Assembly (NCBI GenBank): GCA_963797465.1
Contig: CAWCPD010000003.1
Location: 135,899-199,898 of the forward strand
Length of the DNA stretch: 64,000 bases
Source of the DNA: an uncultured Actinomycetota bacterium
GTDB lineage: Bacteria; Actinomycetota; Thermoleophilia; Gaiellales; Gaiellaceae
Direction of reading: 5' to 3'
Part shown: positions 1 to 64,000 of the stretch, piece by piece
How the letters are laid out: every line of letters begins with the position of its first letter
Numbering within the stretch: the first letter of the stretch is position 1
Notes under the pieces: generated by a model
Told to the model about the DNA's origin: nothing
The model's database searches: none
What the model saw: only the letters and a program-made list of their open reading frames with translations
Program-made: the position numbers and the translations under genes

Positions 1-1
1 C

Positions 2-496
2 GCGGACTGGGCGGCGGGCTCGACGGACGGCGAGCTGGTGCCGTTCCTCGCCGAGGTCACCCGCTGGCTGGCATCGGGCGCGCCGGTGCTCTTCGAGGAG
101 TTCGGCTTGCCGACCGTGCCCACGACCCTGCCGGACGAGGGCCTGCTCGACGAGGCGGCCGCTGCCGAGTACACGGGGCGCGTGCTCGACGGGCTTCGGG
201 CGGTCGGTTGCCGGGGCGCGTTCCTCTGGTGCTTCAGCGACTACGCCTCCGACCTCGCATCCGTCCCGCCGTTCGACGCGGCACCGCACGAGCTCAGCTT
301 CGGCCTCTGGCGAGCGGACGGCACTGCCAAGGCCGCGGTCTCCCAGGTGACCTCCCGGGCAGGCGCCGCCTGCGTCCCGCCGGGGAGTCCGGGCGCCTGG
401 CTCGACATCGACGCCGCCACGTTCGCGGAGGACCGGCGCCATCACCTCCGGCGTCTCTACGGTCGCTTCCGCGCTACGAGACGCTCACCGGCGTGA
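2..496 (+). CDS. C-terminal part of a clan GH-A-like glycoside hydrolase (5' end outside window)
   Basis: Frame is open from the window edge to the stop at 494-496. VLFEEFGLP resembles the nucleophile-Glu strand of (beta/alpha)8 hydrolases. Family assignment is weak. Confidence 0.4.
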   Translation, partial: ADWAAGSTDGELVPFLAEVTRWLASGAPVLFEEFGLPTVPTTLPDEGLLDEAAAAEYTGRVLDGLRAVGCRGAFLWCFSDYASDLASVPPFDAAPHELSFGLWRADGTAKAAVSQVTSRAGAACVPPGSPGAWLDIDAATFAEDRRHHLRRLYGRFRATRRSPA

Positions 497-656
497 TCCG
501 GGAACGATGCCCGCGTCGGTAGATGAGAATAGACCGGTGCTCGCCGTGCGACGCTCCGAGACCGAGGTGCCGGTCGAGCTCGAGGCCTGCGTCGCCGCCG
601 CCGAGGTCGACCTGTGGAGCTGAGCATGGTCCGGCTGATGTCAAGGCGCGAGAGTC

Positions 657-3104
657 GTGCAAGCGACTGAGAGCAGCGGACGATCCGAGCAGGTCGAGGA
701 GGCGAAGGTCGCGATCATCGGCGGCGGTATCGCCGGCTGCAGCCTCGCGTATCACCTGACGAAGCTCGGCTGGAACGATGTCGTTCTGCTCGAGCAGGCC
801 GACCTGACCTCCGGCTCTACCTGGCACGCGGCCGGTCTCTGCACGCAGTTCAACTCGAGCTACAACCTGATGGGGCTGCTGCGCTACTCGGTCGAGCTCT
901 ACCAGCTGCTCGAGGCGGAGACCGGGCAGGCGGTCGACTACCACGCCTGTGGAAGCGTTCGGCTTGCGGCCTCCGACGATCGGCTCGAGGAGTTCCGGCA
1001 GCGAGCGGCGATGGCGGAGCTCGTCGGCGTGCCGTTCGAGCTCGTCGGGCCTGCGCGGCTTGCAGAGCTGCATCCGCTGGTCGACACGAGCGGCATCCGC
1101 GCCGCCGCGTACCTGCCGACCGACGGGCATGTCGACCCGACGAGCCTGGCGAATGCCTTCGTGCGTGGCGCGATCGGCGCGCGGATTCGCCGCGGGACGG
1201 CGGTGCGTGGGATCCGACGCGAGCGTCACGGGTGGCTGCTCGAGACCTCAGCCGGACAGGTACGGGCGGAGATCGTCGTGAACGCCGCGGGCCAGTGGGC
1301 TCGTGAGGTCGCCCGGCTTGCCGGCGCAGAGTTGCCGCTCGTCCCGCTCCAGCATCACTACGTCGTGACGGCGCCTCTGGCCGAGGTCGCGGCGTTGGGG
1401 CGAGAGCTTCCTGTTCTGCGCGACGCGGACGCGTCGTACTACGTGCGTCAGGAGGGTCAGGGTCTGCTGGTCGGGCCGTTCGAGCGCAATCCGCTTCCGT
1501 GGGCGATCGACGGCATCCCGCCAGGCTTCAACGCGAAGCTCTTGCCGCCGGACCTCGACCAGATCGAGGAGCCTCTTGCGGCAGCGGCCGAGCGACTGCC
1601 GGTGTTCGCGGACGCCGGCATCAGCTCGGTCGTCAACGGCCCGGACGCCTATACGCCCGACGGCCGCTGCCTGATGGGGCCCGTCCCCGGGTTGCCAGAC
1701 TTCCACGTCCTTGCCGGCTTCAGCATCTTCGGGATCGTCTTCGCGGGCGGGGCTGGGCGCTACGCGGCCGAGTGGATCGTCAAGGGACAGCCGAGCGACA
1801 ACATGTGGGAGCTCGACGTCCGCCGTTTCGGCGGGTATGCAGCTTCGAAGCAGTATCTCGTCCCCCGTGCGTGCCAGGTCTACGAGCGCGAGTACGCGAT
1901 CCACTACCCCGAGGAGGAGCTGCCGGCGGGGCGACCGCTCAAGGTCGATCCGATCTACGAGCGGCTGGCCGCCCGCGGCGCGGTCTTCGGCGAGCGTTTC
2001 GGCTGGGAGCGGCCGCTGTGGTTCTCGCCTAACGGCACAGCACGCGACGAGTACTCGTTCCGGCGCGGCAACTGGTTCGACGCCGTAAGTGAGGAGTGCC
2101 GCGCTGTTCGCTCGCGGGTCGGCGTGCTCGACCAGACGAGCTTCGCCAAGTTCGCCGTGTCGGGGCCTGGCGCGGAGCCGTTCCTCGACCGGGTCGTCGC
2201 CAACCGCCTGCCGGCGGAGGTCGGGCGGATGGCGTTGACGCAGGCCTGCCGTCCCGGCGGCGGCATCGAATGCGACCTGACGGTCACGCGCGTCGAGCGC
2301 GATCGTTTCTACGTCGTTTCCGCCGCCGCCACCGAGGAGCACGATTACGCGTGGTTGCAGTCGCACCTCCGCGACGAGGACGACGTCCGGCTCGAGAACG
2401 TCACCGACGCCTACGGCGTGCTGACGCTCGCAGGCCCGCGTTCGCGCGAGCTTCTACAGGGGCTGACCGAGACGGATGTGTCGCGGACGGCGCTGCCGTT
2501 CTTCCGCGCGCGCGATCTGCACGTGGGGCCCGTGCCGACGCTCGTACTGCGGGTCTCGTACGTCGGCGAGCTCGGCTTCGAGCTGCACCATCCCCTTGAG
2601 CAGCAACCAGTCCTGGACGAGCTCGTGCAGAAGGCCGGGGCGCCGCTCGGCATCGTCGACTTCGGCTACCGCGCACTCGACTCGATGCGGCTCGAGAAGG
2701 CCTACCGTCTCTGGGGCGTGGACATGTCCGCCGACTACACCCCGCTCGAAGCCGGGCTCGAGCGCTTCGTCTGCTTCGACAAGGGCGACTTCGTCGGTCG
2801 CGACGCCCTGCTGCGCCAGCGCGAGGCCGGAATCCGCCGCACGCTCGCCTGTCTGACGGTCGACTCGAGCGACGCGGACGCGCACGGCTACGAACCGGTC
2901 CGGGCCGACGGCGAGCCGATCGGTTACGTCGCCGCCGGCGGGTACGGCCACGTCGTCGAGCGGAGCATCGCGCTTGCCTACCTCCCCGTCGAGCACGCTG
3001 CTCCGGGAACGACTCTGACCGTCGACATCGTCGGCGAGCCGATGCCCGCCACGGTCGTGGCGCAGCCGCTCTACGATCCCGGGAATCTGCGGTTGCTCTC
3101 GTGA
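657..3104 (+). CDS. FAD-dependent oxidoreductase fused to GcvT-like aminomethyltransferase domain (sarcosine/dimethylglycine dehydrogenase family)
   Basis: 815 aa ORF. N-terminal dinucleotide fold VAIIGGGIAGCSLAYHL. C-terminal half has folate-binding GcvT-like motifs (RLEKAYRLWG, GYVAAGGYG). GTG start at 657. Confidence 0.85.
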   Translation: MQATESSGRSEQVEEAKVAIIGGGIAGCSLAYHLTKLGWNDVVLLEQADLTSGSTWHAAGLCTQFNSSYNLMGLLRYSVELYQLLEAETGQAVDYHACGSVRLAASDDRLEEFRQRAAMAELVGVPFELVGPARLAELHPLVDTSGIRAAAYLPTDGHVDPTSLANAFVRGAIGARIRRGTAVRGIRRERHGWLLETSAGQVRAEIVVNAAGQWAREVARLAGAELPLVPLQHHYVVTAPLAEVAALGRELPVLRDADASYYVRQEGQGLLVGPFERNPLPWAIDGIPPGFNAKLLPPDLDQIEEPLAAAAERLPVFADAGISSVVNGPDAYTPDGRCLMGPVPGLPDFHVLAGFSIFGIVFAGGAGRYAAEWIVKGQPSDNMWELDVRRFGGYAASKQYLVPRACQVYEREYAIHYPEEELPAGRPLKVDPIYERLAARGAVFGERFGWERPLWFSPNGTARDEYSFRRGNWFDAVSEECRAVRSRVGVLDQTSFAKFAVSGPGAEPFLDRVVANRLPAEVGRMALTQACRPGGGIECDLTVTRVERDRFYVVSAAATEEHDYAWLQSHLRDEDDVRLENVTDAYGVLTLAGPRSRELLQGLTETDVSRTALPFFRARDLHVGPVPTLVLRVSYVGELGFELHHPLEQQPVLDELVQKAGAPLGIVDFGYRALDSMRLEKAYRLWGVDMSADYTPLEAGLERFVCFDKGDFVGRDALLRQREAGIRRTLACLTVDSSDADAHGYEPVRADGEPIGYVAAGGYGHVVERSIALAYLPVEHAAPGTTLTVDIVGEPMPATVVAQPLYDPGNLRLLS

Positions 3105-3739
3105 ACGCCCACCTCGATCCCTACGCGCCCGTCCGCTGGGAGCTCGTCCCCGGTAGGACGGTGCTCGTACTGATCGACCTCCAGCGTGACTTTCTCCACG
3201 CCGACGGCTGGTACGCGAAGGGAGGGATCGACGTCTCGCACATGCAGCGTGTGATCGAGCCGACCCAGCGCCTGGTCGCCGCGGCGCGGCGCGCGCGCCT
3301 GCCCGTCGTCTGGACGCGGCACGGCTACAAGGACGGGAGCGATGCCGGGCCGTTTCTGCAGCTTCGCCCGTTCCTCCGCGACGGCGGCCTCCGGCAGGGC
3401 ACGTGGGGATACGCGATCCACGACGAGTTCGACGTCCGTCCCGAGGACTGGACGGTCGAGAAGGCGCGCCTGAGCGCGTTCTTCAACACGAACCTGGAGC
3501 TCGTTCTCCGAGGCCTTCAGGCGGAGACCGTGCTCCTCGCCGGCGTGCTCACGAACCAGTGCGTCGCTGCGACCTCGAAGGACGCGATGTTCCGCGACTT
3601 CAAGCCGATCGTCGTCGCCGAGTGCACGGGCACGACGCTGCCGCACCTGCACGAGCCGGCACTGGAGATGATCCGCGTCGGCTGGGGCGAAGTACGCTCG
3701 CTCGACGACACGATGGCCGATCTCGAGTCACTCGCATGA
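3101..3739 (+). CDS. isochorismatase-family cysteine hydrolase (amidase-like)
   Basis: 212 aa. VLVLIDLQRDF and LAGVLTNQCVAATSKDA motifs of the isochorismatase superfamily. GTGA overlap with the upstream gene. Confidence 0.85.
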   Translation: MNAHLDPYAPVRWELVPGRTVLVLIDLQRDFLHADGWYAKGGIDVSHMQRVIEPTQRLVAAARRARLPVVWTRHGYKDGSDAGPFLQLRPFLRDGGLRQGTWGYAIHDEFDVRPEDWTVEKARLSAFFNTNLELVLRGLQAETVLLAGVLTNQCVAATSKDAMFRDFKPIVVAECTGTTLPHLHEPALEMIRVGWGEVRSLDDTMADLESLA

Positions 3740-4725
3740 AGCTCGGCGCCCACTTCCTGCCCGAGAACCTGCCGGAGTTCCTCGCGTCGGTCCGCGCCGC
3801 CGAGGAGGCCGGCTACGCGCGCGCCTGGCTCGTCGACGGCCAGATGCTGTGGCAGGACCTCTACGTCTACCTGACCCGCGCGCTTGCCGCCACGGAGCGG
3901 ATCGCGGTCGGCAGCGGTGTGACGAATCCGCTCACGCGCCACCCGTCCGTGACGGCGAGCGCGCACGCGACCCTTGCCGATCTGCACCCGGGCCGCGTGC
4001 TGCTCGGCCTCGGGCGCGGCGACAACGCGGTGCGCACGCTCGGCCTCGAGCCGGTGCCGACGGCCGAGCTCGCGAAGACGGTTCCCCTTCTGCGTGCCTG
4101 GATGAGCGGCGAGGAGGCGCAGGGCGCCCGCATCCGGTGGGCGCACGAGCGGGTCCCGATCATGATGGGCGCCACCGGCCCGAGGAACCTGCGTCTGGCT
4201 GGTGCGCTGGCCGACATCGCGATGATCTATGTCGGCGTCCATCCCGTCTCCGTCCGCTGGGCGATCGACCACGTCCGGGCGGGCGCAGAGGAGGCCGGGC
4301 GTGACCCGGCGGACGTCTCGATCGCAGCGCTCTGCGCCATGCACGTCTCCGACGACCAGGAGCGCGCGTGGGAGGAATGCCGCTGGGCACCCGCCGCCTG
4401 CGCGAACCACATCGCCTCGACGCTGCGGTCGAACCCCGCGCACGGCATGCCCGAGGAGATGACGCGTCTGGTCGCGGCGCGCGACTCCTACGACTACTAC
4501 GGCGGCCACCTCGACTCGTCCGCCGAGCACACGAGCTACCTGACCGGCGACCTCGTCGACGACTTCGCCATCGCCGGGCCCGCCGAGCGCTGCCTCGCGA
4601 AGATCCGCGAGCTGGGTCGGCTGGGGGTCGACGAGGTCTCGACCGCGTACCTGAACGGGAGGTTCGAGCAGATGGAGCGGGCGCGGGAGACGATCATCCC
4701 GGCGCTGAGCGAGGCGACCCGGTGA
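3736..4725 (+). CDS. LLM-class (luciferase-like) flavin/F420-dependent oxidoreductase
   Basis: In-frame ATG at 3736 inside ORF 3403..4725. MKLGAHFLPENLPEF...GYARAWLVDGQ is a typical LLM TIM-barrel N-terminus. ATGA overlap with the upstream stop. Confidence 0.8.
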   Translation: MKLGAHFLPENLPEFLASVRAAEEAGYARAWLVDGQMLWQDLYVYLTRALAATERIAVGSGVTNPLTRHPSVTASAHATLADLHPGRVLLGLGRGDNAVRTLGLEPVPTAELAKTVPLLRAWMSGEEAQGARIRWAHERVPIMMGATGPRNLRLAGALADIAMIYVGVHPVSVRWAIDHVRAGAEEAGRDPADVSIAALCAMHVSDDQERAWEECRWAPAACANHIASTLRSNPAHGMPEEMTRLVAARDSYDYYGGHLDSSAEHTSYLTGDLVDDFAIAGPAERCLAKIRELGRLGVDEVSTAYLNGRFEQMERARETIIPALSEATR

Positions 4726-7700
4726 AGCGCATCGGCGTCGACGTCGGCGGCACCTTCACCGACCTGATCCTCGTCGACGAGGAGGCGGGCCGGATCACCG
4801 TCGACAAGGTTCCGTCCACCCCCGACGACCCTGCGAGGGGCGTCGTCGCAGGCGTCCGCGCGCTGTGCGAGAAGGCCGGGGTCGCCCTGGCAGAGGTCGA
4901 CAACCTGCTGCACGGGACGACCGTCGCGACGAACATCGTGCTCACGCACAGCGGCGCGGAGGTGGGCCTGCTGACGACCCACGGCTTCCGCGACATCCTC
5001 CACATCGCGCGCCATAAGAAGCCGTTCAACTTCTCGCTCCAGCAGGAGCTGCCGTGGCAGTCGCGGCCGCTCGTCAAGCGTCGCCACCGGCTGTGCGTCC
5101 GCGAGCGGGTGACGGTGCCCGACGGCGAGGTGCTGACAGGTCTCGACGATGACGAGGCCCGCGAGCAGGTGCGCCGCCTGCGGGCCGCCGGCGTCGAGGC
5201 GGTCGCCGTCTGCCTGCTCCACTCGTACTTGAACCCCGAGCACGAGCGGCGCATCAAGGAGATCGTGCTCGACGAGTTCCCGGAGGCGTTCCTCTCGGTC
5301 TCGCACGAGGTCCTGCCGCTCTACCGCGAGTTCGAGCGCTTCTCCACCACATGCCTGAACGCGTACATCGGCCCCAAGGTCTCCACGTATGTCGCACGTT
5401 TCGATGCGGCGCTCCGTGAGGCCGGGTTCGAGCACGAGGTGCAGCTGATGCAGTCGGCAGGCGGCATGGCGACGGTCGCCTCGGCGACGCAGCGGCCGGT
5501 CAACCTGCTCATGTCCGGGCCGGTGGCCGGGCTGATCGGCGGCATCTGGGCGGGGAAGATGGCCGGCTACGACAACGTGGTCACCCTCGACATCGGCGGC
5601 ACGTCGGCCGACATCGGCGTCGCCGCCGGCGGGCTCCTGCGCATGCGCCACCTGCTCGACACGAGAGTCGGCGACTACCAGGCGATGGTGCCGATGGTCG
5701 ACATCGACACGATCGGCGCCGGCGGCGGCTCGATCGCCTACGTCGACGCAGGCGGCGTGTTCCGCGTCGGCCCCGAGTCGGCGGGCGCCGATCCCGGCCC
5801 CGCCTGCTACGGACGCGGCGGCGAGCAGCCGACCTCGACGGACGCGCAGCTCGTCCTCGGCCGGCTCCGGCCAGAACGGGGCCTGCTCGGCGGCGAGATG
5901 CAGCTCGACCCGGAGCTCGCCCGGCGGGCAATGGGCGACGTGGCCGCGAGCTTGGGCCTTTCGGTCGAGGAGGCGGCGCTCGGTGCATTGCAGATCCAGA
6001 AGTTCGGGATGGCTCAGGCGATCGAGCTGAACAGCGTCCGCCGCGGCTACGACCCGCGCGAGTTCACCCTCGTCGCGGCCGGCGGCGCCGGGCCCCTCTT
6101 CGCCTGCGACATCGCGCTCGAGCTCGAGATTCCTCGCGTCCTCGTTCCCCCGCACCCCGGGATCACGTCGGCGACCGGCCTGCTCGCGACCGACCTCCAG
6201 CACGAGTACGTCGCAACCGAGCGCCATGCGCTGCGAACGCTCGACCACGAGCGCGTCGCCGCCCGGTACGAGCAGCTCAGCGCAGAGGCGGTGGCGCAAC
6301 TGGACGCGGATCAGGTGCCGGAGGAGCGGAGGCTCGTCCGGCGGCTCGCCGACTGCCGCTACGCCGGTCAGGGCTACGAGGTGCGGTTCGACGTTCCCGC
6401 CGGCGGGATCGACGACGTCTGGGCGGAGAGGCTCGCGGATGCGTTCCACGCCGCGCACGAGCGCGAGTACGGGCACCGCTTCGACGCGGAGATCGAGATC
6501 GTCAACATCCGCGTCGTCGGCATCGGCCGGATCGAGGAGCTCGACTGGACGGAGGTGCAGCCGGGCGACGGCGACCCGAGCGCCGCGCAGACCGTCACGC
6601 GTGACGTCGTCTTCGACGTCGACGGCCGCGCCGAAAGCCGCCCGACGCCGTTCTTCGATCGCGAGCGGCTGCGGGCCGGCGACCGGATCGCGGGCCCGGC
6701 GATCATCGAGCAGTACGACTCGACGACCGTCGTTCCACCCGGCCTCGTCGCCGAGATCGACCGCCACGGCAACATCGTCGTCGACTGCACGGTCGGTACG
6801 CAGATCACGCGGGGCGAGCTCGCGACGCCGATTCTGATGCGCGTGATCGGCGGCGCCTTCTCTGCGATCGCGAAGGAGATGTCGAGCGTCCTCTTCCGGA
6901 TGTCGTACTCGTCGATCATCCGCGAGTCCGAGGACCTCGGGGCCGGCATCTTCGACGCCGAGGGGAACGAGCTCGCCGAGTCCGACTCGACCCCGATGTT
7001 CATGGGCGCGATGCCCAAGATCGTCAAGGGCGTCCTGAAGCTGCTCGGGGACGACATCCACGACGGTGACGTGATGCTCCACAACGACCCGTATCTCGGT
7101 GCGACGCACTCTCCCGACGTCGCGATCGTGATCCCGATCTTCCACGACGGCGAGCTCGTCGGCTTCTCCGGGGCCTCCGCACACCTGCTCGACATCGGCG
7201 GTGCCTTCCCCGGCCTTGCCGTCGACCTGGTCGACAACTGGTCGGAGGGAAGCATCTACCGCGCCGTCAAGCTCTCCGAGCGCGGCGTCCGCCAGGACGC
7301 GCTCTGGAAGCACATCCTCGGGAACACGCGCACGCCGACGTACAACCGCGGAGACATCGAGGCGATGATCGCGGCCTGCGAGCTGGCGAAGACGCGCTAC
7401 CTCGAGCTGCTGCGCCGCTACGGGAGCGACGCGGTCCTGGGCGCCGCCCGCGACTGGATCGACTACTCCGAGCGGATGCTCCGGCAGGAGATCGCCAAGG
7501 TGCCGGACGGCATCTACGAGACGGATGTCGGCTGGCTCGACGACGACGGCCGCAACCGCGGCGTCCAACTGCCGGTGAAGGTGAAGGTGATCGTCGAGGG
7601 GGACGAGCTGACCATCGACCTGACCGGCTCGAGCGACGAGGTGCCGACCGGCTTCAACTGCCCGTTCGAGGGGACGACCGTCTCGGCGATGACGTTCATC

Positions 7701-8564
7701 GTCCGGATGATCTTCCTCGACGAGGCGGCGTATCCGGTCTTCGTCCCCCAGAACGAGGGGATGCTCAAGCCTGTGCACGTGATCGCACCCAAGGGCTCGA
7801 TCTTCAACCCGAACTACCCGCGCGCCTGCTTCGCCCGCTTCTGCCAGGTGCAGCGCGCGGTCGACCTGGTGCTGAAGGCGCTCGCCGGAGTCGTGCCCGA
7901 GCAGATCACCGCGGGCAACTCCGCCCACCTCCACTTCATCTCCTACTCCGGCTTCAACGCCGAGAGCCAGGAGTACTGGGTGTACCTCGAAGTCGACGAG
8001 GGCTCCTACGGCGGTCGCCCCGGTCGCGACGGGCTCGACTCCGTCGACTGCCTGATCGCGAACACCCGCAACAACCCGATCGAAGAGCTCGAGTGGCGGT
8101 TCCCGATGCGAACGGAGCGATACGAGCTCCGCGACGAGCCGTGTGCGGCCGGCAAGTGGCGCGGCGGGATCGGGATGGTTCGCGTGAACCGATTCCTCCG
8201 CCACACGATCGTCACCTGCGAGGGCGAGCGCCACGACACCGACCCGCCCTGGGGCATCTTCGGCGGCCACGACGGGATCAACGCGTCGCTCGTCCGCAAC
8301 GCCGGGACGGCCGCCGAGGAACGCTGGCCGTCGAAGGTGACGGCCTCGGAGCTCGAGGCAGGCGACACGCTGCAGATCACGGTGCCGAGCTCCGGCGGCT
8401 ACGGCGACCCGTTCGAGCGTGACCCCAGCCTCGTCCTCGCCGACGTCCTCGACGGCTTCACGACGCTCGAGCTCGCCGAGCGCGACTACGGCGTCGTGAT
8501 CGACGCCGAGACGATGACGCTCGACCACGAGGCGACGGAGGGCCGACGCAAGGAGCGCCCCTAG
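4722..8564 (+). CDS. fused hydantoinase A / hydantoinase B (N-methylhydantoinase / 5-oxoprolinase family, ATP-hydrolysing)
   Basis: GTG at 4722 (GTGA overlap). VKRIGVDVGGTFTDLILVD is the HyuA N-terminus. The HyuB-like half starts near LATPILMRVIGGAF. About 1280 aa, uninterrupted. Confidence 0.85.
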   Translation: MKRIGVDVGGTFTDLILVDEEAGRITVDKVPSTPDDPARGVVAGVRALCEKAGVALAEVDNLLHGTTVATNIVLTHSGAEVGLLTTHGFRDILHIARHKKPFNFSLQQELPWQSRPLVKRRHRLCVRERVTVPDGEVLTGLDDDEAREQVRRLRAAGVEAVAVCLLHSYLNPEHERRIKEIVLDEFPEAFLSVSHEVLPLYREFERFSTTCLNAYIGPKVSTYVARFDAALREAGFEHEVQLMQSAGGMATVASATQRPVNLLMSGPVAGLIGGIWAGKMAGYDNVVTLDIGGTSADIGVAAGGLLRMRHLLDTRVGDYQAMVPMVDIDTIGAGGGSIAYVDAGGVFRVGPESAGADPGPACYGRGGEQPTSTDAQLVLGRLRPERGLLGGEMQLDPELARRAMGDVAASLGLSVEEAALGALQIQKFGMAQAIELNSVRRGYDPREFTLVAAGGAGPLFACDIALELEIPRVLVPPHPGITSATGLLATDLQHEYVATERHALRTLDHERVAARYEQLSAEAVAQLDADQVPEERRLVRRLADCRYAGQGYEVRFDVPAGGIDDVWAERLADAFHAAHEREYGHRFDAEIEIVNIRVVGIGRIEELDWTEVQPGDGDPSAAQTVTRDVVFDVDGRAESRPTPFFDRERLRAGDRIAGPAIIEQYDSTTVVPPGLVAEIDRHGNIVVDCTVGTQITRGELATPILMRVIGGAFSAIAKEMSSVLFRMSYSSIIRESEDLGAGIFDAEGNELAESDSTPMFMGAMPKIVKGVLKLLGDDIHDGDVMLHNDPYLGATHSPDVAIVIPIFHDGELVGFSGASAHLLDIGGAFPGLAVDLVDNWSEGSIYRAVKLSERGVRQDALWKHILGNTRTPTYNRGDIEAMIAACELAKTRYLELLRRYGSDAVLGAARDWIDYSERMLRQEIAKVPDGIYETDVGWLDDDGRNRGVQLPVKVKVIVEGDELTIDLTGSSDEVPTGFNCPFEGTTVSAMTFIVRMIFLDEAAYPVFVPQNEGMLKPVHVIAPKGSIFNPNYPRACFARFCQVQRAVDLVLKALAGVVPEQITAGNSAHLHFISYSGFNAESQEYWVYLEVDEGSYGGRPGRDGLDSVDCLIANTRNNPIEELEWRFPMRTERYELRDEPCAAGKWRGGIGMVRVNRFLRHTIVTCEGERHDTDPPWGIFGGHDGINASLVRNAGTAAEERWPSKVTASELEAGDTLQITVPSSGGYGDPFERDPSLVLADVLDGFTTLELAERDYGVVIDAETMTLDHEATEGRRKERP

Positions 8565-8685
8565 GTTGCAAGCCGGGACAGTCGAGTTCGGCGGCGGTCC
8601 ACCGTTGCGACAGGAGCGATCAATTGAGAAGCTCAGCGCAGACCCGTTCGAACCCAGCGAAGTCAGGCATTCGGAGGTGCTTGCT

Positions 8686-9456
8686 ATGGCCAAGGTGCTC
8701 GTGATCGTTCCGTTCGCCTTCGACGAGAAGGGACTCGCCAACCGACAGGCGCAGCAGGCGTCCGTCGAGCTCGGGCCCGACATCGAGTTCGACTTCCGCC
8801 CGGTCAAGGCCGGGCCGGCGCTCTTCGACAGCTACCACGACTGGCTGCTCGCCGATCTCGCGATGTTCGAAGCCGGCCTTTCGGCGGAGGAGGAGGGCTA
8901 CAACGCCGTCTGCATCGACACGATGAGCGACTCCGGCGTGAACGCGCTCCGCTCCGTCCTCGACATCCCGGTGATCGGCCCCGGGAAGGCCTCGTACTTG
9001 ACGGCGCTGCTGCTCGGCAACAAGTTCTCCGTGCTCACGCAGTGGGACCCCTGGAAGGGCCTCTACGTGAAGGGGCTCCAGGAGTACGGCCTCGTCGACA
9101 AGTGCGCCTCGATCCGGTCGATCAACGTTCCACCCGACGTCGAGAACCTGCTCGGCGGCAAGGAGGAGGTCGTCTTCCCGATGCTCGTCGAGGCCGGCCT
9201 TCAGTGCGTCGAGGACGGCGCCGATGTCATCTGCCTCGGCTCGACCACGATGCATCAGGCGCATGCGCATCTGAGTGCGAACCTGCCGGTACCCGTGATC
9301 AACCCCGGTCCGCTCACGTACAAGCTCGCCGAGGCGGTGCTCGGGCTCGGCCTGACGCACAGCCGGCAGGCCTACCCGAAGCCGAGCGTGCCGAAGGCCG
9401 AGATGGCTCACGCAATGCTGGAGGCCGCCGCCGCGAGCGAGCTCGCCACCGCCTGA
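8686..9456 (+). CDS. Asp/Glu/hydantoin racemase family protein
   Basis: ATG at 8686 preceded by GGAGGTG. MAKVLVIVPF..., VCIDTMSDSG and ICLGSTTMH match the two half-site motifs of the family (second Cys replaced by Ser). Confidence 0.75.
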   Translation: MAKVLVIVPFAFDEKGLANRQAQQASVELGPDIEFDFRPVKAGPALFDSYHDWLLADLAMFEAGLSAEEEGYNAVCIDTMSDSGVNALRSVLDIPVIGPGKASYLTALLLGNKFSVLTQWDPWKGLYVKGLQEYGLVDKCASIRSINVPPDVENLLGGKEEVVFPMLVEAGLQCVEDGADVICLGSTTMHQAHAHLSANLPVPVINPGPLTYKLAEAVLGLGLTHSRQAYPKPSVPKAEMAHAMLEAAAASELATA

Positions 9457-9516
9457 GAGCTCGTCCAGTGGCTCTTTCCGGGGATGCGCTATGCAGGCAC
9501 GGTGGTCGTGGCGATC

Positions 9517-10221
9517 CTACGAGGCGCGCGAGGGGACCCGCGGCTCCGAGAACGCCTCGATCCGGGCCAGGTAGTCGAGCACCGTCTCGAGTGGCTCCAC
9601 GTCGCCGAACTTGGCGTCGATGTCGAACAGGTTCCACTCGACGGCGCCGGCGACCCGGTCGCCGACGCACTCGCGGACGACGATCGGGCGGAACCCGTGT
9701 CCGATCGCGTCCTCGACCGTGTGCCGGACGCAGCCGGCCATCGTCACCCCGGTGACGATCACCGTATCGACCTGGGCCGCGCGCAGGGTCGAAGCGAGGT
9801 GCGTTCCGAAGAAGGCGCTCGCGAACTTCTTGACGATCACGTGTTCGCCCGGCTCAGGCGCAATCCGCTCATCGATCGCGACCGCCTCGCTGCCGAGCTG
9901 CAGCACCTCGACGGGGATCTTCAGGTGCCAGAGGCCCGTGTCGGGGGCCGGCTCGTCCGTCGTCGCGTAGGCGGTCGTCGTGTAGACGATCGGGACCCCT
10001 TTCGCGCGCGCCGCGGCGTTGAGCGCCTGCACTCCCGGGATGATCGTGTCCATGCCCTCGCAGGTGAACGGGTTCCCCGGCCGCGTCCACGCGTTCGCGA
10101 GATCGATGTGGATGAGCGCCGGTCTCGACCCGAACCCGACGCGGCGCATGAATCCGCGCGAACGGTAGAGGTCGGAGTCGGCCGAGAAGATCGTCTCCAG
10201 CGCCTGCTGAACGTCGTCCAT
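9517..10221 (-). CDS. isochorismatase-family amidase (N-carbamoylsarcosine amidase-like)
   Basis: 234 aa. ALIHIDLANAW and VIVTGVTMAGCVRHT (catalytic Cys motif). Lies downstream of the hydantoinase operon on the opposite strand (convergent with it). Confidence 0.8.
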   Translation of the reverse strand: MDDVQQALETIFSADSDLYRSRGFMRRVGFGSRPALIHIDLANAWTRPGNPFTCEGMDTIIPGVQALNAAARAKGVPIVYTTTAYATTDEPAPDTGLWHLKIPVEVLQLGSEAVAIDERIAPEPGEHVIVKKFASAFFGTHLASTLRAAQVDTVIVTGVTMAGCVRHTVEDAIGHGFRPIVVRECVGDRVAGAVEWNLFDIDAKFGDVEPLETVLDYLARIEAFSEPRVPSRAS

Positions 10222-10332
10222 CGCTCCTCCTCGGGAGATGATCGGAGATCATTCCACAGATGCTCGAGGAGTAGCCGGTCGCGCCGGAGCGGGGCGGTCC
10301 GCGAGAGAAACGGTTCGTTTCCCTCGCATCGA

Positions 10333-10423
10333 CGGAGAAGGAGGGATTCGAACCCTCGAGGCAGGGATTACCCCACCTAACGCCTTAGCAGGGCGCCGCC
10401 TTCAGCCACTCGGCCACTTCTCC
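10333..10423 (-). tRNA. tRNA-Ser (anticodon GCU)
   Basis: The reverse complement folds as a cloverleaf: acceptor GGAGAAG/CTTCTCC, anticodon loop CUGCUAA, long variable arm, T-loop GGTTCGAATCC. No encoded CCA. Confidence 0.9.
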
Positions 10424-10467
10424 GGGGCCCGCTGATCGTAGCGAAGGCCCCGACTCGCGACGGGGTT

Positions 10468-11154
10468 CTAGCTGTGAGTCGACTGGTAGACGAACGCCAC
10501 GACGTCGGCGATCTGCTGGTCGGTCAGCTGGCTCTTGAAGGGCGGCATCGCACCCTTGCCGTTGACCACGCGGTCGACGATCAGCGCCTCGTCGGGCTTC
10601 TTCTCGTCGAGGTTCGGCCCCACCGTGCCCGTGGCGCCTGCGGCCTCGAGGACGTGGCAGGCGGCGCAGCCCGAGCTTGCGAAGACGGCCTCACCGGCGG
10701 CGGCGTCGCCGTTGTCGTACGGGCCTGCCGCCCGTTTCGTCTCCGTCGGCGTCGTCTCGGCCGACGTCGTCTCGGTCTCCGTCGTCTTCGCCTCGGTGGT
10801 CACCGTGTCCGTCTGTCCGCCCTCCGTGGTCACGGTCGCGGTCGTCTCGACCTCGTTCGTGACGGTCTCCGTCGCGGTCGGCGTCGTCTCCATGGAGGTC
10901 GTGTCGGTGGGGTTCTCGGTCGCGACCTGCTCGGCGTGTGCCTCCTCGTCTTCCTTCCCGAAGACGATCACGGTCGACATCATCCCGACGAAGAGGGCGA
11001 CGCACAGGACGACGTACGCGTTGCGCCACTTCTTGCCGGGAAAGTCCGGGTTCCTCCGTGGCAGGAGGAACGACGAGACGAGCGAGAAGATGATGAAGAT
11101 CCCGCCCATCAGGGCGAGCGCAATCTCGGACTCCGTCGAGAGAGCGAACAGCAT
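10468..11154 (-). CDS. membrane-anchored monohaem c-type cytochrome with Thr/Glu-rich linker
   Basis: 228 aa. Two N-terminal hydrophobic helices, a roughly 60 aa T/E-rich low-complexity linker and a C-terminal CAACH haem motif with downstream Met (GKGAMPPF). Confidence 0.8.
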   Translation of the reverse strand: MLFALSTESEIALALMGGIFIIFSLVSSFLLPRRNPDFPGKKWRNAYVVLCVALFVGMMSTVIVFGKEDEEAHAEQVATENPTDTTSMETTPTATETVTNEVETTATVTTEGGQTDTVTTEAKTTETETTSAETTPTETKRAAGPYDNGDAAAGEAVFASSGCAACHVLEAAGATGTVGPNLDEKKPDEALIVDRVVNGKGAMPPFKSQLTDQQIADVVAFVYQSTHS

Positions 11155-11178
11155 TGCGCGAGGAACCTAGCGCAAGCG

Positions 11179-11898
11179 CTAGTCGAGTGCGGCAGTTCCG
11201 GCGGCCGGCTCGTCGCTCTCCGTCGCGGGAGCCTCGCCGGGTTCCGGGTCCCGGAGATACAGCACCTCGTAGACGACTCCCGCGATCACCGCGCCGGCGC
11301 ACGGGCCGACGTACCAGACCCAGAAGTCGGTCCAGTCGTTGCTCACGAGCTCCGGCCCGAAGGCGCGCGCGGGGTTCATCGCCGCGCCCGTGAGGCCGGC
11401 CGCCATGAGCGTGCCGAAGGTGACCGTCAGACCGACCGCGAGGCCGGCGATCTGCTTGAAGGTGCCGCGCGGGTCGGCCATCGTCGCGAAGTAGACCCAC
11501 AGGAGGAAGAACGTCAGCGTGGCCTCGATCGCGACGCCCTGACCTGCGTCGACGGCGGTGTTCAGGGTCGGCGCGCCGAGGTTCGTCGCCGCCCCGGTCG
11601 GCAGCACCCACTTCAGCATCAGGGCCGCCAGTGCTGCGCCGCCGAGCTGCACGACCCAGTACGCGAGCGCGTGGACGGCGCCGATGCGGCGCGTGACGAG
11701 GAACGCGAGCGTCACCGCGGGGTTGAAGTGCCCGCCCGAGATATGCGCGAGCGACGAGACCATCACGGCGACCACGAGCCCGGCCGCGAGCGCGATCCCC
11801 ACGAGGTCGCCGTAGATCGTGGCGCCGGCCGCGATGAAGATCAGCGCGAAGGTGCCGACGAGCTCCGCGACGCCGCGGCGGAGGAGGTCAATGCCCAC
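11179..11898 (-). CDS. MIP-family channel (aquaporin/glycerol facilitator)
   Basis: 239 aa. Two NPA boxes (HFNPAVT and MNPARAF) and six hydrophobic segments. Confidence 0.9.
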   Translation of the reverse strand: MGIDLLRRGVAELVGTFALIFIAAGATIYGDLVGIALAAGLVVAVMVSSLAHISGGHFNPAVTLAFLVTRRIGAVHALAYWVVQLGGAALAALMLKWVLPTGAATNLGAPTLNTAVDAGQGVAIEATLTFFLLWVYFATMADPRGTFKQIAGLAVGLTVTFGTLMAAGLTGAAMNPARAFGPELVSNDWTDFWVWYVGPCAGAVIAGVVYEVLYLRDPEPGEAPATESDEPAAGTAALD

Positions 11899-11936
11899 GG
11901 CCGGAGCATACGACCCCCCGCGGACGGTCGTGTCCC

Positions 11937-12188
11937 CTAGCCGCCTGCGACTGCTGCCACGACGCGGACCGCGGCGCTCTCCGCGAGCGGCCCGTCGAGC
12001 TCGTCGCGTGCGTCGTGCCCGTCGACGTACACGTTGACGAGCCCGCGCAGCTCGCCGCGCTCGTCGAAGAGGAGGCTCTCGACCGGAAGCGCGCGCAGGG
12101 CTTCCCGCAACGTCGCCGCGTGCGTCTCGAACTCGGCGCGCCCGCCGGCCTCGCGGGCGAGGATCGACGGCAGGCGGATCGCCGCCAC
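11937..12188 (-). CDS. MoaD/ThiS-family ubiquitin-like sulfur-carrier protein
   Basis: 83 aa, ends in Gly-Gly (AAVAGG). VNVYVDG is typical of the MoaD beta-grasp. GTG start. Confidence 0.65.
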   Translation of the reverse strand: MAAIRLPSILAREAGGRAEFETHAATLREALRALPVESLLFDERGELRGLVNVYVDGHDARDELDGPLAESAAVRVVAAVAGG

Positions 12189-12191
12189 GGC

Positions 12192-13220
12192 TCAGACGGT
12201 GGCGAGCTCGACCGAGAGCACCGGCGGCAGGTCACGGGCGAGCTCCGACCAGCGACCGTCCTCGAGCCCCCAGACCGAGCCGCTCTGGGTGCCGAGCACC
12301 GGCCCGCGCTCGTCCCAGCTCATGCCCTCGCGCAGCACGACGCTCCAGGCGTGCTCCGGCAGGCCGTCGGCGTGAAGCTCCCACGAGGCGCCGGCGTCGG
12401 TCGTCCGGTAGACGCCGAGCCGCCCGCCGACCGTGACGCGGTTCTCGCCGCTCTCCTCCGGCACGACGTAGGCGACGTCCGGGTCGGCCGGGTCGAGCGC
12501 GATCCCGAAGCCGAACGCGCTCGGCAGCCCGTTGCCGTCGAGCCGCTCCCACGTCTCGCCGAGGTCGTCGGAGCGGTAGACGCCGCAGTGGTTCTGCTGC
12601 CAAAGCCGGTGCGGGCTCGCCGGATGGACGAGCAGCTTGTGCACGCATTGCCCGACCTCGGGATACGGGTCGGGGAGGAAGTCGGCGGCCACTCCGGCGT
12701 TGACCGGCTGCCAGTTCGTGCCCCCGTCGTCGGAGCGGAACGCGCCCGCGGCCGAGATCGCCGCGAAGAGGCGGCCCGGCGAGGAGGGGTCGAGCGCGAT
12801 CGAGTGGCAGCACATACCGCCCGCGCCGGGCTGCCAGCGCTCGCGGGTCGGGTGCTCATTGAGCCCGGCGACCGGCCGCCACGTGGCGCCCGAGTCGTCC
12901 GTGCGGAAGAGCACGCCGGGCGCGCCGCCGAGGAAGAGCGTGCCGGGCTCGGCCCCGTGCCCGGCCTCGACGTGCCAGAGCGCCTCGAGAGCCAGGCCGG
13001 GCGCCTCGGGCGCCTCGAGCCGGTCCCAGCTCTCGCCGCCGTCGGTCGACCGATGGACGGTCGCGCCGTAGACCACGTTGTTGGAGGCCGCGTACAGGGC
13101 GCCGTCACGCGGGTCGCGCATCGCGTGGTTGATCGACCAGCCGGTGAGTGCCGGCCCGCCTAGGTCGCCGTCGCGCAGCTGGAAGAGACCCTTGCGCGTT
13201 CCCACGAGAACGAGGCGCAT
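12192..13220 (-). CDS. BNR/Asp-box repeat protein (sialidase-fold / Ycf48-like beta-propeller)
   Basis: In-frame ATG at 13220 (MRLVLVGTRKGLF). Five SxDxGxxW Asp-boxes (STDGGESW, TDDSGATW, SDDGGTNW, SDDLGETW, TTDAGASW). Confidence 0.7.
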   Translation of the reverse strand: MRLVLVGTRKGLFQLRDGDLGGPALTGWSINHAMRDPRDGALYAASNNVVYGATVHRSTDGGESWDRLEAPEAPGLALEALWHVEAGHGAEPGTLFLGGAPGVLFRTDDSGATWRPVAGLNEHPTRERWQPGAGGMCCHSIALDPSSPGRLFAAISAAGAFRSDDGGTNWQPVNAGVAADFLPDPYPEVGQCVHKLLVHPASPHRLWQQNHCGVYRSDDLGETWERLDGNGLPSAFGFGIALDPADPDVAYVVPEESGENRVTVGGRLGVYRTTDAGASWELHADGLPEHAWSVVLREGMSWDERGPVLGTQSGSVWGLEDGRWSELARDLPPVLSVELATV

Positions 13221-13262
13221 CAGTGCGGACGCTAACGCCGGACCGGCAGGATTGGCAACTCG

Positions 13263-13658
13263 ATGTCTCGCGCGACCCTCACCGACGCGCAGCGCGCCTT
13301 CCTGCGCGAGCCGAATCCGGGGGTCGCGACCACGCTCCGCCGCGACGGCTCGCCGCACTCGACGGTCGTGTGGGTCGACGAGGAGGATGGCGACGTGCTC
13401 TTCAACACGGCGGTCGGGCGCGCGAAGGAGCGGCACCTGCGGCGCGACCCGCGGGCAGCAGTGCTCGTCGTCGACCCGGCCGACCAGTACCGGTGGCTCG
13501 CCGTGAGCGGTAGCGCGACGCTCACCACCGCCGGCGCCGTCGAGCACATCGACAAGCTGTGGCGGAGGTACGAGGGCGAGCCGTTCCCGAGCGGCCGGCC
13601 CGGCGTGCGCGTGATCGTCCGGATCCGCCCCGAGCGGGTCCAGGCGTACCAGGTCTGA
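13263..13658 (+). CDS. PPOX-class (pyridoxamine 5'-phosphate oxidase-like) probable F420-dependent enzyme
   Basis: 131 aa. [17 protein letters not shown]...VLVVDP pattern of the split-barrel PPOX family. Confidence 0.7.
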
Positions 13659-13738
13659 GCCTCGGCGCATGGAGCCCGGTTGTCGACCCGCTCGAGGGCA
13701 CCTGCGCGTTGCGGTTGGCTTCGCTTAGTCTGCGCGCC

Positions 13739-15637
13739 GTGGCGAACCGCCTGGCCCAGGAGACGAGCCCGTACCTGCTCCAGCACGCGGAGAACCCGGT
13801 CGACTGGTTCCCGTGGGGCGACGAGGCGTTTGCGAAGGCGCGCGACGAGGACAAGCCGATCCTGCTCTCGGTCGGCTACTCCGCCTGCCACTGGTGCCAC
13901 GTGATGGAGCGCGAGTCCTTCGAGAGCGCCGAGACGGCGGCGCTGATGAACGAGCACTTCGTCAGCGTGAAGGTCGACCGCGAGGAACGGCCGGACGTGG
14001 ACGCGATCTACATGGAGGCGGTCGTCGCGCTGACCGGCAGCGGTGGCTGGCCGCTCACCGTGTTCCTCAAGCCGGACGGCGAGCCGTTCTTCGGTGGGAC
14101 GTACTTCCCGCCGACACCGCGGAGCGGGCTGCGTTCGTTCCGCGAGCTGCTCCAGACGATCAGCGGGGCCTGGCGCGAGAAGCGCGACGAGGTGGAGAAG
14201 ACCTCGAAGGCGCTGATCGACCACCTGCGCTCCTCGGCCGAGCTGAAGCCGCCGGAGACGGAGGGCGAGCTCGGTGAGGGGCTGATCTACGGCGCGATCG
14301 AGAACCTGATGGCGGGCTTCGACTGGGAGTGGGGCGGCTGGGGCGGCGCGCCCAAGTTCCCGCCCGCCCCGGCGCTCGAGTTCCTGCTGCGGCGCGACGC
14401 GCCCGACCTCGTCGAGAAGACGCTCGACGGCATGGCGCTCGGCGGGATGTACGACCTCGTCGGCGGCGGCTTCCACCGCTACGCCGTCGACCAGAAGTGG
14501 CTCGTGCCGCACTTCGAGAAGATGCTCTACGACAACGCCACGCTCGCCGTCGCCTATCTGCACGGCTGGCAGGTGCTCGGCAAGGAGCGCTACCGTCAGG
14601 TGGTCGAGCAGACCGTCGAGTACATGCTGCGCGAGCTCGCCCTCGAGGGCGGCGGCCTCGCCTCGGCGCAGGACGCCGACACCGACGGCGTCGAGGGGCT
14701 CACCTTCACCTGGAAGCGCGACGGCGAGGTGCCGGACCAGCTCCTGCACATCTTCGAGGGCGACCGCTTCATCATCCGCGGCGAGCTCGACGAGGAGCTG
14801 CGCGCGCAGCTGCTCGAGCTCCGGAACGAGCGGCCGCAACCTGCGCGTGATGACAAAGCAATTGGTTCCTGGAACGGCCTCGGGCTGGCGGCGCTCGCCG
14901 AGTGCGGCCGCGTCCTCGAGCGAGCAGACTGGATCGACGCCGCCAGGCGGCTGGGCGAGTTCCTGCTCGGCCCGCTCTCATCCGACGATGGCCGCCTGCA
15001 CCGCACCTGGCGCGACGGCGTCGCGAAGGGCACCGGGTACCTCGAGGACTACGCCGACGTCGCGAACGGCCTCTACGAGCTGCACGTCGCGACCGGTGAG
15101 CTGCGCTGGCTCGAGGAGTCGAACCGGCTCGCGCGCCTCGCGGTCGAGCTCTTCGCCGACATCGAGAACGGCGGCTTCTTCCAGACGCCCGGCGACGGCG
15201 AGCAGCTCGTCGTCCGCAAGAAGGACTTCGACGACCATCCCGCCCCGAGCGGCAACTCGATGCTCGCCTACGTGCTGCTCCGGCTTGCGCGCATCTACGG
15301 CGACGACGAGCTGGAGGAGCGTGCGGCGTCGCTCTTCCGCCTGATCCCGCACATGCTGATGCGGGTGCCGTCCTCGTTCGGCTGGGCGCTCGTGGCGTTC
15401 GACCTGCACCTCGCGCCGAGGCGCGAGGTGGCGATCGTGGGGCCGCCCGACTCCGACGTGGCGAAGGCGGCGCTCGCGACCTGGCAGCCGAACGCGGTAG
15501 TCGCGTTCGGGCCGGGCGACGGCGTGCCGCTGCTCGAGGGCAAGACGCTCGTCGACGGTGAGCCCGCCGTCTACGTCTGCGAGCGCTTCGCCTGCCAGGC
15601 GCCGATAACAGACGCCGCCGAGCTCGCCTCGCCCTGA
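13739..15637 (+). CDS. thioredoxin-domain protein (DUF255/YyaL family, six-hairpin C-terminal domain)
   Basis: [26 protein letters not shown] and [14 protein letters not shown] are hallmark motifs. Start is set at the in-frame GTG at 13739 (start uncertain). Confidence 0.85.
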
Positions 15638-15780
15638 GAGCGCGGGAGCGCGATCGCCGCGTCCTCCCGCGCCGTTGCGAGTGAGGAATCGCCACTTGCG
15701 CGGCGCGCGCTGTCGGCCCGAACGGGGGCCCCGAATAGGGGGGTTGCCCCTACCGGCGCGGGCCGGGCGCGCCGCCTCTA

Positions 15781-16045
15781 CGCGAACGCCTTCCCCGACC
15801 TGCACCTGAGCGTCGAAGAGCTGATCGCCGAGGACGGACGAGTTCAGCGGCTCGATCATGACCGGCACCCACGACGGCGAGATCAAGGGCATCGCCGCGA
15901 CGGAACGCCAGGTCTCGATCGACAAGGCCGAGGTCTTCGCGTCGCCGACGGCAGGTTCGTCGACTACTGGTGCCAGCTCGACGTCGCCGGCAGGACCAGG
16001 CAGCTCACCGCGGAGCGGCCGGTCGGGGTGGCGGCTTCGCACTGA
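15781..16045 (+). pseudogene. SnoaL-like ester cyclase, frame-disrupted
   Basis: AFPDLHLSVEELIAEDGRV (frame a), MTGTHDGEIKGIAATERQVSIDKAEVF (frame b) and RVADGRFVDYWCQLDVAG (frame a) together reconstruct a SnoaL-type C-terminus. Needs two frameshifts, near 15850 and 15938. Confidence 0.5.
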
Positions 16046-16068
16046 TGCGCGCCGTCTAAGCTCCGCCG

Positions 16069-18450
16069 GTGGATCTGCTCGAGCTGCCCCTCGATGACCT
16101 GATGGCCGAGGCGCGCGCGCTCCGGGAGCGCGCGCGCGGGCGGCTCGTCACCTATAGCCCGAAGGTCTTCGTGCCGCTGACGAAGCTCTGCCGCGATGTC
16201 TGCCACTACTGCACGTTCGCCGCGCCGCCGAGGCGCGGCGAACGGGCGTACATGACGATCGACGAGGTGCTCGCGGTCGCGCGGGCCGGTGAGCGGGCGG
16301 GCTGCCGGGAGGCGCTCTTCACGCTCGGCGACAAGCCCGAGCTGCGCTACCGCGCCGCGCGCGAGGAGCTCGCGTCGCTCGGCTGCGAGACGACGGTCGA
16401 GTACCTGGCGCTGGCGTCGCGCGCCGTCCTGGAGGAGACCTCGCTGCTGCCGCACCTCAACCCGGGAGTCCTGACCGCCGCGGATTTCGAATTGCTCCGC
16501 CCGGTGGCGGCGTCGATGGGGCTGATGCTCGAGACGACTTCTGACCGGCTCGCCGAGCGGGGAGGCCCGCATTTCGGCTCGCCCGACAAGCTGCCGGCCG
16601 CGCGGCTCGAGACGCTGCGCCTCGCCGGCGAGGCGCGCGTGCCCTTCACGACCGGGATCCTGATCGGGATCGGCGAGACGCGCGCCGAGCGGCTCGAGGC
16701 GCTGCACGCGATCGCCGACGCGGGGCCGCACGTGCAGGAGGTGATCGTCCAGAACTTCCGCGCCAAGCCCGGCACGCGCATGGCGGAGGCGCCCGAGCCG
16801 CCGCTCGAGGAGCTGCTCTGGACGATCGCGGCCGCGCGCCTCGTCCTGCCGCCCGAGGTCGCGGTGCAGGCGCCGCCGAACCTGACCGGCGACTTCGCCG
16901 CGCTGCTCGACGCAGGCATCGACGACTGGGGCGGCGTCTCGCCGGTCACGATCGACCATGTCAACCCCGAGGCGCCGTGGCCCGAGCTCGGGCTCCTGCG
17001 CGCCGCGACGGCGAGCCGCGGCCTCGAGCTGGCGCCGCGCCTCACCGTCTATCCGGGGCACATCGGGCCGGACTGGCTCGAGGCGGAGATGCTGTCGCGC
17101 GTCCTGCGCGCGTCGGATTCGCTCGGGCTCGCGCGCGAGGACTCGTGGTCGGCCGGCGAGTCCGGCGCGGTTCCGTTCGTGGTCGGCCGCGATCCGCTTC
17201 CGCGCGCCGCCGGCCGCGAGCTCGCCGAGGACGAGATCGCGCGCCTCTTCCGTGCGCGCGGCTCCGAGCGCCTGCGCGTCCTCGCGGACGCGGACGCGCT
17301 GCGCCGCGAGGTGAACGGCGACGTCGTCACCTACGTCGTCACGCGCAACGTCCAGTACACGAACGTCTGCTACTTCCGCTGCGGCTTCTGCGCCTTCTCG
17401 AAGGGCAAGCTCGCCGCGAACCTCCGCGGCGCGCCGTACCTCGTCCCCCACGACGAGATCGTCCGCCGCGCCGAGGAGGCGTGGGAGCGGGGCGCGACCG
17501 AGATCTGCCTGCAGGGCGGGATCCACCCGGCCTTCGACGGCGACTACTACGCGTCGGTCGTACGCGCGATCAAGGACGCGGTGCCGGACCTTCACGTGCA
17601 CGCGTTCAGCGCCCTCGAGATCTGGCAGGGCGCGGCCACGCTCGGCGTCCCGCTGCGCGACTACCTGGCGCGCCTGCGCGACGAGGGCCTCGCCTCGCTC
17701 CCGGGCACGGCCGCCGAGGTGCTCGACGACAGGGTGCGCGCGGTCATCTGCCCGGACAAGATCACGAGCGCGCAGTGGCTCGAGGTGCACGAGACCGCGC
17801 ACGAGGTCGGCCTGCGCTCGAACAACACGATCATGTTCGGCCACGTCGACGGTCCGGCGAGCTGGGCGCGACATCTCGTCGCGGTGCGCGACCTGGCGCG
17901 CCGCACGGGCGGCTTCACCGAGCTCGTGCCGCTGCCGTTCGTGCACATGGAGGCGCCGCTCTACCTGAAGGGGCGCGCCCGGCCCGGGCCGACATGGGGC
18001 GAGACGCTGCTCATGCACGCCGTCGGCCGCCTCGCGCTCCATCCGTGGATCCGGAACGTCCAGGTCTCGTGGGTGAAGGCCGGCCCCCGTGGCGCGATCG
18101 AGGCGCTGCACGCGGGCGTGAACGACCTCGGCGGCACGCTGATGAACGAGTCGATCTCGCGCGCGGCCGGCTCGGAGTGGGGGCAGGAGCTCTCGCCGGA
18201 GCGGATGGAGGCGCTGATCCGCTCCGCCGGCCGCATCCCGCGGCAGCGCACGACGCTCTACGGCGACCCCCCGCCCGAGCAGGTCGCGCGGTCGTTCGGC
18301 GCGGCGCCGCTCGCGGAGACGCTGGAGCCCGCACGTGAGCGAGTCGCGGCTGGAGAGGCCGCGGCAGCTCGTTCGGCCGGTGTAGGACGAATGTCCGTCC
18401 CGGGCACGTGCGCTTGCGGCCGCGTGCCGATCGCGTTCGCCGGTGGTTGA
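16069..18450 (+). CDS. fbiC: bifunctional FO synthase (7,8-didemethyl-8-hydroxy-5-deazariboflavin synthase, CofG+CofH)
   Basis: 793 aa with two radical-SAM halves (CRDVCHYCTF and CYFRCGFCAF). Typical actinobacterial FbiC architecture. Confidence 0.9.
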   Translation: MDLLELPLDDLMAEARALRERARGRLVTYSPKVFVPLTKLCRDVCHYCTFAAPPRRGERAYMTIDEVLAVARAGERAGCREALFTLGDKPELRYRAAREELASLGCETTVEYLALASRAVLEETSLLPHLNPGVLTAADFELLRPVAASMGLMLETTSDRLAERGGPHFGSPDKLPAARLETLRLAGEARVPFTTGILIGIGETRAERLEALHAIADAGPHVQEVIVQNFRAKPGTRMAEAPEPPLEELLWTIAAARLVLPPEVAVQAPPNLTGDFAALLDAGIDDWGGVSPVTIDHVNPEAPWPELGLLRAATASRGLELAPRLTVYPGHIGPDWLEAEMLSRVLRASDSLGLAREDSWSAGESGAVPFVVGRDPLPRAAGRELAEDEIARLFRARGSERLRVLADADALRREVNGDVVTYVVTRNVQYTNVCYFRCGFCAFSKGKLAANLRGAPYLVPHDEIVRRAEEAWERGATEICLQGGIHPAFDGDYYASVVRAIKDAVPDLHVHAFSALEIWQGAATLGVPLRDYLARLRDEGLASLPGTAAEVLDDRVRAVICPDKITSAQWLEVHETAHEVGLRSNNTIMFGHVDGPASWARHLVAVRDLARRTGGFTELVPLPFVHMEAPLYLKGRARPGPTWGETLLMHAVGRLALHPWIRNVQVSWVKAGPRGAIEALHAGVNDLGGTLMNESISRAAGSEWGQELSPERMEALIRSAGRIPRQRTTLYGDPPPEQVARSFGAAPLAETLEPARERVAAGEAAAARSAGVGRMSVPGTCACGRVPIAFAGG

Positions 18451-18796
18451 CTACGCGACGGATGCGCGAGCGGAGCGTGGCGGCGTCTGGGGCAAACGGG
18501 CCCGAAGCTCGAGACGAGCTGCTGGAGCGCACCCACGAGCTGTCGGTGCTCGCCGGCGCGCTCGCGGCTCTCCGGCGCGGCGACACGCCTCTCGCCGCAG
18601 GAGTTCGAGGCGCTGAGGAGCGCCGGCGCGGATCGGATCGAGTCGCTGGCCCTCGTCGCGCCAAGGAGCGCAGCGAGGTGCTCAACGGTCTCGCTCGCCG
18701 CTCGAGGAACGCGAGTCAGGTGCCGCGGGCGACGTCGGCGTCGCTCCGCAGTCCGCCGGCATGGCTCGGTCTCATCCGCAACGCCGTCGTGAGGCC

Positions 18797-19297
18797 CTAA
18801 CAGAGCCGGCCGATGCGCCCCGTGTCGACGTCGTAGAGGAACCCGCCGACGCTCAGGTGCGCGAGATAGGGCCACGAGCGCACGCGCTGGACGTCGGCGC
18901 GGAGGGTTGTCTCCTGGTCGTCCGTGACGAGGAAGGCGAGGCTCCGCGTGTCCGGGCCGCCGGCCGCCGCCACCGCCTCGTGCACGTCCTCCTCGCCGCC
19001 GGCCGCCATCCGGCACTTCGTGTGCGCGACGACCATCACGCGGCCGACGCCGAGCAGGTACGAGGCGAGCACGAGGGTACGGAGCACGTCGTCGGTGACG
19101 CGGGCGCCGGCGTTACGCAGGATCTTGGCGTCGCCTGGAGCGAGGCCGAGCATCGCCAGCGGCTCGATCCGCGAGTCGATGCACGTGAGCACCGCCAGGC
19201 CTCGAGCCGCGCGCGCCGGCAGCCCGGCCAGCCCGAAGCCGTCCGCGTAGGCTTCGTTGGCGACGAGCACGTCCGCGAATGTCTCGTCGCCGGTCAC
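18797..19297 (-). CDS. beta-class carbonic anhydrase
   Basis: 166 aa. LTCIDSR and VVAHTKCRM zinc-ligand motifs. Confidence 0.85.
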   Translation of the reverse strand: MTGDETFADVLVANEAYADGFGLAGLPARAARGLAVLTCIDSRIEPLAMLGLAPGDAKILRNAGARVTDDVLRTLVLASYLLGVGRVMVVAHTKCRMAAGGEEDVHEAVAAAGGPDTRSLAFLVTDDQETTLRADVQRVRSWPYLAHLSVGGFLYDVDTGRIGRLC

Positions 19298-19361
19298 GGT
19301 GGCATCGTAGGAGCGTCGGCGGTCGCGGGCGAGGTGGTCCGGATCGAACGAGCGTCCGGTC

Positions 19362-19730
19362 TCAGTCCGAGAGCGTCACGAAGACACCCGAGGCGGCTTG
19401 CCCGCCGACGGCGCGGGTGGTGTGTCCCCTGCCGGCGGTGTCCTGCAGGAGCACGAGATCGCCGGGGCCGAACTCCCGGGTCTCACCGTCGGTTGTCTCG
19501 GCCGCGAGCCGGCCGGTTGCGATGAAGCAGAACTGGGGTCGCGGCGTTGGGTGCCAGTCTCCGAACCACGCCTCGGCGACCGAGAAGAAGCGGCATTCGC
19601 CGACGGGCAGTGCCGCGGAGAGATCAATGGCCGGTGCCGGCGGCGCGTAGTCGACCGGTGCGAGTGGGACGTCGACGTCCTCGAAGTGGGACTCGGCGTC
19701 CGGGCTGTTGTAGATCCGGACATACCTCAC
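19362..19730 (-). CDS. cupin-domain protein
   Basis: GTG at 19730 about 10 nt after GGAGG. GDLVLLQDTAGRGHTT cupin-like strand. The longer ORF extension is antisense to the ABC gene. Confidence 0.55.
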   Translation of the reverse strand: MRYVRIYNSPDAESHFEDVDVPLAPVDYAPPAPAIDLSAALPVGECRFFSVAEAWFGDWHPTPRPQFCFIATGRLAAETTDGETREFGPGDLVLLQDTAGRGHTTRAVGGQAASGVFVTLSD

Positions 19731-19842
19731 AGGCTGCACCTCCAGGGTCGAATGGCGTTCCGGGCGGTCGTCCGTCTTGCAGCCATGCTCCCATGATCCC
19801 CGTCGGGCACGCTTCGAGCCGGCCACCAGCACCTGTCGATCG

Positions 19843-20784
19843 ATGGCACCCTCCGGGGATACGCTCCGGCCAGTGGCGCTGCTCCGCACCCGCGACCTGG
19901 CCAAGTCGTACGGCTCCGTCCGGGCGCTCGACGGGGTCAGCTTCGAGCTCCGCGAGGGGATCACCGGGCTGCTCGGCTCGAACGGCGCCGGCAAGACGAC
20001 GTCGCTGAAGCTGTTCATGGGCCTGATCGATCCGGACGCCGGGTCGGTGGAGGTGCTCGGCCGCGACACGCGAGCCTCGCCCGAGTTCCGGTCGCGTATC
20101 GGCTACGCGCCCGAGCACGACTGCCTGCCCGAGGGTGTCCCGGCGGCGGAGTTCCTCGCCTACATGGCAGAGGTCAGCGGCCTGCCGCGCTCGGCCGCGC
20201 GTCTCCGCGCCTCGGACGTGCTCCGGCACGTCGGCCTCTTCGAGGAGCGCTACCGGCCGATCGGGACGTACTCGACCGGGATGAAGCAGCGGGTGAAGCT
20301 CGCGCAGGCGCTCGTCCACGATCCCGTACTCGCGTTCCTCGACGAGCCGACCGCCGGCCTCGACCCGATCGGCCGGCGCGAGATGCTCGACCTGATCCGC
20401 CGCGTCGGGCGCGAGTTCGGGATCAGCATCGTGATCTCGACGCACCTGATGGGCGACGTCGAGCGTGTGTGCGACTCGGTGGTCGTGCTCGACCGCGGAA
20501 AGCTGCTGCGCACCGGCGCCGTCTCGGGCTTCACCGAGGAGACCGAGACCGTGGTAGTCGAGGTCGTCGAGGGCGCCGCCGCGCTCGCCGAGGCGCTCCG
20601 GCGGCGCGGCCTCGATGCCCGGCTCGACGGCAACCGCCTGACCCTCGAGGACGTGTCCGGCGAGGGCTACGACACCCTGCGCGACGCGGTCGTGGAGACG
20701 GGCGCACTGCTCTACCGCCTCGCTCCCTCGAGGCACTCGCTCGCCGACGTCTTCTCGCCGCTGCCGGCGGAGACCGCATCGTGA
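19843..20784 (+). CDS. ABC transporter ATP-binding protein
   Basis: Walker A GSNGAGKTT, signature YSTGMKQRV, Walker B LAFLDEPTAGLD. Start taken at ATG 19843. Confidence 0.85.
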   Translation: MAPSGDTLRPVALLRTRDLAKSYGSVRALDGVSFELREGITGLLGSNGAGKTTSLKLFMGLIDPDAGSVEVLGRDTRASPEFRSRIGYAPEHDCLPEGVPAAEFLAYMAEVSGLPRSAARLRASDVLRHVGLFEERYRPIGTYSTGMKQRVKLAQALVHDPVLAFLDEPTAGLDPIGRREMLDLIRRVGREFGISIVISTHLMGDVERVCDSVVVLDRGKLLRTGAVSGFTEETETVVVEVVEGAAALAEALRRRGLDARLDGNRLTLEDVSGEGYDTLRDAVVETGALLYRLAPSRHSLADVFSPLPAETAS

Positions 20785-21678
20785 CGGCAGGGCAGGGCAC
20801 GACGGGCGCGGGCGAGGTCTTCGACCTCGGCTACCGCGGCTACGAGGGCGAGCGCACCGGCCGCTGGGCGCGGCGGCGCGCGATCTGGCGCGACGGCATC
20901 CGCATCTCGCTCGGGCTCGGGCGCGGCCTCGGCGCGAAGATCACGTCCTGGCTGCTGATCGGGTTTGCGCTCGTGCCGATCGTCGTGCTGGTCGTCGTCT
21001 CGGCGTTCCTCAGCCCGATCGAGGAGGCGAACAGCGACTTCGAGCTGCCGTCCTATGCCGACTACTACAACTGGGCGCACGTGCCGCTCGGCCTCTTCGC
21101 GGCCGTGGTGGCGCCGCTGCTCCTCTGCCCCGACCGCCGCGACGGCGTGCTCTCGCTCTACGCGGCGCGGCCGATCACGCCGACCGACTACGTCGGCTCC
21201 CGCTGGGCCGCCTTCCTCACCGTGCTCGGGATCGCTGCCTGGGCGCCGCCCGGCGATCCTCTTCACCTGGAACACGCTCGACGCGAAGAGCCCGGCGTCG
21301 TTCCTCGCCGACAACTGGGACGTGGTGCCGCGCTTCCTCGCCGCGGGCGCGATCGTCGCGCTCACGCTGACGACGCTCGCGCTGTTCGCCGCGTCGTTCG
21401 CGACCCGGCGGGCGTACGCGTCGGTCGCGATCCTCGCCGGCCTCTTCGTCGGCTCCGCGATCGGCGGCATCGCCGAGGACAGCTTCTCGGGCCCGCTCGC
21501 CGACGCGCTCTCGCTCGCGAGCATCCCGGCCGCGCTCATCGGCAGCGTCCACTGGGTCTTCGGCGACCCGATCGACCGGCCGCTGCCCGGCTGGGCGAAC
21601 ACGCTCTGGCTCCTCGGCCTGACGGCCGTGCTCGGGCTCGGCTTGCTGCGCCGGACCGAGCGGCTGGTGCGCGGATGA
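20781..21678 (+). pseudogene. ABC-2 type permease, one frame disruption (~21245-21253)
   Basis: GTGA overlap start. The N-terminal part is in the frame of ORF 20469.., the C-terminal part (AILFTWNTLDAKSPASF...) in the frame of ORF 20965..21678. Multi-span hydrophobic protein. Confidence 0.7.
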
Positions 21679-22609
21679 ACGCTGCCACCGCGGAGCCGAC
21701 GATCGTGGTCGAGGCGCTTTCGAAGTGGTTCGCGGGCGTGGTCGCGGTCAGCGACGTCTCGCTCGTCGTCGAGCCGGGCGTGACGGCGCTGCTCGGCCCG
21801 AACGGCGCCGGCAAGACAACGCTGCTGCGCGCGATCGCCGGCCTGACCGCGCCGTCGCAGGGCTACGTCACCGTCTTCGGCGAGCCCGTCCGCGGCAATC
21901 CGCCGCTCTACGGGCGAATGGGGTACATGCCCGAGCACGAGTCGGTCTACGACTTGCTGACCGGGCCGGCAGTTCGTCGAGCTGAACGCGCGCCTGCAGG
22001 GCGTCGGCGACCTCGACGGCGCCGTCCGGCGCGCCGATCGACACGGTCGACCTCGCGGATGCGCAGGATCGCAAGCTGGGCGAGTACTCGCGCGGGATGC
22101 GCCAGCGGATGCGCCTCGCCGCGATCCTCGTGCACGACCCGCCGCTGCTGATGCTCGACGAGCCGCTCTCGGGCACCGACCCGGCGCAGCGCCTGCACCT
22201 GCGCGACGTGATCCGGCGCCTCGGAGAGGAGGGCCGGACGATCCTCGTCTCCTCGCACATCCTCGAGGAGGTCGACGAGCTGGCCGACCGCATCCACCTG
22301 CTCGTGAGCGGCAAGCTCGCCGCGAGCGGCGACTACCGCGCGATCCGCCAGCAGCTGAACGACCGGCCCTTCTACGTTCGCATCGACTCGACGAGCCCGC
22401 GCGTGCTCGCCGCCGGCCTGCTCGAGATCGAGGCGGTGGAGTCGGTCGAGATCGACCTGGACGGCCGCCTGCGCGTGCGCAGCCGCGACGTGCCGTCGCT
22501 CCAGCGCGCATTGCCCGTGATCGCGCAGCGTCTCGACGTCCGGCTCACGCGCGTCGAGCCGCTCGACGACTCGCTCGAGAGCGTCTTCGAGTACCTGGCA
22601 AGCCGCTAG
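21675..22609 (+). pseudogene. ABC transporter ATP-binding protein, two frame disruptions (~21965, ~22033)
   Basis: ATGA overlap start. Walker A GPNGAGKTT in frame 1, RQFVELNARLQGVGDL in frame 2, YSRGMRQRM...LLMLDEPLSG in frame 3. Confidence 0.75.
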
Positions 22610-23328
22610 ATGGCGGCGATCTTCACGCTCACGGTGCGCCAGCTCGCGGGCAGCCGCCGCGTGTGGCTCGTGCTCGGGCTCGTCGCGCTGCCGCTGCTCG
22701 CAGGCCTGCTCTTCCAGCGTCGCCGACAGCACGACGACGAGCGCGGAGTTCGCCGACCGACATCACTTCGCGGCTCGTCGGCTCGGGGATCCTGCCGCTC
22801 GTGATGCTGCTGTTCGGCACGTCGGCGTTCGGCAACGAGGTCGGCGACCGCACGCTCGTCTACCTGGCGATGAAGCCGCTGGCCCGCTGGCGGCTCGTCG
22901 CGCCGAAGCTGCTCGCGACGGTGGTCGTCGGCGGCGTGCCGGTCGCCCTCAGCGGGCTCGCGGCGGTGGCGGTGATCGAGGGCGGCGACCTCGGCGGCGC
23001 GATCGCCACGGGCGTCGGCCTGCTCGTCGGCGCCACGGCCTACGCCGCGGTCTTCACCTGGGCCGGGCTCGCGACGCGGCACGCGCTCGTCTTCGGCCTC
23101 GTCTACGTGTTCATCTGGGAGGCGGCGCTCGCCGCGTACCTCGACGGCATCCGCTTCCTGAGCATCCGCCGCTACACGCTCGCCCTGATCGACGGCCTCG
23201 ACTCGGGGAGGCTCGCGAGTGTCGACGTCTCACTGGGCGTGGGCGCCGGAGCGGTCGGCGCGGCGATCGTGATCGCAGGCTTCTCGCTGCTCGCGGTGCG
23301 GAAGCTCGTGCGTATGGACGTGCCCTGA
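22610..23328 (+). pseudogene. ABC-2 type permease, frame disrupted near 22716-22760
   Basis: MAAIFTLTVRQLAGSRRVWLVLGLVALPLLAGLLFQ, then a shift to ITSRLVGSGILPLVMLLFG... (ORF 22663..23328). Confidence 0.65.
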
Positions 23329-23333
23329 GGGCT

Positions 23334-23891
23334 TCAGTACGGGAGCGCGCCGTCCGGATATCGCGTCGGCTCGGGTTTCGGGAAGCGGGCGTAGGCGACG
23401 GCCGGGTCGCTCGTCTCCTCCTCGACGCCTGCCCCGTGGCGGAGCGCGGTCTCGTCGAAGGTGTAGCCGCCCCAGTCGCCAGCCTGATGCTCGCGCGTAC
23501 CGACCGCGAGGATGGTGCACGGGCCGTCGCCGGCTCCGACGATCATGTGATTCGTTCCGGGAGGACAGTGGACGAAGTCCCATTGCCGCAGCGGTCGCTC
23601 CTGGCCCTCGACGAGCAGGAGCGCCTCGCCGGCGAGCACGAGGAAGTCCTCCTGGCCGGCCTCCCAGTGATACATCCCGATCGGCTCGCCCGGCTCGAGG
23701 ACGATCAGGCCGACCCCGAGGTGCGGGAACAGCGCAGCGCGCTCGTCGGCCGTCCAGCCGGTGAACGGCAGGCTGTGGCCGCGTCCCGGCCGGTGGACCC
23801 AGCGCGCCTCGCGTGCGCCGAGCACGAACCAGCCGGGACCGCCGGGGACGAGCCCCGTGTCGGTCTGCTCGAGCGGCGCCTCGGGGACCAT
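23334..23891 (-). CDS. cupin-domain protein
   Basis: 185 aa. GMYHWEAGQEDFLVLAGEALLLVEGQERPLRQWDFVHCPPGTNH is a cupin two-motif pattern. Confidence 0.7.
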   Translation of the reverse strand: MVPEAPLEQTDTGLVPGGPGWFVLGAREARWVHRPGRGHSLPFTGWTADERAALFPHLGVGLIVLEPGEPIGMYHWEAGQEDFLVLAGEALLLVEGQERPLRQWDFVHCPPGTNHMIVGAGDGPCTILAVGTREHQAGDWGGYTFDETALRHGAGVEEETSDPAVAYARFPKPEPTRYPDGALPY

Positions 23892-24147
23892 GGCCGGATT
23901 CTAGGAGCACGCACTGGCCTGCGAGCTCGCGCCCGGTTAGACTCGGAGGCTCCGATCGTCGACGCGGGAGGTCGCAGTTGGAGCTGAGTCCACCGGACAA
24001 CGTGAGCGGGCGGGACGTGACTCCCGCCAGCCGGTCGGATGAGCAACTCGAGGCCTCGTCCGGCCGGTCTCGCACCACTGAACGCGCTCGCCTGGCTCCT
24101 CCCTGTTCTCGGCGCTAGGCGCGGAACACGGAACCGGGCTCGAGCGC

Positions 24148-24191
24148 GGTGAAAGCAACGAGAGGGGTGCGTCCGAAGGCGCACCCCTCTC
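24148..24191 (-). terminator. intrinsic terminator-like hairpin downstream of lysA
   Basis: Perfect 12-bp stem GAGAGGGGTGCG / CGCACCCCTCTC (24160-24171 / 24180-24191), 8-nt loop. On the minus strand it is followed by GUUGCUUUCACC. Confidence 0.6.
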
Positions 24192-24345
24192 GCGTTCATG
24201 TTCGAGCGCAGGGCGACCGTCGCGGTGAGGGAAGTCGCATGCGCGACGAGCCGGGAATGTCCTTCTTCGTCCGTGGACGACACGCCCGAAGCGAAACTTG
24301 CCGAGTGGTCACCCCTCGGCTGCGCCAGCGTGAACTGAACCTGGC

Positions 24346-25593
24346 TTACATCTCGAGTGCGAGCAGGTCGTCAATGCTCTCACGGCGTCTGATCGAGCGC
24401 GCCTCGCCGTCCCGCACCAGCATCGCGGCCGGCCGCGGAACCGCGTTGTAGTTCGAGCTCATGGCGAGCGTGTAGCCGCCCGTCGCCGGGACGGCGAGGA
24501 TGTCGCCGCGGCGCGGCTCGGGGAGGTCGACGCGCTCGATCAGGAGGTCGCCCGACTCGCAGTGCTTGCCGGCGACGGCGTAGGTGCCCGCCGGGTCCTC
24601 GCCGGCGCGGTTTGCAACTAGCGCCGTGTAGCGGGCGCCGTAGAGGGCGGGGCGCGGGTTGTCGGAGATGCCGCCGTCGACGGAGACGTACGTGGTCGAA
24701 GCGGACGCGCGCTTGACCGTGCCGACGGTGTAGAGCGTGACGCCCGCGCGGGCGACGAGCGAGCGGCCCGGTTCGAGGATCACCTGAGGGCGGGGGAGGC
24801 CGTGCAGCTCGAACGTGCGCTCGAGCTCGTCGAGCAGCGCGCGGACGAACTCCTCGATCCCGAGCTGCGGATCCTCGGGCGAGGACGCCACGCCGAGCCC
24901 GCCTCCGAGGTCGATGGTGCGCGGCTCCCAGCCGGTCTCGGCGCGGGCGCGGGCGGCGAAGGTCGCGAGCCAGTCGACGGCCATCAGCGCGGCGCCGGTG
25001 TCGAAGAGCTGCGAGCCGACGTGGGCGTGGAGGCCCTCGGTCTCGGGCGCGCGGCGGATCGCCTCGAGCGCGTCGTCGGGGGGGAGGCCGAACTTCGAGC
25101 CGTGGTGGCCGGTGCGGATGTGCTCGTGCGTGTCGGCCTCGACGCCGGGCGTGACGCGGATCAGCGTGCGCGGCGCGTCGGCCGAGCGGGCGCGGTCGAT
25201 CTCCTCGAGGGAGTCGAGCACGACGAGCGCGCCGGCGTCGGCGGCGGCCCGGAGCTCTTCGTCGGACTTGTTGTTGCCATGGACGACGAGGCGGTCGCCC
25301 GCGAGGCCGGCCTGCTGGGCGAAGCGGAGCTCGCCGAGTGTCGAGACGTCGGCGCCGATCCCCTCCTCGCCGAGTAGGCGGAGCAGCGCGACGTTCGGGA
25401 ACGCCTTCGTTCCGTAGGCGATGAACGCCTCGGGCGCGGCGTCGCGGTAGGCACGTGCGCTCGCGCGGAGGGTCGCCTCGTCGTAGACGACGAGCGGGCT
25501 TCCGTGCGCCGCCACGAGGTCCGCGGCTGCGATCCCGCCGAGCACGAGCCCGCCGCTGTCGATCCGTGCCGTGTCGGGGAAGAGCTCGAGCAC
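24346..25593 (-). CDS. lysA: diaminopimelate decarboxylase
   Basis: PLP-fold motifs (AYGTKAFPN, VVHGNNKS, HVGSQ, CESGD). Start set at the in-frame GTG at 25593 (VLELFPDTARI). The longer ORF runs into the repeat region. Confidence 0.88.
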   Translation of the reverse strand: MLELFPDTARIDSGGLVLGGIAAADLVAAHGSPLVVYDEATLRASARAYRDAAPEAFIAYGTKAFPNVALLRLLGEEGIGADVSTLGELRFAQQAGLAGDRLVVHGNNKSDEELRAAADAGALVVLDSLEEIDRARSADAPRTLIRVTPGVEADTHEHIRTGHHGSKFGLPPDDALEAIRRAPETEGLHAHVGSQLFDTGAALMAVDWLATFAARARAETGWEPRTIDLGGGLGVASSPEDPQLGIEEFVRALLDELERTFELHGLPRPQVILEPGRSLVARAGVTLYTVGTVKRASASTTYVSVDGGISDNPRPALYGARYTALVANRAGEDPAGTYAVAGKHCESGDLLIERVDLPEPRRGDILAVPATGGYTLAMSSNYNAVPRPAAMLVRDGEARSIRRRESIDDLLALEM

Positions 25594-25606
25594 ACGGCGA
25601 TTCTGC

Positions 25607-25924
25607 CTGTGGACGAGAAGACACGATCTTGGCGCGGTTTCGTGACGGACACGTTGCAGTTTCGGCGGTAGGCTCGATCGCATTGGGGCGGGAGGTGGGT
25701 TACCCGAACTGCAGCCAGCCTTTCGCCGGTCAGCGCCGCGGCGCCGAGGCGGGAAGCTGTGGGCGAATCGGCAACTGCAGCCAGCCTTTCGCCGGTCAGC
25801 GCCGCGGCGCCGAGGCAGGTGGCTGTGGGCGAATCGGCGCACATCCGACACGCTTCTGTCACAGACACGTAACGATTTCGGCGGTACGCTCGACCGCATC
25901 GGGGTGGGAGGTGGGTACCCGAAC
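25607..25924. repeat. composite repeat: two ~103-nt X copies flanking a 66-bp x2 tandem repeat
   Basis: X1 25607-25709 and X3 25823-25924 (both CTGTGG...GGGAGGTGGGT(T)ACCCGAAC). Tandem units 25710-25775 and 25776-25841 (TGCAGCCAGCCTTTCGCCGGTCAGCGCCGCGGCGCCGAGGC...), differing at only a few positions. Confidence 0.9.
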
Positions 25925-26090
25925 AACAGCCCGCTCGGAGGCTTCAAGCGCCAGTCCGGGACACGGCGCAAACCGGCGGTCCCGCCCGCTGACAGCGGCG
26001 TCCGACGCCGCTACACTCCCCGGCCAGTGAACCTGCTCCTTCCGTAAGCGAGGAAGCGACCGCGGCCGCCCGCCGCGCCAGCTTCCCACG

Positions 26091-26120
26091 GCCTCTCGCA
26101 CGAGAGGCTTTTCTGTCTCT
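26091..26120 (+). promoter_or_regulatory. terminator/attenuator-like hairpin plus U-run 13 nt before the leuS ATG
   Basis: GCCTCTCG-CA-CGAGAGGC (26091-26108) followed by TTTTCTGTCTCT. There is no Shine-Dalgarno between it and ATG 26133. Confidence 0.5.
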
Positions 26121-26132
26121 AGGCCCCGAAAC

Positions 26133-28569
26133 ATGGACGCATACGACCCTCACGCAATCGAGCGCAAGTGGCAGCAGGTCTGGGACGAGGCCGGCGCCTT
26201 CATGACCCCGAATCCGGCCGATGCGGCCGCCGCCGAACAAGACAAGGCGTACGTGCTCGAGATGCTGCCGTATCCCTCGGGCGAGCTCCACATGGGCCAC
26301 GTCCTGAACTACACGCTCGGCGACGTCGTCTCGCACGTGCGCCGGCGGCGCGGCTTCTCGGTCCTGCGGCCGATGGGCTACGACGCCTTCGGCCTCCCCG
26401 CCGAGAACGCCGCGATCCGCGAGGGCGGCCATCCGCGCGAGGTGACCGAGCGCAACATCGAGGCGATCCGCGGCCAGATCAAGCGCATGGGCTGGTCGAT
26501 CGACTGGACGCGCGAGGTCTCGACGCACGATCCGGACTACTACCGCTGGACGCAGTGGCTCTTCCTCAAGCTCCACGAGGCCGGGCTCGCCTACCGCAAG
26601 GCCGCGCCGGTCAAGTGGTGCCCGAACGACCAGACCGTGCTCGCGAACGAGCAGGTGATCGACGGCCACTGCGAGCGGTGCGGCGCGGAGGTCGAGGCGC
26701 GCAACCTCGAGCAGTGGATGTTCAAGATCACCGACTACGCCGACCGCCTGCTCGACGACATGGCGATGCTCGAGTCCTGGCCGGACCGCGTGCTCACGAT
26801 GCAGCGCAACTGGATCGGCCGCTCCGAGGGCGGCGAGATCCTCTTCCGGATCGAGGAGCTGGACGAGGACGTGCCGGTGTTCACGACCCGGCCCGACACG
26901 CTGTTCGGCGCCACCTTCTTCGTGCTCGCGCCGGAGCATCCGCTGGTCGAGCGCTTCGCCGAGCGCGCCGAGAACGGCGACGAGATCCGCGCCTACGCGC
27001 GCCACGCGGCGGCCGAGAAGAGCGAGGAGCGCCTCGGGCGCGAGCAGAAGACGGGCGTCTTCACGGGCCTTACGCCGTCAACCCGGTGAACGACGCGCGG
27101 ATCCCGATCTGGGTCGCCGACTACGTGCTGATGGACTACGGCACCGGCGCGATCATGGCCGTGCCCGCGCACGACGAGCGGGACTTCGCCTTCGCCGAGA
27201 CGTTCGGACTCCCGATCGTGCACGTCGTCGTGCCCGCGGACGGCATGCCAGACGAATCCGTCGCTTACGTCGAGCACTCCGAGAACGAGGTGCTGGTCAA
27301 CTCGGGCGAGTTCACCGGCATGCCGGCCACCGAGGCGAAGCGCGCGATCGTCGACGTCGCTCGCCGCGCGCGGCCTCGGCAAGCCCGCGATCAACTACCG
27401 CCTGCGCGACTGGCTGCTCTCCCGCCAGCGCTACTGGGGCTGCCCGATCCCGATGATCCACTGCGAGCGCTGCGGGATCGTCCCCGTGCCCGAGGACGAG
27501 CTGCCGGTCCTGCTGCCCGAGGTCGACGACTTCCTGCCGAAGGGCCGCTCGCCGCTCGCGGCCGCGGAGGACTGGGTCAACGTCTCGTGCCCGTCGTGCG
27601 GCGGCGAGGCGCGCCGCGAGACCGACACGATGGACACCTTCGTCGACTCGTCCTGGTACTTCCTGCGCTACACCGATCCGCACAACGACGCAGGCGCCGT
27701 TCGATCGCGGGATGGTCGACTACTGGCTGCCGGTCAACCAGTACATCGGCGGGATCGAGCACGCGATCCTGCACCTGATGTACGCGCGCTTCTTCACGAA
27801 GGCGCTGTACGACCTCGGCATCATCGGCTTCCAGGAGCCGTTCGCGCGACTGTTCAACCAGGGGATGATCTACCGCTTCGGCGCGAAGATGTCGAAGTCG
27901 AAGGGGAACATCGTCGCGCCCGACGAGCTGCTCGAGCAGTACGGCGCCGACGCGCTGCGCCTCTACATCCTCTTCATGGGCCCGGCCGACCAGGACAAGG
28001 AGTGGCAGGACACGGGCGTCGAGGGCACGTCCCGCTTCCTGCACCGGCTCTGGCGTGTCGTCAGCGAGGAGCTCGAGCGCGAGCCGACCGGCGTCACGAC
28101 CGGCACGCCGCTCGCGCGCAAGGCGCACGAGACGATCGCGAAGGTGACCGACGACATCGAGCGCCGGTTCGTCTTCAACACGCCGGTCGCGGCGGTGATG
28201 GAGCTCGTGAACGAGCTGTCGAAGGCGCCCGACGACCCGGCGTCGCGGTTCGCGGCCGAGACGGCGGTGTCGCTGATCCAGCCGTACGCGCCGCACGTCG
28301 CCGAGGAGCTGTGGTCGGCGCTCGGCCACTCGCGCCTGTGGGCCGAGCCGTGGCCGGTCGCCGACGAGTCGCAGCTCGAGCGCGACGAGATCGAGCTCGT
28401 CGTGCAGGTGAACGGCAAGGTCCGCGACCGGATCCGGGCGGCCGCCGGCCTGCCCGAGGAGGAGCTGATCGCGGTCGCGAAGGCCTCCGAGAAGGTGCAG
28501 GCGCACCTCAACGGGCGCGAGCCGCGCGCCTTCGTCGTGCCGGACAAGCTCGTCAACTTCGTCGTCTAG
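26133..28569 (+). pseudogene. leuS: leucine--tRNA ligase, three frame disruptions (~27069, ~27357, ~27690)
   Basis: [58 protein letters not shown] and KMSKSKGN motifs lie in four successive ORF-track frames (26133.., 26168.., 27453.., 27712..28569). Confidence 0.9.
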
Positions 28570-28571
28570 CC

Positions 28572-28737
28572 GATGATCGATTCCGAAGTCACGTGCCGGC
28601 GGGGAGGGCATGCACCAAGCAGCGGGGTCGACTCGTCGGGTGCCAAGGCTGGACGCCTTCGTGCCGGACGAGGCGGGCGCGATGCGCCGCGTGCAGGGCC
28701 CCCATCCGGGAGTGCGATGACGTTGGAATCGATCATC
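28572..28737. repeat. 166-bp element bounded by perfect 13-bp inverted repeats
   Basis: GATGATCGATTCC (28572-28584) and GGAATCGATCATC (28725-28737). The arms are AT-richer than the surroundings. Begins 3 nt after the leuS stop. Confidence 0.8.
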
Positions 28738-28921
28738 TAGGCGCGCGGCCGTCGGGTCGCTCGACCGGCGCCCCCGTGAGACACGTTCCGCCGCGGCCGA
28801 AGTCCAGGACGAGGGAACGCGAGGCGGTGGGCACACGGGCGCAGACGCGCCTGGCCGGTCGGGCGCGAGCGAGACGTCGACCGTCCGGGGTGGGCGCTGA
28901 GCCGGTGGACCTGCTGTGGAT

Positions 28922-28965
28922 GAATCGTCACGCTCTCGGCACGCCTCCGTCACAGACACGTCACA
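28922..28965 (+). repeat. array of 11-bp-phased hexamers (copy C)
   Basis: GTCACG@28927, GGCACG@28938, GTCACA@28949, GTCACA@28960. Ends 23 nt before the comEA ATG. Confidence 0.85.
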
Positions 28966-28987
28966 CCTTTCCCGGCAGGCTGGGCAG

Positions 28988-29572
28988 ATGCCGACCTTCA
29001 CGCTCTCCCGCCGGCACGCGCTGCTCGCTGTCGTGTGCGTTCTCGTGGTGCTGCTGGCCGCGTCGCGGCTCGTCTCCGCGCCGCGCTCGGTCGCGCCCAC
29101 CGAGGCGAGCCCGCTCGTAGCGGCGCCTGCGGTGTCTCCGCCCGCGCCGAGCACGGTCGCAGTTGACGTCGAGGGAGCGGTGCGGCGGCCGGGTCTCTAC
29201 CACCTCCCGGCGGACGCGCGGATCGCCGACGCGATCGCGCGTGCCGGCGGCACGACCCGCCGTGCCGACAAGACGCTGGTCAACCTTGCGGCCCCACTCG
29301 CTGACGGGGAACAGGTGCTCGTTCCCCGGCTCGGGCTCGGCGGTGCCTCCGCGGCCGGAGCGTCGGGCCCGTCGCCGACCGCGCCGGTAGACCTGAACTC
29401 GGCCACGGTCCAGCAGCTCGACACGCTGCCCGGCGTCGGCCCGGTGACGGCGCAGAAGATCGTCGACTACCGCCGCGTGCATGGGCCGTTCACGTCGGTT
29501 GACCAGCTCGACGCGATCTCGGGAATCGGGCCCACGCGCATCGAGAACCTCCGCGCGCACGTGGTTCCATGA
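28988..29572 (+). CDS. comEA: competence protein ComEA (SLBB + helix-hairpin-helix DNA-binding)
   Basis: ATG 28988, N-terminal TM segment. C-terminal [19 protein letters not shown]...[12 protein letters not shown] HhH repeats. Confidence 0.85.
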
Positions 29573-31060
29573 GCTCGGACGTGCGCGCATTCGCTTCGAC
29601 CGCGACGGCGGGCGGTGCGGCGATCTGGACGCGCGCGCCGGCCCACACGCTCGCGGCCGCACTCTGTCTCGGTCTTGCCGCGGCGAACGTCGCCCGGGTC
29701 CATGTGCTCGGCCTGGCCTGCTCTGTCCTCGCGGCGGGCGCCGTCGTCGCCTGCGAGTCTCCTAGCGCCCGTCTGGCGTGTGCGGGCATGCTGCTCGCCG
29801 CGCTCGGCTGGTGGTGGGCGAGCGAACGCCTGGAACTGCTCGATCGCAGTCCGCTCAGCGCGGAGATCGACCGCGCTGGAAGGGCGATCGTCGTCGTGAC
29901 GGCGCCTCCCCGAGCGCGCCGCTACGACATTCGCGTACAGGCTCGCGTCCGGCGCTTCGAGGGGAAGCGGGTCGACGAACGCGTCCAGCTCGAGCTTCCG
30001 CCGGGTCGCGCACCGCCGCAGGGTGCCACCCTCGAGGTGCTTGCCGTCATCCGTCTGCCGCGCGGCCCCGACCACGGGTTCGACGAACGCACCTGGTTGC
30101 GCCGGCACGGCGTGCACGTCGTCCTCCACGTCGACGACTGGAAGCTGGTCGGCCGGCGCGGCGGCGTCGGTGGGGTCGCGGACACGCTGCGCAGGAGCCT
30201 CGCGCGCTCCATCGCACCCGGTCTCTCGGGCGAGCGGCGCGCGGTCCTCGAAGGGATCGTGCTCGGCGACGACGAGGCGCTCTCCGACGGCCTGCGCCAG
30301 GAATTCCGTGCCTCGGGGCTCTACCACCTGCTCGCGGTCTCGGGACAGAACGTGATCCTCGTCGCGGGCGGCGTGCTCGTGCTCGCCTGGCTTCTCGGCG
30401 TGAACCGCTGGATCGGCGAGCTCGGCGCGCTCGCCGGTATTGCCGCCTACGTGCTCGCCGTCGGCGCCCAGCCATCGGTCGTCCGCGCGGGGATCGCAGG
30501 CTCGCTCGCCTCGTTGGCGTGGATCGCCGGCCGGCTCCGCGATGCCTGGTACGCGCTGCTCCTGGGCGCGATCGCGCTTCTCGCCTGGAACCCGTATCTC
30601 GTCTTCGACGCGGGGTTCCAACTGTCGTTCGCGGCGGTCGCGGCCATCTTCACGCTCGTGCCACGGCTGTCCCGACGGCTCGAGGGATTCCCGATGCCGG
30701 CGTTCGTCCGGACCGCCGTCGCCGTCTCGACCGCGTGCGGGATCGCAACCGCCCCGATCCTCTGGCTTCAGTTCGGCGCGCTGCCGCTGCTCAGCGGTGC
30801 CGGCGAATGCGCTGGCCGAGCCCGCGATCCCGTTCCTGCTCGGTCTCGCGTTCCTGACGGCCGGCCTAGGCACAGTCTCTCCCGAGGCAGCAGGGCTCGT
30901 CGCGTGGCTGAACGGCTGGCTCGCCGCCTACATCGGACTCTGCGCCCACGTGATCGGCTCGCTCCCGTTCGCGCAGATCACCAGCTACCGAGGGCTCGCC
31001 GTCCTCGCGGGCGCCGTGCTCGCCGCGGCCTATGCTTGGCGGCGATGGCCGACGAGCTGA
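29569..31060 (+). pseudogene. comEC: DNA internalisation competence protein ComEC/Rec2, one frame disruption (~30793-30800)
   Basis: ATGA overlap with comEA. GLYHLLAVSGQNV competence motif. The last 85 aa (VPANALAEPAIPFLLG...) continue in the frame of ORF 30440..31060. Confidence 0.8.
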
Positions 31061-32037
31061 AGCCCGCCTATCTGCTTGCGGGCAGCGACCGCCCGAAGGT
31101 CGACCGTGCGCTGCAGCGGTTACGTGGCCGGTTCGCGTCGGAAGCGGTCGAGCTGTACACCGCGGCGGAGCTGTCCGGGGAGGATGTCGTCGCCGCCGCC
31201 TACGCGCTCGGCCTCTTCGCGGGTGACGGGCGTCTCCTCGTCGTCGACGGGGTCGAGACGTGGAAGGCCGACGACGCCAAGGCGATCGCCGTGTACCTGA
31301 AGGCGCCGACCCCGGCCACCACGCTCGCGCTCGTCGGCGGAGAGCTCAAGAAGGACGCGCCGCTCGCGAAAGCGGTCGCCGCGACCGGCGAGCTCCTGAT
31401 CTGGGAGGTCGCCAAGAAAGGACTTCAGGGCTGGGTGTCCGAGCAGTTCAGGCTGCACGAGGCGCACGCCGACCCGGACGCCTGCCGAGCCCTGATCGAG
31501 CTCGTGGGCGACGACCTCTACGAGCTCGCGACCGAGGTCGACAAGCTCGCGACCTGGGCTGCGGGCGAGCCCGTCACGGCCGCGGCGGTCGGCGAGCTGG
31601 TCGCGGCGCGGGCCGGGGCGAACAACTTCGCGCTCACGGACGCCTGGGGAGCGCGCGACGCCGTCGCCGTGCTGCGAGCCACGGAGCACCTGCTCGAGCG
31701 CACGCCCGACCCGCGCTCGCGCACGATCCCGCGCGTTGCCGCGACCCTCACGAGCCACCTTGGCAGGCTTCGCGCCTGCCAGGCCCTCGAGGCGGAGGGA
31801 CTCACGTCCAAGGACGCCGCGGCGCGCATGAAGCAGCACCCGTTCTACGTGCAGAAGCTCTATGCCCAAGCGCGAAACTTCACGCCCGACGAGCTGCGCG
31901 ACGCGACGGTGCGCCTCGCGGAGCTCGACCACGCGCTCAAGGGCGGCTCACGCCTGACGGGCGAGCTCGAGCTCGAGCGTGCCCTGGTCGAGATCGCCCA
32001 ACCGCGTCGGCCGACAGGCCACGCGCCGACGACCTGA
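31045..32037 (+). CDS. holA: DNA polymerase III delta subunit
   Basis: In-frame ATG 31045 (MADELKPAYLLAGSDRPKV). About 330 aa. Position after comEC is the conserved gene order. Confidence 0.8.
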   Translation: MADELKPAYLLAGSDRPKVDRALQRLRGRFASEAVELYTAAELSGEDVVAAAYALGLFAGDGRLLVVDGVETWKADDAKAIAVYLKAPTPATTLALVGGELKKDAPLAKAVAATGELLIWEVAKKGLQGWVSEQFRLHEAHADPDACRALIELVGDDLYELATEVDKLATWAAGEPVTAAAVGELVAARAGANNFALTDAWGARDAVAVLRATEHLLERTPDPRSRTIPRVAATLTSHLGRLRACQALEAEGLTSKDAAARMKQHPFYVQKLYAQARNFTPDELRDATVRLAELDHALKGGSRLTGELELERALVEIAQPRRPTGHAPTT

Positions 32038-32065
32038 CGCGGCGACGCCCGGAGCCGACCGCGGG

Positions 32066-32329
32066 CTACTCGCCGCGCGCGGCGAGACGGGCGGCCTGCG
32101 ACTTCTTCCGCGCGGCCGTGTTCCGGTGCAGCGCGCCGCGCGCGACAGCACGGTCGATCCACTTGACGAGGCCCCGGTGCTCGGTCTCGACCGCGACAGC
32201 CTCGCCCTCCTCGACCGCGGTCGCAAGGCGCTTCGTCAGCGTCTTGATCGTCGAGCGGTAGCGCAGATTCTCGAGCCGCTGGTCGGCGGCGGTGCGGATC
32301 CGCTTCTTCTGCTGGGTGATGTTCGCCAT
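32066..32329 (-). CDS. rpsT: 30S ribosomal protein S20
   Basis: MANITQQKKRIRTAADQRLENLRYRSTIKT..., 87 aa, ATG at 32329. Confidence 0.92.
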   Translation of the reverse strand: MANITQQKKRIRTAADQRLENLRYRSTIKTLTKRLATAVEEGEAVAVETEHRGLVKWIDRAVARGALHRNTAARKKSQAARLAARGE

Positions 32330-32446
32330 GACGTGAAGGACTGCGTGAAAACGCCCGCGTCGGCGGGCTCGCCGATGGTAGCAAAGCCTATCCGCGAACG
32401 CCCTTGCCCGGCCGCAGCGCCGCGTATCGTGCGGCGCGGTGACGAC

Positions 32447-34072
32447 GTGACCACCTCCGGTCCGGGTGAAGGCGCCGGTCCCGGCGCCACGCCGGACGGG
32501 CCGCCGTTCACCCCCGGCCACGCTCGCCGGCTCGCCTGGTCGACCGCCATCTTCTCGTTCGCGACCGGCATCTCGCGCGTGCTCGGCCTCATCCGGGAGA
32601 TCGTGGCGAAGAACTACTTCGGCGTCGAGGGCAAGGTCAACGCATTCCAGATCGCGTTTCTCGTCCCGAACACGGTGCGCGCGCTCGTCGCCGACACCGC
32701 GGTCTCGTCCGCCTTCGTGCCGGTCTTCAGCGACCTGCTCGAGAAGGGCGAGCGCAAGCGCGCCTGGCGCGTCGCGTCGAGCCTCCTCTGGCTGATGCTG
32801 CTCGGGCTCGGGGCGCTCACGGCGCTCTTCATCCTCGTCGCGCCGCTCGTGATGCCGCGGCTCTACCCCTATGACCACGACCTCGTCATCGGCCTGTCGC
32901 AGCTGCTCTTCCCGATCGTCGCGCTGCTCGGTGCCTCGGGGATCATCGTCGGGATCCTCAACACGTACGACGAGTTCGCGGTCCCTGCGCTCGCACCCGT
33001 CGCCTGGAACCTCGCGATCATCCTCGGGCTCGTCCTCGGCGTGCCGCGCGCCGACACGGCCGACGGCAAGCTCTATGTCTACGCCGGCGCGATCCTCGTC
33101 GGCACCGTGATTCAGGTGCTGCTTCCCGTGCCGTGGCTGCGCGGGCGCGGCGGCCGGCTCGAGCTCGTGCTCGACTGGCGCGACCCCGCGGTTCGCCAGG
33201 TGCTGAAGCTGATGCTGCCGGTTTCGCTCGGCCTGGGCCTCATCAACATCAACGCGTTGATCGACGGCGTGATCGCCGCGAACCGGATCAATGCCGACAT
33301 CGGCCCGTCCGCGATCGACGCGGCGTTCCGGATCTACATGCTCCCGCAGGGGATCTTCTCGGTCGCGGTCGCGACGGTGCTGTTCCCGTCACTTTCCCGC
33401 TTCGCCTCGCGCGGCGACCTCGTCGGCTTCCGCGGCACGGTCTCGCTCGGGGTGCGGCAGATCGTGTTTCTGCTCGTCCCGGCGAGCATCGTCTGCGCGG
33501 TGCTCGCCGAGCCGCTCACCCGGCTGATCTATCAGCGCGGCGCGTTCACGCCCGGCCAGACCCCGGTCGTGGCCGCTTCGCTCGCGGCGTTCTCCCTCGG
33601 GCTCACGTTCAACGGGACGATGCTGATGCTGAACCGGGCGTTCTTCAGCCTTCAGTCGAACTGGGTCCCGACGCTCGTCGCGCTCGGGAACCTGTTCGTC
33701 AACGTGCTGCTCGACCTCGCGTTCGTGCCGCTCGGCGTCTGGGGGATCCCGCTCGCGACCTCGCTCGTCAACATCGCCGGGACCGCGACGCTCCTCGTCC
33801 TGCTGCGCCGCCGCGTGGGCCGGATCCACTTCGGCGAGATGGCAAGCTCCTCGGTCCGGATCGTGATCGCAGCACTCCTCGCAGGCGGAGCCGCGTTCGG
33901 CGTCTGGTACGGGCTGGACGACGCGTTCGGCCGCGGGCTCGCCGGCCAGCTCGTCTCCCTCGTCCTCGGACTGTCGATTGCCGCCGTCGTCTACATCGGG
34001 GCGTGCCTCGTCCTCCGCGTCCGCGAGCTCGACACGCTCCGTTCGCTGAGCTCGCGTCTCAGCCGCACCTGA
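32447..34072 (+). CDS. murJ: lipid II flippase MurJ (MviN)
   Basis: SRVLGLIREIVAKNYFG, AFQIAFLVPN, and 12 or more hydrophobic segments. GTG 32447 chosen as start (uncertain). Confidence 0.85.
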   Translation: MTTSGPGEGAGPGATPDGPPFTPGHARRLAWSTAIFSFATGISRVLGLIREIVAKNYFGVEGKVNAFQIAFLVPNTVRALVADTAVSSAFVPVFSDLLEKGERKRAWRVASSLLWLMLLGLGALTALFILVAPLVMPRLYPYDHDLVIGLSQLLFPIVALLGASGIIVGILNTYDEFAVPALAPVAWNLAIILGLVLGVPRADTADGKLYVYAGAILVGTVIQVLLPVPWLRGRGGRLELVLDWRDPAVRQVLKLMLPVSLGLGLININALIDGVIAANRINADIGPSAIDAAFRIYMLPQGIFSVAVATVLFPSLSRFASRGDLVGFRGTVSLGVRQIVFLLVPASIVCAVLAEPLTRLIYQRGAFTPGQTPVVAASLAAFSLGLTFNGTMLMLNRAFFSLQSNWVPTLVALGNLFVNVLLDLAFVPLGVWGIPLATSLVNIAGTATLLVLLRRRVGRIHFGEMASSSVRIVIAALLAGGAAFGVWYGLDDAFGRGLAGQLVSLVLGLSIAAVVYIGACLVLRVRELDTLRSLSSRLSRT

Positions 34073-34284
34073 TTTCGGGGAACGACCTCGAACGGACGCG
34101 CGGTGCTCCCGAGTCCCGCGCTCGCCGCCGGTCGAACGACGCGAACGGATCGACCTCATCCGTCCACGAGTCCCGAGACGGCCGAACCGCCCATGTCCAA
34201 ACCGGCCAGGATTCGCGCAGTCCCCCGCCCTTCTGGGTGGGGGCCGACCCGGCCGCCCTCGGCGGCTGACGATACCGGGGAAGC

Positions 34285-34323
34285 GCGCACGTGTCCGTGA
34301 CGAAAGCGTGCCGATTGTGGAAC
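34285..34323 (-). repeat. array of 11-bp-phased hexamers (copy D, reverse orientation)
   Basis: Plus-strand GCGCAC@34285, CGTGAC@34296, CGTGCC@34307, TGGAAC@34318. The reverse complement matches the GTCACG/GGCACG units of the other copies. Confidence 0.8.
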
Positions 34324-34484
34324 TTTCGACGAGCGGTCGGCGTGGCGCCCGCTCGCCGCGGCCGGCCAGCCGTCGGCACGCTGCGACTCGGCGCCACGAC
34401 CTCACCCACGCGGAGTGCGCGCGAGAGACGCGCCACCCTCGATCGGCGCGCGGTTCGATTCGAGCGACCCTGGTCGGCCACCGC

Positions 34485-35483
34485 TCACGCGGCGACCGTC
34501 TGCCGCTCCCCCAGCACTCCGGCGATCGCCGCGATCGCCTGGCGCAGTCGCTCGTCGTGTGCTCCGGAGATTACGACGTGCCGCGCTCCGAGCTCGTCCA
34601 GCCCGCGCACGTACGCCTCGTGCATCGTCGCGCGGTGCGGTCCGTCGCGCCGCGCGACGAGCTCGTCCTGGGCGAACGGGGTCGCCGGATCGCACACGAT
34701 GTAGAGGTCGTACTCGCGCTTCGCCAGGCGATCCACCTCCGGCGCGCGGTGTCCGAGGTAGAGCTCGTGAAAGAGGGCGGTCGTCCACGCATTCGTATCG
34801 CAGAAGAGCACGCGGTTCGCGGACTCGGCGAGCACGTCCTCGTACCAGTTCTGGATCCGCGCGATCCCGACGAACTCGGCCGTTGTCCAGCTCTCCCAGT
34901 CGTCGGCGGGCTCAGCTCGGAACCACGAGTAGACGTGCCCGAACTCCGGGTTCCAGACCGTGTCGTAGTGGGCGGCGAGCGCGCGGGCAAGCGTCGTCTT
35001 GCCCGTGCTCTCGGCGCCGACGAGACACACGCGCTTGACATAGTGGCCTCGCGCGCCGCGGCTCAGATAGCCGAAATGCCGTTGTGGGTCGCTACGGATC
35101 CGGGTCGCGCTGATCGGCACGGTGCGGCGCCGCCGGTCGACCAGCTCGTGGTCGGCGCCCATCGCCTTCGCCCAGGCGGTGCCGTACCGCTCCGAGCTGA
35201 AGACGACGTCGGGCGCACCGCCGAGCAGACGCACGGTCTCACGTGCCCAACTCGCCGTATCGTCGTCTGCGAGCCCCGCGTCGTCCTGGTCGAACACGAC
35301 CACCGTCGCGTCTGGAACGGCTGCCTCGATCCAGCGGCGGCGCAGCTCGCCGGGGATGGCGTGGTCGCGACGCGCGACCACGATCACTGTCACGTGGCGG
35401 GCACGAGCGACGGCGACGCCGAGCAGGTACTCGTGGCCTGTGTGGAAGGGAAGGAACTGCCGATCACGACGCCGCGCTCCCAC
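34485..35483 (-). CDS. nadR: NadR-type nicotinamide-nucleotide adenylyltransferase / ribosylnicotinamide kinase (N-terminus split across frames)
   Basis: FLPFHTGHEYL (HxGH nucleotidyltransferase motif) and GAESTGKTTL (kinase P-loop). The expected preceding strand GVVIG lies in the pnuC frame, implying a 1-nt indel near 35455-35462. Confidence 0.75.
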   Translation of the reverse strand: MGARRRDRQFLPFHTGHEYLLGVAVARARHVTVIVVARRDHAIPGELRRRWIEAAVPDATVVVFDQDDAGLADDDTASWARETVRLLGGAPDVVFSSERYGTAWAKAMGADHELVDRRRRTVPISATRIRSDPQRHFGYLSRGARGHYVKRVCLVGAESTGKTTLARALAAHYDTVWNPEFGHVYSWFRAEPADDWESWTTAEFVGIARIQNWYEDVLAESANRVLFCDTNAWTTALFHELYLGHRAPEVDRLAKREYDLYIVCDPATPFAQDELVARRDGPHRATMHEAYVRGLDELGARHVVISGAHDERLRQAIAAIAGVLGERQTVAA

Positions 35484-36145
35484 CGCGACCTCGACCGCTC
35501 CAGCGTCGCGCGCCAGTCGCGCCAGCCCTTCACGCACTTGAGCGCGAAGACGACGTAGAGGACGCCGGTCAGCGGCAGCTCCTTGACGAAGTAGAGCGGG
35601 ATGTAGATCGCGTCGGCGGCGAGCCACACGAGCCAGTTCTCGATCTGCTTGCGGCCTTGCATCCAGGTCGCGGCGAGGCTGAGGGCAGTCGTGACCGCGT
35701 CGGCGAGTGGTGCTGCGTCGCCGACCGAGCGCAGGTAGAGGAACATGCCGTAGCTCGCGGCCGCCGCCACGACGACCAGCAGCGTCGCCTCCGTCCCCCC
35801 GATGCGTGCGATCGGGCGCGATTCGCGCTCGCCCGCTCCGTGCCGCCAGTACCACCAGCCCCACAGTCCGAGCACGATGGAGACGAGCTGGAGGGCGCTG
35901 TCGGCGTCAAAATGGGCCTCGGCGAACACGACCAGAAACAGCGCGGCGTTCGCGATTCCGGCCGGCCACGTCCAGATGCTCTCGCGGACGAGGAGCCAGA
36001 CGGCGAGCGCGCCCGTGACGAAGCCGAGCGCCTCGACGGTCGAGAACGGGAGCGGGCCGGCGAGCGTGCCCGCGAGCAGGAACGCGGAGCCGGCCGCGCC
36101 GACGATCGCGTCTCGCCTGTGGATGATCTGAGCGAGGTGGGTCAC
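35390..36145 (-). CDS. pnuC: nicotinamide riboside transporter PnuC
   Basis: GTG 36145 preceded by GGGAGG. Hydrophobic 7-TM protein with the WWYW motif (LGLWGWWYWRHG). The 3' end overlaps nadR because of the presumed indel. Confidence 0.8.
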   Translation of the reverse strand: MTHLAQIIHRRDAIVGAAGSAFLLAGTLAGPLPFSTVEALGFVTGALAVWLLVRESIWTWPAGIANAALFLVVFAEAHFDADSALQLVSIVLGLWGWWYWRHGAGERESRPIARIGGTEATLLVVVAAAASYGMFLYLRSVGDAAPLADAVTTALSLAATWMQGRKQIENWLVWLAADAIYIPLYFVKELPLTGVLYVVFALKCVKGWRDWRATLERSRSRWERGVVIGSSFPSTQATSTCSASPSLVPAT

Positions 36146-36307
36146 CTCGACCTCCCTTGTTGGTTTCCGCCCGGGTGGACGGTTCGCCCCGGAATGGGCC
36201 AGGGAGCTCGATCAGGAACGCCCCCTGTCTGCGTTGTGCGTCGAGGGTAGCCGGTTTTCGTCCAACAGGCGAAAACAGGTCGCAAAGCTACCATCGCCGA
36301 TCAGCCC

Positions 36308-38104
<1,797 letters not shown>

Positions 38105-38518
38105 CGAGCGCGTCGACGTCTGCGTCCGAGCCGAGCGTCGCGAGGCGATCGAGCCCTCCGCGCGACCGGCATCTGAACCTCCGGACGAGCACGCCTGAAC
38201 CCGCGCAGGCGGCACGGTCGCGACGCGTCGTGGCCGATCGGCCGAGAGCTCCGTGCGCGTCGCGTCCGAGGATACGAGCGAGCGGCGAGTCGGTCGAGGC
38301 CGTCGCGCGGCGGGCGGAGCGAGGTACGCTCGTACATCGGCGTCGTGGCGGCCTGCGACTCGGCGCTCGGATTCGCGGCGCGACGGCGCGACCGGCGTCG
38401 TCGATCGCCGGCAAGGCGCGGAGCTCGTCGTACTCTCGGATCCCGGCATATCGCCGGCGATCGAGTCGTCGCGCGGCTCACTGGGATCGACGCGTCGTCG
38501 CGAGCTCGACGGGCGCGC

Positions 38519-39648
38519 GTGACGGCGCACGCATCTGTACGTCCACCTGCCGTTCTGCGCGCACCGCTGCGGCTACTGCGACTTCGTCACCGCGGTCGGG
38601 CGGCAGCGGCGAGCACTCGCGCTACGTCGACGCGCTGATCGCGGAGCTCGAGCTGGAGCGGGGCTCGCTCGCGCCGCGGCTCGAGACGATCTTCCTCGGC
38701 GGCGGCACGCCGACCTTCACCGAGCCGGCCGCGCTCGAGCGGCTGCTCGCCGCGCTGCCGGACGCCGACGAGGTGACGGTCGAGGCGAACCCCGAGACGG
38801 TCACGTCCGAACTGGCCAGGCTTCTGCAACGAAACCGTGTCAACCGTGTGTCAATAGGCGCACAAAGCTTCCACATGCACCTTCTGGACGTGTTGGAGCG
38901 GAGCGCGCGGCCGCAAGATGTTCGGCGTGCCGTTCACGTCCTCCGCGATGCGGGCTTCGACAACCTCTCGCTCGATCTCATCTACGGGATCCCGGGCCAG
39001 AGCGCCTCCGACCTCGCAGCGCGACCTCGCCGAGGCCCTGGCGCTCGAGCCCGAGCACCTCTCCGCGTACGAGCTGGAGGCGAAGCCGGGCACGCGCTTC
39101 ACGCACGCGCACGGCGCCGAGCTGGAACGCCAGGCCGAGTCGATGGAGTCCTACTTCGAGCTCGTCGTCGAGACGCTGACGGCGGCCGGCTATCGCTGGT
39201 ACGAGACGGCGAACTTCTGCCGGACGCCCGGGCGACGTCGACGGCGCCGCCGACGGGCGCGACCTGCGCTCGCGCCACAACCTCGGCTACTGGCTCGGGC
39301 ACGACTACCTCGGCGTCGGCGTGGGCGCGGTCAGCACAATCGAGAATCGGCGCTGGCGGAACGCCCCTTCGATCCGCCGCTACGTCGCCGCGCTCGAGGC
39401 GGGCCGATCGCCCGCCGCGCGAGCTCGAGGAGCTCTCGCCGGCGACGCGCGAGACGGAGCGCGTGATGCTGGGCCTGCGCCTCGACGAGCCCGTCGAGCT
39501 CGCCGGCCTCGAGGAGCATCCTCGACGCAGCGCGAGCTCGGGCGGCTCGAGCGGCTCGGCCTCGCGGAGCGCCGACGGGGACGGGCTGGCGCTGACGGCG
39601 CGCGGGCGCTTCCTCGGCGACGCCGTCACGGCGGCGTTGCTCGCCTGA
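38519..39648 (+). pseudogene. hemW: radical SAM haem chaperone HemW (HemN-like), at least 6 frame disruptions
   Basis: LYVHLPFCAHRCGYCDF, IFLGGGTPT, NRVSIGAQSF, IYGIPGQS and LSAYELEAKPGTRF are spread over several frames. Position after lepA is conserved. Confidence 0.8.
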
Positions 39649-39823
39649 GGCGTCGACACGGCGAAGCCGTGGCGACCCACGGTGGCGTGCGAAGCGTGGT
39701 GTGGCCGCTGCGCGCGACTGCACGACCTCGACCTGGCTCCGCTGGGTGGGGACGGATCGTCCCGCCGCCTTCCGGGGCCGCGGGCGGGCGCGCGATCGTG
39801 CAGCTCGCCTACCATGGCGCGGG

Positions 39824-40857
39824 ATGAGCACGCCGCTTCCCGACCGGCAGCGCGAGATCCTCTGCCGCGTCGTCGAGGAGTACGTCGCCACCGGGCAGCC
39901 GGTCGGGTCGAAGACGCTCGTCGAGCGGCACCGGCGTGCTCGTCTCGTCGTCGACGGTGCGTGCCGAGCTGGCGGAGCTCGAGCGGCTCGGCCTGCTCAC
40001 GCATCCGCACACCTCGGCGGGCCGCGTCCCGACCGAGGCCGGCTACCGGATCTACGTCGACGGGCTGCTCGCGCGGCAGGAGACGCGGCCGGCCGAGTTC
40101 TCGCTCGACCTCGCGGCGGCGCGCGCCGAGGTGGAGGAGGCGCTGCAGGCGACGACCGAGGTGCTCTCGCAGGTGACGCGGCTGCTCGCGCTCGTCTCGG
40201 CGCCACGCGCTCGAGGCCGCGACGGTGCGCCACGTCGACGTGCTCCAGCTGCAGCCGAACGTCGTGATCGTCGTCGTGATCACCTCGACAGGCGGCGTCT
40301 CGAAGCAGCGCTACACGTTCCCCGAGCCGGTCGACGTCGGGCTCGTGAGCTGGGTCGGCGAGTACCTGCGCGAGCGGCTGATCGGCACGCGGCTCCGGTC
40401 GCGCCTGCTCGCGCGCGCGTTCGACGAGCCGAGCCTCTCGCCCGGCGAGCGCGCGTTCCTGGCCGAGATCCGCGGGCGCGTTCGACGAGGTCGAGGAGGA
40501 GCGCCAGCTCTACGTCGGCGGCGCCGCGGGGCTGCTCGAAGACCTGCGCTCCGAGGAGATCGGCGCGTACCGCAGCCTCATGGACGCGCTCGAGAAGCGC
40601 GCCGCGCTGCTCGACGTGCTCGCGCACTCGTTCACGGTGCGCCGGCCGTTCGCGCGGGTCGGCGACGAGCTCGAGGAGTCCGGGCCTGCACGACCTCGCG
40701 CTCGTCGGCGCCACGTACGGGCTCACGAACCAGACGCTCGGCACCGTCAGCCTGCTCGGCCCGCTGCGGATGGACTACGAGAAGGCGCTCCGCTCTGTCC
40801 GCGTCGGCCGCGCACGAGCTCTCGCGCTTCGTCGAAGAGGTCTACGCGGCCGAGTAG
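39824..40857 (+). pseudogene. hrcA: heat-inducible transcription repressor HrcA, about 5 frame disruptions
   Basis: [55 protein letters not shown] and [15 protein letters not shown] lie in alternating frames (shifts near 39935, 40205, 40475, 40680, 40800). Confidence 0.85.
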
Positions 40858-40918
40858 CCCGCGAGCGCGGCCCGCGCCACGCTCGCACGCCCGCCGCCGC
40901 TGGCACGATACGGGCCGC

Positions 40919-42039
40919 ATGTCGGCGACCGAACGCGACTACTACGAGCTGCTCGGCGTCCCGCGCGACGCCGACGAGCGCGAGATCAAGAAGGCGTTCC
41001 GCGGGCTCGCCCGCAAGCTCCATCCGGACGTCTCCGACGATCCCGAGGCCGACGTGCGCTTCCGCGAGGTCTCGGAGGCCTACGAGGCGCTCTCGAACCC
41101 CGAGACGCGTCAGCTGTACGACCGCTACGGCCACGCCGGCCTCCGCTCGGGCGGCTTCAAGCCGACCCACTTCGATGCCGGCAGCCTCGGCGACCTCTTC
41201 TCGGCGTTCTTCGGCGACGACCTCTTCGGCGGGCGCAGCCCCGCGGCAGCGCGCGGCGCGGACGTTCCCGCCGAGATCGAGATCGACCTGGTCGACGCCG
41301 CCCGCGGCACGACGGTCGAGCGTCAAGCTCGAGGTCGCGGTGCACGTGCGGGACGTGCGGCGGCGACGGCGTCAAGCCGGGCACGAGCGTCTCGGTCTGC
41401 GCCGCGGTGCGGCGGCAACGGCCGGCTGCAGCAGGTCTCGCGCAGCATCTTCGGCGAGTTCATCCGCACAGCTGCCTGTCCCGAATGCCACGGCAGCGGC
41501 ACGCAAGATCGAGCATCCGTGCGAGACCTGCGCCGGCGCCGGGCGAACGCTCGAGGAGCGGACGCTCGACGTCGAGGTTCCGGCCGGCATCCACGACGGG
41601 CAGCGGATCCGACTCTCCGGCGAGGGCCACGCGGGCGCGCTCGGCGGGCGCGCCGGCGACCTCTACGTGGCGGTCCGCATCCGCCCGGACGAGCGCTTCG
41701 TGCGCGAGGGAAACGACATGTTCTCGCAGGTCGACCTCACCATCGTCCAGGCCGCGCTCGGCGCAACGGTCGCGCGTCGAGACCCTCGACGGCACGGTCG
41801 AGCTCGAGTTCGACCCGGGAACGCAGCCCGGCCAGGTGCGCGTCCTCCGCGGTCACGGGATGCCGGTGCTCCAGGGCTTCGGCCGAGGCGACCACCGCGT
41901 CCTCGTCAACGTCGCCGTCCCGCGGCGCCTGACCGACGAGCAGCGGCGGCTGCTCGCGGAGTTCGAGCGTCTGAGCGACGGCGAGACCTACCGTCCGGAC
42001 GAAGGCTTCTTCGAGAAGCTGAAGAGCGCGTTCCGCTGA
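40919..42039 (+). pseudogene. dnaJ: molecular chaperone DnaJ, about 5 frame disruptions
   Basis: J-domain DYYELLGV...HPDV, Cys-rich zinc fingers (CGTCGGDG, CxxCxGx[17 protein letters not shown]) and the C-terminal domain need frame switches near 41318, 41345, 41405, 41500 and 41772. Confidence 0.88.
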
Positions 42040-42782
42040 TCCGCGCCTCGATCCGCGTTCCGGTCGAGGCGGCCGAGGAGCTCCGCGCGCGGTTCGTCGA
42101 GCTCGCCCCGGAGGGGTTCGAGGAGGTCGAGCGTCCCGGCGAGCTCGAGCTGGCCGCGTACGGCGAGGCGGCCGGGCGCGTCCTCGCCGCGTTCCCGGAC
42201 GCGGCGCGGGGCGAGGTCGAGGCCGGATGGGAGGATCGCTGGCGCGAGTTCCACCGCCCGGTTCGCGTCGGCCCGCTCTGGATCGGCCCACCCTGGGAGC
42301 GTCCTCCGCCTGGAGCGCTCGCGGTCGTCGTCGACCCCGGCCGGGCGTTCGGGACGGGCGCGCATCCGACGACGCGCCTCTGCCTCGAGCTGCTGCTGGA
42401 GCTGCCGAGGACGAGCCTCCTGGACGTCGGCTGCGGGTCGGGCGTCCTCTCGATCGCTGCGGCCAGGCTCGGCTTCGGACCGGTGGTCGCGGTCGACCTC
42501 GAGGCGCCGGCCGTGGACGCGACGCGAGCGAACGCCGCCGCGAACGGCGTCGCAATCGAGGCACGCCTCGCCGACGCGCTCCTCGAGCAGTTGCCGCCGG
42601 CGGAGCTCGTGGTGGCCAACATCGCGCTTGGCGCGGTCACGGCTCTCGCCGCCCGCATCGATGCGCCGCGGCTCGTCAGCTCGGGCTACCTCGCCGGTGA
42701 CCGGCCCGAGCTCGAGGGATACGAGTCGCAGGACCGGCGCGAGCTCGACGGCTGGGCCGCGGACCTCTTCACGACCGGGTGA
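42036..42782 (+). CDS. prmA: ribosomal protein L11 methyltransferase
   Basis: [14 protein letters not shown] and [17 protein letters not shown]-binding motifs. There is no ATG/GTG/TTG near the N-terminus, so the start (CTG 42036, overlapping the dnaJ stop) is uncertain. Confidence 0.75.
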
Positions 42783-42808
42783 GGAGACCTCGCGCCTGTT
42801 GAAGAGAA

Positions 42809-42847
42809 GTCACCGAATCGGCACGAAGGCGGCACGGTTCGGTGACG
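42809..42847 (+). repeat. array of 11-bp-phased hexamers (copy H)
   Basis: GTCACC@42809, GGCACG@42820, GGCACG@42831, GTGACG@42842. The outer units also form the inverted repeat GTCACCGAA/TTCGGTGAC. Confidence 0.8.
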
Positions 42848-42866
42848 CCTGAGTCGATAGCGTGTT

Positions 42867-42892
42867 CCCAGGGGACGCGGGGGTCCCCTGGG
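42867..42892 (+). terminator. perfect 10-bp GC hairpin after prmA
   Basis: CCCAGGGGAC-GCGGGG-GTCCCCTGGG. No U-tract, so function as a terminator is tentative. Confidence 0.4.
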
Positions 42893-42972
42893 GCGCTGCT
42901 GCCGTCATTCCGAGAGGCCAGGGCGCAAGCGCAGGGTCGCCCCGTTTCGGCTTCCGCAGTAGCATCCGCGCG

Positions 42973-44178
42973 ATGGTGCGCTTCGGCATCGACTTTCTCG
43001 GGTGCAAGGTCTCGCACGTCGACGTGCACGAGATCCGCGATCGTCTGCTCGCCGACGGGCATCGGGAGGCCGCGCCCGGCGCCTCCGCGGACGTCGCCGT
43101 GATCAACACCTGTTGCGTGACGAACGAGGCGGTCGCGAAGAGCCGCAAGGCTGCGGCTCGCGCTGCGCGGACACACCGGCGCGTCTACCTCACCGGATGC
43201 GCCGCGAACCTCGGAGGCGACGCGTTCGCGAGCCTGCCCGCAAACGTGACCGTCGTGGCCAAGCGCGCTGAGCAGGCGGCAGCCTTCGTCGCCGGCGACG
43301 TCGGCGCGATCGGGTGTGTGCAGGCCGATGCCCGGCCGGATCGGGTGCGCGCGTTCGTGAAGATCCAGGACGGTTGCTCGTTCTCGTGCAACTTCTGCGT
43401 GATCCCGCTCGTGCGTGGCGGGACGCGCAGCCGCCGTGCCGACGCGGTTCTGCGTGAGGCGCGTCAGCGCGTCGGGCAGGGACATCGCGAGATCGTGCTG
43501 ACGGGCATCAACCTCGGGTGCTTCCGCGACCGCGAGGCCGGGTACGACCTGCCGCGCCTCGTCCGCGAGGTCGGCGCCACGCCGGGCCTCGACCGCCTAC
43601 GTCTGAGCTCGATCGAGATCAACCACGTCAACGACGAGCTCGTCGCCGCCCTGCGCGAGACGCCCGTCGTGGCGCGGCACCTGCATGTGCCGCTTCAGTC
43701 AGGCGACGACGGCGTGCTGCATGCGATGCGCCGGCGCTACACCGTCGAGACGTTCCTCCGTCGCCTCGAGCCGCTCGCCGGCGAGTTCAACCTGACGAGC
43801 GACGTGATCGTCGGGTTTCCGGCCGAGGACGCGATCGCCTTCGAGCGAACGCTCGCGACCGTCGAGCGCGCCGGCCTGACGAAGGTGCACGTCTTCCCGT
43901 ACTCGCCGCGACCGGGCACCGTGACCGGCGCGGACGACCCGGTCGCTCCGCCGGTCAAGAAGGAGCGTGGCGCCAGGCTGCGTGCGCTCGCGCACGAGCT
44001 GGAGCGCCGCCGCTGGCAGACAAAGCTCGGCTGCGAGGACGTCGTGCTGGTCGACCGGCCCGGCCGCGGTTACGGCGACGACTACTCGCCGTTCCTCGTC
44101 GAGGCGGCCGTCGGCGAGCTCATCCGGGTCCGCGCGAGCGCGATCACCGAGGAGGGGATCCTTGCCGTCGCCGCTTGA
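42973..44178 (+). CDS. mtaB: MiaB-like tRNA methylthiotransferase (MtaB family radical SAM)
   Basis: ATG 42973. FLGCKVSHVD...INTCCVT (UPF0004 domain), radical-SAM CSFSCNFCVIP, TRAM-like C-terminus. Confidence 0.82.
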   Translation: MVRFGIDFLGCKVSHVDVHEIRDRLLADGHREAAPGASADVAVINTCCVTNEAVAKSRKAAARAARTHRRVYLTGCAANLGGDAFASLPANVTVVAKRAEQAAAFVAGDVGAIGCVQADARPDRVRAFVKIQDGCSFSCNFCVIPLVRGGTRSRRADAVLREARQRVGQGHREIVLTGINLGCFRDREAGYDLPRLVREVGATPGLDRLRLSSIEINHVNDELVAALRETPVVARHLHVPLQSGDDGVLHAMRRRYTVETFLRRLEPLAGEFNLTSDVIVGFPAEDAIAFERTLATVERAGLTKVHVFPYSPRPGTVTGADDPVAPPVKKERGARLRALAHELERRRWQTKLGCEDVVLVDRPGRGYGDDYSPFLVEAAVGELIRVRASAITEEGILAVAA

Positions 44179-44530
44179 CGACTGCCTCTTCTGCGGGATC
44201 GTCCGCGAGGGGACGTACGTCGCGCAGACGAAGGGGTTCGTCGCGATCGCCGACATCAACCCGAAAGCTCCTGTGCACCTGCTGGTGATCCCGGAACGCC
44301 ATGTCGACACGTTCCGCGACGTGGCCGTGTTCCCGGCGCGCGAGGCGAAGCGGATGCTCGAGTTCGTCGCCGACACGGCCAGCCGCGCCGGCCTCACCGA
44401 CTACCGCGTCCAGGTCAACGTCGGCCCGAGCGCAGGGCAGACGATCTTCCACCTGCACTGGCATGTCCTCGGCGAGACCGCGCGTGTGCACGGCACCGAG
44501 ACTCTCGCGACAGCGGTGAGCGAACTGTGA
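44162..44530 (+). CDS. HIT-family nucleotide hydrolase/transferase
   Basis: TTG 44162 after GGAGGGG. CLFCGIV and the histidine triad HLHWHVLG. Confidence 0.8.
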   Translation: MPSPLDDCLFCGIVREGTYVAQTKGFVAIADINPKAPVHLLVIPERHVDTFRDVAVFPAREAKRMLEFVADTASRAGLTDYRVQVNVGPSAGQTIFHLHWHVLGETARVHGTETLATAVSEL

Positions 44531-44970
44531 GCCTCGTCGAGCGGATCGAGGCGGAGGTGAAGGCTGCGATGCTCGCGCGCGAGGACCAGCGCCGCGACGC
44601 GCTGCGGCTGATCCTGAACAGCCTGCGCAACGCCGAGAAGGAGCTCCAGCGGCCCCTGTCGGAGGACGAGGAGCTCCAGGTCCTCCAGCGCGAGCGCAAG
44701 CGCCGCACCGAGGCGGCGGAGGCGTTTCACGCGGGCGATCGTCCGGAACAGGCAGCGCAGGAGGAGGCCGAGCTGGCGATCCTCGAGGAGTTCATGCCGG
44801 AGCCGCTCTCGGAGGAGGAGCTGGAGCGGATCGTGGACGACGCGATCGCCGAGACCGGCGCGACCAACGTACGTGACATGGGTCGCGTCATGGCCGACGT
44901 GATGCCGCAGATCGCCGGCCGTGCCGACGGCTCCGCGGTGGGCCAGCTCGTCCGGGAAAAGCTGGCTTAG
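44527..44970 (+). CDS. GatB/YqeY domain protein
   Basis: 147 aa. IEAEVKAAMLAREDQRRDALRLILNSLRNAEKE is the typical YqeY N-terminus. GTGA overlap with the HIT gene. Confidence 0.85.
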   Translation: MSLVERIEAEVKAAMLAREDQRRDALRLILNSLRNAEKELQRPLSEDEELQVLQRERKRRTEAAEAFHAGDRPEQAAQEEAELAILEEFMPEPLSEEELERIVDDAIAETGATNVRDMGRVMADVMPQIAGRADGSAVGQLVREKLA

Positions 44971-44980
44971 AGCCGGCGTC

Positions 44981-45484
44981 GTGGAGCTGCGCGGGGACCG
45001 GGTGCTCCTCCGCCCGCTCGCCGAGGAGGACGCGCTGCAGCTGGCCGAGCTCGGCGCCATGCCGGAGGTCGCGTGCTGGTGGCCCGGGCTGAACGAGGCA
45101 GACCTGCGAGCGACTGCACGCGGCGAGGAAGACGGCGTGGTCGCGTTTGCGGTGGTCGTCGACGGCGACGTCGCCGGTCTCGTCCAGTACTACGAGGAGA
45201 GCGAGCCCGAGTACCGGCACGCCGGCGTCGACATCTTCCTCGGCGCCGACTGGCACGGCCGCGGGCTCGGCACCGACGCAGTGCGGGCGATGGTCACTCA
45301 CCTCATTCGCGACCGCGGGCATCACCGTGTCGTCATCGACCCGGCTCTCGACAATGCTGTCGCGATCCGCTGCTACGAGCGGGTCGGCTTCCGCCGGGTC
45401 GGCGTGATGCGTGAGCACTGGCGCGACCCCGGCGGGGTCTGGCGCGACGGGTTGCTGATGGACCTGCTCGCCCGCGAGTTCTAG
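44981..45484 (+). CDS. GNAT-family N-acetyltransferase
   Basis: GTG 44981. RGRGLGTDAVRAMVTHL acetyl-CoA binding motif (R/QxxGxG/A). Confidence 0.8.
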   Translation: MELRGDRVLLRPLAEEDALQLAELGAMPEVACWWPGLNEADLRATARGEEDGVVAFAVVVDGDVAGLVQYYEESEPEYRHAGVDIFLGADWHGRGLGTDAVRAMVTHLIRDRGHHRVVIDPALDNAVAIRCYERVGFRRVGVMREHWRDPGGVWRDGLLMDLLAREF

Positions 45485-45689
45485 CCGCCGGCACGACCAG
45501 TTGCCGACTGGACGGACTCTCCCGATCGATGTCGTTCGAGCCGAGCCGGGTGCGGACGGCGGCTGTGCCGAGCTCGGCGAAACCGGCGTGCGCGCCGGCG
45601 TGGCTCCTCGCCTCCGCGCGTCCCCCACCGTTTCCCCACGTACCCCCAGGGGGGCGGGCGGCCCCCTGTATTCACGCTAGCGAGGATTC

Positions 45690-45739
45690 TGTGACGTGTC
45701 CGTGGCGGATGTGTGCCAACTCTGCGACGAATGCGTGCC
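45690..45739 (-). repeat. array of 11-bp-phased hexamers (copy E, reverse orientation)
   Basis: Plus-strand TGTGAC@45690, CGTGGC@45701, TGTGCC@45712, TGCGAC@45723, CGTGCC@45734. Confidence 0.85.
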
Positions 45740-46726
45740 GAACGGGGAACGACCTACACTGCGGCCGTGCAGGAAGTGCTGGACGTCTCGAACGAGGTTG
45801 CCGCCGAGTTGGCGGGGATGAGCGACGGTGTTCTCGAGGCGCTGCGCGATCGGCTCGAGTGCACCGTGCGCCTGCGGGGCAACCAGCTCACGCTCGAGGG
45901 CGACGACCTGCACGTCGAGGAGGCGCGCGAGGTGATCGCCGAGCTGGTCGAGCTCGTCGAGGGCGGGCACCAGATCGGAGCGCACACGGTCGACGCCGTG
46001 CTCGGCGCGCTCGACTCCGACCAGGACGTGCGCGAGGTGTTCGACGATGTCGTCTGGCGCCATCGCGGCAAGCAGATCGCGCCGAAGACCGTGACTCAGA
46101 AGGCGTACGTGGACGCGATCCGCCGCCGTACCGTCACCTTCGGGATCGGCCCGGCCGGCACGGGGAAGACGTACCTCGCGATGGCGCTCGCGGTCGCGGC
46201 GCTCCAGGAGCGCAAGGTCGCGCGGATCATCCTCACCCGGCCGGCGGTCGAGGCCGGCGAGCGTCTCGGCTTCCTGCCCGGCGACATGCTCGCCAAGGTC
46301 GACCCGTACCTGAGGCCCCTGTTCGACGCGCTCTACGACATGCTCGACCCGGAGCGCGCGAACACCTACATGGAGCGCGGCACGATCGAGGTCGCCCCGC
46401 TCGCCTTCATGCGCGGCCGCACGCTGAACGACAGCTTCATCATCCTCGACGAGGCTCAGAACACCTCCCCCGAGCAGATGCAGATGTTCCTCACGCGGCT
46501 GGGCTTCGGCTCCCGCGTGGTCGTCACGGGCGACGTGACCCAGGTCGACCTGCCGCGCGATCAGGCGTCGGGGCTGATTCAGGTGCAGGACATCCTCTCC
46601 GGGATCGACGACATCGCGTTCATCCGCTTCGGGCACCAGGACGTCGTCCGCCACAAGCTCGTCCAGCGGATCGTCGAGGCCTACCGTGAGCACGCGGAGG
46701 AGACCGGGACCGAGCGGAGCCGCTAG
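45713..46726 (+). CDS. phoH: PhoH-like ATPase
   Basis: Walker A GPAGTGKTYLAMA and IILDEAQNT. The longest-ORF start at 45713 lies inside repeat copy E, so the true start is probably ATG 45731 or later. Confidence 0.85.
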   Translation: MPTLRRMRAERGTTYTAAVQEVLDVSNEVAAELAGMSDGVLEALRDRLECTVRLRGNQLTLEGDDLHVEEAREVIAELVELVEGGHQIGAHTVDAVLGALDSDQDVREVFDDVVWRHRGKQIAPKTVTQKAYVDAIRRRTVTFGIGPAGTGKTYLAMALAVAALQERKVARIILTRPAVEAGERLGFLPGDMLAKVDPYLRPLFDALYDMLDPERANTYMERGTIEVAPLAFMRGRTLNDSFIILDEAQNTSPEQMQMFLTRLGFGSRVVVTGDVTQVDLPRDQASGLIQVQDILSGIDDIAFIRFGHQDVVRHKLVQRIVEAYREHAEETGTERSR

Positions 46727-46729
46727 CGC

Positions 46730-47128
46730 GTGCTCTCGGTCGAGGTTGAGAACAGGAGCGGTGTCGCGGTCGACGAGGCGGCCGCGATCGAGCTCGCGCG
46801 GGCCGTGCTCGGCGCCGAGGCGATCGACGACGGGGAGCTCGGGCTCGCGTTCGTCGGGCCGGACGAGATCGGCGCGCTCAAGCTCGAGCACCTCGGGTCC
46901 GACGAGCCGACGGACGTGCTCTCGTTCCCGATCGACGGACGTGCGCCGTTGCCGGAGGGCATGCCGCGCGCGCTCGGCGACGTCGTGCTCTGCCCACAGG
47001 TGGTCGGGGACGACTGGCGGTGGTCGCTGACGCACGGCCTGCTGCACCTGCTCGGCTACGACCACGGCGAGGCGATGGAGCGGCGCGAGCGGGAGCTGCT
47101 GGCCGTGCCTGCCGAGGCGCCCTCGTGA
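46730..47128 (+). CDS. ybeY: rRNA maturation RNase YbeY
   Basis: 132 aa. Zinc motif HGLLHLLGYDH. Confidence 0.9.
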   Translation: MLSVEVENRSGVAVDEAAAIELARAVLGAEAIDDGELGLAFVGPDEIGALKLEHLGSDEPTDVLSFPIDGRAPLPEGMPRALGDVVLCPQVVGDDWRWSLTHGLLHLLGYDHGEAMERRERELLAVPAEAPS

Positions 47129-47838
47129 GCAGCCAGCGCTCGCAGACGATCTTCGACTCGTTCAACTACGCGTCGGAGGGGATCATCCACGTGCTTCGCA
47201 CGCAGCGGAACATGCGGATCCACTTCGCCGCCGCGGCGGTTGTGCTCGTGCTCGCGCTTTGGGTCGGCGTGTCGAAGATCGAGCTGATCGCGCTGCTGAT
47301 CTCGATCACGTTCGTGCTCACGGCGGAGATGGTGAACACCGCGATCGAAGGCGCGATCGACGTCTCGACGACCTCGTTCGACCCGCTGGCGAAGCTGGCC
47401 AAGGACGTGGCGGCTGGGGCGGTGCTGATCGCGACGCTGAACGCGCTGGCCGTCGGCTATCTCGTCTTCTCGGGCCGGATCGCCGATCGCTCGTCGCGCG
47501 TGCTCGAGCAGGTGCGCGACGCGCCGGCCGAGTTGACGATCGTCGCGCTGGCGGTCACGGTGATCGTCGTGATCGGGACGAAGGCCTGGACCGGCCGCGG
47601 CACTCCTCTGCGCGGCGGCCTGCCGTCCGGTCATGCGGCGCTCGCGTTCGCGGCGTGGATCGCCGCGACGTACGTCGCGGGGCGCGAGCACCGGTTTCTG
47701 GTCTCGACGATCGCGCTTCTGATGGCGCTGCTCGTCGCCCAGACGCGGATCGAATCCGGCGTGCACTCGGCGTTCGAGGTGCTCCTCGGAAGTCTCTTCG
47801 GCACCCTGATCGCGCTCGCGGTCTTCCAGGTCACATGA
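47125..47838 (+). CDS. dgkA: diacylglycerol/undecaprenol kinase (DgkA) fused to a PAP2 phosphatase domain
   Basis: GTGA overlap start. DgkA motifs EMVNTAIEGAIDV and AKDVAAGAVL, then PAP2 motifs KAWTGRGTP, PSGH and TRIESGVHSAFE in the C-terminal ~110 aa. Confidence 0.75.
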   Translation: MSSQRSQTIFDSFNYASEGIIHVLRTQRNMRIHFAAAAVVLVLALWVGVSKIELIALLISITFVLTAEMVNTAIEGAIDVSTTSFDPLAKLAKDVAAGAVLIATLNALAVGYLVFSGRIADRSSRVLEQVRDAPAELTIVALAVTVIVVIGTKAWTGRGTPLRGGLPSGHAALAFAAWIAATYVAGREHRFLVSTIALLMALLVAQTRIESGVHSAFEVLLGSLFGTLIALAVFQVT

Positions 47839-47933
47839 ACGGCTGCGGATGGCCCGGCACGGGCTCACCCCGTCGTTCCCGAGACGGGGACACGGTCCAC
47901 GGCACCGCGGCTTTACCCGGGAAGACGGCGAGA

Positions 47934-47994
47934 GTCACCGTTTCGGCCCATATTTGGCACGCTTCCGTCCTGGTGTCTGACACCCGGACACGGC
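47934..47994 (+). repeat. array of 11-bp-phased hexamers (copy F)
   Basis: GTCACC@47934, GGCCCA@47945, GGCACG@47956, GTCCTG@47967, TGACAC@47978, CACGGC@47989. Ends 10 nt before the cdd ATG. Confidence 0.7.
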
Positions 47995-48004
47995 CGGAAG
48001 CGAC

Positions 48005-48379
48005 ATGAGCCGAGACCTCGTCGAACGCGCCGAGCACGCGGCCGCACACGCGTACGCGCCCTACTCGGGTTACCTCGTCGGCGCGGTGGTGCGGGCGCGC
48101 GACGGCCGCGAGTTTGCCGGCGTGAACGTCGAGAACGCCGCGTATCCGCTCGGGATCTGCGCCGAGAAGAACGCGATCGCAGCGGCCGTCACGGCCGGGT
48201 ACGGGCCGGGCGACGTCGAGGCGATCGGGATCACCGCCTCCCCGTGCGGCGGTTGCCGTCAGTGGCTGCACGAGTTCCGGGTCGGCGAGGTCTCCTACCG
48301 CGGCGCCGACGGTGAGATCCGCACGGTCGCGCCCGCCGATCTCCTGCCCGACACGTGGGATCTTCCGGAGCCCGGTTGA
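48005..48379 (+). CDS. cdd: cytidine deaminase
   Basis: 124 aa. CAEKNAI and PCGGCRQ zinc-binding motifs. Confidence 0.9.
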   Translation: MSRDLVERAEHAAAHAYAPYSGYLVGAVVRARDGREFAGVNVENAAYPLGICAEKNAIAAAVTAGYGPGDVEAIGITASPCGGCRQWLHEFRVGEVSYRGADGEIRTVAPADLLPDTWDLPEPG

Positions 48380-49239
48380 GGTCGGGGTTCGCCGCCGTCG
48401 CCGGTCGTCCGAACGTCGGCAAGTCGACCCTCGTGAACGCGGTCACCGGTGCCAAGGTGGCGATCGTCTCCCGCGTTCCGCACACGACCCGGCATCGCAT
48501 CCGCGGTGTCCACACGACCGCCGACGCCCAACTGGTGCTCGTCGACCTGCCGGGCTGGCAGCGGCCGATCGACCGGCTGACCGAGCGCATGCAGGAGACC
48601 GTCGACGAGACGATGCGTGACGACCTCGACGTGGTGCTGCTTGTCGTCAACGCTCGCGAGCGGATCGGCGCCGGCGACAAGTTCGTCGCCCGCCGCGTGT
48701 TCGGGCTGGGCGTCCCGGTCGTGATCGCTCTCAACAAAGTCGACCGGCTGAAGATCGCGCAGATCGCCCAGCAGATGAAGACCGCTGCCGCGCTCGGCGA
48801 CTTCCATGCGCTTCATCCGGTGAGCGCGAAGACGGGGGAGGGGATCGACGAGCTTCGCAGCGACCTGAGCTCGCTGCTTCCGGACGGGCCCCTGTACTAC
48901 CCGGCGGGCGAGGTGACCGACATGCCGCTCGAGGTGCGGATCGCGGAGCTCGTCCGCGAGCAGGCGCTGCGACTCACGAAAGAGGAGGTACCGCACGCGG
49001 TCACGGCTGAGGTGATCGAGATCGACGACCACCACGTCCACGTCCGCGTCTACACGGAGACCGAGAGTCAAAAGCAGATCCTGATCGGGAAGGGCGGCAC
49101 GATGGTGCGGGAGATCGGCCGTGCGGCGCGTCCCGGGATCGAGCAGCTGCTCGGCCGGACGGTCTACCTGCAACTTCAGGTGAAGGCTGCCCCGAAGTGG
49201 CGCCGGAACGAGACGATGCTCGAGCGGCTCGGGATGTAG
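48376..49239 (+). CDS. era: GTPase Era
   Basis: GRPNVGKSTL (G1), DLPG (G3), NKVD (G4), C-terminal KH domain. TTG 48376 overlaps the cdd stop. GTG 48355 is an alternative start. Confidence 0.88.
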   Translation: MRSGFAAVAGRPNVGKSTLVNAVTGAKVAIVSRVPHTTRHRIRGVHTTADAQLVLVDLPGWQRPIDRLTERMQETVDETMRDDLDVVLLVVNARERIGAGDKFVARRVFGLGVPVVIALNKVDRLKIAQIAQQMKTAAALGDFHALHPVSAKTGEGIDELRSDLSSLLPDGPLYYPAGEVTDMPLEVRIAELVREQALRLTKEEVPHAVTAEVIEIDDHHVHVRVYTETESQKQILIGKGGTMVREIGRAARPGIEQLLGRTVYLQLQVKAAPKWRRNETMLERLGM

Positions 49240-49324
49240 CGATTCGGGTCGAGCGGCGGAATCAGGCGTCCGATGCGAGATCGGGCGCAGTCGTGGATGC
49301 TCTCGACCGCCCAGGCGATGACAA

Positions 49325-49360
49325 CTGCGCCGGGCTCGGGGCTTCGCCGGCCCGGCGCAG
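49325..49360. terminator. GC hairpin between convergent era and cytochrome genes
   Basis: 11-bp stem CTGCGCCGGGC / GCCCGGCGCAG with a 14-nt loop. No clear U-tract on either strand. Confidence 0.45.
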
Positions 49361-49380
49361 TGTCACAAATCGAGTCCTAG

Positions 49381-50010
49381 CTAACCGGTGCGCGACCCGA
49401 ACACGAAGTCGGCGACGTCCTGGATCTGCTGCGCCGACAGCTGTCCTGCATAGGACGGCATCGTGCCCTTGCCGCTCGTCACGCGGGCGATGATGGTCGC
49501 CCGGGAGATCTTGGACGCGTCGAGGTTCGGACCGATCGAGCCCCTGCCGTCGCCGGCCTTGAACACGTGGCAGCTGCCGCAGCCGGTCGTGACGAAGACC
49601 ACCTTGCCGGCGGCGAGGTTCGTGCCACCCGCGGGCGTCGGAGCGGCCTTGATCGTGAAGGCGCCCTTCATGCCCTTCTTCGCGTCCCCGGGAACCGTCG
49701 AGAGGTACGCGAACATGCCGGCCTTCTTGAACGTGACGACGAGCTTCGCACTCTTACCCGGCTTCAGGATCGGTGTCTTCTTGTTCGTGATCCTGAAGTT
49801 GTGGAGCTTCTTGCCGGTGTTCTTGACGACGAACGTGACCGGCCCGGCCGTGGCCACCTTCTTGGAGAGCTTGAACGAGTAGTCGCGCGCTGTCACATTC
49901 ACGGTGACAGCCTTCGCCGCCGGAGCGGTCTGCCCGGCGAACGACGCCGAGCTGAGGAGCAGAGGCGCGACGAGCGCGGTAACGACGGAGAATGCTCGCA
50001 TACGTGTCAT
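49381..50010 (-). CDS. secreted cupredoxin-like domain fused to a c-type cytochrome
   Basis: Signal peptide MTRMRAFSVVTALVAPLLLSSASFA, Lys-rich beta-sandwich-like domain, C-terminal CGSCH haem motif. The C-terminal domain is paralogous to the 10468-11154 product. Confidence 0.75.
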   Translation of the reverse strand: MTRMRAFSVVTALVAPLLLSSASFAGQTAPAAKAVTVNVTARDYSFKLSKKVATAGPVTFVVKNTGKKLHNFRITNKKTPILKPGKSAKLVVTFKKAGMFAYLSTVPGDAKKGMKGAFTIKAAPTPAGGTNLAAGKVVFVTTGCGSCHVFKAGDGRGSIGPNLDASKISRATIIARVTSGKGTMPSYAGQLSAQQIQDVADFVFGSRTG

Positions 50011-50015
50011 CTCTT

Positions 50016-51284
50016 TCAGCCTAGCTGCCTGTCACCGAGGATGTCATCAAGAACTGCGACCGAGTCTTCGTCGGGCTCCGGCGCCTGGGCCGGGCTGCTC
50101 GTCTGCTCGGCAAGCCACGGTACGAGCGCGTCCAGGCCGCGGCGTTTCACGATGCTGCGCTGCCGAGCTGCGCCGCCGCCGTCCAGGACGAGGCGTCCGA
50201 TCCCGAGCAGCTCGCGGTCGCAGCCGAGCGAGGTCGCGGTCGGCAGGAGTTGGGTGGCGAGGTCATGCAGCCGCTCCGCGGTCCATGTCCGGGCGCCCGT
50301 GCCGAGCTCGATCAGATGGCCGCCGATGCCGTCTCGCGTCGCCAGCCACGCGTTCTCGACGATCCGCTCGTGGCGATGGACCGGCAGCGGCTCCCCGTCG
50401 TCGTAGCGCGCCGCGAGGTCGCAGACCAGGCTCTGTACGAGCGCGATCAGCGTCCCGGCGTCGTCGACCCGCGTCTGGGTATCGGCGACGCGCAGCTCGA
50501 TCGTGCCGTGTGTCGCGCTGAGCCGCAGGTCCCACCACTGGTAGCTCGAGTTCGGGAAGGCGCCGCCGTCGCGGGCCCAGATCGCGAGCTCGGCCACCTC
50601 ACGCCAGCTTTCGAACGCGGGTGGGACGCCGGCGCGCGGCCAGCTCTGGTTCAGCTTCGGCCGGACGGTGGCGAGCCCCGAGTCCTCGCCACCGTAGAAC
50701 GGCGCGTTTGCGCCGAGGGCGATCAACTCGGGGAGGTAGCTCCGGAGCGCGTTGTAGACCGCGAGCGCGCGATCAGCGCCGCTGACGGCCACGTGCACGT
50801 GCAGCCCGCACGTGAGGACGGTGCGCGCAGCCCACGGGTTCTCGGCGGCGATTCGCCGGTAGCGCTGCGCCGAGGAGATCGGGCCCGGGTCTCGGGTCAG
50901 CGGGTGCGCGCCCGCACCCACGACGAGGACGTCCGGCTCCAGACCGCGGGCGACGAGGTTCCTGATCGAAGCGAGCTCCCGGGCGACGTCCGCCACCGAG
51001 ACGCAGACGGGCGTCATCGCCTCGACCTGCGAACTGCGAAGCTCACCGGTCAACCGCCTGTCGCCGGCGCCGAGCGCCAGCGCGTACTCGGCTGCCGGCG
51101 CCGCTTGCATGGTCCCTGCATCGATCAGGAGCAGCTCTTCCTCTGCGCCCACCGTGAACGGGGCGACGCGGTCGAAGAGCGCTCGCAGGCGCTGCTCCAG
51201 CGCCGGCGCGCCGAGAAAGGACTCGGGCGAGGCGGTGGCAGCAGGGCTGCTCGAGTGACGCGGAAGACTGCGGACGATGCCCAT
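50016..51284 (-). CDS. carboxylate-amine ligase (YbdK / glutamate-cysteine ligase family 2)
   Basis: 422 aa. FTVGAEEELLLID, CGLHVHV and WWDLRLS...GTIELRV motifs of GCS2. Confidence 0.8.
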   Translation of the reverse strand: MGIVRSLPRHSSSPAATASPESFLGAPALEQRLRALFDRVAPFTVGAEEELLLIDAGTMQAAPAAEYALALGAGDRRLTGELRSSQVEAMTPVCVSVADVARELASIRNLVARGLEPDVLVVGAGAHPLTRDPGPISSAQRYRRIAAENPWAARTVLTCGLHVHVAVSGADRALAVYNALRSYLPELIALGANAPFYGGEDSGLATVRPKLNQSWPRAGVPPAFESWREVAELAIWARDGGAFPNSSYQWWDLRLSATHGTIELRVADTQTRVDDAGTLIALVQSLVCDLAARYDDGEPLPVHRHERIVENAWLATRDGIGGHLIELGTGARTWTAERLHDLATQLLPTATSLGCDRELLGIGRLVLDGGGAARQRSIVKRRGLDALVPWLAEQTSSPAQAPEPDEDSVAVLDDILGDRQLG

Positions 51285-51462
51285 CTAGATCCTCCTCGTA
51301 GCGCAGCGCACGTGCGCCGGGTGTGCGGAGAGAAAGAGCGTGCTCCACGGTAGGTCTCGAGGCTGAGGATCGTTCCGGTGCGCGTCTGACCCGAATGAGG
51401 ATCGCGTAAAGATCCGCAAACACGCCGCGGCCGGCAGACGGGCAGCGTCGATACTTCAAGGC

Positions 51463-53181
51463 GTGCGAGGAGCCCGGATCGGCATGCGCTGGTGGCTTGC
51501 GGCCGTATTCGTTGCCATTGCGACGCTCACGGCGGTCCTGATCGCGGCCGTCTCGTCGCGGCAGGCCGACGGCGAGTTGCGCGCGAACGCCGAGAACATC
51601 GCGCTCGGAGCCGCCATCTCCGCCCGTTCGGCAGTCGAGCAGGCGGCGATCGACGGCAACCTCGTCGAGCAGCTGCCCTCGATCGGCGCCCGCCACAACG
51701 TTGCGCTCTTCGTCTTCTCGTCGAAGCGGCGGCTGCTCGCGCAGGCGCGGTACCGGAACGTGCGCTGGAAGGACGTGCCGGAGGGGGGCGCCGCGGTGCT
51801 GACCGCGCTCGGCGACCGGCGCTACGTGGCCGCGTTCAACGGCGGCCGTTCGACGCTCGTTGCGCTGCCGCTCGCCCGCAGGAAGGACGCGACGGTGCTG
51901 GTCGCCTACGCGCCGCGGCCGCCCTACGGGCCGTCGCTCGCGATCTTCCGTCACGACGTGATCCAGGCCTCGATCTACGCGGTGCTGATCGCGGCGTTGA
52001 CCGGGTTACTCGCCGCGACCCTGATTGCGCGGCGACTGCGCCGCATCGGGACCGCGGCCGCGGCGATCGAGCAGGGTGACTTCGCGCTCGAGCTCGAGCC
52101 CGGCCTGCATGACGAGATCGGCGACCTCGCGGTCACGATCGACCGCATGCGGCGCCGCCTGGGCGCGGCGTTCGAGCAGCTGAGCGCGGAGCGCGACCGG
52201 CTCGAGCGGCTGTTGGAGCAGCTGCACGAGGGCGTGCTCGCGGTCGACCCTCAGCTGCGCATCCAGTTCGCGAACGCGAACGCGCGGCTGCTCCTCGCCG
52301 ACCTCTCGCTCGAGAAAGGCTCTCCGCTTCCGGTGACGCACGGGGGGCTGCCGCTCCGGCGCGTCGCCGAGGGCCTCTTCATGCCCGGAGCCCCGGTCGC
52401 CGAGGCGCGCAGCCGGCGCGAGGACGGCGCGACGATCTCGCTCGTCGGCGTGCCGGCGTCGGCGTCGGACCTCGTGGTGCTCGTCTTCGCCGACATCACC
52501 GAGCAGGAGCGGCGCCGTCAGGCCGAGCGCGAGTTCGTCACGAACGCTTCGCACGAGCTGCGGACGCCCGTGACCGCGATCGCGAGCGCCGTCGAGGCGC
52601 TGCAGTCCGGCGCGCAGGACTCACCGGAGAGCCGTGAGCGCTTCATCGACCTGATCGGCCGCCAGGCGAAGCGGCTGACGCGGCTGTCGAGCTCGCTCCT
52701 GATCCTCGCGCGGGCGCAGACGCGGCAGGAGCAGGTCCAGCTCGAGCCGGTCGAGTTGCAGGCGCTTCTGCACGAGATCGCCGCCGCGAGCGAGCCGGCC
52801 GACGGCGTCGCGGTGCGCGTGGACTGCCCGCAGCCGGTGGTCGCGGTCGGGCAGCGCGACATCGTCGAGCAGGTGATCTCGAACCTCGTGGGCAACGCGC
52901 TCAAGCACACGACCGAGGGCGAGGTCGTCTTGCGGGCACGCCGGGTCGTCTCGGAGGCGGCGATCGAGGTCGCGGACACGGGGCCCGGGATCACGCCTGC
53001 GGTGCAGACGCGGATGTTCGATCGCTTCTACAGTCTCGAGATGAACGGACGCGGTTTCGGCCTCGGCCTCGCGATCGCCCGCGAGTCCGCCGAAGCGATC
53101 GGCGGCACCCTCACGATCGAATCCGAGCCCGGGTGCGGAACCACAGCGCGGGTCGTGCTGCCGGCGGCGACGGCCGGATGA
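51463..53181 (+). CDS. sensor histidine kinase (HAMP-HisKA-HATPase)
   Basis: N-terminal TM (MRWWLAAVFVAIATL), HAMP, H-box FVTNASHELRTPVT, G-box DTGPGI...GFGLGLAI. ATG 51484 is an alternative start. Confidence 0.85.
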   Translation: MRGARIGMRWWLAAVFVAIATLTAVLIAAVSSRQADGELRANAENIALGAAISARSAVEQAAIDGNLVEQLPSIGARHNVALFVFSSKRRLLAQARYRNVRWKDVPEGGAAVLTALGDRRYVAAFNGGRSTLVALPLARRKDATVLVAYAPRPPYGPSLAIFRHDVIQASIYAVLIAALTGLLAATLIARRLRRIGTAAAAIEQGDFALELEPGLHDEIGDLAVTIDRMRRRLGAAFEQLSAERDRLERLLEQLHEGVLAVDPQLRIQFANANARLLLADLSLEKGSPLPVTHGGLPLRRVAEGLFMPGAPVAEARSRREDGATISLVGVPASASDLVVLVFADITEQERRRQAEREFVTNASHELRTPVTAIASAVEALQSGAQDSPESRERFIDLIGRQAKRLTRLSSSLLILARAQTRQEQVQLEPVELQALLHEIAAASEPADGVAVRVDCPQPVVAVGQRDIVEQVISNLVGNALKHTTEGEVVLRARRVVSEAAIEVADTGPGITPAVQTRMFDRFYSLEMNGRGFGLGLAIARESAEAIGGTLTIESEPGCGTTARVVLPAATAG

Positions 53182-53867
53182 ACGCCCGCATCCTGCTCGC
53201 CGACGACGAGCGCGACATCCTCGAGCCGGTCAGCTACGCACTCAGCCAGCAGGGGTTCGAGGTCACGTGCGTGGAGGACGGCGACGCCGCGCTCGAGCGG
53301 GCGCGGTCGGGCGAGTTCGACCTGCTGCTGTGCGACGTGCTCATGCCGGGCACGCTCGGCACCGACGTGTGCCGCATCCTTCGCGCCGAGAGCGACCTGC
53401 CGATCATCCTGCTCACCGCACGGGACGCCGAGATCGACCGCGTGCTCGGGCTCGAGCTCGGCGCCGACGACTACATCACGAAGCCGTTCTCGTCCTCCGA
53501 GCTCGTGAGCCGTGTCCGCGCGCTGCTACGCCGCCGCGAGCTCGACCGGACGAGCGCCAGCGGCACGACGAAGAGCGCCGGCGGGCTCCGGATCGACTAC
53601 GCTCGGCATCTCGTCGAGGTCGACGGCAAGAGCGTGAAGCTGACCCCGTCGGAGTTCAACCTCCTCAGCCTGCTCGCCGAGGAGCCGGAACGCGTGTTCA
53701 GCCGCGCGCAGATCATGGATCACCTGTGGCAGACACCGCATGTCGGTGACCCGCGCGCGTGCGACGTCCACATCTCGAACCTGCGTCGCAAGATCGAGCG
53801 CGACCCGAGCCACCCGGCGCGGATCATCACCGTGCGCGAGTTCGGCTACAAGCTGATGCCCGTGTGA
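53178..53867 (+). CDS. OmpR/PhoB-family response regulator
   Basis: ATGA overlap. Receiver ILLADDE...LLLCDVLMPG, winged-helix LTPSEFNLLSLL...VREFGYKL. Confidence 0.88.
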   Translation: MNARILLADDERDILEPVSYALSQQGFEVTCVEDGDAALERARSGEFDLLLCDVLMPGTLGTDVCRILRAESDLPIILLTARDAEIDRVLGLELGADDYITKPFSSSELVSRVRALLRRRELDRTSASGTTKSAGGLRIDYARHLVEVDGKSVKLTPSEFNLLSLLAEEPERVFSRAQIMDHLWQTPHVGDPRACDVHISNLRRKIERDPSHPARIITVREFGYKLMPV

Positions 53868-53936
53868 GCAAATGCTCATGGACTCCTTGACGGATCCTCA
53901 ACGCGCGCGCAGCGGTTCTCATGCCGATGGCCTAGC

Positions 53937-54233
53937 GTGGCCTACTTGGAATCAGCGGCGAACACGAAGGAAGGCTCGCTCGCCTGCTGTCACGGATTCG
54001 CCGTGGCGGCCGGCGACGAGCCGATCGGACAGGTCGAGACACCGGTCTTCTCCGGCACCTCGCTGGAGCCCGACGCGCTCATCGTCCGCACGGTGGATGC
54101 GATCCCCGGCATGTTCGCGGCCGTCGCCGTCACGAAGGTGGCTGAGGTCGATGAGTCGGAGGAGAGCATCACGCTCCGCGGCACACGTGATGAGCTCTTC
54201 GGTGGAGCGGCACCTGCTCCGACCCGCCGCTGA
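53937..54233 (+). CDS. small hypothetical protein (weak PRC-barrel-like pattern)
   Basis: 98 aa ORF with GTG start, between the two convergent two-component pairs. The G-x-V...IG-x-V...LIV pattern is only suggestive. Confidence 0.35.
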   Translation: MAYLESAANTKEGSLACCHGFAVAAGDEPIGQVETPVFSGTSLEPDALIVRTVDAIPGMFAAVAVTKVAEVDESEESITLRGTRDELFGGAAPAPTRR

Positions 54234-54269
54234 GCGGCAACGTTTCCGTCCGACAGCGGAGGAGCCTGA

Positions 54270-54956
54270 TCAGGCGACGAGTGCGTAGCCGACGCCACGG
54301 ACGGTCACCAGGCGCTCGGGCGCCGCGGGATCGCGCTCGATCTTCCGCCGAAGCGCCGAGACGTGCACCTCGCATGTGTGCTCGTCGGCCGTGAACGTGC
54401 TGCCCCAGAGGTGCTCCATGATCTGGCGCCTCGAGTAGGCCGCCCCAGGGTCCGCGGCGAGCAGGCCGAGGATCTTGAACTCGGAGGGCGTCAATGACAC
54501 GACCTTGCCGTCGACCGACACCTCGTCGCGAACGAGGTCGACCTTGATCGCGCCGACGGTGCGGACGAGTTGCTCGTTCGCCGTCATGTCCAGCGCACGC
54601 CGGCGCAGCAGCGCGTGGATCCGGCCGATCAGCTCGGCCGCCGAGAAGGGCTTCGTGACGTAGTCGTCGGCCCCGAGGTCGAGCCCCGTGAGCAGGTCGC
54701 GTTCGGAGTCCTTCGCCGTGAGCATGATGATCGGCACGTCGCTCTGCGACCGGATCTGCTGGCAGGCCTCCTCGCCCGACAGCTTCGGCAGCATCAGGTC
54801 GAGGACCACCAGGTCGATCGCGTGCGTCAGCGCGGCTTCGACCGCCGCCTCGCCGTCGGTGGCGACCTCGACTTCGAACCTCTCACGCTCGAGCGCATAG
54901 GTGAGGCCGCGGACGAGCGAGGGCTCGTCGTCGACTACGAGGATACGCGGACTCAT
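54270..54956 (-). CDS. OmpR/PhoB-family response regulator
   Basis: In-frame ATG 54956 (MSPRILVVDDEPSLV), D in LVVLDLMLP, winged-helix LTPSEFKILGLL...VRGVGYALV. Confidence 0.88.
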   Translation of the reverse strand: MSPRILVVDDEPSLVRGLTYALERERFEVEVATDGEAAVEAALTHAIDLVVLDLMLPKLSGEEACQQIRSQSDVPIIMLTAKDSERDLLTGLDLGADDYVTKPFSAAELIGRIHALLRRRALDMTANEQLVRTVGAIKVDLVRDEVSVDGKVVSLTPSEFKILGLLAADPGAAYSRRQIMEHLWGSTFTADEHTCEVHVSALRRKIERDPAAPERLVTVRGVGYALVA

Positions 54957-56798
54957 CGTGTGACTCCTTCTGTTGCGGTGGCGTCGGTCGCAGTGGCGAG
55001 GGTGATGCGGACGGTCGTACCTACAGTCTGCTCGGAGTCGAGCTCGATCTCGCCGCCGAGTGTTCGGACCGCCTCGCGCGCGATCGAGAGGCCGAGCCCG
55101 AAGCCGTCCGTCGCGGTCTCCGGCGCGGTAGAAGCGGTCGAAGATCCGTGCGCGGTCCGGCGCCGGGATGCCGGGGCCCGTGTCTGCGACCTCGATCACG
55201 ACGGAACCGTTCAGCTGGCGGCCGCGCATGGTGACGGTGCCGGCGTCGGTGTGCTGCATGGCATTCGTCGCGACGCTCGAGAGCGCTTGCTCGAGCAGGT
55301 CGGCGTCGCCGACGATCATCAGCGCGCTCGGGCAGTCGACGCCGATCTCGACTCCCTTGCGGTGGGGCAGCGACGCCGCGACCTGCTCGAGAAGCGGCGC
55401 CACCGGAACGACGCCGAGGCTCGGCAGCTCGTCGCGCGCGCCAGCGCGCGCGAGCACGAGCAGGGCCCGGGTCAGGCGCGTGAGCCGACCCGACTCGCGC
55501 GCGATCACCTCGAGGAACTCGTCGCGCGTCTCGGGCTCGTCCTTGGCTCCGGTCTGCAGCATCTCCACCGCGGTCACGATCGACGTGAGCGGCGTTCGCA
55601 GCTCGTGCGCCGCGTTCGTGGCGAACTCGCGCTGTACTCGTTCGTTGCGCGCATGCTCGGACTCGTCCTCGATCACGATGATCGCGTTCTCGCCGCCCGC
55701 TGTCGGCGGGATGCCCGCAACGAGCAGCGTCCGCTCACCATCGGCGATCCGGGTGTGGCTGGGAAGCCCGGTCGTGAAGAGCTCGTCGGCGAGAGCGCGG
55801 AGATCCTCGGCGGCATCCCCGGTGAGCGTCGAGACGTCAAGGCGATCCTCGACGCCGAGCAGCTCACGAGCATGGCCGTTTGCGAACTCGATGACCAGGT
55901 CGCGATCGACGAGGAGAACACCCTCGTTCAGCCGGTCGACCAGCCGCTCGAGCCGATCGCGGTCCTGCTCGAGTGTGTGGAAGAGCTCCTCAAGCTGGCC
56001 CCGCATCCGCTCGATCGACCCGGCGAGGCTGCCGACCTCGTCCGGGAAGCGGTCGTAGGAGTGCACGCTGAAGTCGCCGGCCCCGACCGCCTTCGCCGCG
56101 CTTGCGATGCGCTTCAACCGGCGCGCGGTCAGTGACGCGATCAGGAGCCCGAGCGCGGCGCCGGCCGCGAACGCGAGCAGCGCGGACTGGAGGAACTCCT
56201 GCCGTACGATCCCGAGTTGCTCGCGAAGCTCGGGTCGCAGCAGGTACGCGACGACGACGCGATCGTGCCCGCCGTGGATGCCGAGCCCGATCACGAAGGC
56301 CGAGCCGTCGCGGCGACCGACGATGTACCGCCGCCCGTTGAGCGCGGTCTGCAGCGCTTCTCGGCCACCGGGCACGCTCGCCCACACCACCCCCTGCGAG
56401 CGGAGCGGCGTCAGCGGCCGTCCCTCGGAGTCGAAGACGAAGAGCGCGAGGTGCCGGCGCTCCGAGATCGCGACGGCTTCGTTCGCGATCTCGTCCGGGG
56501 AGTCGATGCGCTTCAGGTTCTCCGAGGCCGCGACCGTGTTTCCGACCGCAAACTCCTCGGCATACGTGCGGAACGCCCGTTCGGAGCGGTTGCTGAGCAC
56601 GGCGACCACGGCCACGGCCGTGAGGCCGGCGACCGCGGCGAACGCCAGCCCGAGCCACCACCGCATCCCGATCAGTTGGCGGGAAGGGGGGTCGAGCGTC
56701 GGTGAGGACGAGTTGCTCAAAGGCTCTTCAGGCGAGGACTGCCTCCCCTCCACGAGCGAAAAGCTGCGCGCAGGCTCGACGCTTTCGTTCGTGGTCAT
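54953..56798 (-). pseudogene. sensor histidine kinase, single frame disruption near 55118-55127
   Basis: H-box FATNAAHELRTPLT, DTGPGIP. After FDRFYRA the G2 box (ETATDGFGLGLSIAREAV...GVTR, stop overlapping the RR ATG) is in the -1 frame, which merges HK and RR into one 842-aa ORF in the track. Confidence 0.8.
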
Positions 56799-57164
56799 CC
56801 CAGGCCGATTATGCCCTTGGAGGTTGCTGGACGGGACGCGGAGCCCGAATCAGTCTCAAGATTACTTGAGAACTGGATGTCGTTCCTCGCGGTTCGCAGC
56901 ACATCCAGCGGGTGACCTCGGTGTCGGAGTCGACCTGCTGGGATCGAGAGTTCAGGCCGATCGGGGCTCGGCATCATCGCGAACGGGTGGGCCTGATCGG
57001 CTTCCCGTGGCGAATTCCCGCAAGGGTTTTCCGGTTATTCAAGGTTCCTTGAGTAGTCTGGAGCCAATCCGTCGCCGGATTACCCTTGCTCGCAAGGCTT
57101 CCGTGTCCCGAATCTTCGACGCCTGGACACGAAGAGAAGCCCCTTCCGATCAACTGGAGGACGA

Positions 57165-57680
57165 ATGGCGAGTAAGTTGAAGATCAAGGTGAACGGTCTC
57201 GTGCACAGCGTGACCGCGAGCCTCGACACACCGCTGCTGTACGTGCTGCACAACGAGTTGCATCTGCACGGCCCGCGTTTCGGTTGCGGTCTGGCGCAGT
57301 GCGGCGCCTGCTCGGTGTTGCTGGACGGCAAGGAGATCAGGTCGTGTGTGACGCCGGTTGCCGCCGTGAGCGGCAGGGCGATCACGACGCTGGAGGGCAT
57401 GCCTGCTCTGTGGGCGTCCTCGCGTGGTACGACGGCTGCGGCGCCGGCTGCGTTGCATCCGTTGCAGCAGGCGTGGATCGACGTGCAGGTGCCGCATTGC
57501 GGGTACTGCCAGAACGGAATGATGATCCAGGCCGCCGATCTGTTGGCGACGACGAAGCGTCCGACCGAGGCGCAGATCCGCACGGCGATGAACGGTCATC
57601 TCTGCCGCTGCGGCACGTATCCGAGGATCCTGACGGCGATTCAGAAGGCCGCTGCTGTGATGGCGAAGGGTGGGAAGTAA
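57165..57680 (+). CDS. (2Fe-2S)-binding small subunit of a molybdopterin hydroxylase (IorA-like)
   Basis: 171 aa. GCGLAQCGACSV and CGYCQNG...CRCGTY, two [2Fe-2S] cluster motifs. Confidence 0.88.
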   Translation: MASKLKIKVNGLVHSVTASLDTPLLYVLHNELHLHGPRFGCGLAQCGACSVLLDGKEIRSCVTPVAAVSGRAITTLEGMPALWASSRGTTAAAPAALHPLQQAWIDVQVPHCGYCQNGMMIQAADLLATTKRPTEAQIRTAMNGHLCRCGTYPRILTAIQKAAAVMAKGGK

Positions 57681-57682
57681 CC

Positions 57683-60052
57683 ATGACCGAGATGCTCAAG
57701 AAGGAGTTCTCGCGCAAGTCGTTCGTGAAGGGCGGCGGCGCGATGATCGTCGGTTTCTCGGCGCTCGGCGCCGGTCTTGGCGCGAAGGCGGCGAAGGCTG
57801 CCACCGATCCGTATGCGTCGATGGGCCCGTTCGATCAGACCGCGGTCGACTCGTGGCTGATCATCCACTCCGACAACACGGCGAGTGTGAAGATCGGGAA
57901 GGTCGAGATGGGTCAGGGCACGCCGACCGCATTGCTGATGATCGCGGCTGAGGAGCTGGACATGGGCTTCAGCCAGATGAAGATGATCACGCACGATACG
58001 AACATCACGCCGAACCAGGGCTCGAGCGTGGGTTCGCAGGGTGTGCAGACGGGCGGGAAGCAGACGCGTGCTGCGGCTGCCGCTGCAAAGGGTGCGTTGC
58101 TGAAGCTGGCCTCGTCGAGTCTGGGTGTGCCAGTGGCGAGCTTGTCGGTTGCGAACGGGGTCGTCTCGGGTGGCGGAAAGAGCGTCACCTACGGCGCGTT
58201 GATCGGCGACAAGCTGTTCAACACGAAGATCACGGGCTTCTCCACGAACGGCACCGCGACCACGCCTGCGCAGGCGGTTGCGGGCTCGCCGGGGACGAAG
58301 CCGGTCGCTCAGTACAAGGTCGTGGGCACCAACCCGCCGCGGGTGGACATCCCGGACAAGGTGACCGGGAAGTACACCTACGTGCAGAACATCAAGGTGC
58401 CCGGCATGCTGCATGCACGGATCGTGCGGCCGCGTGGTCAGGGCGCCTACGGTGATGGGACGGCGCCGAAGTTCCTCTCGGTGGACGAGAGCTCGATTGC
58501 GAAGATCCCGGGTGCGCAGGTCGTGAAGTACGGCGACTCGTTCCTGGGTGTCGTCGCGCCGTTGGAGTATGCGGCGATCCAGGCGGCTGCTCAGTTGAAG
58601 GTGAAGTGGGCCGACCCGCCGCCGCTGCCGGGTGTCGGGAACCTGTGGAAGCAGATGCGTGACCACGACAGTGCCGGCATGGCGCCGGCTCGGGTCGCGT
58701 TCAACAGCGGCAACTTCGAGAACGCGTTCAAGTCGGCTGCGCACACGGTGCAGCAGAGCTACAAGTTCCACTACACCGGCCATCTGCCGATCGGACCGTC
58801 GTGCTGCGTGGCCGACGTCACCCCGAGCGGCGCCCGTGTGTTCACCAACACTCAAGACGCCTACGGGACGCGCCAGAACGTGAAGGATGCGCTCGACGTC
58901 GTGATGGGCGCGAACGCCCCGGCGCTCAACCGGATCCGCCTGACCTATTACGAGGGCGGCAGCGTGTACGGGTCGGCGCCGTATCGGGACAACAATCAGG
59001 CGGCGGCGATCATGTCGGCGTTGACGGGGAAGCCGGTGCGGTTGCAGTTCATGCGCTGGGACGAGCACGGCTGGGACAACTACGGTCCGGCCCAGATGGT
59101 GGACATTCGTGCGGGTGTGGATGCGAAGGGCAACCTGACCGCGTTCGAGTTCACCGACTTCGGGATCCCTTACTACTCGACGCAGCCTGCCGAGCAGCAG
59201 GTGAGCGGGACCGCGGCGTTCTCGACCTCGGGCCGTGCCGAGACGACGATCAGCGGGCTGCAGTACAACATCGCGAACCGGAAGGTGGTCGGGAAGAGCC
59301 TGCCGTTGGAGAACAACTACTTCAAGGTGACGTTCCTGCGGGCGCCCAACAACCCGCAGTCGGCGTTTGCCGCGGAGCAGGCCGTGGACGAGCTGGCCTA
59401 CATGGCGGGGATGGACCCGGTCGCGTTCCGGCTGCAGAACGTCTCCACCTCGGACTCCACGGATCCGGCTCGGCGGTGGATGAACGTGCTCACCGCGGTG
59501 GCGAAGGACGCGAACTGGAAGGCGAAGGTCGCGGCCTCGAACCTCTCGAGTGCCAACGTCGTCACGGGCCGCGGAGTCGCGTTCGGGTACTACTCGAACA
59601 CGATGACGTGCTGTGTCGCCGACGTCGAGGTGAACAAGTCGACCGGCAAGATCGTCGCCAAGGAACTGCACGTCGCAGGCGACGCCGGTCTGATCGTCTA
59701 CCCGGCCGGCAGCGAGAACAACGAGGAGGGTGCTGCGATGCAGGGTCTCTCCCGCGGTCTCGTCGAGCAGGTCGTGTTCGACAAGAAGTACGTGACGAGC
59801 CTCGACTGGGTCAGCTATCCGATGATCCGGTTCAAGGACGCGCCGAAGATCCACATCCACGGGCTCACCCGCACCGACGTTCCCGACCCGGCCGGTCCGG
59901 GCTCGCGGACGACCGGCTCGGGCGAGCCGGCGCTGTCGCCGGTTCCGGCGGCGGTCGCGAACGCGTTCTTCGACGCCACGGGTGCGCGCATCCGCGAGGC
60001 GCCGATGACGCCGGGCCGCGTGCGTGCGGTCCTCAAGGCAGCCGGCAAGTGA
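57683..60052 (+). CDS. molybdopterin-binding large subunit (isoquinoline 1-oxidoreductase beta / aldehyde oxidase family)
   Basis: In-frame ATG 57683. Tat-like N-terminus SRKSFVKGGGAMIVGFSALGAG. MGQGTPTAL and GSGEPA motifs. 789 aa. Confidence 0.85.
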   Translation: MTEMLKKEFSRKSFVKGGGAMIVGFSALGAGLGAKAAKAATDPYASMGPFDQTAVDSWLIIHSDNTASVKIGKVEMGQGTPTALLMIAAEELDMGFSQMKMITHDTNITPNQGSSVGSQGVQTGGKQTRAAAAAAKGALLKLASSSLGVPVASLSVANGVVSGGGKSVTYGALIGDKLFNTKITGFSTNGTATTPAQAVAGSPGTKPVAQYKVVGTNPPRVDIPDKVTGKYTYVQNIKVPGMLHARIVRPRGQGAYGDGTAPKFLSVDESSIAKIPGAQVVKYGDSFLGVVAPLEYAAIQAAAQLKVKWADPPPLPGVGNLWKQMRDHDSAGMAPARVAFNSGNFENAFKSAAHTVQQSYKFHYTGHLPIGPSCCVADVTPSGARVFTNTQDAYGTRQNVKDALDVVMGANAPALNRIRLTYYEGGSVYGSAPYRDNNQAAAIMSALTGKPVRLQFMRWDEHGWDNYGPAQMVDIRAGVDAKGNLTAFEFTDFGIPYYSTQPAEQQVSGTAAFSTSGRAETTISGLQYNIANRKVVGKSLPLENNYFKVTFLRAPNNPQSAFAAEQAVDELAYMAGMDPVAFRLQNVSTSDSTDPARRWMNVLTAVAKDANWKAKVAASNLSSANVVTGRGVAFGYYSNTMTCCVADVEVNKSTGKIVAKELHVAGDAGLIVYPAGSENNEEGAAMQGLSRGLVEQVVFDKKYVTSLDWVSYPMIRFKDAPKIHIHGLTRTDVPDPAGPGSRTTGSGEPALSPVPAAVANAFFDATGARIREAPMTPGRVRAVLKAAGK

Positions 60053-60087
60053 GCTGAGCCCGCAGCGACGCTCGCCGTCGGCAGAAG

Positions 60088-60115
60088 CAGAGGGGGCCCG
60101 CGAGGGCCCCTTCTG
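60088..60115 (+). terminator. intrinsic terminator after the iorB-like gene
   Basis: 12-bp stem CAGAGGGGGCCC / GGGCCCCTTCTG (one G-U), GCGA loop, followed by TGTGT. Confidence 0.6.
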
Positions 60116-60246
60116 TGTCGTCCCTGTGGTCGGCGTGAAACTCAGGAAGTCCTGAGCTATTCACCGCATCGTTCCGCTCAAGATTTCTTGTACGAAATCC
60201 AAACGGTGACGCTCTATCGTGTGGCTCATGCGGCGAGGAGAACGTC

Positions 60247-60957
60247 ATGTCCCTTGACGGCAAGCCGCACAGCGGCCAGTTTCCGGTCGACGGGGCGTTC
60301 CCGTGGGACGATCCGGAGTGGTTCCGGGACATCGATCGCACCGAGGATCGGTGCCGGGCGTATCTCGAGCAGCTCCGCTGGCCGGACGGCGTTATCTGCC
60401 CGCGTTGCGAGTCCGGCGACACGTCGCGGCTCGAGGCCCGGAAGAAGTTCTACTGCCGGTCGTGCCGCTACCACTTCAGCGTCACCTCCGGGACTCTCTT
60501 CCACAACTCGCACCTGCCGACGTGGAAGTGGTTCCTCACGATCCGGCTGATGATCCAGTCGGAGGACGGCCTGCCGGCGAATCAGCTCGTCGAGCTCCTC
60601 GGCGTGACGTACAAGACCGCCTGGTTCGCAGAGCACCGCGTTCGCGCTGCGCTCCAAGACGGCCAGCGCTTCGCGGCGCTCGCGCCGGTGGGCTCGAGTC
60701 TCAACGGCGCTCGCGCGCGTGTTTTCGCCCGGCCGATCGTCGGCAACTACCACCAGATGGACGTGAAGTACCTACCGGCTTACCTGGCGGAGATCGAGTG
60801 GCGTTCCGAGAGCCGGCACAACCCGTCGGCGTTTCGCGACACCGTGCTCCGGCTGCTCAGCGGCGACCCGCTCGAGTACACGGAGCTCGTCTCGGGTCGC
60901 AGCCCCGCAGTGAACGTGCCCGAAGCGGTCGAAGACCGCCGAACGCGCGCCGCCTGA
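60247..60957 (+). mobile_element. IS1595-family transposase gene remnant (zinc ribbon and HTH retained, DDE core apparently deleted)
   Basis: CPRCES...CRSCRYHFSVTSGT (IS1595 zinc ribbon), LVELLGVTYKTAWF HTH, C-terminal YLPAYLAEIEWRSESRHN tail. At 236 aa it is too short to hold the catalytic domain. Confidence 0.65.
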
Positions 60958-61032
60958 CGTCCCTCCGCCGAGCCTCGTAGACGCGGTCGGCTCGTAGTCG
61001 CTACCGCTGCCTCTCTCTGCGAGCTCACACAC

Positions 61033-61064
61033 GAGGTCGAAGCCCGAGCAAGGGCCTCGACCTC
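61033..61064. terminator. hairpin between the IS remnant and the convergent lipoprotein gene
   Basis: GAGGTCGA-aGCCCgagcaaGGGCc-TCGACCTC. No U-tract. Confidence 0.4.
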
Positions 61065-61093
61065 GATCGAGGAGCCGACCCGCCGGAGCGCGG

Positions 61094-61552
61094 TCAGCCC
61101 GTGCTGATGTCGTAGCCCTTGTCGCTGATCGCGTTCGAGGCCGTTTGGATGTCGGCGAGAGCTGTCAACGACGTGACCCCTGCGACCGCCGTCATGTCGC
61201 CGCCGTCCACCTTCTCGATGATGGGATCGAGCTGTTCGCCGAACTTGCGCACACCGCTCGCCAGCTGCTCGTGCTCGGTCTTGACGTCCTCTGGAGGCGT
61301 GATCGCCTCCATCTGCGTGGCGGCCTCGTCGAGAGCCGTCTGCAGCTCCTTCAGCGCAGACGCCGCATTCGACGCCGACGTCGCGGTGCCGAGTGAGTTC
61401 AGCGAGTTCGTCAGGCTCTGGCCGATCGCCCCCATCTGCTTCTCGTAGTCGGCCTTGCTGAGCGGCTCGCTTCCCCCGCCGCCGCAGCCAGCCGCGACGA
61501 GCACGACCGCGCCAGCGAGGGCGAGCAATGCGATCACCCGTTTCATCCTCAT
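61094..61552 (-). CDS. putative lipoprotein
   Basis: 152 aa. Signal peptide with lipobox LVAAGC. Helical, Ala/Ser/Thr-rich mature part. Confidence 0.7.
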   Translation of the reverse strand: MRMKRVIALLALAGAVVLVAAGCGGGGSEPLSKADYEKQMGAIGQSLTNSLNSLGTATSASNAASALKELQTALDEAATQMEAITPPEDVKTEHEQLASGVRKFGEQLDPIIEKVDGGDMTAVAGVTSLTALADIQTASNAISDKGYDISTG

Positions 61553-61695
61553 CTCCCTTCGGTCGCCGATCCTCGGCGCACCCTAGATGATCCGTGTGGC
61601 GATCACTTCTCGTGGGCCCCGCGTCGTTGTGGCCGTCCGCTCGCGCGCGCCGGCGCCCGTGCGGGCGCGCCGCGGGGAGCGTCTAGACTCGGCTG

Positions 61696-62634
61696 ATGGC
61701 GCAGGCGCCGGCTCTTCCAACCGGATTCGAGCTGTCGCTCGAGCAGCGGTTGCCTCGGATCGGCTCGATCGACCAGGTCGCCGTCGAGGTGCGCGCCGGC
61801 GAGCTCGCGAAGCGGAGCATCAAGCGCGAGTCGAAACTGTGGGCGCTCGAGCTGGCGATCCGCTGCTGCGATCTGACCACGCTCGAGGGCCAGGACACGC
61901 CGGGCAAGGTCGCTGCGCTCTGCTCGAAGGCGGTGCGGCCCGATCCATCCGACCCTGCGATTCCGTCGGTCGCCGCCGTCTGCGTCTACCCGAACCTCGT
62001 CGCGGTTGCGAAGGAACGGCTGGCCGGGTCCGGCGTCAAGGTCGCGTCCGTCGCGACCGCGTTCCCGTCCGGGCAGAGCCCGCTCGACGTCAAGTTGCGC
62101 GAGGTCTTGGACGTGGTCGCGCTGGGCGCCGACGAGGTCGACATGGTGATCGACCGCGGCGCGTTCCTCTCCGGCCGCTACGCCCAGGTCTACGACGAGG
62201 TCGTGCGCGTGAAGGAGGCCTGCGGCGACGCGCACCTGAAGGTGATCCTCGAGGTCGCCGAGCTCGGCACCTACGACAACGTCCGCCGCGCCTCGCTGCT
62301 CGCGATGGCGGCCGGCGCGGACTTCATCAAGACCTCCACCGGCAAGCTCCCCGGCGCCGCGACGCTGCCCGTGCACCTGGTCATGCTCGAGGCGATCCGC
62401 GACGTCTTCGAGGAGACAGGGCGGCGCGTGGGGATGAAGCCGGCGGGTGGCATCCGCAGCTCGAAGAACGCGATCCAGTACCTCGTGCAGGTGCACGAGA
62501 CGCTCGGCCCCGACTGGCTCACGCCCGACCTGTACCGGATCGGTGCGTCGTCCTTGCTGAACGACATGCTGATGCAGATCCGCAAGGAACGCACCGGTGC
62601 CTACCAGAGCAAGGACTACTTCACCAATGACTGA
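61696..62634 (+). CDS. deoC: deoxyribose-phosphate aldolase (long class)
   Basis: 312 aa. CVYPNLV, VATAFPSGQ, EVDMVID and the Schiff-base Lys in FIKTSTGK. Confidence 0.88.
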   Translation: MAQAPALPTGFELSLEQRLPRIGSIDQVAVEVRAGELAKRSIKRESKLWALELAIRCCDLTTLEGQDTPGKVAALCSKAVRPDPSDPAIPSVAAVCVYPNLVAVAKERLAGSGVKVASVATAFPSGQSPLDVKLREVLDVVALGADEVDMVIDRGAFLSGRYAQVYDEVVRVKEACGDAHLKVILEVAELGTYDNVRRASLLAMAAGADFIKTSTGKLPGAATLPVHLVMLEAIRDVFEETGRRVGMKPAGGIRSSKNAIQYLVQVHETLGPDWLTPDLYRIGASSLLNDMLMQIRKERTGAYQSKDYFTND

Positions 62635-62642
62635 GCCGTCGC

Positions 62643-64000
62643 GTGACTGAACTGTCGCGCCGCGGGGAGCGCTCGCCGGTACCGTCGGAGTGGGCGTACG
62701 CGCCCGCGCCGGAGTCGCGCGACGTCGTCTCGCTGCGCGAGCGGTACGGCCTGTTCGTCGGCGGCGAGTGGGTCGAGCCGCGCTCGGGCGACTGGTTCAC
62801 CACCATCTCTCCCGCCGACGAGGAGCCGCTCGCCGAGGTCGCCCAGGCCGGGCCCGAGGACGTGGACGCGGCCGTCGCGGCGGCGCGGGACGCGTTTGCC
62901 CCCTGGGCGAGCATGCCTGGCTCCGATCGCGCCAAGTACCTCTTCCGCATCGCGCGCATCCTCCAGGAGCGCTCGCGCGAGTTCGCGGTGCTCGAGTCCC
63001 TGAACGGCGGCAAGCCGATCAAGGAGTCGCGCGACGTCGACCTGCCGCTCGCGGCCGGACACTTCTTCTACTACGCCGGCTGGGCGGACAAGCTCGAGTA
63101 CGCGTTCCCGAACCGCCGCGCTGTGCCGCTCGGGGTCGCCGGGCAGATCATCCCGTGGAACTTCCCGCTGCTGATGCTCGCGTGGAAGATCGCGCCGGCG
63201 CTTGCCACCGGGAACACCGTCGTGCTGAAGCCGGCCGAGACGACGCCGCTGACGGCGCTGCTCTTCTGCGACGTGCTGCGCCAGGCGGAGCTGCCGCCGG
63301 GAGTGGTCAACATCGTCACCGGCGACGGCCGCGCGGGCGCCGCGCTCGTCGACGCCGAGGTCGACAAGATCGCGTTCACCGGCTCGACCGAGGTCGGGAA
63401 GGCGATCCAGCGCCGCCTGGCGGGGAGCGGCAAGAAGCTGACGCTCGAGCTCGGCGGCAAGGCCGCGAACATCGTCTTCGACGACGCGGCACTCGACCAG
63501 GCGGTCGAAGGGATCGTGAACGGCATCTACTTCAACCAGGGCCACGTCTGCTGCGCCGGCTCGCGCCTCTTCGTGCAGGAGTCGATCGCCGAGCCGCTGA
63601 TCGACAAGCTGAAGCAGCGGATGGCGACGCTGCGCGTGGGCGACCCGCTCGACAAGAACACCGACCTCGGCGCGATCAACTCGAAGGCGCAGCTCGAGAA
63701 GATCGAGGAGCTCGTCGCCTCGGGCCGCGAGGAGGGAGCGGACATCTACCAGCCGCCGTGCCGCCTGCCCGAGCGCGGCTACTGGTTCGCGCCGACCGTG
63801 TTCACGAACGTCGCACAGAGCTACCGGATCGCGCAGGAGGAGATCTTCGGGCCCGTGCTCAGCGTGCTCACGTTTCGCACACCCGACGAGGCGGTCGAGA
63901 AGGCGAACAACACGCCGTACGGCCTGTCCGCCGGCGTGTGGACGGAGAAGGGCTCGCGGATCCTCTGGATGGCCGAGCGCCTGCGCGCCGGCGTCGTCTG
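62643..64000 (+). CDS. NAD(P)-dependent aldehyde dehydrogenase (3' end outside window)
   Basis: Not in the ORF track because it is open-ended. GTG 62643. WNFPLLM, VLKPAE, FTGSTEVG, LELGGK, GHVCCAGSR (catalytic Cys), EEIFGPV. Confidence 0.85.
   Translation, partial: MTELSRRGERSPVPSEWAYAPAPESRDVVSLRERYGLFVGGEWVEPRSGDWFTTISPADEEPLAEVAQAGPEDVDAAVAAARDAFAPWASMPGSDRAKYLFRIARILQERSREFAVLESLNGGKPIKESRDVDLPLAAGHFFYYAGWADKLEYAFPNRRAVPLGVAGQIIPWNFPLLMLAWKIAPALATGNTVVLKPAETTPLTALLFCDVLRQAELPPGVVNIVTGDGRAGAALVDAEVDKIAFTGSTEVGKAIQRRLAGSGKKLTLELGGKAANIVFDDAALDQAVEGIVNGIYFNQGHVCCAGSRLFVQESIAEPLIDKLKQRMATLRVGDPLDKNTDLGAINSKAQLEKIEELVASGREEGADIYQPPCRLPERGYWFAPTVFTNVAQSYRIAQEEIFGPVLSVLTFRTPDEAVEKANNTPYGLSAGVWTEKGSRILWMAERLRAGVV

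Follow-up and report, generated by a model that had tools for sequence, protein, structure and literature searches.

Two adjacent copies of a probable mobile promoter-leader cassette and a local tandem duplication in the lysA-leuS spacer of a Gaiellaceae genome

The spacer between the divergent lysA and leuS genes of this Gaiellaceae genome contains a composite repeat, which probably consists of two adjacent members (X1 and X3) of a dispersed, spreading family of promoter-leader cassettes together with a 66-bp tandem of local origin. The repeated element, called X here, most likely belongs with the "putative mobile promoters", as a promoter/leader cassette that propagates itself; its promoter activity and its route of spread are both deduced from sequence. 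No paper describing this cassette was found. The locus contributes a tandem, partly duplicated pair, the likely source lineage of the family's newest copies, and, through matched filled and empty sites, a picture of recent spread into operon junctions.

Layout and history of the lysA-leuS spacer

The window analyzed is a 64,000-nt stretch of the genome, and coordinates given without a contig refer to it. Read directly from the sequence, a 540-bp spacer divides lysA, on the minus strand, from leuS, on the plus strand with its ATG at 26133. The lysA coding sequence (diaminopimelate decarboxylase; 24346..25593, minus strand, start GTG 25593) has the Pfam domains Orn_Arg_deC_N and Orn_DAP_Arg_deC, and 80 relatives match the 415-aa LysA from residue 1, that is, from the GVG start onward. 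The longer open reading frame that crosses the repeat (24346..25971, 541 aa) is LysA only in its last 415 residues, with the LysA domains starting at residue 167; since relatives align from GTG 25593 downstream, its upstream part is spurious, as the earlier note had stated. The gene is seemingly leaderless. A predicted -10 box, CAGAAT (25600..25605, minus strand), lies 6 nt before the GTG. The sequence upstream of lysA was inspected in nine relatives, and each retains this box (CGATTCTGCC) whether it carries a cassette or not.

At the other end of the spacer, a promoter scan placed the gene's own leuS promoter outside the repeat (CTGACA, 17 bp, TACACT; 25989..26017, plus strand), and its -10 region, gcTACACT or TAGACT, is retained in all relatives with leuS at this place. 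A conserved leader follows (26018..26132, plus strand), with a terminator-like hairpin at 26090-26109 and then TTTTCTGTCTC, ahead of a coding region with leuS Pfam matches. About 95 nt of this leader can form alternative CTTCC/GGAAG/GCTTCC pairings, and the T-run of the terminator-like hairpin ends 13 nt before the ATG. The leader is nearly base-for-base identical in at least six related genomes and has no Rfam match; from its sequence, the promoter and leader together (25989-26132) have the appearance of an attenuator, so far undescribed, for a tRNA synthetase gene. Within the gene (26133-29120), the Pfam tRNA-synt_1 and editing domains continue in a second frame, and contig C2 has a soxB-like gene that is likewise broken up, which fits single-base indel errors of long-read assembly that would explain the genome's 68% completeness.

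Between these two promoters, all repeat features lie on the plus strand. X1 (25607..25709) is the resident cassette, orthologous to the single X of three relatives (G107, G125 and L009), and is made up of an 11-bp phased array (25607-25651), a predicted promoter and a G-box. Its predicted -35 box is CGGACA (25646-25651) and its predicted -10 box TAGGCT (25669-25674) after a 17-bp spacer; the transcript is predicted to start near 25681-25682, and the G-box GGGGCGGGAGGTGGG (25685-25699) leads into the CCCGAAC with which X1 ends. Tandem unit 1 (25707..25772) joins the last 3 nt of X1 to a 47-nt segment, T, containing an 18-nt palindrome TCAGCGCCGCGGCGCCGA (25730-25747), and to an orphan X head, CTGTGGGCGAATCGGC (25757-25772). 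Tandem unit 2 (25773..25838), with its palindrome at 25796-25813, is 95% identical to unit 1, and its last 16 nt are the same head CTGTGGGCGAATCGGC (25823-25838), here belonging to the second cassette copy, X3 (25823..25924). X3 has a predicted -35 box CAGACA (25862-25867), a predicted -10 box TACGCT (25885-25890), a predicted transcript start near 25897-25898 and the G-box GGGGTGGGAGGTGGG (25901-25915). In the tail that follows (25925..25988), AACAACAGCCCGCTCGGAGG resembles the genus-wide tail GAAAACTGACAGCYCGGARG.

The repeat search recovered the 66-nt tandem at 95% identity, and Tandem Repeats Finder scored it at 243, with period 66 and 2.0 copies. The three differences between the units are clustered (GCGGGAAGC versus GCAGGTGGC). 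The earlier note had delimited the same pair 3 nt out of phase with this reading, and its description of units joining a 47-nt segment to the start of X holds, each unit ending with the first 16-19 nt of X. X1 and X3, described there as copies of one element, pair in two blocks in the repeat search (25635-25700 with 25851-25916, 80%; 25698-25719 with 25913-25934, 82%), match at a BLAST E of 3.6e-13 against the whole genome and are 79% identical globally. A phased array within the copies, likewise claimed, shows up when the copies are compared with themselves: over X1, X3 and six further copies the mean self-match was 0.38 at a lag of 11 nt and 0.35 at one of 22 nt, versus 0.25 (sd 0.06) in shuffles. 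The region was correctly set apart from CRISPR: such an array would need at least three near-identical short repeats, regularly spaced by unique spacers of similar length, and only two 66-bp units, head to tail, and two X copies of about 103 nt, 79% identical, are present. The 66-bp unit occurs at a single locus in the genome, and only X is dispersed; searches for T, here and in 141 genomes of the genus, returned only short, GC-rich chance matches and no homolog.

The divergent lysA-leuS pair is conserved in relatives, and the comparison of repeat copy number that had been proposed for strains or long reads was run on their assemblies. In the shortest spacer (L014, about 150 nt) nothing is present except the lysA CAGAAT, 6 nt from the start codon, and the leuS promoter (gcTACACT) followed by a terminator leader of about 95 nt, and these two elements are common to all relatives with the lysA-leuS arrangement. 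G107, G125 and L009 keep one X at the site, directly beside the lysA -10 box, without the tandem, T or X3, and three other genomes (L013, L015, L023) have a third cassette subtype at exactly the position of X1. X1 is 92% identical to the X of G107, with which it shares a peculiar head, GACGAGAAGACACGAT, while X3 is 81-87% identical to copies elsewhere in the genome versus 79% to X1. The sequence following X3 (..GTCCGGGACA..GCTGACAGCG) is orthologous to that following the single X in G107, and its GTCCGGGACA part is found in G125 as well. Judged by these alignments, X1 is an old resident, and X3 and T are specific to this lineage.

Because X1 is closer to the X of G107 than to X3 and because relatives have a single X, the composite would have been built in at least two steps. 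In the first, a second family member and the unique T segment would have been added beside the resident X1; in the second, either afterwards or in the same event, 66 bp would have been duplicated in tandem over the junction of T and the X3 head. About 250 nt (T, the duplicate of T plus X head, X3 and its 30-nt tail) would thus have been gained inside the tail of the resident cassette. The recent unequal recombination or slippage suggested earlier suits the 66-bp tandem, which has the look of a local product. It does not suit X1 and X3 as a locally made pair, as X is dispersed in 10 genomic copies and genus-wide, X1 is closer to G107 (92%) than to X3 (79%), and X3 is closer to copies elsewhere.

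A dispersed family with filled and empty sites

The genome searched comprises 3.8 Mb in 3 contigs, with 70.8% GC and a completeness rated at 68%; its LysA relatives place this metagenome assembly of an uncultured soil actinobacterium in the Gaiellaceae (Thermoleophilia). It contains 10 copies of X, 76-96% identical across about 105 nt and all with the invariant core TAGGCTCGATCGCATCGGGGCGGGAGGTGGGTAACCCGA, and matches to the core were found in 30 of 141 same-genus genomes, several of which have at least six. With flanking genes identified by Pfam, X was found in reversed orientation between purL and purF (C1:2732580), trpD and trpC (C1:888171), and hisG and hisD (C1:1401464), and in forward orientation between FAH and a soxB-like gene (C2:96789) and between mqnE and mqnA (C1:2231476). 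Three sites on contig C2 lie between hydantoinase A/B genes, and the site in the window holds X1 to X3 between the diverging lysA and leuS. The hydantoinase (hyu) copies adjoin paralogous genes; the remaining copies do not. At six of the nine loci here, and at about 40% of loci elsewhere, no gene lies downstream in the direction of X, which opposes its operon. Such an orientation is odd for a simple promoter.

Several insertion sites could be compared with the corresponding sites in the closest genomes, where flanks are 85-92% identical. The hisG|hisD spacer is about 288 nt here versus 2-6 nt in relatives (TGA, 4 nt, GTG), with a duplicated junction ATGAGC; the trpD|trpC spacer is about 311 nt versus an ATGA overlap, with a duplicated junction (A)TGA; and the hyuA|hyuB spacer (C2:82549) is 261 nt versus 2 nt, with a duplicated junction GTGRCTRA. 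The purL|purF spacer measures 252 nt versus 68 nt in relatives, and the FAH|soxB spacer 187 nt versus 77 nt. Aside from these aligned empty sites, absence of a copy means that it was not found in the assemblies searched, several of which are of low completeness. Among the matches seen, G107 has the lysA and mqnA copies only and G125 the lysA copy only, both assemblies being incomplete.

The six newest copies are 89-96% identical to one another and have a core of the lysA type; they carry exactly the -10-to-G-box core of the lysA-leuS copy, which in its sequence is the likely source lineage for them. Five of the six oppose their operon. The inserts have in common only about 120 nt, namely X and part of the hairpin that follows. 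The 55-100-nt arms that flank X in the his, trp and hyu inserts had no homologs in the genome, in the genus, in each other or in the local flanks, and these unique filler arms rule out both a longer common element and a local duplication of gene ends. The hisG|hisD copy has an additional local tandem of its tail, with a period of about 49 nt, suggesting that small tandem duplications recur at cassette edges. In the copies inspected, no terminal inverted repeats beyond CTGT/ACAG and no target duplication of fixed length were seen, and no transposase was linked to any of them.

Promoter, leader and G-box of the cassette

An information profile was built from an alignment of 79 distinct X instances, drawn from this genome and from about 30 others of the genus. 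From 5' to 3' it runs from a head, (C)TGTGGAC(A/G)A, through phased repeats of the TCGTCAC/GGCAC type to nGACA, a 17-bp spacer, TAGSCT, CGACGGCAT, the invariant GGGGCGGGAGGTGGG, 0-3 nt and CCCG. The blocks of highest conservation in these instances are the G-box and the -10 box TAGSCT, which is invariant there, and the spacer between -35 and -10 is constantly 17 bp. One large subfamily in other genomes has CCCGCG in place of the -35 GACA, implying that the -35 box is not essential or that an activator is needed. A generic sigma-70 scan misses the promoter, TAGGCT agreeing with TATAAT at 3 of 6 positions.

Sibling cassettes that lack the G-box have an ATG or GTG 6-7 nt past the -10 box, at comEA in this window (28911-28981) and in L093 and L098. 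These leaderless siblings fix the direction of transcription (plus) and its likely start, and the profile built from X matches the comEA cassette at E = 4e-11. X also lies upstream of mqnA, in sense orientation and at an orthologous site, in at least nine genomes, and because of this placement X at mqnA is, to judge from its sequence context, a real promoter plus 5'-UTR. The regulatory nature of the spacer, as proposed earlier, is supported.

In the proposed mechanism, about four 11-bp-phased repeats of the TCGTCAC/GGCAC type, from CTGTGGAC on, would form the presumed docking site of a regulator; as 11-bp direct repeats they resemble, in sequence only, the array of an OmpR/PhoB-type promoter. 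A sigma-A-type promoter (nGACA, 17 bp, TAGSCT) would start RNA about 7 nt past the -10 box, and this would put the G-box GGGGCGGGAGGUGGG and then CCCG near the RNA 5' end. Both X1 and X3 would fire rightwards, toward leuS and away from lysA, and leuS would keep its own promoter and attenuator-like leader alongside the X promoters. lysA and leuS would then share one crowded control region with three predicted rightward promoters in tandem.

The 3' end of the 16S rRNA in this genome is GGAUCACCUCCUUUCU, and in an alignment made by hand GGGAGGUGG pairs with the 16S 3' end CACCUCCUU over 9 bp, two of them G-U, so that the G-box can pair, as predicted from sequence, more strongly than ordinary Shine-Dalgarno (SD) sites. 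No ATG, GTG or TTG was present 5-10 nt downstream of the G-box in the instances examined. The 5' part of the G-box is invariant and the sequence beyond it varies; one orthologous copy, in L096, has GGGTGGTGGG, in which the SD match is broken and the G runs are retained, and this variant argues against a strict SD requirement. In the cry3A mRNA of B. thuringiensis, a perfect SD-like sequence, termed STAB-SD, lies near the 5' end and distant from the start codon, and ribosome binding that leads to no productive translation can stabilize an mRNA (Agaisse and Lereclus, 1996, as related in PMC7509114). The G-box likewise is SD-like, lies close to the predicted 5' end and has no start codon within initiation distance or anywhere near, which are the sequence features of a STAB-SD as PMC7509114 presents it. 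In contrast to the STAB-SD, which in that account is a single-gene, experimentally demonstrated Firmicute element, the G-box is longer, rich in G runs, carried by a multi-copy cassette of an actinobacterium and predicted from sequence. The favored reading, reached by analogy, is that the G-box may be a ribosome-docking 5' stabilizer or standby site of the STAB-SD type; as an SD-like dock without a start codon it would act at the 5' end of the leader, and in copies without a gene it would form the head of a short orphan RNA. An invariant and very strong SD-like box at predicted transcript 5' ends, in an actinobacterial group rich in leaderless genes, would make it a candidate for ribosome-mediated RNA stabilization beyond the Firmicutes.

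Several other candidate functions of the leader were set aside. A conserved RNA fold was rejected because minimum-free-energy folds were inconsistent, both for the 10 copies of this genome and for the 79 instances, with the G runs pairing with CCC(G) in several registers; covariation could not be scored because the 5' side of the leader is invariant. Small ORFs were rejected as well, since 33-nt ATC/ATT...TGA frames occur in two variants, the G-box is read in differing frames and the D-loop ATG is unconserved. A canonical G-quadruplex does not fit, the third G run having two Gs only and allowing a two-layer quadruplex at best, and PafBC/RecA-NDp-like, IdeR and LexA boxes, judged by eye, mismatch in spacing or sequence.

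Alternative readings and related elements

It is tentatively suggested, as a possibility more doubtful than the composite itself, that X represents a new kind of mobile regulatory element. This would be a cassette of about 120 nt without a transposase, in which a complete, regulated promoter is joined to a leader for ribosome docking, copying itself, mostly in antisense, into start/stop overlaps (hisG|hisD, trpD|trpC, hyuA|hyuB), with junction duplications of variable length and unique arms, thereby uncoupling genes and rewiring amino-acid and purine biosynthesis in one species-level lineage. If so, the downstream gene of an operon would have been placed beside a regulator-binding array in a single species-level lineage. 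The family offers an unusually clean case of promoter reuse, with a readable anatomy, a probable resident source lineage, a recent burst of copies at 89-96% identity, matched empty sites and insertions lying exactly at operon junctions.

It is unlikely that X is chiefly a family of small-RNA genes, in which an RNA of 70-90 nt, its G-rich seed at the 5' end and a variable hairpin (D, or after X1 the T palindrome) as its terminus, would act in trans on C-rich targets or the ribosome and the copies upstream of genes would be secondary. The many copies without a downstream gene are consistent with such a family, as are the invariant 5' G-box, which is what a seed would lead one to expect, and the GC-rich hairpin that follows the G-box in most copies, with compensating stems (CCAGA/TCTGG, CCGAA/TTCGG, GTCCG/CGGAC) and, in other genomes, long GGCGGGCGGC/GCCGCCCGCC stems. 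However, orthologous mqnA copies enter the gene directly and hairpin-free, for example in L116. A defined 3' end, a U-tract or a conserved length was not seen, and Rfam 15 gave no family match: neither 25000-26600, scanned to E = 10, nor 15 family loci, scanned to E = 0.1, returned a meaningful hit. The genome, rated 68% complete, also yielded no C-rich partner of the 6C RNA kind in a search of limited power.

The preference of the array for the start of the neighboring gene could point instead to a protein-binding module acting at the DNA level, with array and G-box serving as operators for the gene on the array side (lysA, hisD, trpC, purF) and each insertion recruiting that gene to a regulon. 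The array side does face the start of the next gene at lysA and in five of the six newest insertions, and it adjoins the lysA -10 box in four genomes. Read on the opposite strand, the array head TGTGGAC(A/G)A gives the actinobacterial DnaA box TTGTCCACA, whose reverse complement, TGTGGACAA, is exact in many copies of other genomes, a likeness of sequence only; similar boxes are clustered beside dnaB on contig C2. Operators of this kind nevertheless appear decidedly unlikely. Array and neighboring start codon are as little as 13 and as much as more than 150 nt apart, separated by arms that are unrelated to one another, leaving no fixed promoter geometry; the box is not universal, being TGTGGGCGA in X3 and CTCTTGACG in C2:89448; and, as the leaderless siblings show, the cassette itself reads in the plus direction.

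The mobility of X might also be that of a classical non-autonomous transposon (MITE, REP/REPIN or derived from IS200/IS605), moved by a transposase in trans and with an incidental promoter. Five sites differ in presence or absence between close genomes, copy number in the genus goes from 0 to more than 6, many copies have CTGT...ACAG termini, and the junction is duplicated at the three sites described above. Yet these duplications, of 3-9 nt, coincide with start/stop overlaps that selection alone would preserve, the inverted repeats do not extend beyond 4 nt, the shared unit of about 120 nt sits in unique arms that match nothing, and the inspected copies have no linked transposase, all of which makes a transposon of this kind highly unlikely. 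Finally, an artefact of error-prone long-read metagenome assembly, affecting the whole composite or at minimum the 66-bp tandem, is very improbable: many single-base frameshifts (leuS lies over several frames and soxB is split) and a completeness of 68% for a 3-contig, 3.8-Mb assembly do indicate errors, but errors of this sort are single-base indels rather than duplications of 66 or 216 bp, three clustered differences distinguish the units and about 20% of positions distinguish X1 from X3, unlike a collapsed or stuttered repeat, and the hisG|hisD copy too has a local tail tandem of about 49 nt.

The cassette can be set beside known dispersed elements. Putative mobile promoters (PMPs) are described as sequences at least 80% similar over at least 50 nt that front unrelated genes within or between related genomes, with no recognized mobile-element features, no Rfam match and a mechanism of movement given as unknown, and promoter reuse is thought there to be a fast route to rewired bacterial gene control (Matus-Garcia, Nijveen and van Passel, 2012; PMC3575422). 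X likewise lies, in copies 76-96% identical over about 105 nt within one genome, next to non-paralogous genes (lysA/leuS, hisD, trpC, purF, mqnA and a soxB-like gene), and the PMP class, as set out in that paper, is its best match in kind. PMPs as defined there are a statistical class located at -150 to -50 from start codons (PMC3575422), while X has a readable layout (array, -35, -10, G-box leader), runs against the flanking genes in many copies, and has demonstrated filled and empty sites between close genomes. X also resembles Correia elements of Neisseria, ERIC and REP/REPIN sequences, all named in the same paper (PMC3575422), which are short intergenic repeats present in tens of copies, inserted within operons and able to carry outward promoters. 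X showed neither the long terminal inverted repeats and target duplications of fixed size that mark Correia and ERIC elements, nor the hairpin-doublet form of REPINs, which RAYT transposases mobilize. Among actinobacteria, MIRUs (mycobacterial interspersed repetitive units) are repeats of 40-100 bp between operon genes, often at start/stop overlaps and prone to tandem changes in copy number. A MIRU follows the direction of its operon and contains a small coupling ORF but no promoter, in contrast to X, which is mostly antisense and without a conserved ORF.

Further cassettes and motifs were observed around the family. A 7-8-codon ORF (ATG AAT ...) lies between X and mqnA in L091, L092 and L096, its TGA overlapping the mqnA GTG (GTGA); it is missing from other orthologous copies. 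A second subtype in this genome combines the head CTGTGGACGAAT and an array like that of X with a leader GGGTGGCGGGTGG..CCCCACCC..GGGTGGGG, and is found at C1:522520(+), 2960225(+), 2267059(-) and 2263835(-) and at C2:169200(+). Its three G/C leader segments could pair in two alternative ways, several of its copies have no downstream gene, and it has no Rfam match. The third subtype, with a leader TAGCGTTCCAGAAGGGG-loop-CCCCCC (AGGGGCCCGTGAGCCCCTTGGGGGC in relatives), is present at C1:2371719(-), 1296755(-, upstream of aroA) and 231735(-), in addition to its place upstream of lysA in L013, L015 and L023. Beside a dnaB-like helicase gene of this genome, C2:3600-3850 contains a cluster of TGTGGAC / TTTTCCACA boxes that are DnaA-box-like. 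Within the window, weak matches to the array/promoter profile (E 2e-5 to 4e-3) occur at 38777-38863(-), 34273-34323(-), 45677-45732(-) and 42790-42860(+), and by their sequence these are probably further members of a wider cassette family.

Follow-up and report, generated by a model that had tools for sequence, protein, structure and literature searches.

Intergenic hexamer arrays phased at 11 bp as the upstream half of a putative promoter module in Gaiellales

Intergenic arrays of G[GT]CAC[GA] hexamers, repeated head to tail at exact 11-bp intervals, appear to be the upstream half of a promoter module that is oriented and about 65 bp long. We describe it from a 64-kb stretch of DNA of an uncultured member of the Gaiellales (the window); it recurs in uncultured soil Gaiellales (Thermoleophilia) genomes. 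Judged by sequence comparison, it comes in many of these genomes with a -10 element and often with a conserved G-rich 5' leader, features that the preliminary description of the arrays had missed. The Gaiellales, almost all of them uncultured, rank with the most abundant Actinobacteria of soils. The module offers a concrete, sequence-defined regulon that can be searched for in any MAG, with tens of promoters per genome by rough extrapolation. Among its members are genes for DNA uptake (comEA, comF, comM) and for aminoacyl-tRNA synthetases, as well as purine and histidine genes.

Four-unit arrays with exact 11-bp spacing occur at seven sites between 25.6 and 48.0 kb of the window, and all seven lie outside coding sequence, as had been claimed. 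Tandem Repeats Finder missed the arrays, the units having diverged too far, and a spacing-specific score was used instead, in which matches to G[GT]CAC[GA] are summed over four successive units (maximum 24). At a spacing of 11 bp, 11 positions scored at least 20, the best reaching 24; each of the spacings from 6 to 10 and from 12 to 17 gave 0 or 1 such position. Dinucleotide-preserving shuffles (n=200) gave a mean of 0.24 positions at 20 or above and none above 21. The proposed 11-bp phasing is thus without equal at other spacings or in shuffled sequence, and these two controls exclude a chance origin in GC-rich DNA. All positions scoring at least 20 (25836, 28916/28927, 42798-42820, 47934 and, in reverse, 45679-45712) belong to sites that had been described before. 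A degenerate 24-mer covering two units and the -35 region found 5 matches, against 0.01 expected. Two supposed weaker relatives, at 51305-51352 and 39680-39720, score 12-15 of 24 and are matched by neither of the two HMMs used here; they are therefore background. The HMM scans found no copies beyond the seven elsewhere in the 64-kb window. One weak HMM match, at 38823-38855 on the minus strand, has TTGACAC twice, 11 bp apart; it lies within a run-on ORF (37456-39648) and was treated as chance.

The array unit consists of a hexamer, G(T/G)CAC(A/G), followed by a less conserved nnTTC, with T enriched at unit positions 8-10 in U1, U2 and U4. All units within one copy have the same orientation, forming direct repeats. 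There are four to six units per array, with information content highest in U3 and U4 and lower in U1 and U2. A subset of copies carries an extra, weaker unit, U0 (GTGGanGAATC), and the CTGTGG and GAATCG lead-in noted earlier, which we could confirm, is this unit. The consensus reads GTCACAcwTTC in U1, G(G/T)CACgnTTCC in U2, GTsACAGACAC in U3, GTGCGCcTTTC in U4 and cccGnTAnnnT in U5.

How is the array placed with respect to a promoter? A -10 element of the TAnnnT type and a -35-like rGACA stand at a fixed distance from the array, the exceptions being copy G, which has no recognisable -10, and copy E, where the -35 block is missing. With the ATG of comEA as +1, the hexamers fall at about -61, -50, -39 and -28, the array spans about -61 to -18, and the -10 occupies -12 to -7, within the fifth unit. 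U3 carries the -35-like cAGACA, 17 bp from the -10, and the best-conserved block (-39 to -18) includes this hexamer and the spacer. The comEA ATG comes only 6 nt after the -10, so that the comEA mRNA is predicted to be leaderless. Start codons 6-7 nt after a module -10 are found at comEA (in the window and in relatives L041 and L085) and at comM-like genes (L029, L034, L084). Both the fixed-distance TAnnnT and leaderless start codons 6-8 nt downstream are features of sigma-70-type promoters.

That the arrays occur in both orientations had been taken to speak against a simple promoter. Every strong copy, however, has its own TAnnnT on the same side and at the fixed distance, so that the reversed copies D and F would be complete promoter modules pointing the other way, and orientation therefore is no argument against a promoter. 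At 73 ordinary leaderless promoters from the same DNA, no position between -62 and -13 carries more than 0.16 bits of information; the array is thus an addition to the promoter rather than a general feature read by polymerase. A general housekeeping promoter was rejected on the same ground, and because the 64 kb hold only 7 copies. The gene often has, 80-240 nt downstream of the module, a second predicted promoter of the plain leaderless sort.

The exemplar, copy C (28916-28990, plus strand; HMM 47.2 bits, independent HMM E 6.3e-9), precedes comEA. Its hexamers lie where they had been reported, with U0 at 28916, U1 (GTCACG) at 28927, U2 (GGCACG) at 28938, U3 (GTCACAGACAC, with hexamer GTCACA) at 28949 and U4 (GTCACA) at 28960. 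The -35-like CAGACA (28953-28958) is inside U3, the -10 is CAGGCT (28976-28981), and the comEA ATG is at 28988; the same register at comEA is kept in L041 and L085.

Two copies precede leuS. Copy A (25609-25674, plus strand; 44.3 bits, E 9.5e-6) is distal to the gene and consists of U0 GTGGACGAGAA at 25609, U1 GACACGATCTT at 25620, U2 GGCGCGGTTTC at 25631, U3 GTGACGGACAC at 25642 and U4 GTTGCAGTTTC at 25653, with a -10 (TAGGCT, 25669-25674) that is followed by the G-rich leader GGGGCGGGAGGTGGGTTACCCGAAC (25685-25709) and lies 458 nt from the leuS ATG. The close relative L060 has an orthologous copy. Copy B (25825-25890, plus strand; 51.3 bits, E 1.2e-9) has units starting at 25825, 25836, 25847, 25858 and 25869, U3 being GTCACAGACAC, and a -10 (TACGCT, 25885-25890) 242 nt from the leuS ATG (26133), with a leader at 25901-25924. 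It is missing from L060 and is the product of a recent, lineage-specific tandem duplication of about 216 bp. The name lysA given to the minus-strand ORF beside copy A is unsupported, that ORF having no Pfam or NCBIfam match.

Copy D (34334-34222, minus strand; 51.0 bits) is the best match of the independent HMM (E 3e-10). Its units start at 34334, 34323, 34312 (GGCACG), 34301 (GTCACGGACAC) and 34290 (GTGCGC), and the -10 (TATCGT, 34274-34269) is followed by a conserved leader, GAGGGCGG..CCCCACCC..GGGCGGGGG (34260-34222), of a type common to L055 and L083. It lies in a convergent gap between murJ (ending at 34072) and a nadR-like gene (ending at 34485), and no gene was identified downstream of it. 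Copy F, the other reversed copy (45750-45643, minus strand; 34.2 bits, E 6.4e-4), has six or seven units from 45750 down to 45685, including GGCACG at 45739, GGCACA at 45717, GCCACGGACAC at 45706 and GTCACA at 45695, then a -10 (TAGCGT, 45679-45674) and a hairpin (45668-45643). It stands back to back with the predicted leaderless promoter of phoH (TACACT 45755-45760, GTG 45767) and points away from phoH, its upstream units overlapping the -35 region of that promoter. It is conserved in L097 and L098, the latter being shorter by exactly 11 bp, or one unit.

The remaining two copies are less typical. Copy E (42798-42893, plus strand) is a variant that scores 22/24 as an array and matches the HMMs weakly (10.7 bits and E 0.51). 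Its units are GTCACC at 42809, GGCACG at 42820, GGCACG at 42831 and GTGACG at 42842; the -10 (TAGCGT, 42858-42863) is in register, the rGACAC -35 block is missing, and a hairpin follows at 42867-42893. The array (42798-42852) is about 120 nt and the -10 about 110 nt from the ATG of mtaB (42973), which has a predicted proximal leaderless promoter of its own 3' of E (TAGCAT, 42960-42965). L002, L096 and L098 lack the spacer that holds E, the genes there being directly adjacent. The degenerate array G (47934-47999, plus strand; array score 20/24, HMM about 10 bits) has GTCACC at 47934, GGCCCA at 47945, GGCACG at 47956, GTCCTG at 47967, TGACAC at 47978 and CACGGC at 47989, no recognisable -10, and only 5 nt between its end and the cdd ATG (48005). 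About 83 nt at this locus are absent from L097 (97% PhoH identity), the alignment being fuzzy at the junction. Most arrays had been placed 10-130 nt upstream of a start codon, which is true only of C and G. Identity between copies is about 64-80%; they differ at about 20-35% of positions, mostly unconstrained ones.

Is the module conserved outside the window? In 72 copies from Gaiellales genomes, positions flanking the search pattern, and hence outside it, are conserved in U1 (G 86%, C 89%) and in a TAnnnT at +38 to +43 (T 86%, A 86%, T 88%). Independent ascertainment came from metagenome sequences retrieved solely by the leader TCGGGGAGGAGGCCGGGCGAACC that lies downstream: the array is present in 103 of the 104 unique ones, with a self-identity of 0.40 at lag 11 and 0.20-0.30 at other lags. 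An HMM built from these 103 arrays, the independent HMM cited above, recovers window copies D, B, C, A and F with E from 3e-10 to 6e-4. Copies are stable across species at orthologous comEA, comM, hutH, hisC, leuS and phoH genes. A lack of conservation was first suspected from the PhoH relatives L001 and L002 (90-92% identity), whose orthologous regions have no array; this view was abandoned, since relatives that are closer or of other kinds (L097, L098, L060, L041 and L085) keep copies at orthologous genes. In L097 the -35 block is replaced and five phased GGCAC units are kept. The exact-pattern genome scan undercounts greatly, matching only 5 of the 104 independently found arrays, and the estimate of tens of module promoters per genome is therefore a rough extrapolation.

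The genes downstream are functionally mixed (leuS, pheS, purD, purN, hisC, hutH, arginase, rplS, hemD, comEA, comF, comM, a sugar transferase and era), and no signal therefore suggests itself. A competence regulon, considered because comEA, comF and comM carry the module, is too narrow, as leuS, pheS, purD, purN, hisC, hutH, rplS, hemD, era and other genes carry it too. No pst, pho or gln genes are among the approximately 40 targets identified, in an incomplete and non-systematic list, and no response-regulator gene was recognised among these downstream genes, which were identified by eye.

The leaders that follow the modules resemble RNA motifs not yet catalogued. They are near-identical between loci of one genome; the Rfam 15 covariance models have no match over arrays or leaders, the latter giving none even at E up to 5. 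RNAalifold analysis of 14 CCCCACCC-type leaders found conserved sequence and no covariation, and we therefore make no claim of structure for them. The module would drive both leaderless mRNAs, such as those of comEA and comM-like genes, and leadered transcripts that start with a G-rich structured RNA. A joint reading, which we regard as possible and on the whole doubtful, is that arrays and invariant G-rich leaders make up one undescribed global control layer of the Gaiellales. A multi-protomer regulator would then fire tens of "distal" promoters per genome, and the lineage-typical 5' RNAs (GGGGAGGAGGCCGGGCGAACC...; GGGCGG..CCCCACCC..GGGYGGGGG) would form a new class of cis- or trans-acting RNA. 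Such RNAs might sequester the ribosome-binding site, act as decoys, or interfere with the plain leaderless promoter just downstream.

What kind of protein would read the array? We put slightly better than even trust in the explanation that the arrays, as the upstream half of the promoter module, are bound by a regulator of the OmpR/PhoB type. The array has the direct repeats, the strict 11-bp period and the hexamer with an A/T-richer spacer that are expected of an operator of this family, as well as a conserved core with degenerate extensions and an overlap with the -35 region of a promoter with a recognisable -10. Two or three head-to-tail winged-helix dimers would bind the units cooperatively, their recognition helices entering the major groove at the G(T/G)CAC hexamers and their wings reading the minor groove at the T-rich spacers. 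From its place over the -35 region, the downstream dimer would recruit RNA polymerase to a promoter that, without the regulator, would offer only a -10, like other promoters of the lineage.

A winged-helix reading had been proposed before, and its architectural part stands: direct repeats at 11 bp, a hexamer with a T-rich 5-nt spacer, and four to six units. The suggested tie to the two regulators encoded in the window (53178-53867 and 54270-54956) finds no support. Both are indeed OmpR-family proteins; both are closest to RegX3, that of M. tuberculosis among solved structures, and they score 217.6 and 221 bits against NCBIfam MtrA (cut-off 300), a comparison confined to the window. Neither of their two-component operons (51463-53867 and 54270-56798) has an array upstream by either HMM or by the array score. 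Some observations count against the OmpR/PhoB-type explanation, among them the missing arrays at these operons and the mixed functions of the downstream genes. No gene is evident that D and F could drive, and G has no -10. The best-conserved block (-39 to -18), with its -35-like hexamer and spacer, may owe its conservation to direct contacts with sigma or to some other protein, U1 and U2 being less conserved than U3 and U4.

Sigma contacts would be central if polymerase alone read the module, as a strong promoter in which sigma region 4 recognises cAGACA and no dedicated transcription factor takes part. In this reading, alpha C-terminal domains would sit on the short T-runs at about -42 and -53, as on a GC-rich UP element, or the phased T-runs would bend the DNA. 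The -35-like hexamer is exactly 17 bp from the -10, many housekeeping genes are among the targets, and two T-rich segments (-43 to -40 and -54 to -51) fall where UP-element subsites are known to lie in E. coli. However, the 73 ordinary promoters of the same organisms have no -35 or upstream signal, and the conserved positions form head-to-tail major-groove hexamers, one of them inside the -35/-10 spacer, that are not known to be read by polymerase. Moreover, L097 and copy E keep the phased hexamers and have lost the -35 block. We consider a polymerase-only promoter unlikely.

Equally unlikely, in our estimate, is that the array serves some non-OmpR/PhoB protein as its operator, or is mainly a repressor site over -61 to -18. 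A WhiA-like, GACAC-binding protein acting with other factors is one such candidate; GACAC is the reported WhiA motif and is also the most conserved pentamer of the arrays. Yet a run of four to six head-to-tail 11-bp units separated by T-rich spacers is what marks winged-helix tandem dimers. The notion of a repressor draws on the extent of the array, which takes up all of the polymerase-binding region on the upstream side of the -10, and on phoH, where the reversed array F overlaps the -35 region of the promoter. Repressors more often use palindromes, however, and the fixed -10 register, together with gain and loss of whole 11-bp units, fits polymerase contacts on one face of the helix.

Perhaps the copies spread as a duplicative or mobile promoter-leader cassette (MITE-like, or by local duplication or gene conversion), the internal repeats being a by-product of this origin. 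The data do suggest that whole promoter cassettes have been gained at operon junctions. In favour of a cassette, B is a recent duplicate, G has sequence absent from a close relative, E, F and G lie in spacers that are missing where the genes abut (L002, L096 and L098), E agrees at 27 of 28 nt with a copy that precedes era in L035 and is not its orthologue, and leaders are near-identical within a genome. As an account of the arrays themselves this is quite improbable, given the divergence between copies and their stability at orthologous genes, and duplication accounts for spread and not for the exact 11-bp phasing or the -10 register. The REP/MITE-type repeat entertained in the preliminary description is disfavoured for these reasons and for the lack of (terminal) inverted repeats. 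An RNA-level element, also raised there as a structured leader or small RNA, fares worst along with the excluded chance feature, and the two deserve almost no credence: the predicted transcription start is downstream of the arrays, which have fold z-scores of -1.4 to +1.6 on either strand and lack an Rfam match.

Several known systems resemble the module. The sites of SARPs (AfsR/ActII-ORF4-type) are direct repeats spaced at 11 bp, positioned over the -35 and a few bp 5' of the -10, and are read by an OmpR-type DNA-binding domain. The module shares the 11-bp direct repeats and the -35 overlap; SARPs, however, serve a few secondary-metabolite promoters, whereas many Gaiellales genomes have the module at housekeeping genes, in probably tens of copies each. 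UP elements and the upstream activating regions of stable RNA genes likewise lie at -40 to -60, are added to a core promoter and are helix-phased, but the module is GC-rich, has sequence-specific hexamers instead of A/T tracts, and reaches across the -35 and the spacer.

MtrA binds hexamers of the GTCACA type that are separated by 5 nt (PMC13189361), the published repeats being GTCACAgcg in Mycobacterium and GtnAcC-n5-GTnAcn in Streptomyces (PMC13189361, PMC4285127). As had been suggested, the GTCACA hexamer of the module matches published MtrA half-sites; with the same 11-bp period, U1 and U3 resemble these boxes almost exactly, and U2 reads G(G/T)CACG. Published MtrA boxes have two repeats, bound by one dimer, at variable positions, whereas the module has four to six units in a fixed -10 register.

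PhoP binds 11-nt direct repeat units, a spacing of 10 nt abolishing binding, and its operators comprise up to six units with conserved cores and degenerate extensions (PMC2275107). Cryo-EM shows 2, 4 or 6 PhoP protomers arranged as tandem dimers over the -35, and the operator overlaps the -35 in both PhoP and GlnR activation complexes (PMC11825685). The PHO/GlnR boxes thus share with the module 11-nt head-to-tail repeats of two to six units, strict spacing, a conserved core with degenerate outer units, and overlap with the -35 of a promoter that has a normal -10 (PMC2275107, PMC11825685). Identity with the Streptomyces/Mycobacterium PHO box was nonetheless rejected: the module unit is G(T/G)CAC(A/G)nnTTC and not the GTTCACC of Streptomyces, a -35-like cAGACA is kept inside unit 3, the incomplete list of identified targets includes no pst or pho genes, as a phosphate-scavenging regulon would, and phoH has its array in reverse. 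By analogy, the module would belong to a kind already known from the actinobacterial PhoP, GlnR and MtrA operators, with tandem dimers over the -35, and the Gaiellales module appears to be a new member of that kind.

Aligned in one orientation, the seven array copies (A to G) form a family of about 70 nt built from 11-bp units, each a hexamer G[GT]CAC[GA] followed by a 5-nt spacer. In copy C, on the plus strand upstream of comEA, the units begin at 28916 (U0, GTGGATGAATC), 28927 (U1, GTCACGCTCTC), 28938 (U2, GGCACGCCTCC), 28949 (U3, GTCACAGACAC), 28960 (U4, GTCACACCTTT) and 28971 (U5, CCCGGCAGGCT); after U5 come GGGCAG and the comEA ATG at 28988. In every copy except G, which has none, U5 contains a -10-type hexamer at one fixed position (TAGGCT, TACGCT, CAGGCT, TATCGT, TAGCGT and TAGCGT); of these six, five have the form TAnnnT and the sixth, in copy C, reads CAGGCT. 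Exactly 17 bp upstream of the -10 hexamer, U3 carries cAGACA or cGGACA.

The hexamers were confirmed at the coordinates assigned to them in a preliminary description made from the sequence alone. When arrays are scored by matches to G[GT]CAC[GA] over four successive units (maximum 24), the window contains 11 positions scoring at least 20 at a spacing of 11 (best score 24), and 0 or 1 such position at each other spacing from 6 to 17. In 200 dinucleotide-preserving shuffles, the mean was 0.24 positions at 20 or above and no score exceeded 21. All positions scoring at least 20 fall at non-coding sites named in that description, and a 24-nt degenerate pattern (two units plus the -35 block) has 5 matches against 0.01 expected.

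The family extends to other genomes. A scan of one genome per GTDB species with the pattern GRCRCRNNTYYGYSACRGACACGT returned 93 stretches, about 70 of them from MAGs labelled Gaiellaceae, Gaiellales, Thermoleophilia or 'uncultured Actinomycetes'. Twenty, classed as non-Gaiellales by record titles and the absence of a downstream -10, include Streptomyces, Lysobacter, Phycisphaera and Acidobacteria and look like chance matches; a rough estimate from the information content of the pattern puts the chance expectation at about 17. The 72 Gaiellales copies are conserved in flanks outside the search pattern, with a further upstream unit GTCACAcwTTC (G 86%, C 89%), TAnnnT at +38 to +43 (T 86%, A 86%, T 88%) and a G at -14, which bears out conservation in related genomes. 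An HMM built from Gaiellales genomes only scores five window copies at 51, 51, 47, 44 and 34 bits, with E and G weak, and across the 64 kb detects nothing beyond module copies save a match of about 6 bits at 38823-38855. Because this HMM descends from a window-derived pattern, a second test was made, in which metagenomes were scanned with the downstream leader CGCCTCGGGGAGGAGGCCGGGCGAACC alone, a sequence that follows many module copies; at least 120 stretches matched. Among the matches listed, the array is present in 103 of 104 unique upstream sequences; these arrays show a self-identity of 0.40 at lag 11 versus 0.20-0.30 at all other lags, and information is highest at -39 to -18 (GTcACAGACACGtGCGccttTC) and at the -10 element. 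An HMM from the arrays in these listed matches recovers copies D (E = 3e-10), B (1.2e-9), C (6.3e-9), A (9.5e-6) and F (6.4e-4).

The 'weaker relatives' proposed near 39680 and 51305 reach 12-15 points out of 24, are missed by both HMMs and belong to the background. At 38823-38855 (minus strand), TTGACACACGG and TTGACACGGTT make two 11-bp-phased units, antisense to the run-on ORF 37456-39648 that encloses them; each of the HMMs matches them weakly (about 6 bits), and they are probably due to chance. The exact scan pattern matches 5 of the 104 independently found arrays among the leader matches listed, and thus undercounts. Complete chromosomes hold 1-3 exact matches each, and the HMM, with a sensitivity of 37%, adds about 7 copies scoring 28 bits or above across some 540 kb of other loci. 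By extrapolation, this suggests tens of copies per genome, perhaps up to about 100.

What does the array do? It very probably belongs to a promoter module, a cassette of about 65 bp that includes the units, the -35-like rGACA and the TAnnnT -10. The occurrence of both orientations had been held to argue against a promoter; copies D and F, however, carry their -10 on the other strand, so they are whole modules facing the opposite way and their orientation is no such evidence. Leaderless start codons follow the module -10 by 6-7 nt at comEA (in the window and in the comparison stretches L041 and L085) and at comM-like genes (L029, L034, L084), and at other loci, such as purN in L027 and era in L035, the module is followed by a 5' UTR whose end carries a ribosome-binding site and the start codon. 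Many loci also have a second promoter of the plain leaderless kind (TAnnnT, 6-8 nt, ATG or GTG) 80-240 nt downstream of the module, which makes the module the distal promoter; examples are mtaB (TAGCAT at 42960, ATG at 42973) and leuS (TACACT at 26012) in the window, and hutH, purD, hisC and a sugar transferase gene in other genomes. The module is probably the regulated promoter of the gene. When 73 ordinary leaderless promoters of this Gaiellales DNA are compared, no position from -62 to -13 exceeds 0.16 bits, in agreement with the general absence of a known -35 consensus in Actinobacteria. The array is an add-on and does not form part of the default promoter.

Less likely, the module may be a promoter of the UP-like kind, read by polymerase only, considering the T-runs at about -42 and -53 and the -35-like hexamer; this reading leaves unexplained both the repeated major-groove hexamers and the copies in which the -35 block is missing and the repeats persist. 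Alternatively, a different protein may bind the units, or the role of the array may be mainly repressive.

The window (about 70% G+C) encodes a PhoH 85-97% identical to proteins of MAGs labelled Gaiellaceae, other matches being labelled Actinomycetes or metagenome; this places the window in an uncultured member of the Gaiellales (class Thermoleophilia). The genes neighbouring the arrays are leuS, comEA, comEC, murJ, a nadR-like gene, pnuC, lepA, hemN, hrcA, dnaJ, prmA, mtaB, a HIT protein gene, yqeY, an AAC(6')-like acetyltransferase gene, phoH, ybeY, dagK/PAP2, cdd and era, and two histidine-kinase/response-regulator pairs follow. The reading frame shifts more than once within several essential genes: leuS (26133-28569) is spread over three frames, lepA (36396-38104) is also affected, and a 948-aa ORF at 39936-42782 fuses HrcA, DnaJ and PrmA domains. 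These probably reflect indel error in a long-read MAG and not pseudogenes; the non-coding arrays are unaffected.

Different species retain copies at orthologous genes (leuS, comEA, comM, hutH, hisC, hemD and phoH). The reversed phoH module is common to the window and to two relatives, L097 (PhoH 97% identity) and L098 (89%); in L098 it is shorter by exactly 11 bp, or one unit, and in L097 the rGACAC block is replaced and five phased GGCAC units are kept, changes that fit selection on the phased units rather than on exact sequence. The phoH gene has its own leaderless promoter (TACACT, 6 nt, GTG at 45767; region 45755-45769), conserved in L001, L002, L097 and L098 and retained even in relatives without the array; the longest ORF begins 18 codons upstream of the true start.

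Gains of copies occur too. Copy B, a second leuS-distal module, is the product of a tandem duplication (about 216 bp) that the close relative L060 lacks; within the duplication lies a 66-bp tandem repeat (25707-25838, 2 copies, 95% identical), also absent from L060. Copy G sits in about 83 nt of extra sequence relative to L097, the alignment being fuzzy at the junction. Where copies E, F and G fill spacers in the window, the genes of L002, L096 and L098 abut or overlap. Comparison with L002, L096, L097 and L098 shows the conserved cluster prmA-mtaB-HIT-yqeY-phoH-ybeY-dagK-cdd-era to be tightly packed in relatives and split in the window's lineage by module-bearing spacers of 160-280 nt (42783-42972, 45485-45766 and 47839-48004); L035 has a module at a different junction, cdd/era. 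These comparisons suggest that promoter cassettes turn over at operon junctions. An origin of the module as a mobile cassette, an unlikely reading, would account for the spread of copies but not for their phasing. Both an RNA-level function and chance are effectively excluded, the latter since only spacing 11 gives arrays and no shuffle exceeds 21 of 24.

Conserved G-rich leaders lie directly downstream of modules at 25685-25709, 25901-25924 and 34222-34260 (minus), as well as in L010, L017, L026 and others and in L099-L218. One type, GGGGAGGAGGCCGGGCGAACC, occurs in at least 120 metagenome stretches; a second reads GAGGGCGG..CCCCACCC..GGGYGGGGG. The leaders are near-identical across loci in one genome and differ between lineages, with no Rfam match and no covariation detected. 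In L035 the era ATG comes about 10 nt after a GGGTGGGGG segment, and CCCCACCC could therefore sequester a ribosome-binding site. Similar GC-rich hairpins (CAGGGG...CCCCTGGGG) at 42867-42893, 45643-45668 (minus) and about 2117-2150 of L041 begin 4-8 nt downstream of the -10 in modules E and F and in the leuS module of L041; the loop and parts of the stem vary among the window, L097 and L098. Before leuS, the region 26012-26132 contains a -10 (TACACT, 26012-26017), a leaderless mini-ORF at 26027-26047 (GTG AAC CTG CTC CTT CCG TAA, V-N-L-L-L-P-stop; V-N-V-L-L-T-stop in L060) and, between the mini-ORF and the leuS ATG (26133), a hairpin with T-run, GGCCTCTCGCACGAGAGGCTTTTCTGT, at 26090-26116. These elements make up a probable leucine leader-peptide attenuator, which is conserved in the close relative L060.

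By analogy with known systems, the array is most likely an operator at which tandem dimers of an OmpR-type regulator would recruit polymerase to the module. A conserved hexamer with a T-rich spacer, strict 11-bp head-to-tail repetition, an array of four to six units that is strong in the core and weaker towards the outside, and a position between about -61 and -18 together make up the signature of OmpR/PhoB-type winged-helix proteins, which would bind the units as head-to-tail dimers; whether the binder does belong to this family we regard as evenly balanced. Of the preliminary interpretation, the architecture and the plausibility of the family stand, and the orientation argument and the link to the two regulators encoded in the window are not supported. 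Both are OmpR-family proteins; against the MtrA model, which has a cut-off of 300, their scores are 217.6 and 221 bits, and no array lies upstream of either operon. The closest solved structure for both is that of RegX3 from M. tuberculosis (228 and 207 bits). The two neighbouring operons, histidine kinase followed by response regulator, lie at 51463-53867 and 54270-56798 (minus); their kinases resemble PhoR, PnpS and WalK, and in the minus-strand operon kinase and regulator read as a single 842-aa ORF. The list of identified module targets gives no pointer to phosphate, nitrogen or cell-wall control.

Streptomyces PhoP recognizes 11-nt units, needs at least two of them, loses binding at 10 nt and, starting from conserved cores, occupies operators with as many as six units cooperatively (PMC2275107). 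In cryo-EM, PhoP of M. tuberculosis is seen as 2, 4 or 6 protomers, with tandem dimers displacing sigma region 4 from the -35, and a similar GlnR complex is cited in the same paper (PMC11825685). For MtrA, each half-site is a GTCACA-type hexamer, and the spacer measures 5 nt (PMC13189361, PMC4285127). All three precedents fit the architecture of the module, which adds an uncultured lineage to a known kind of system.
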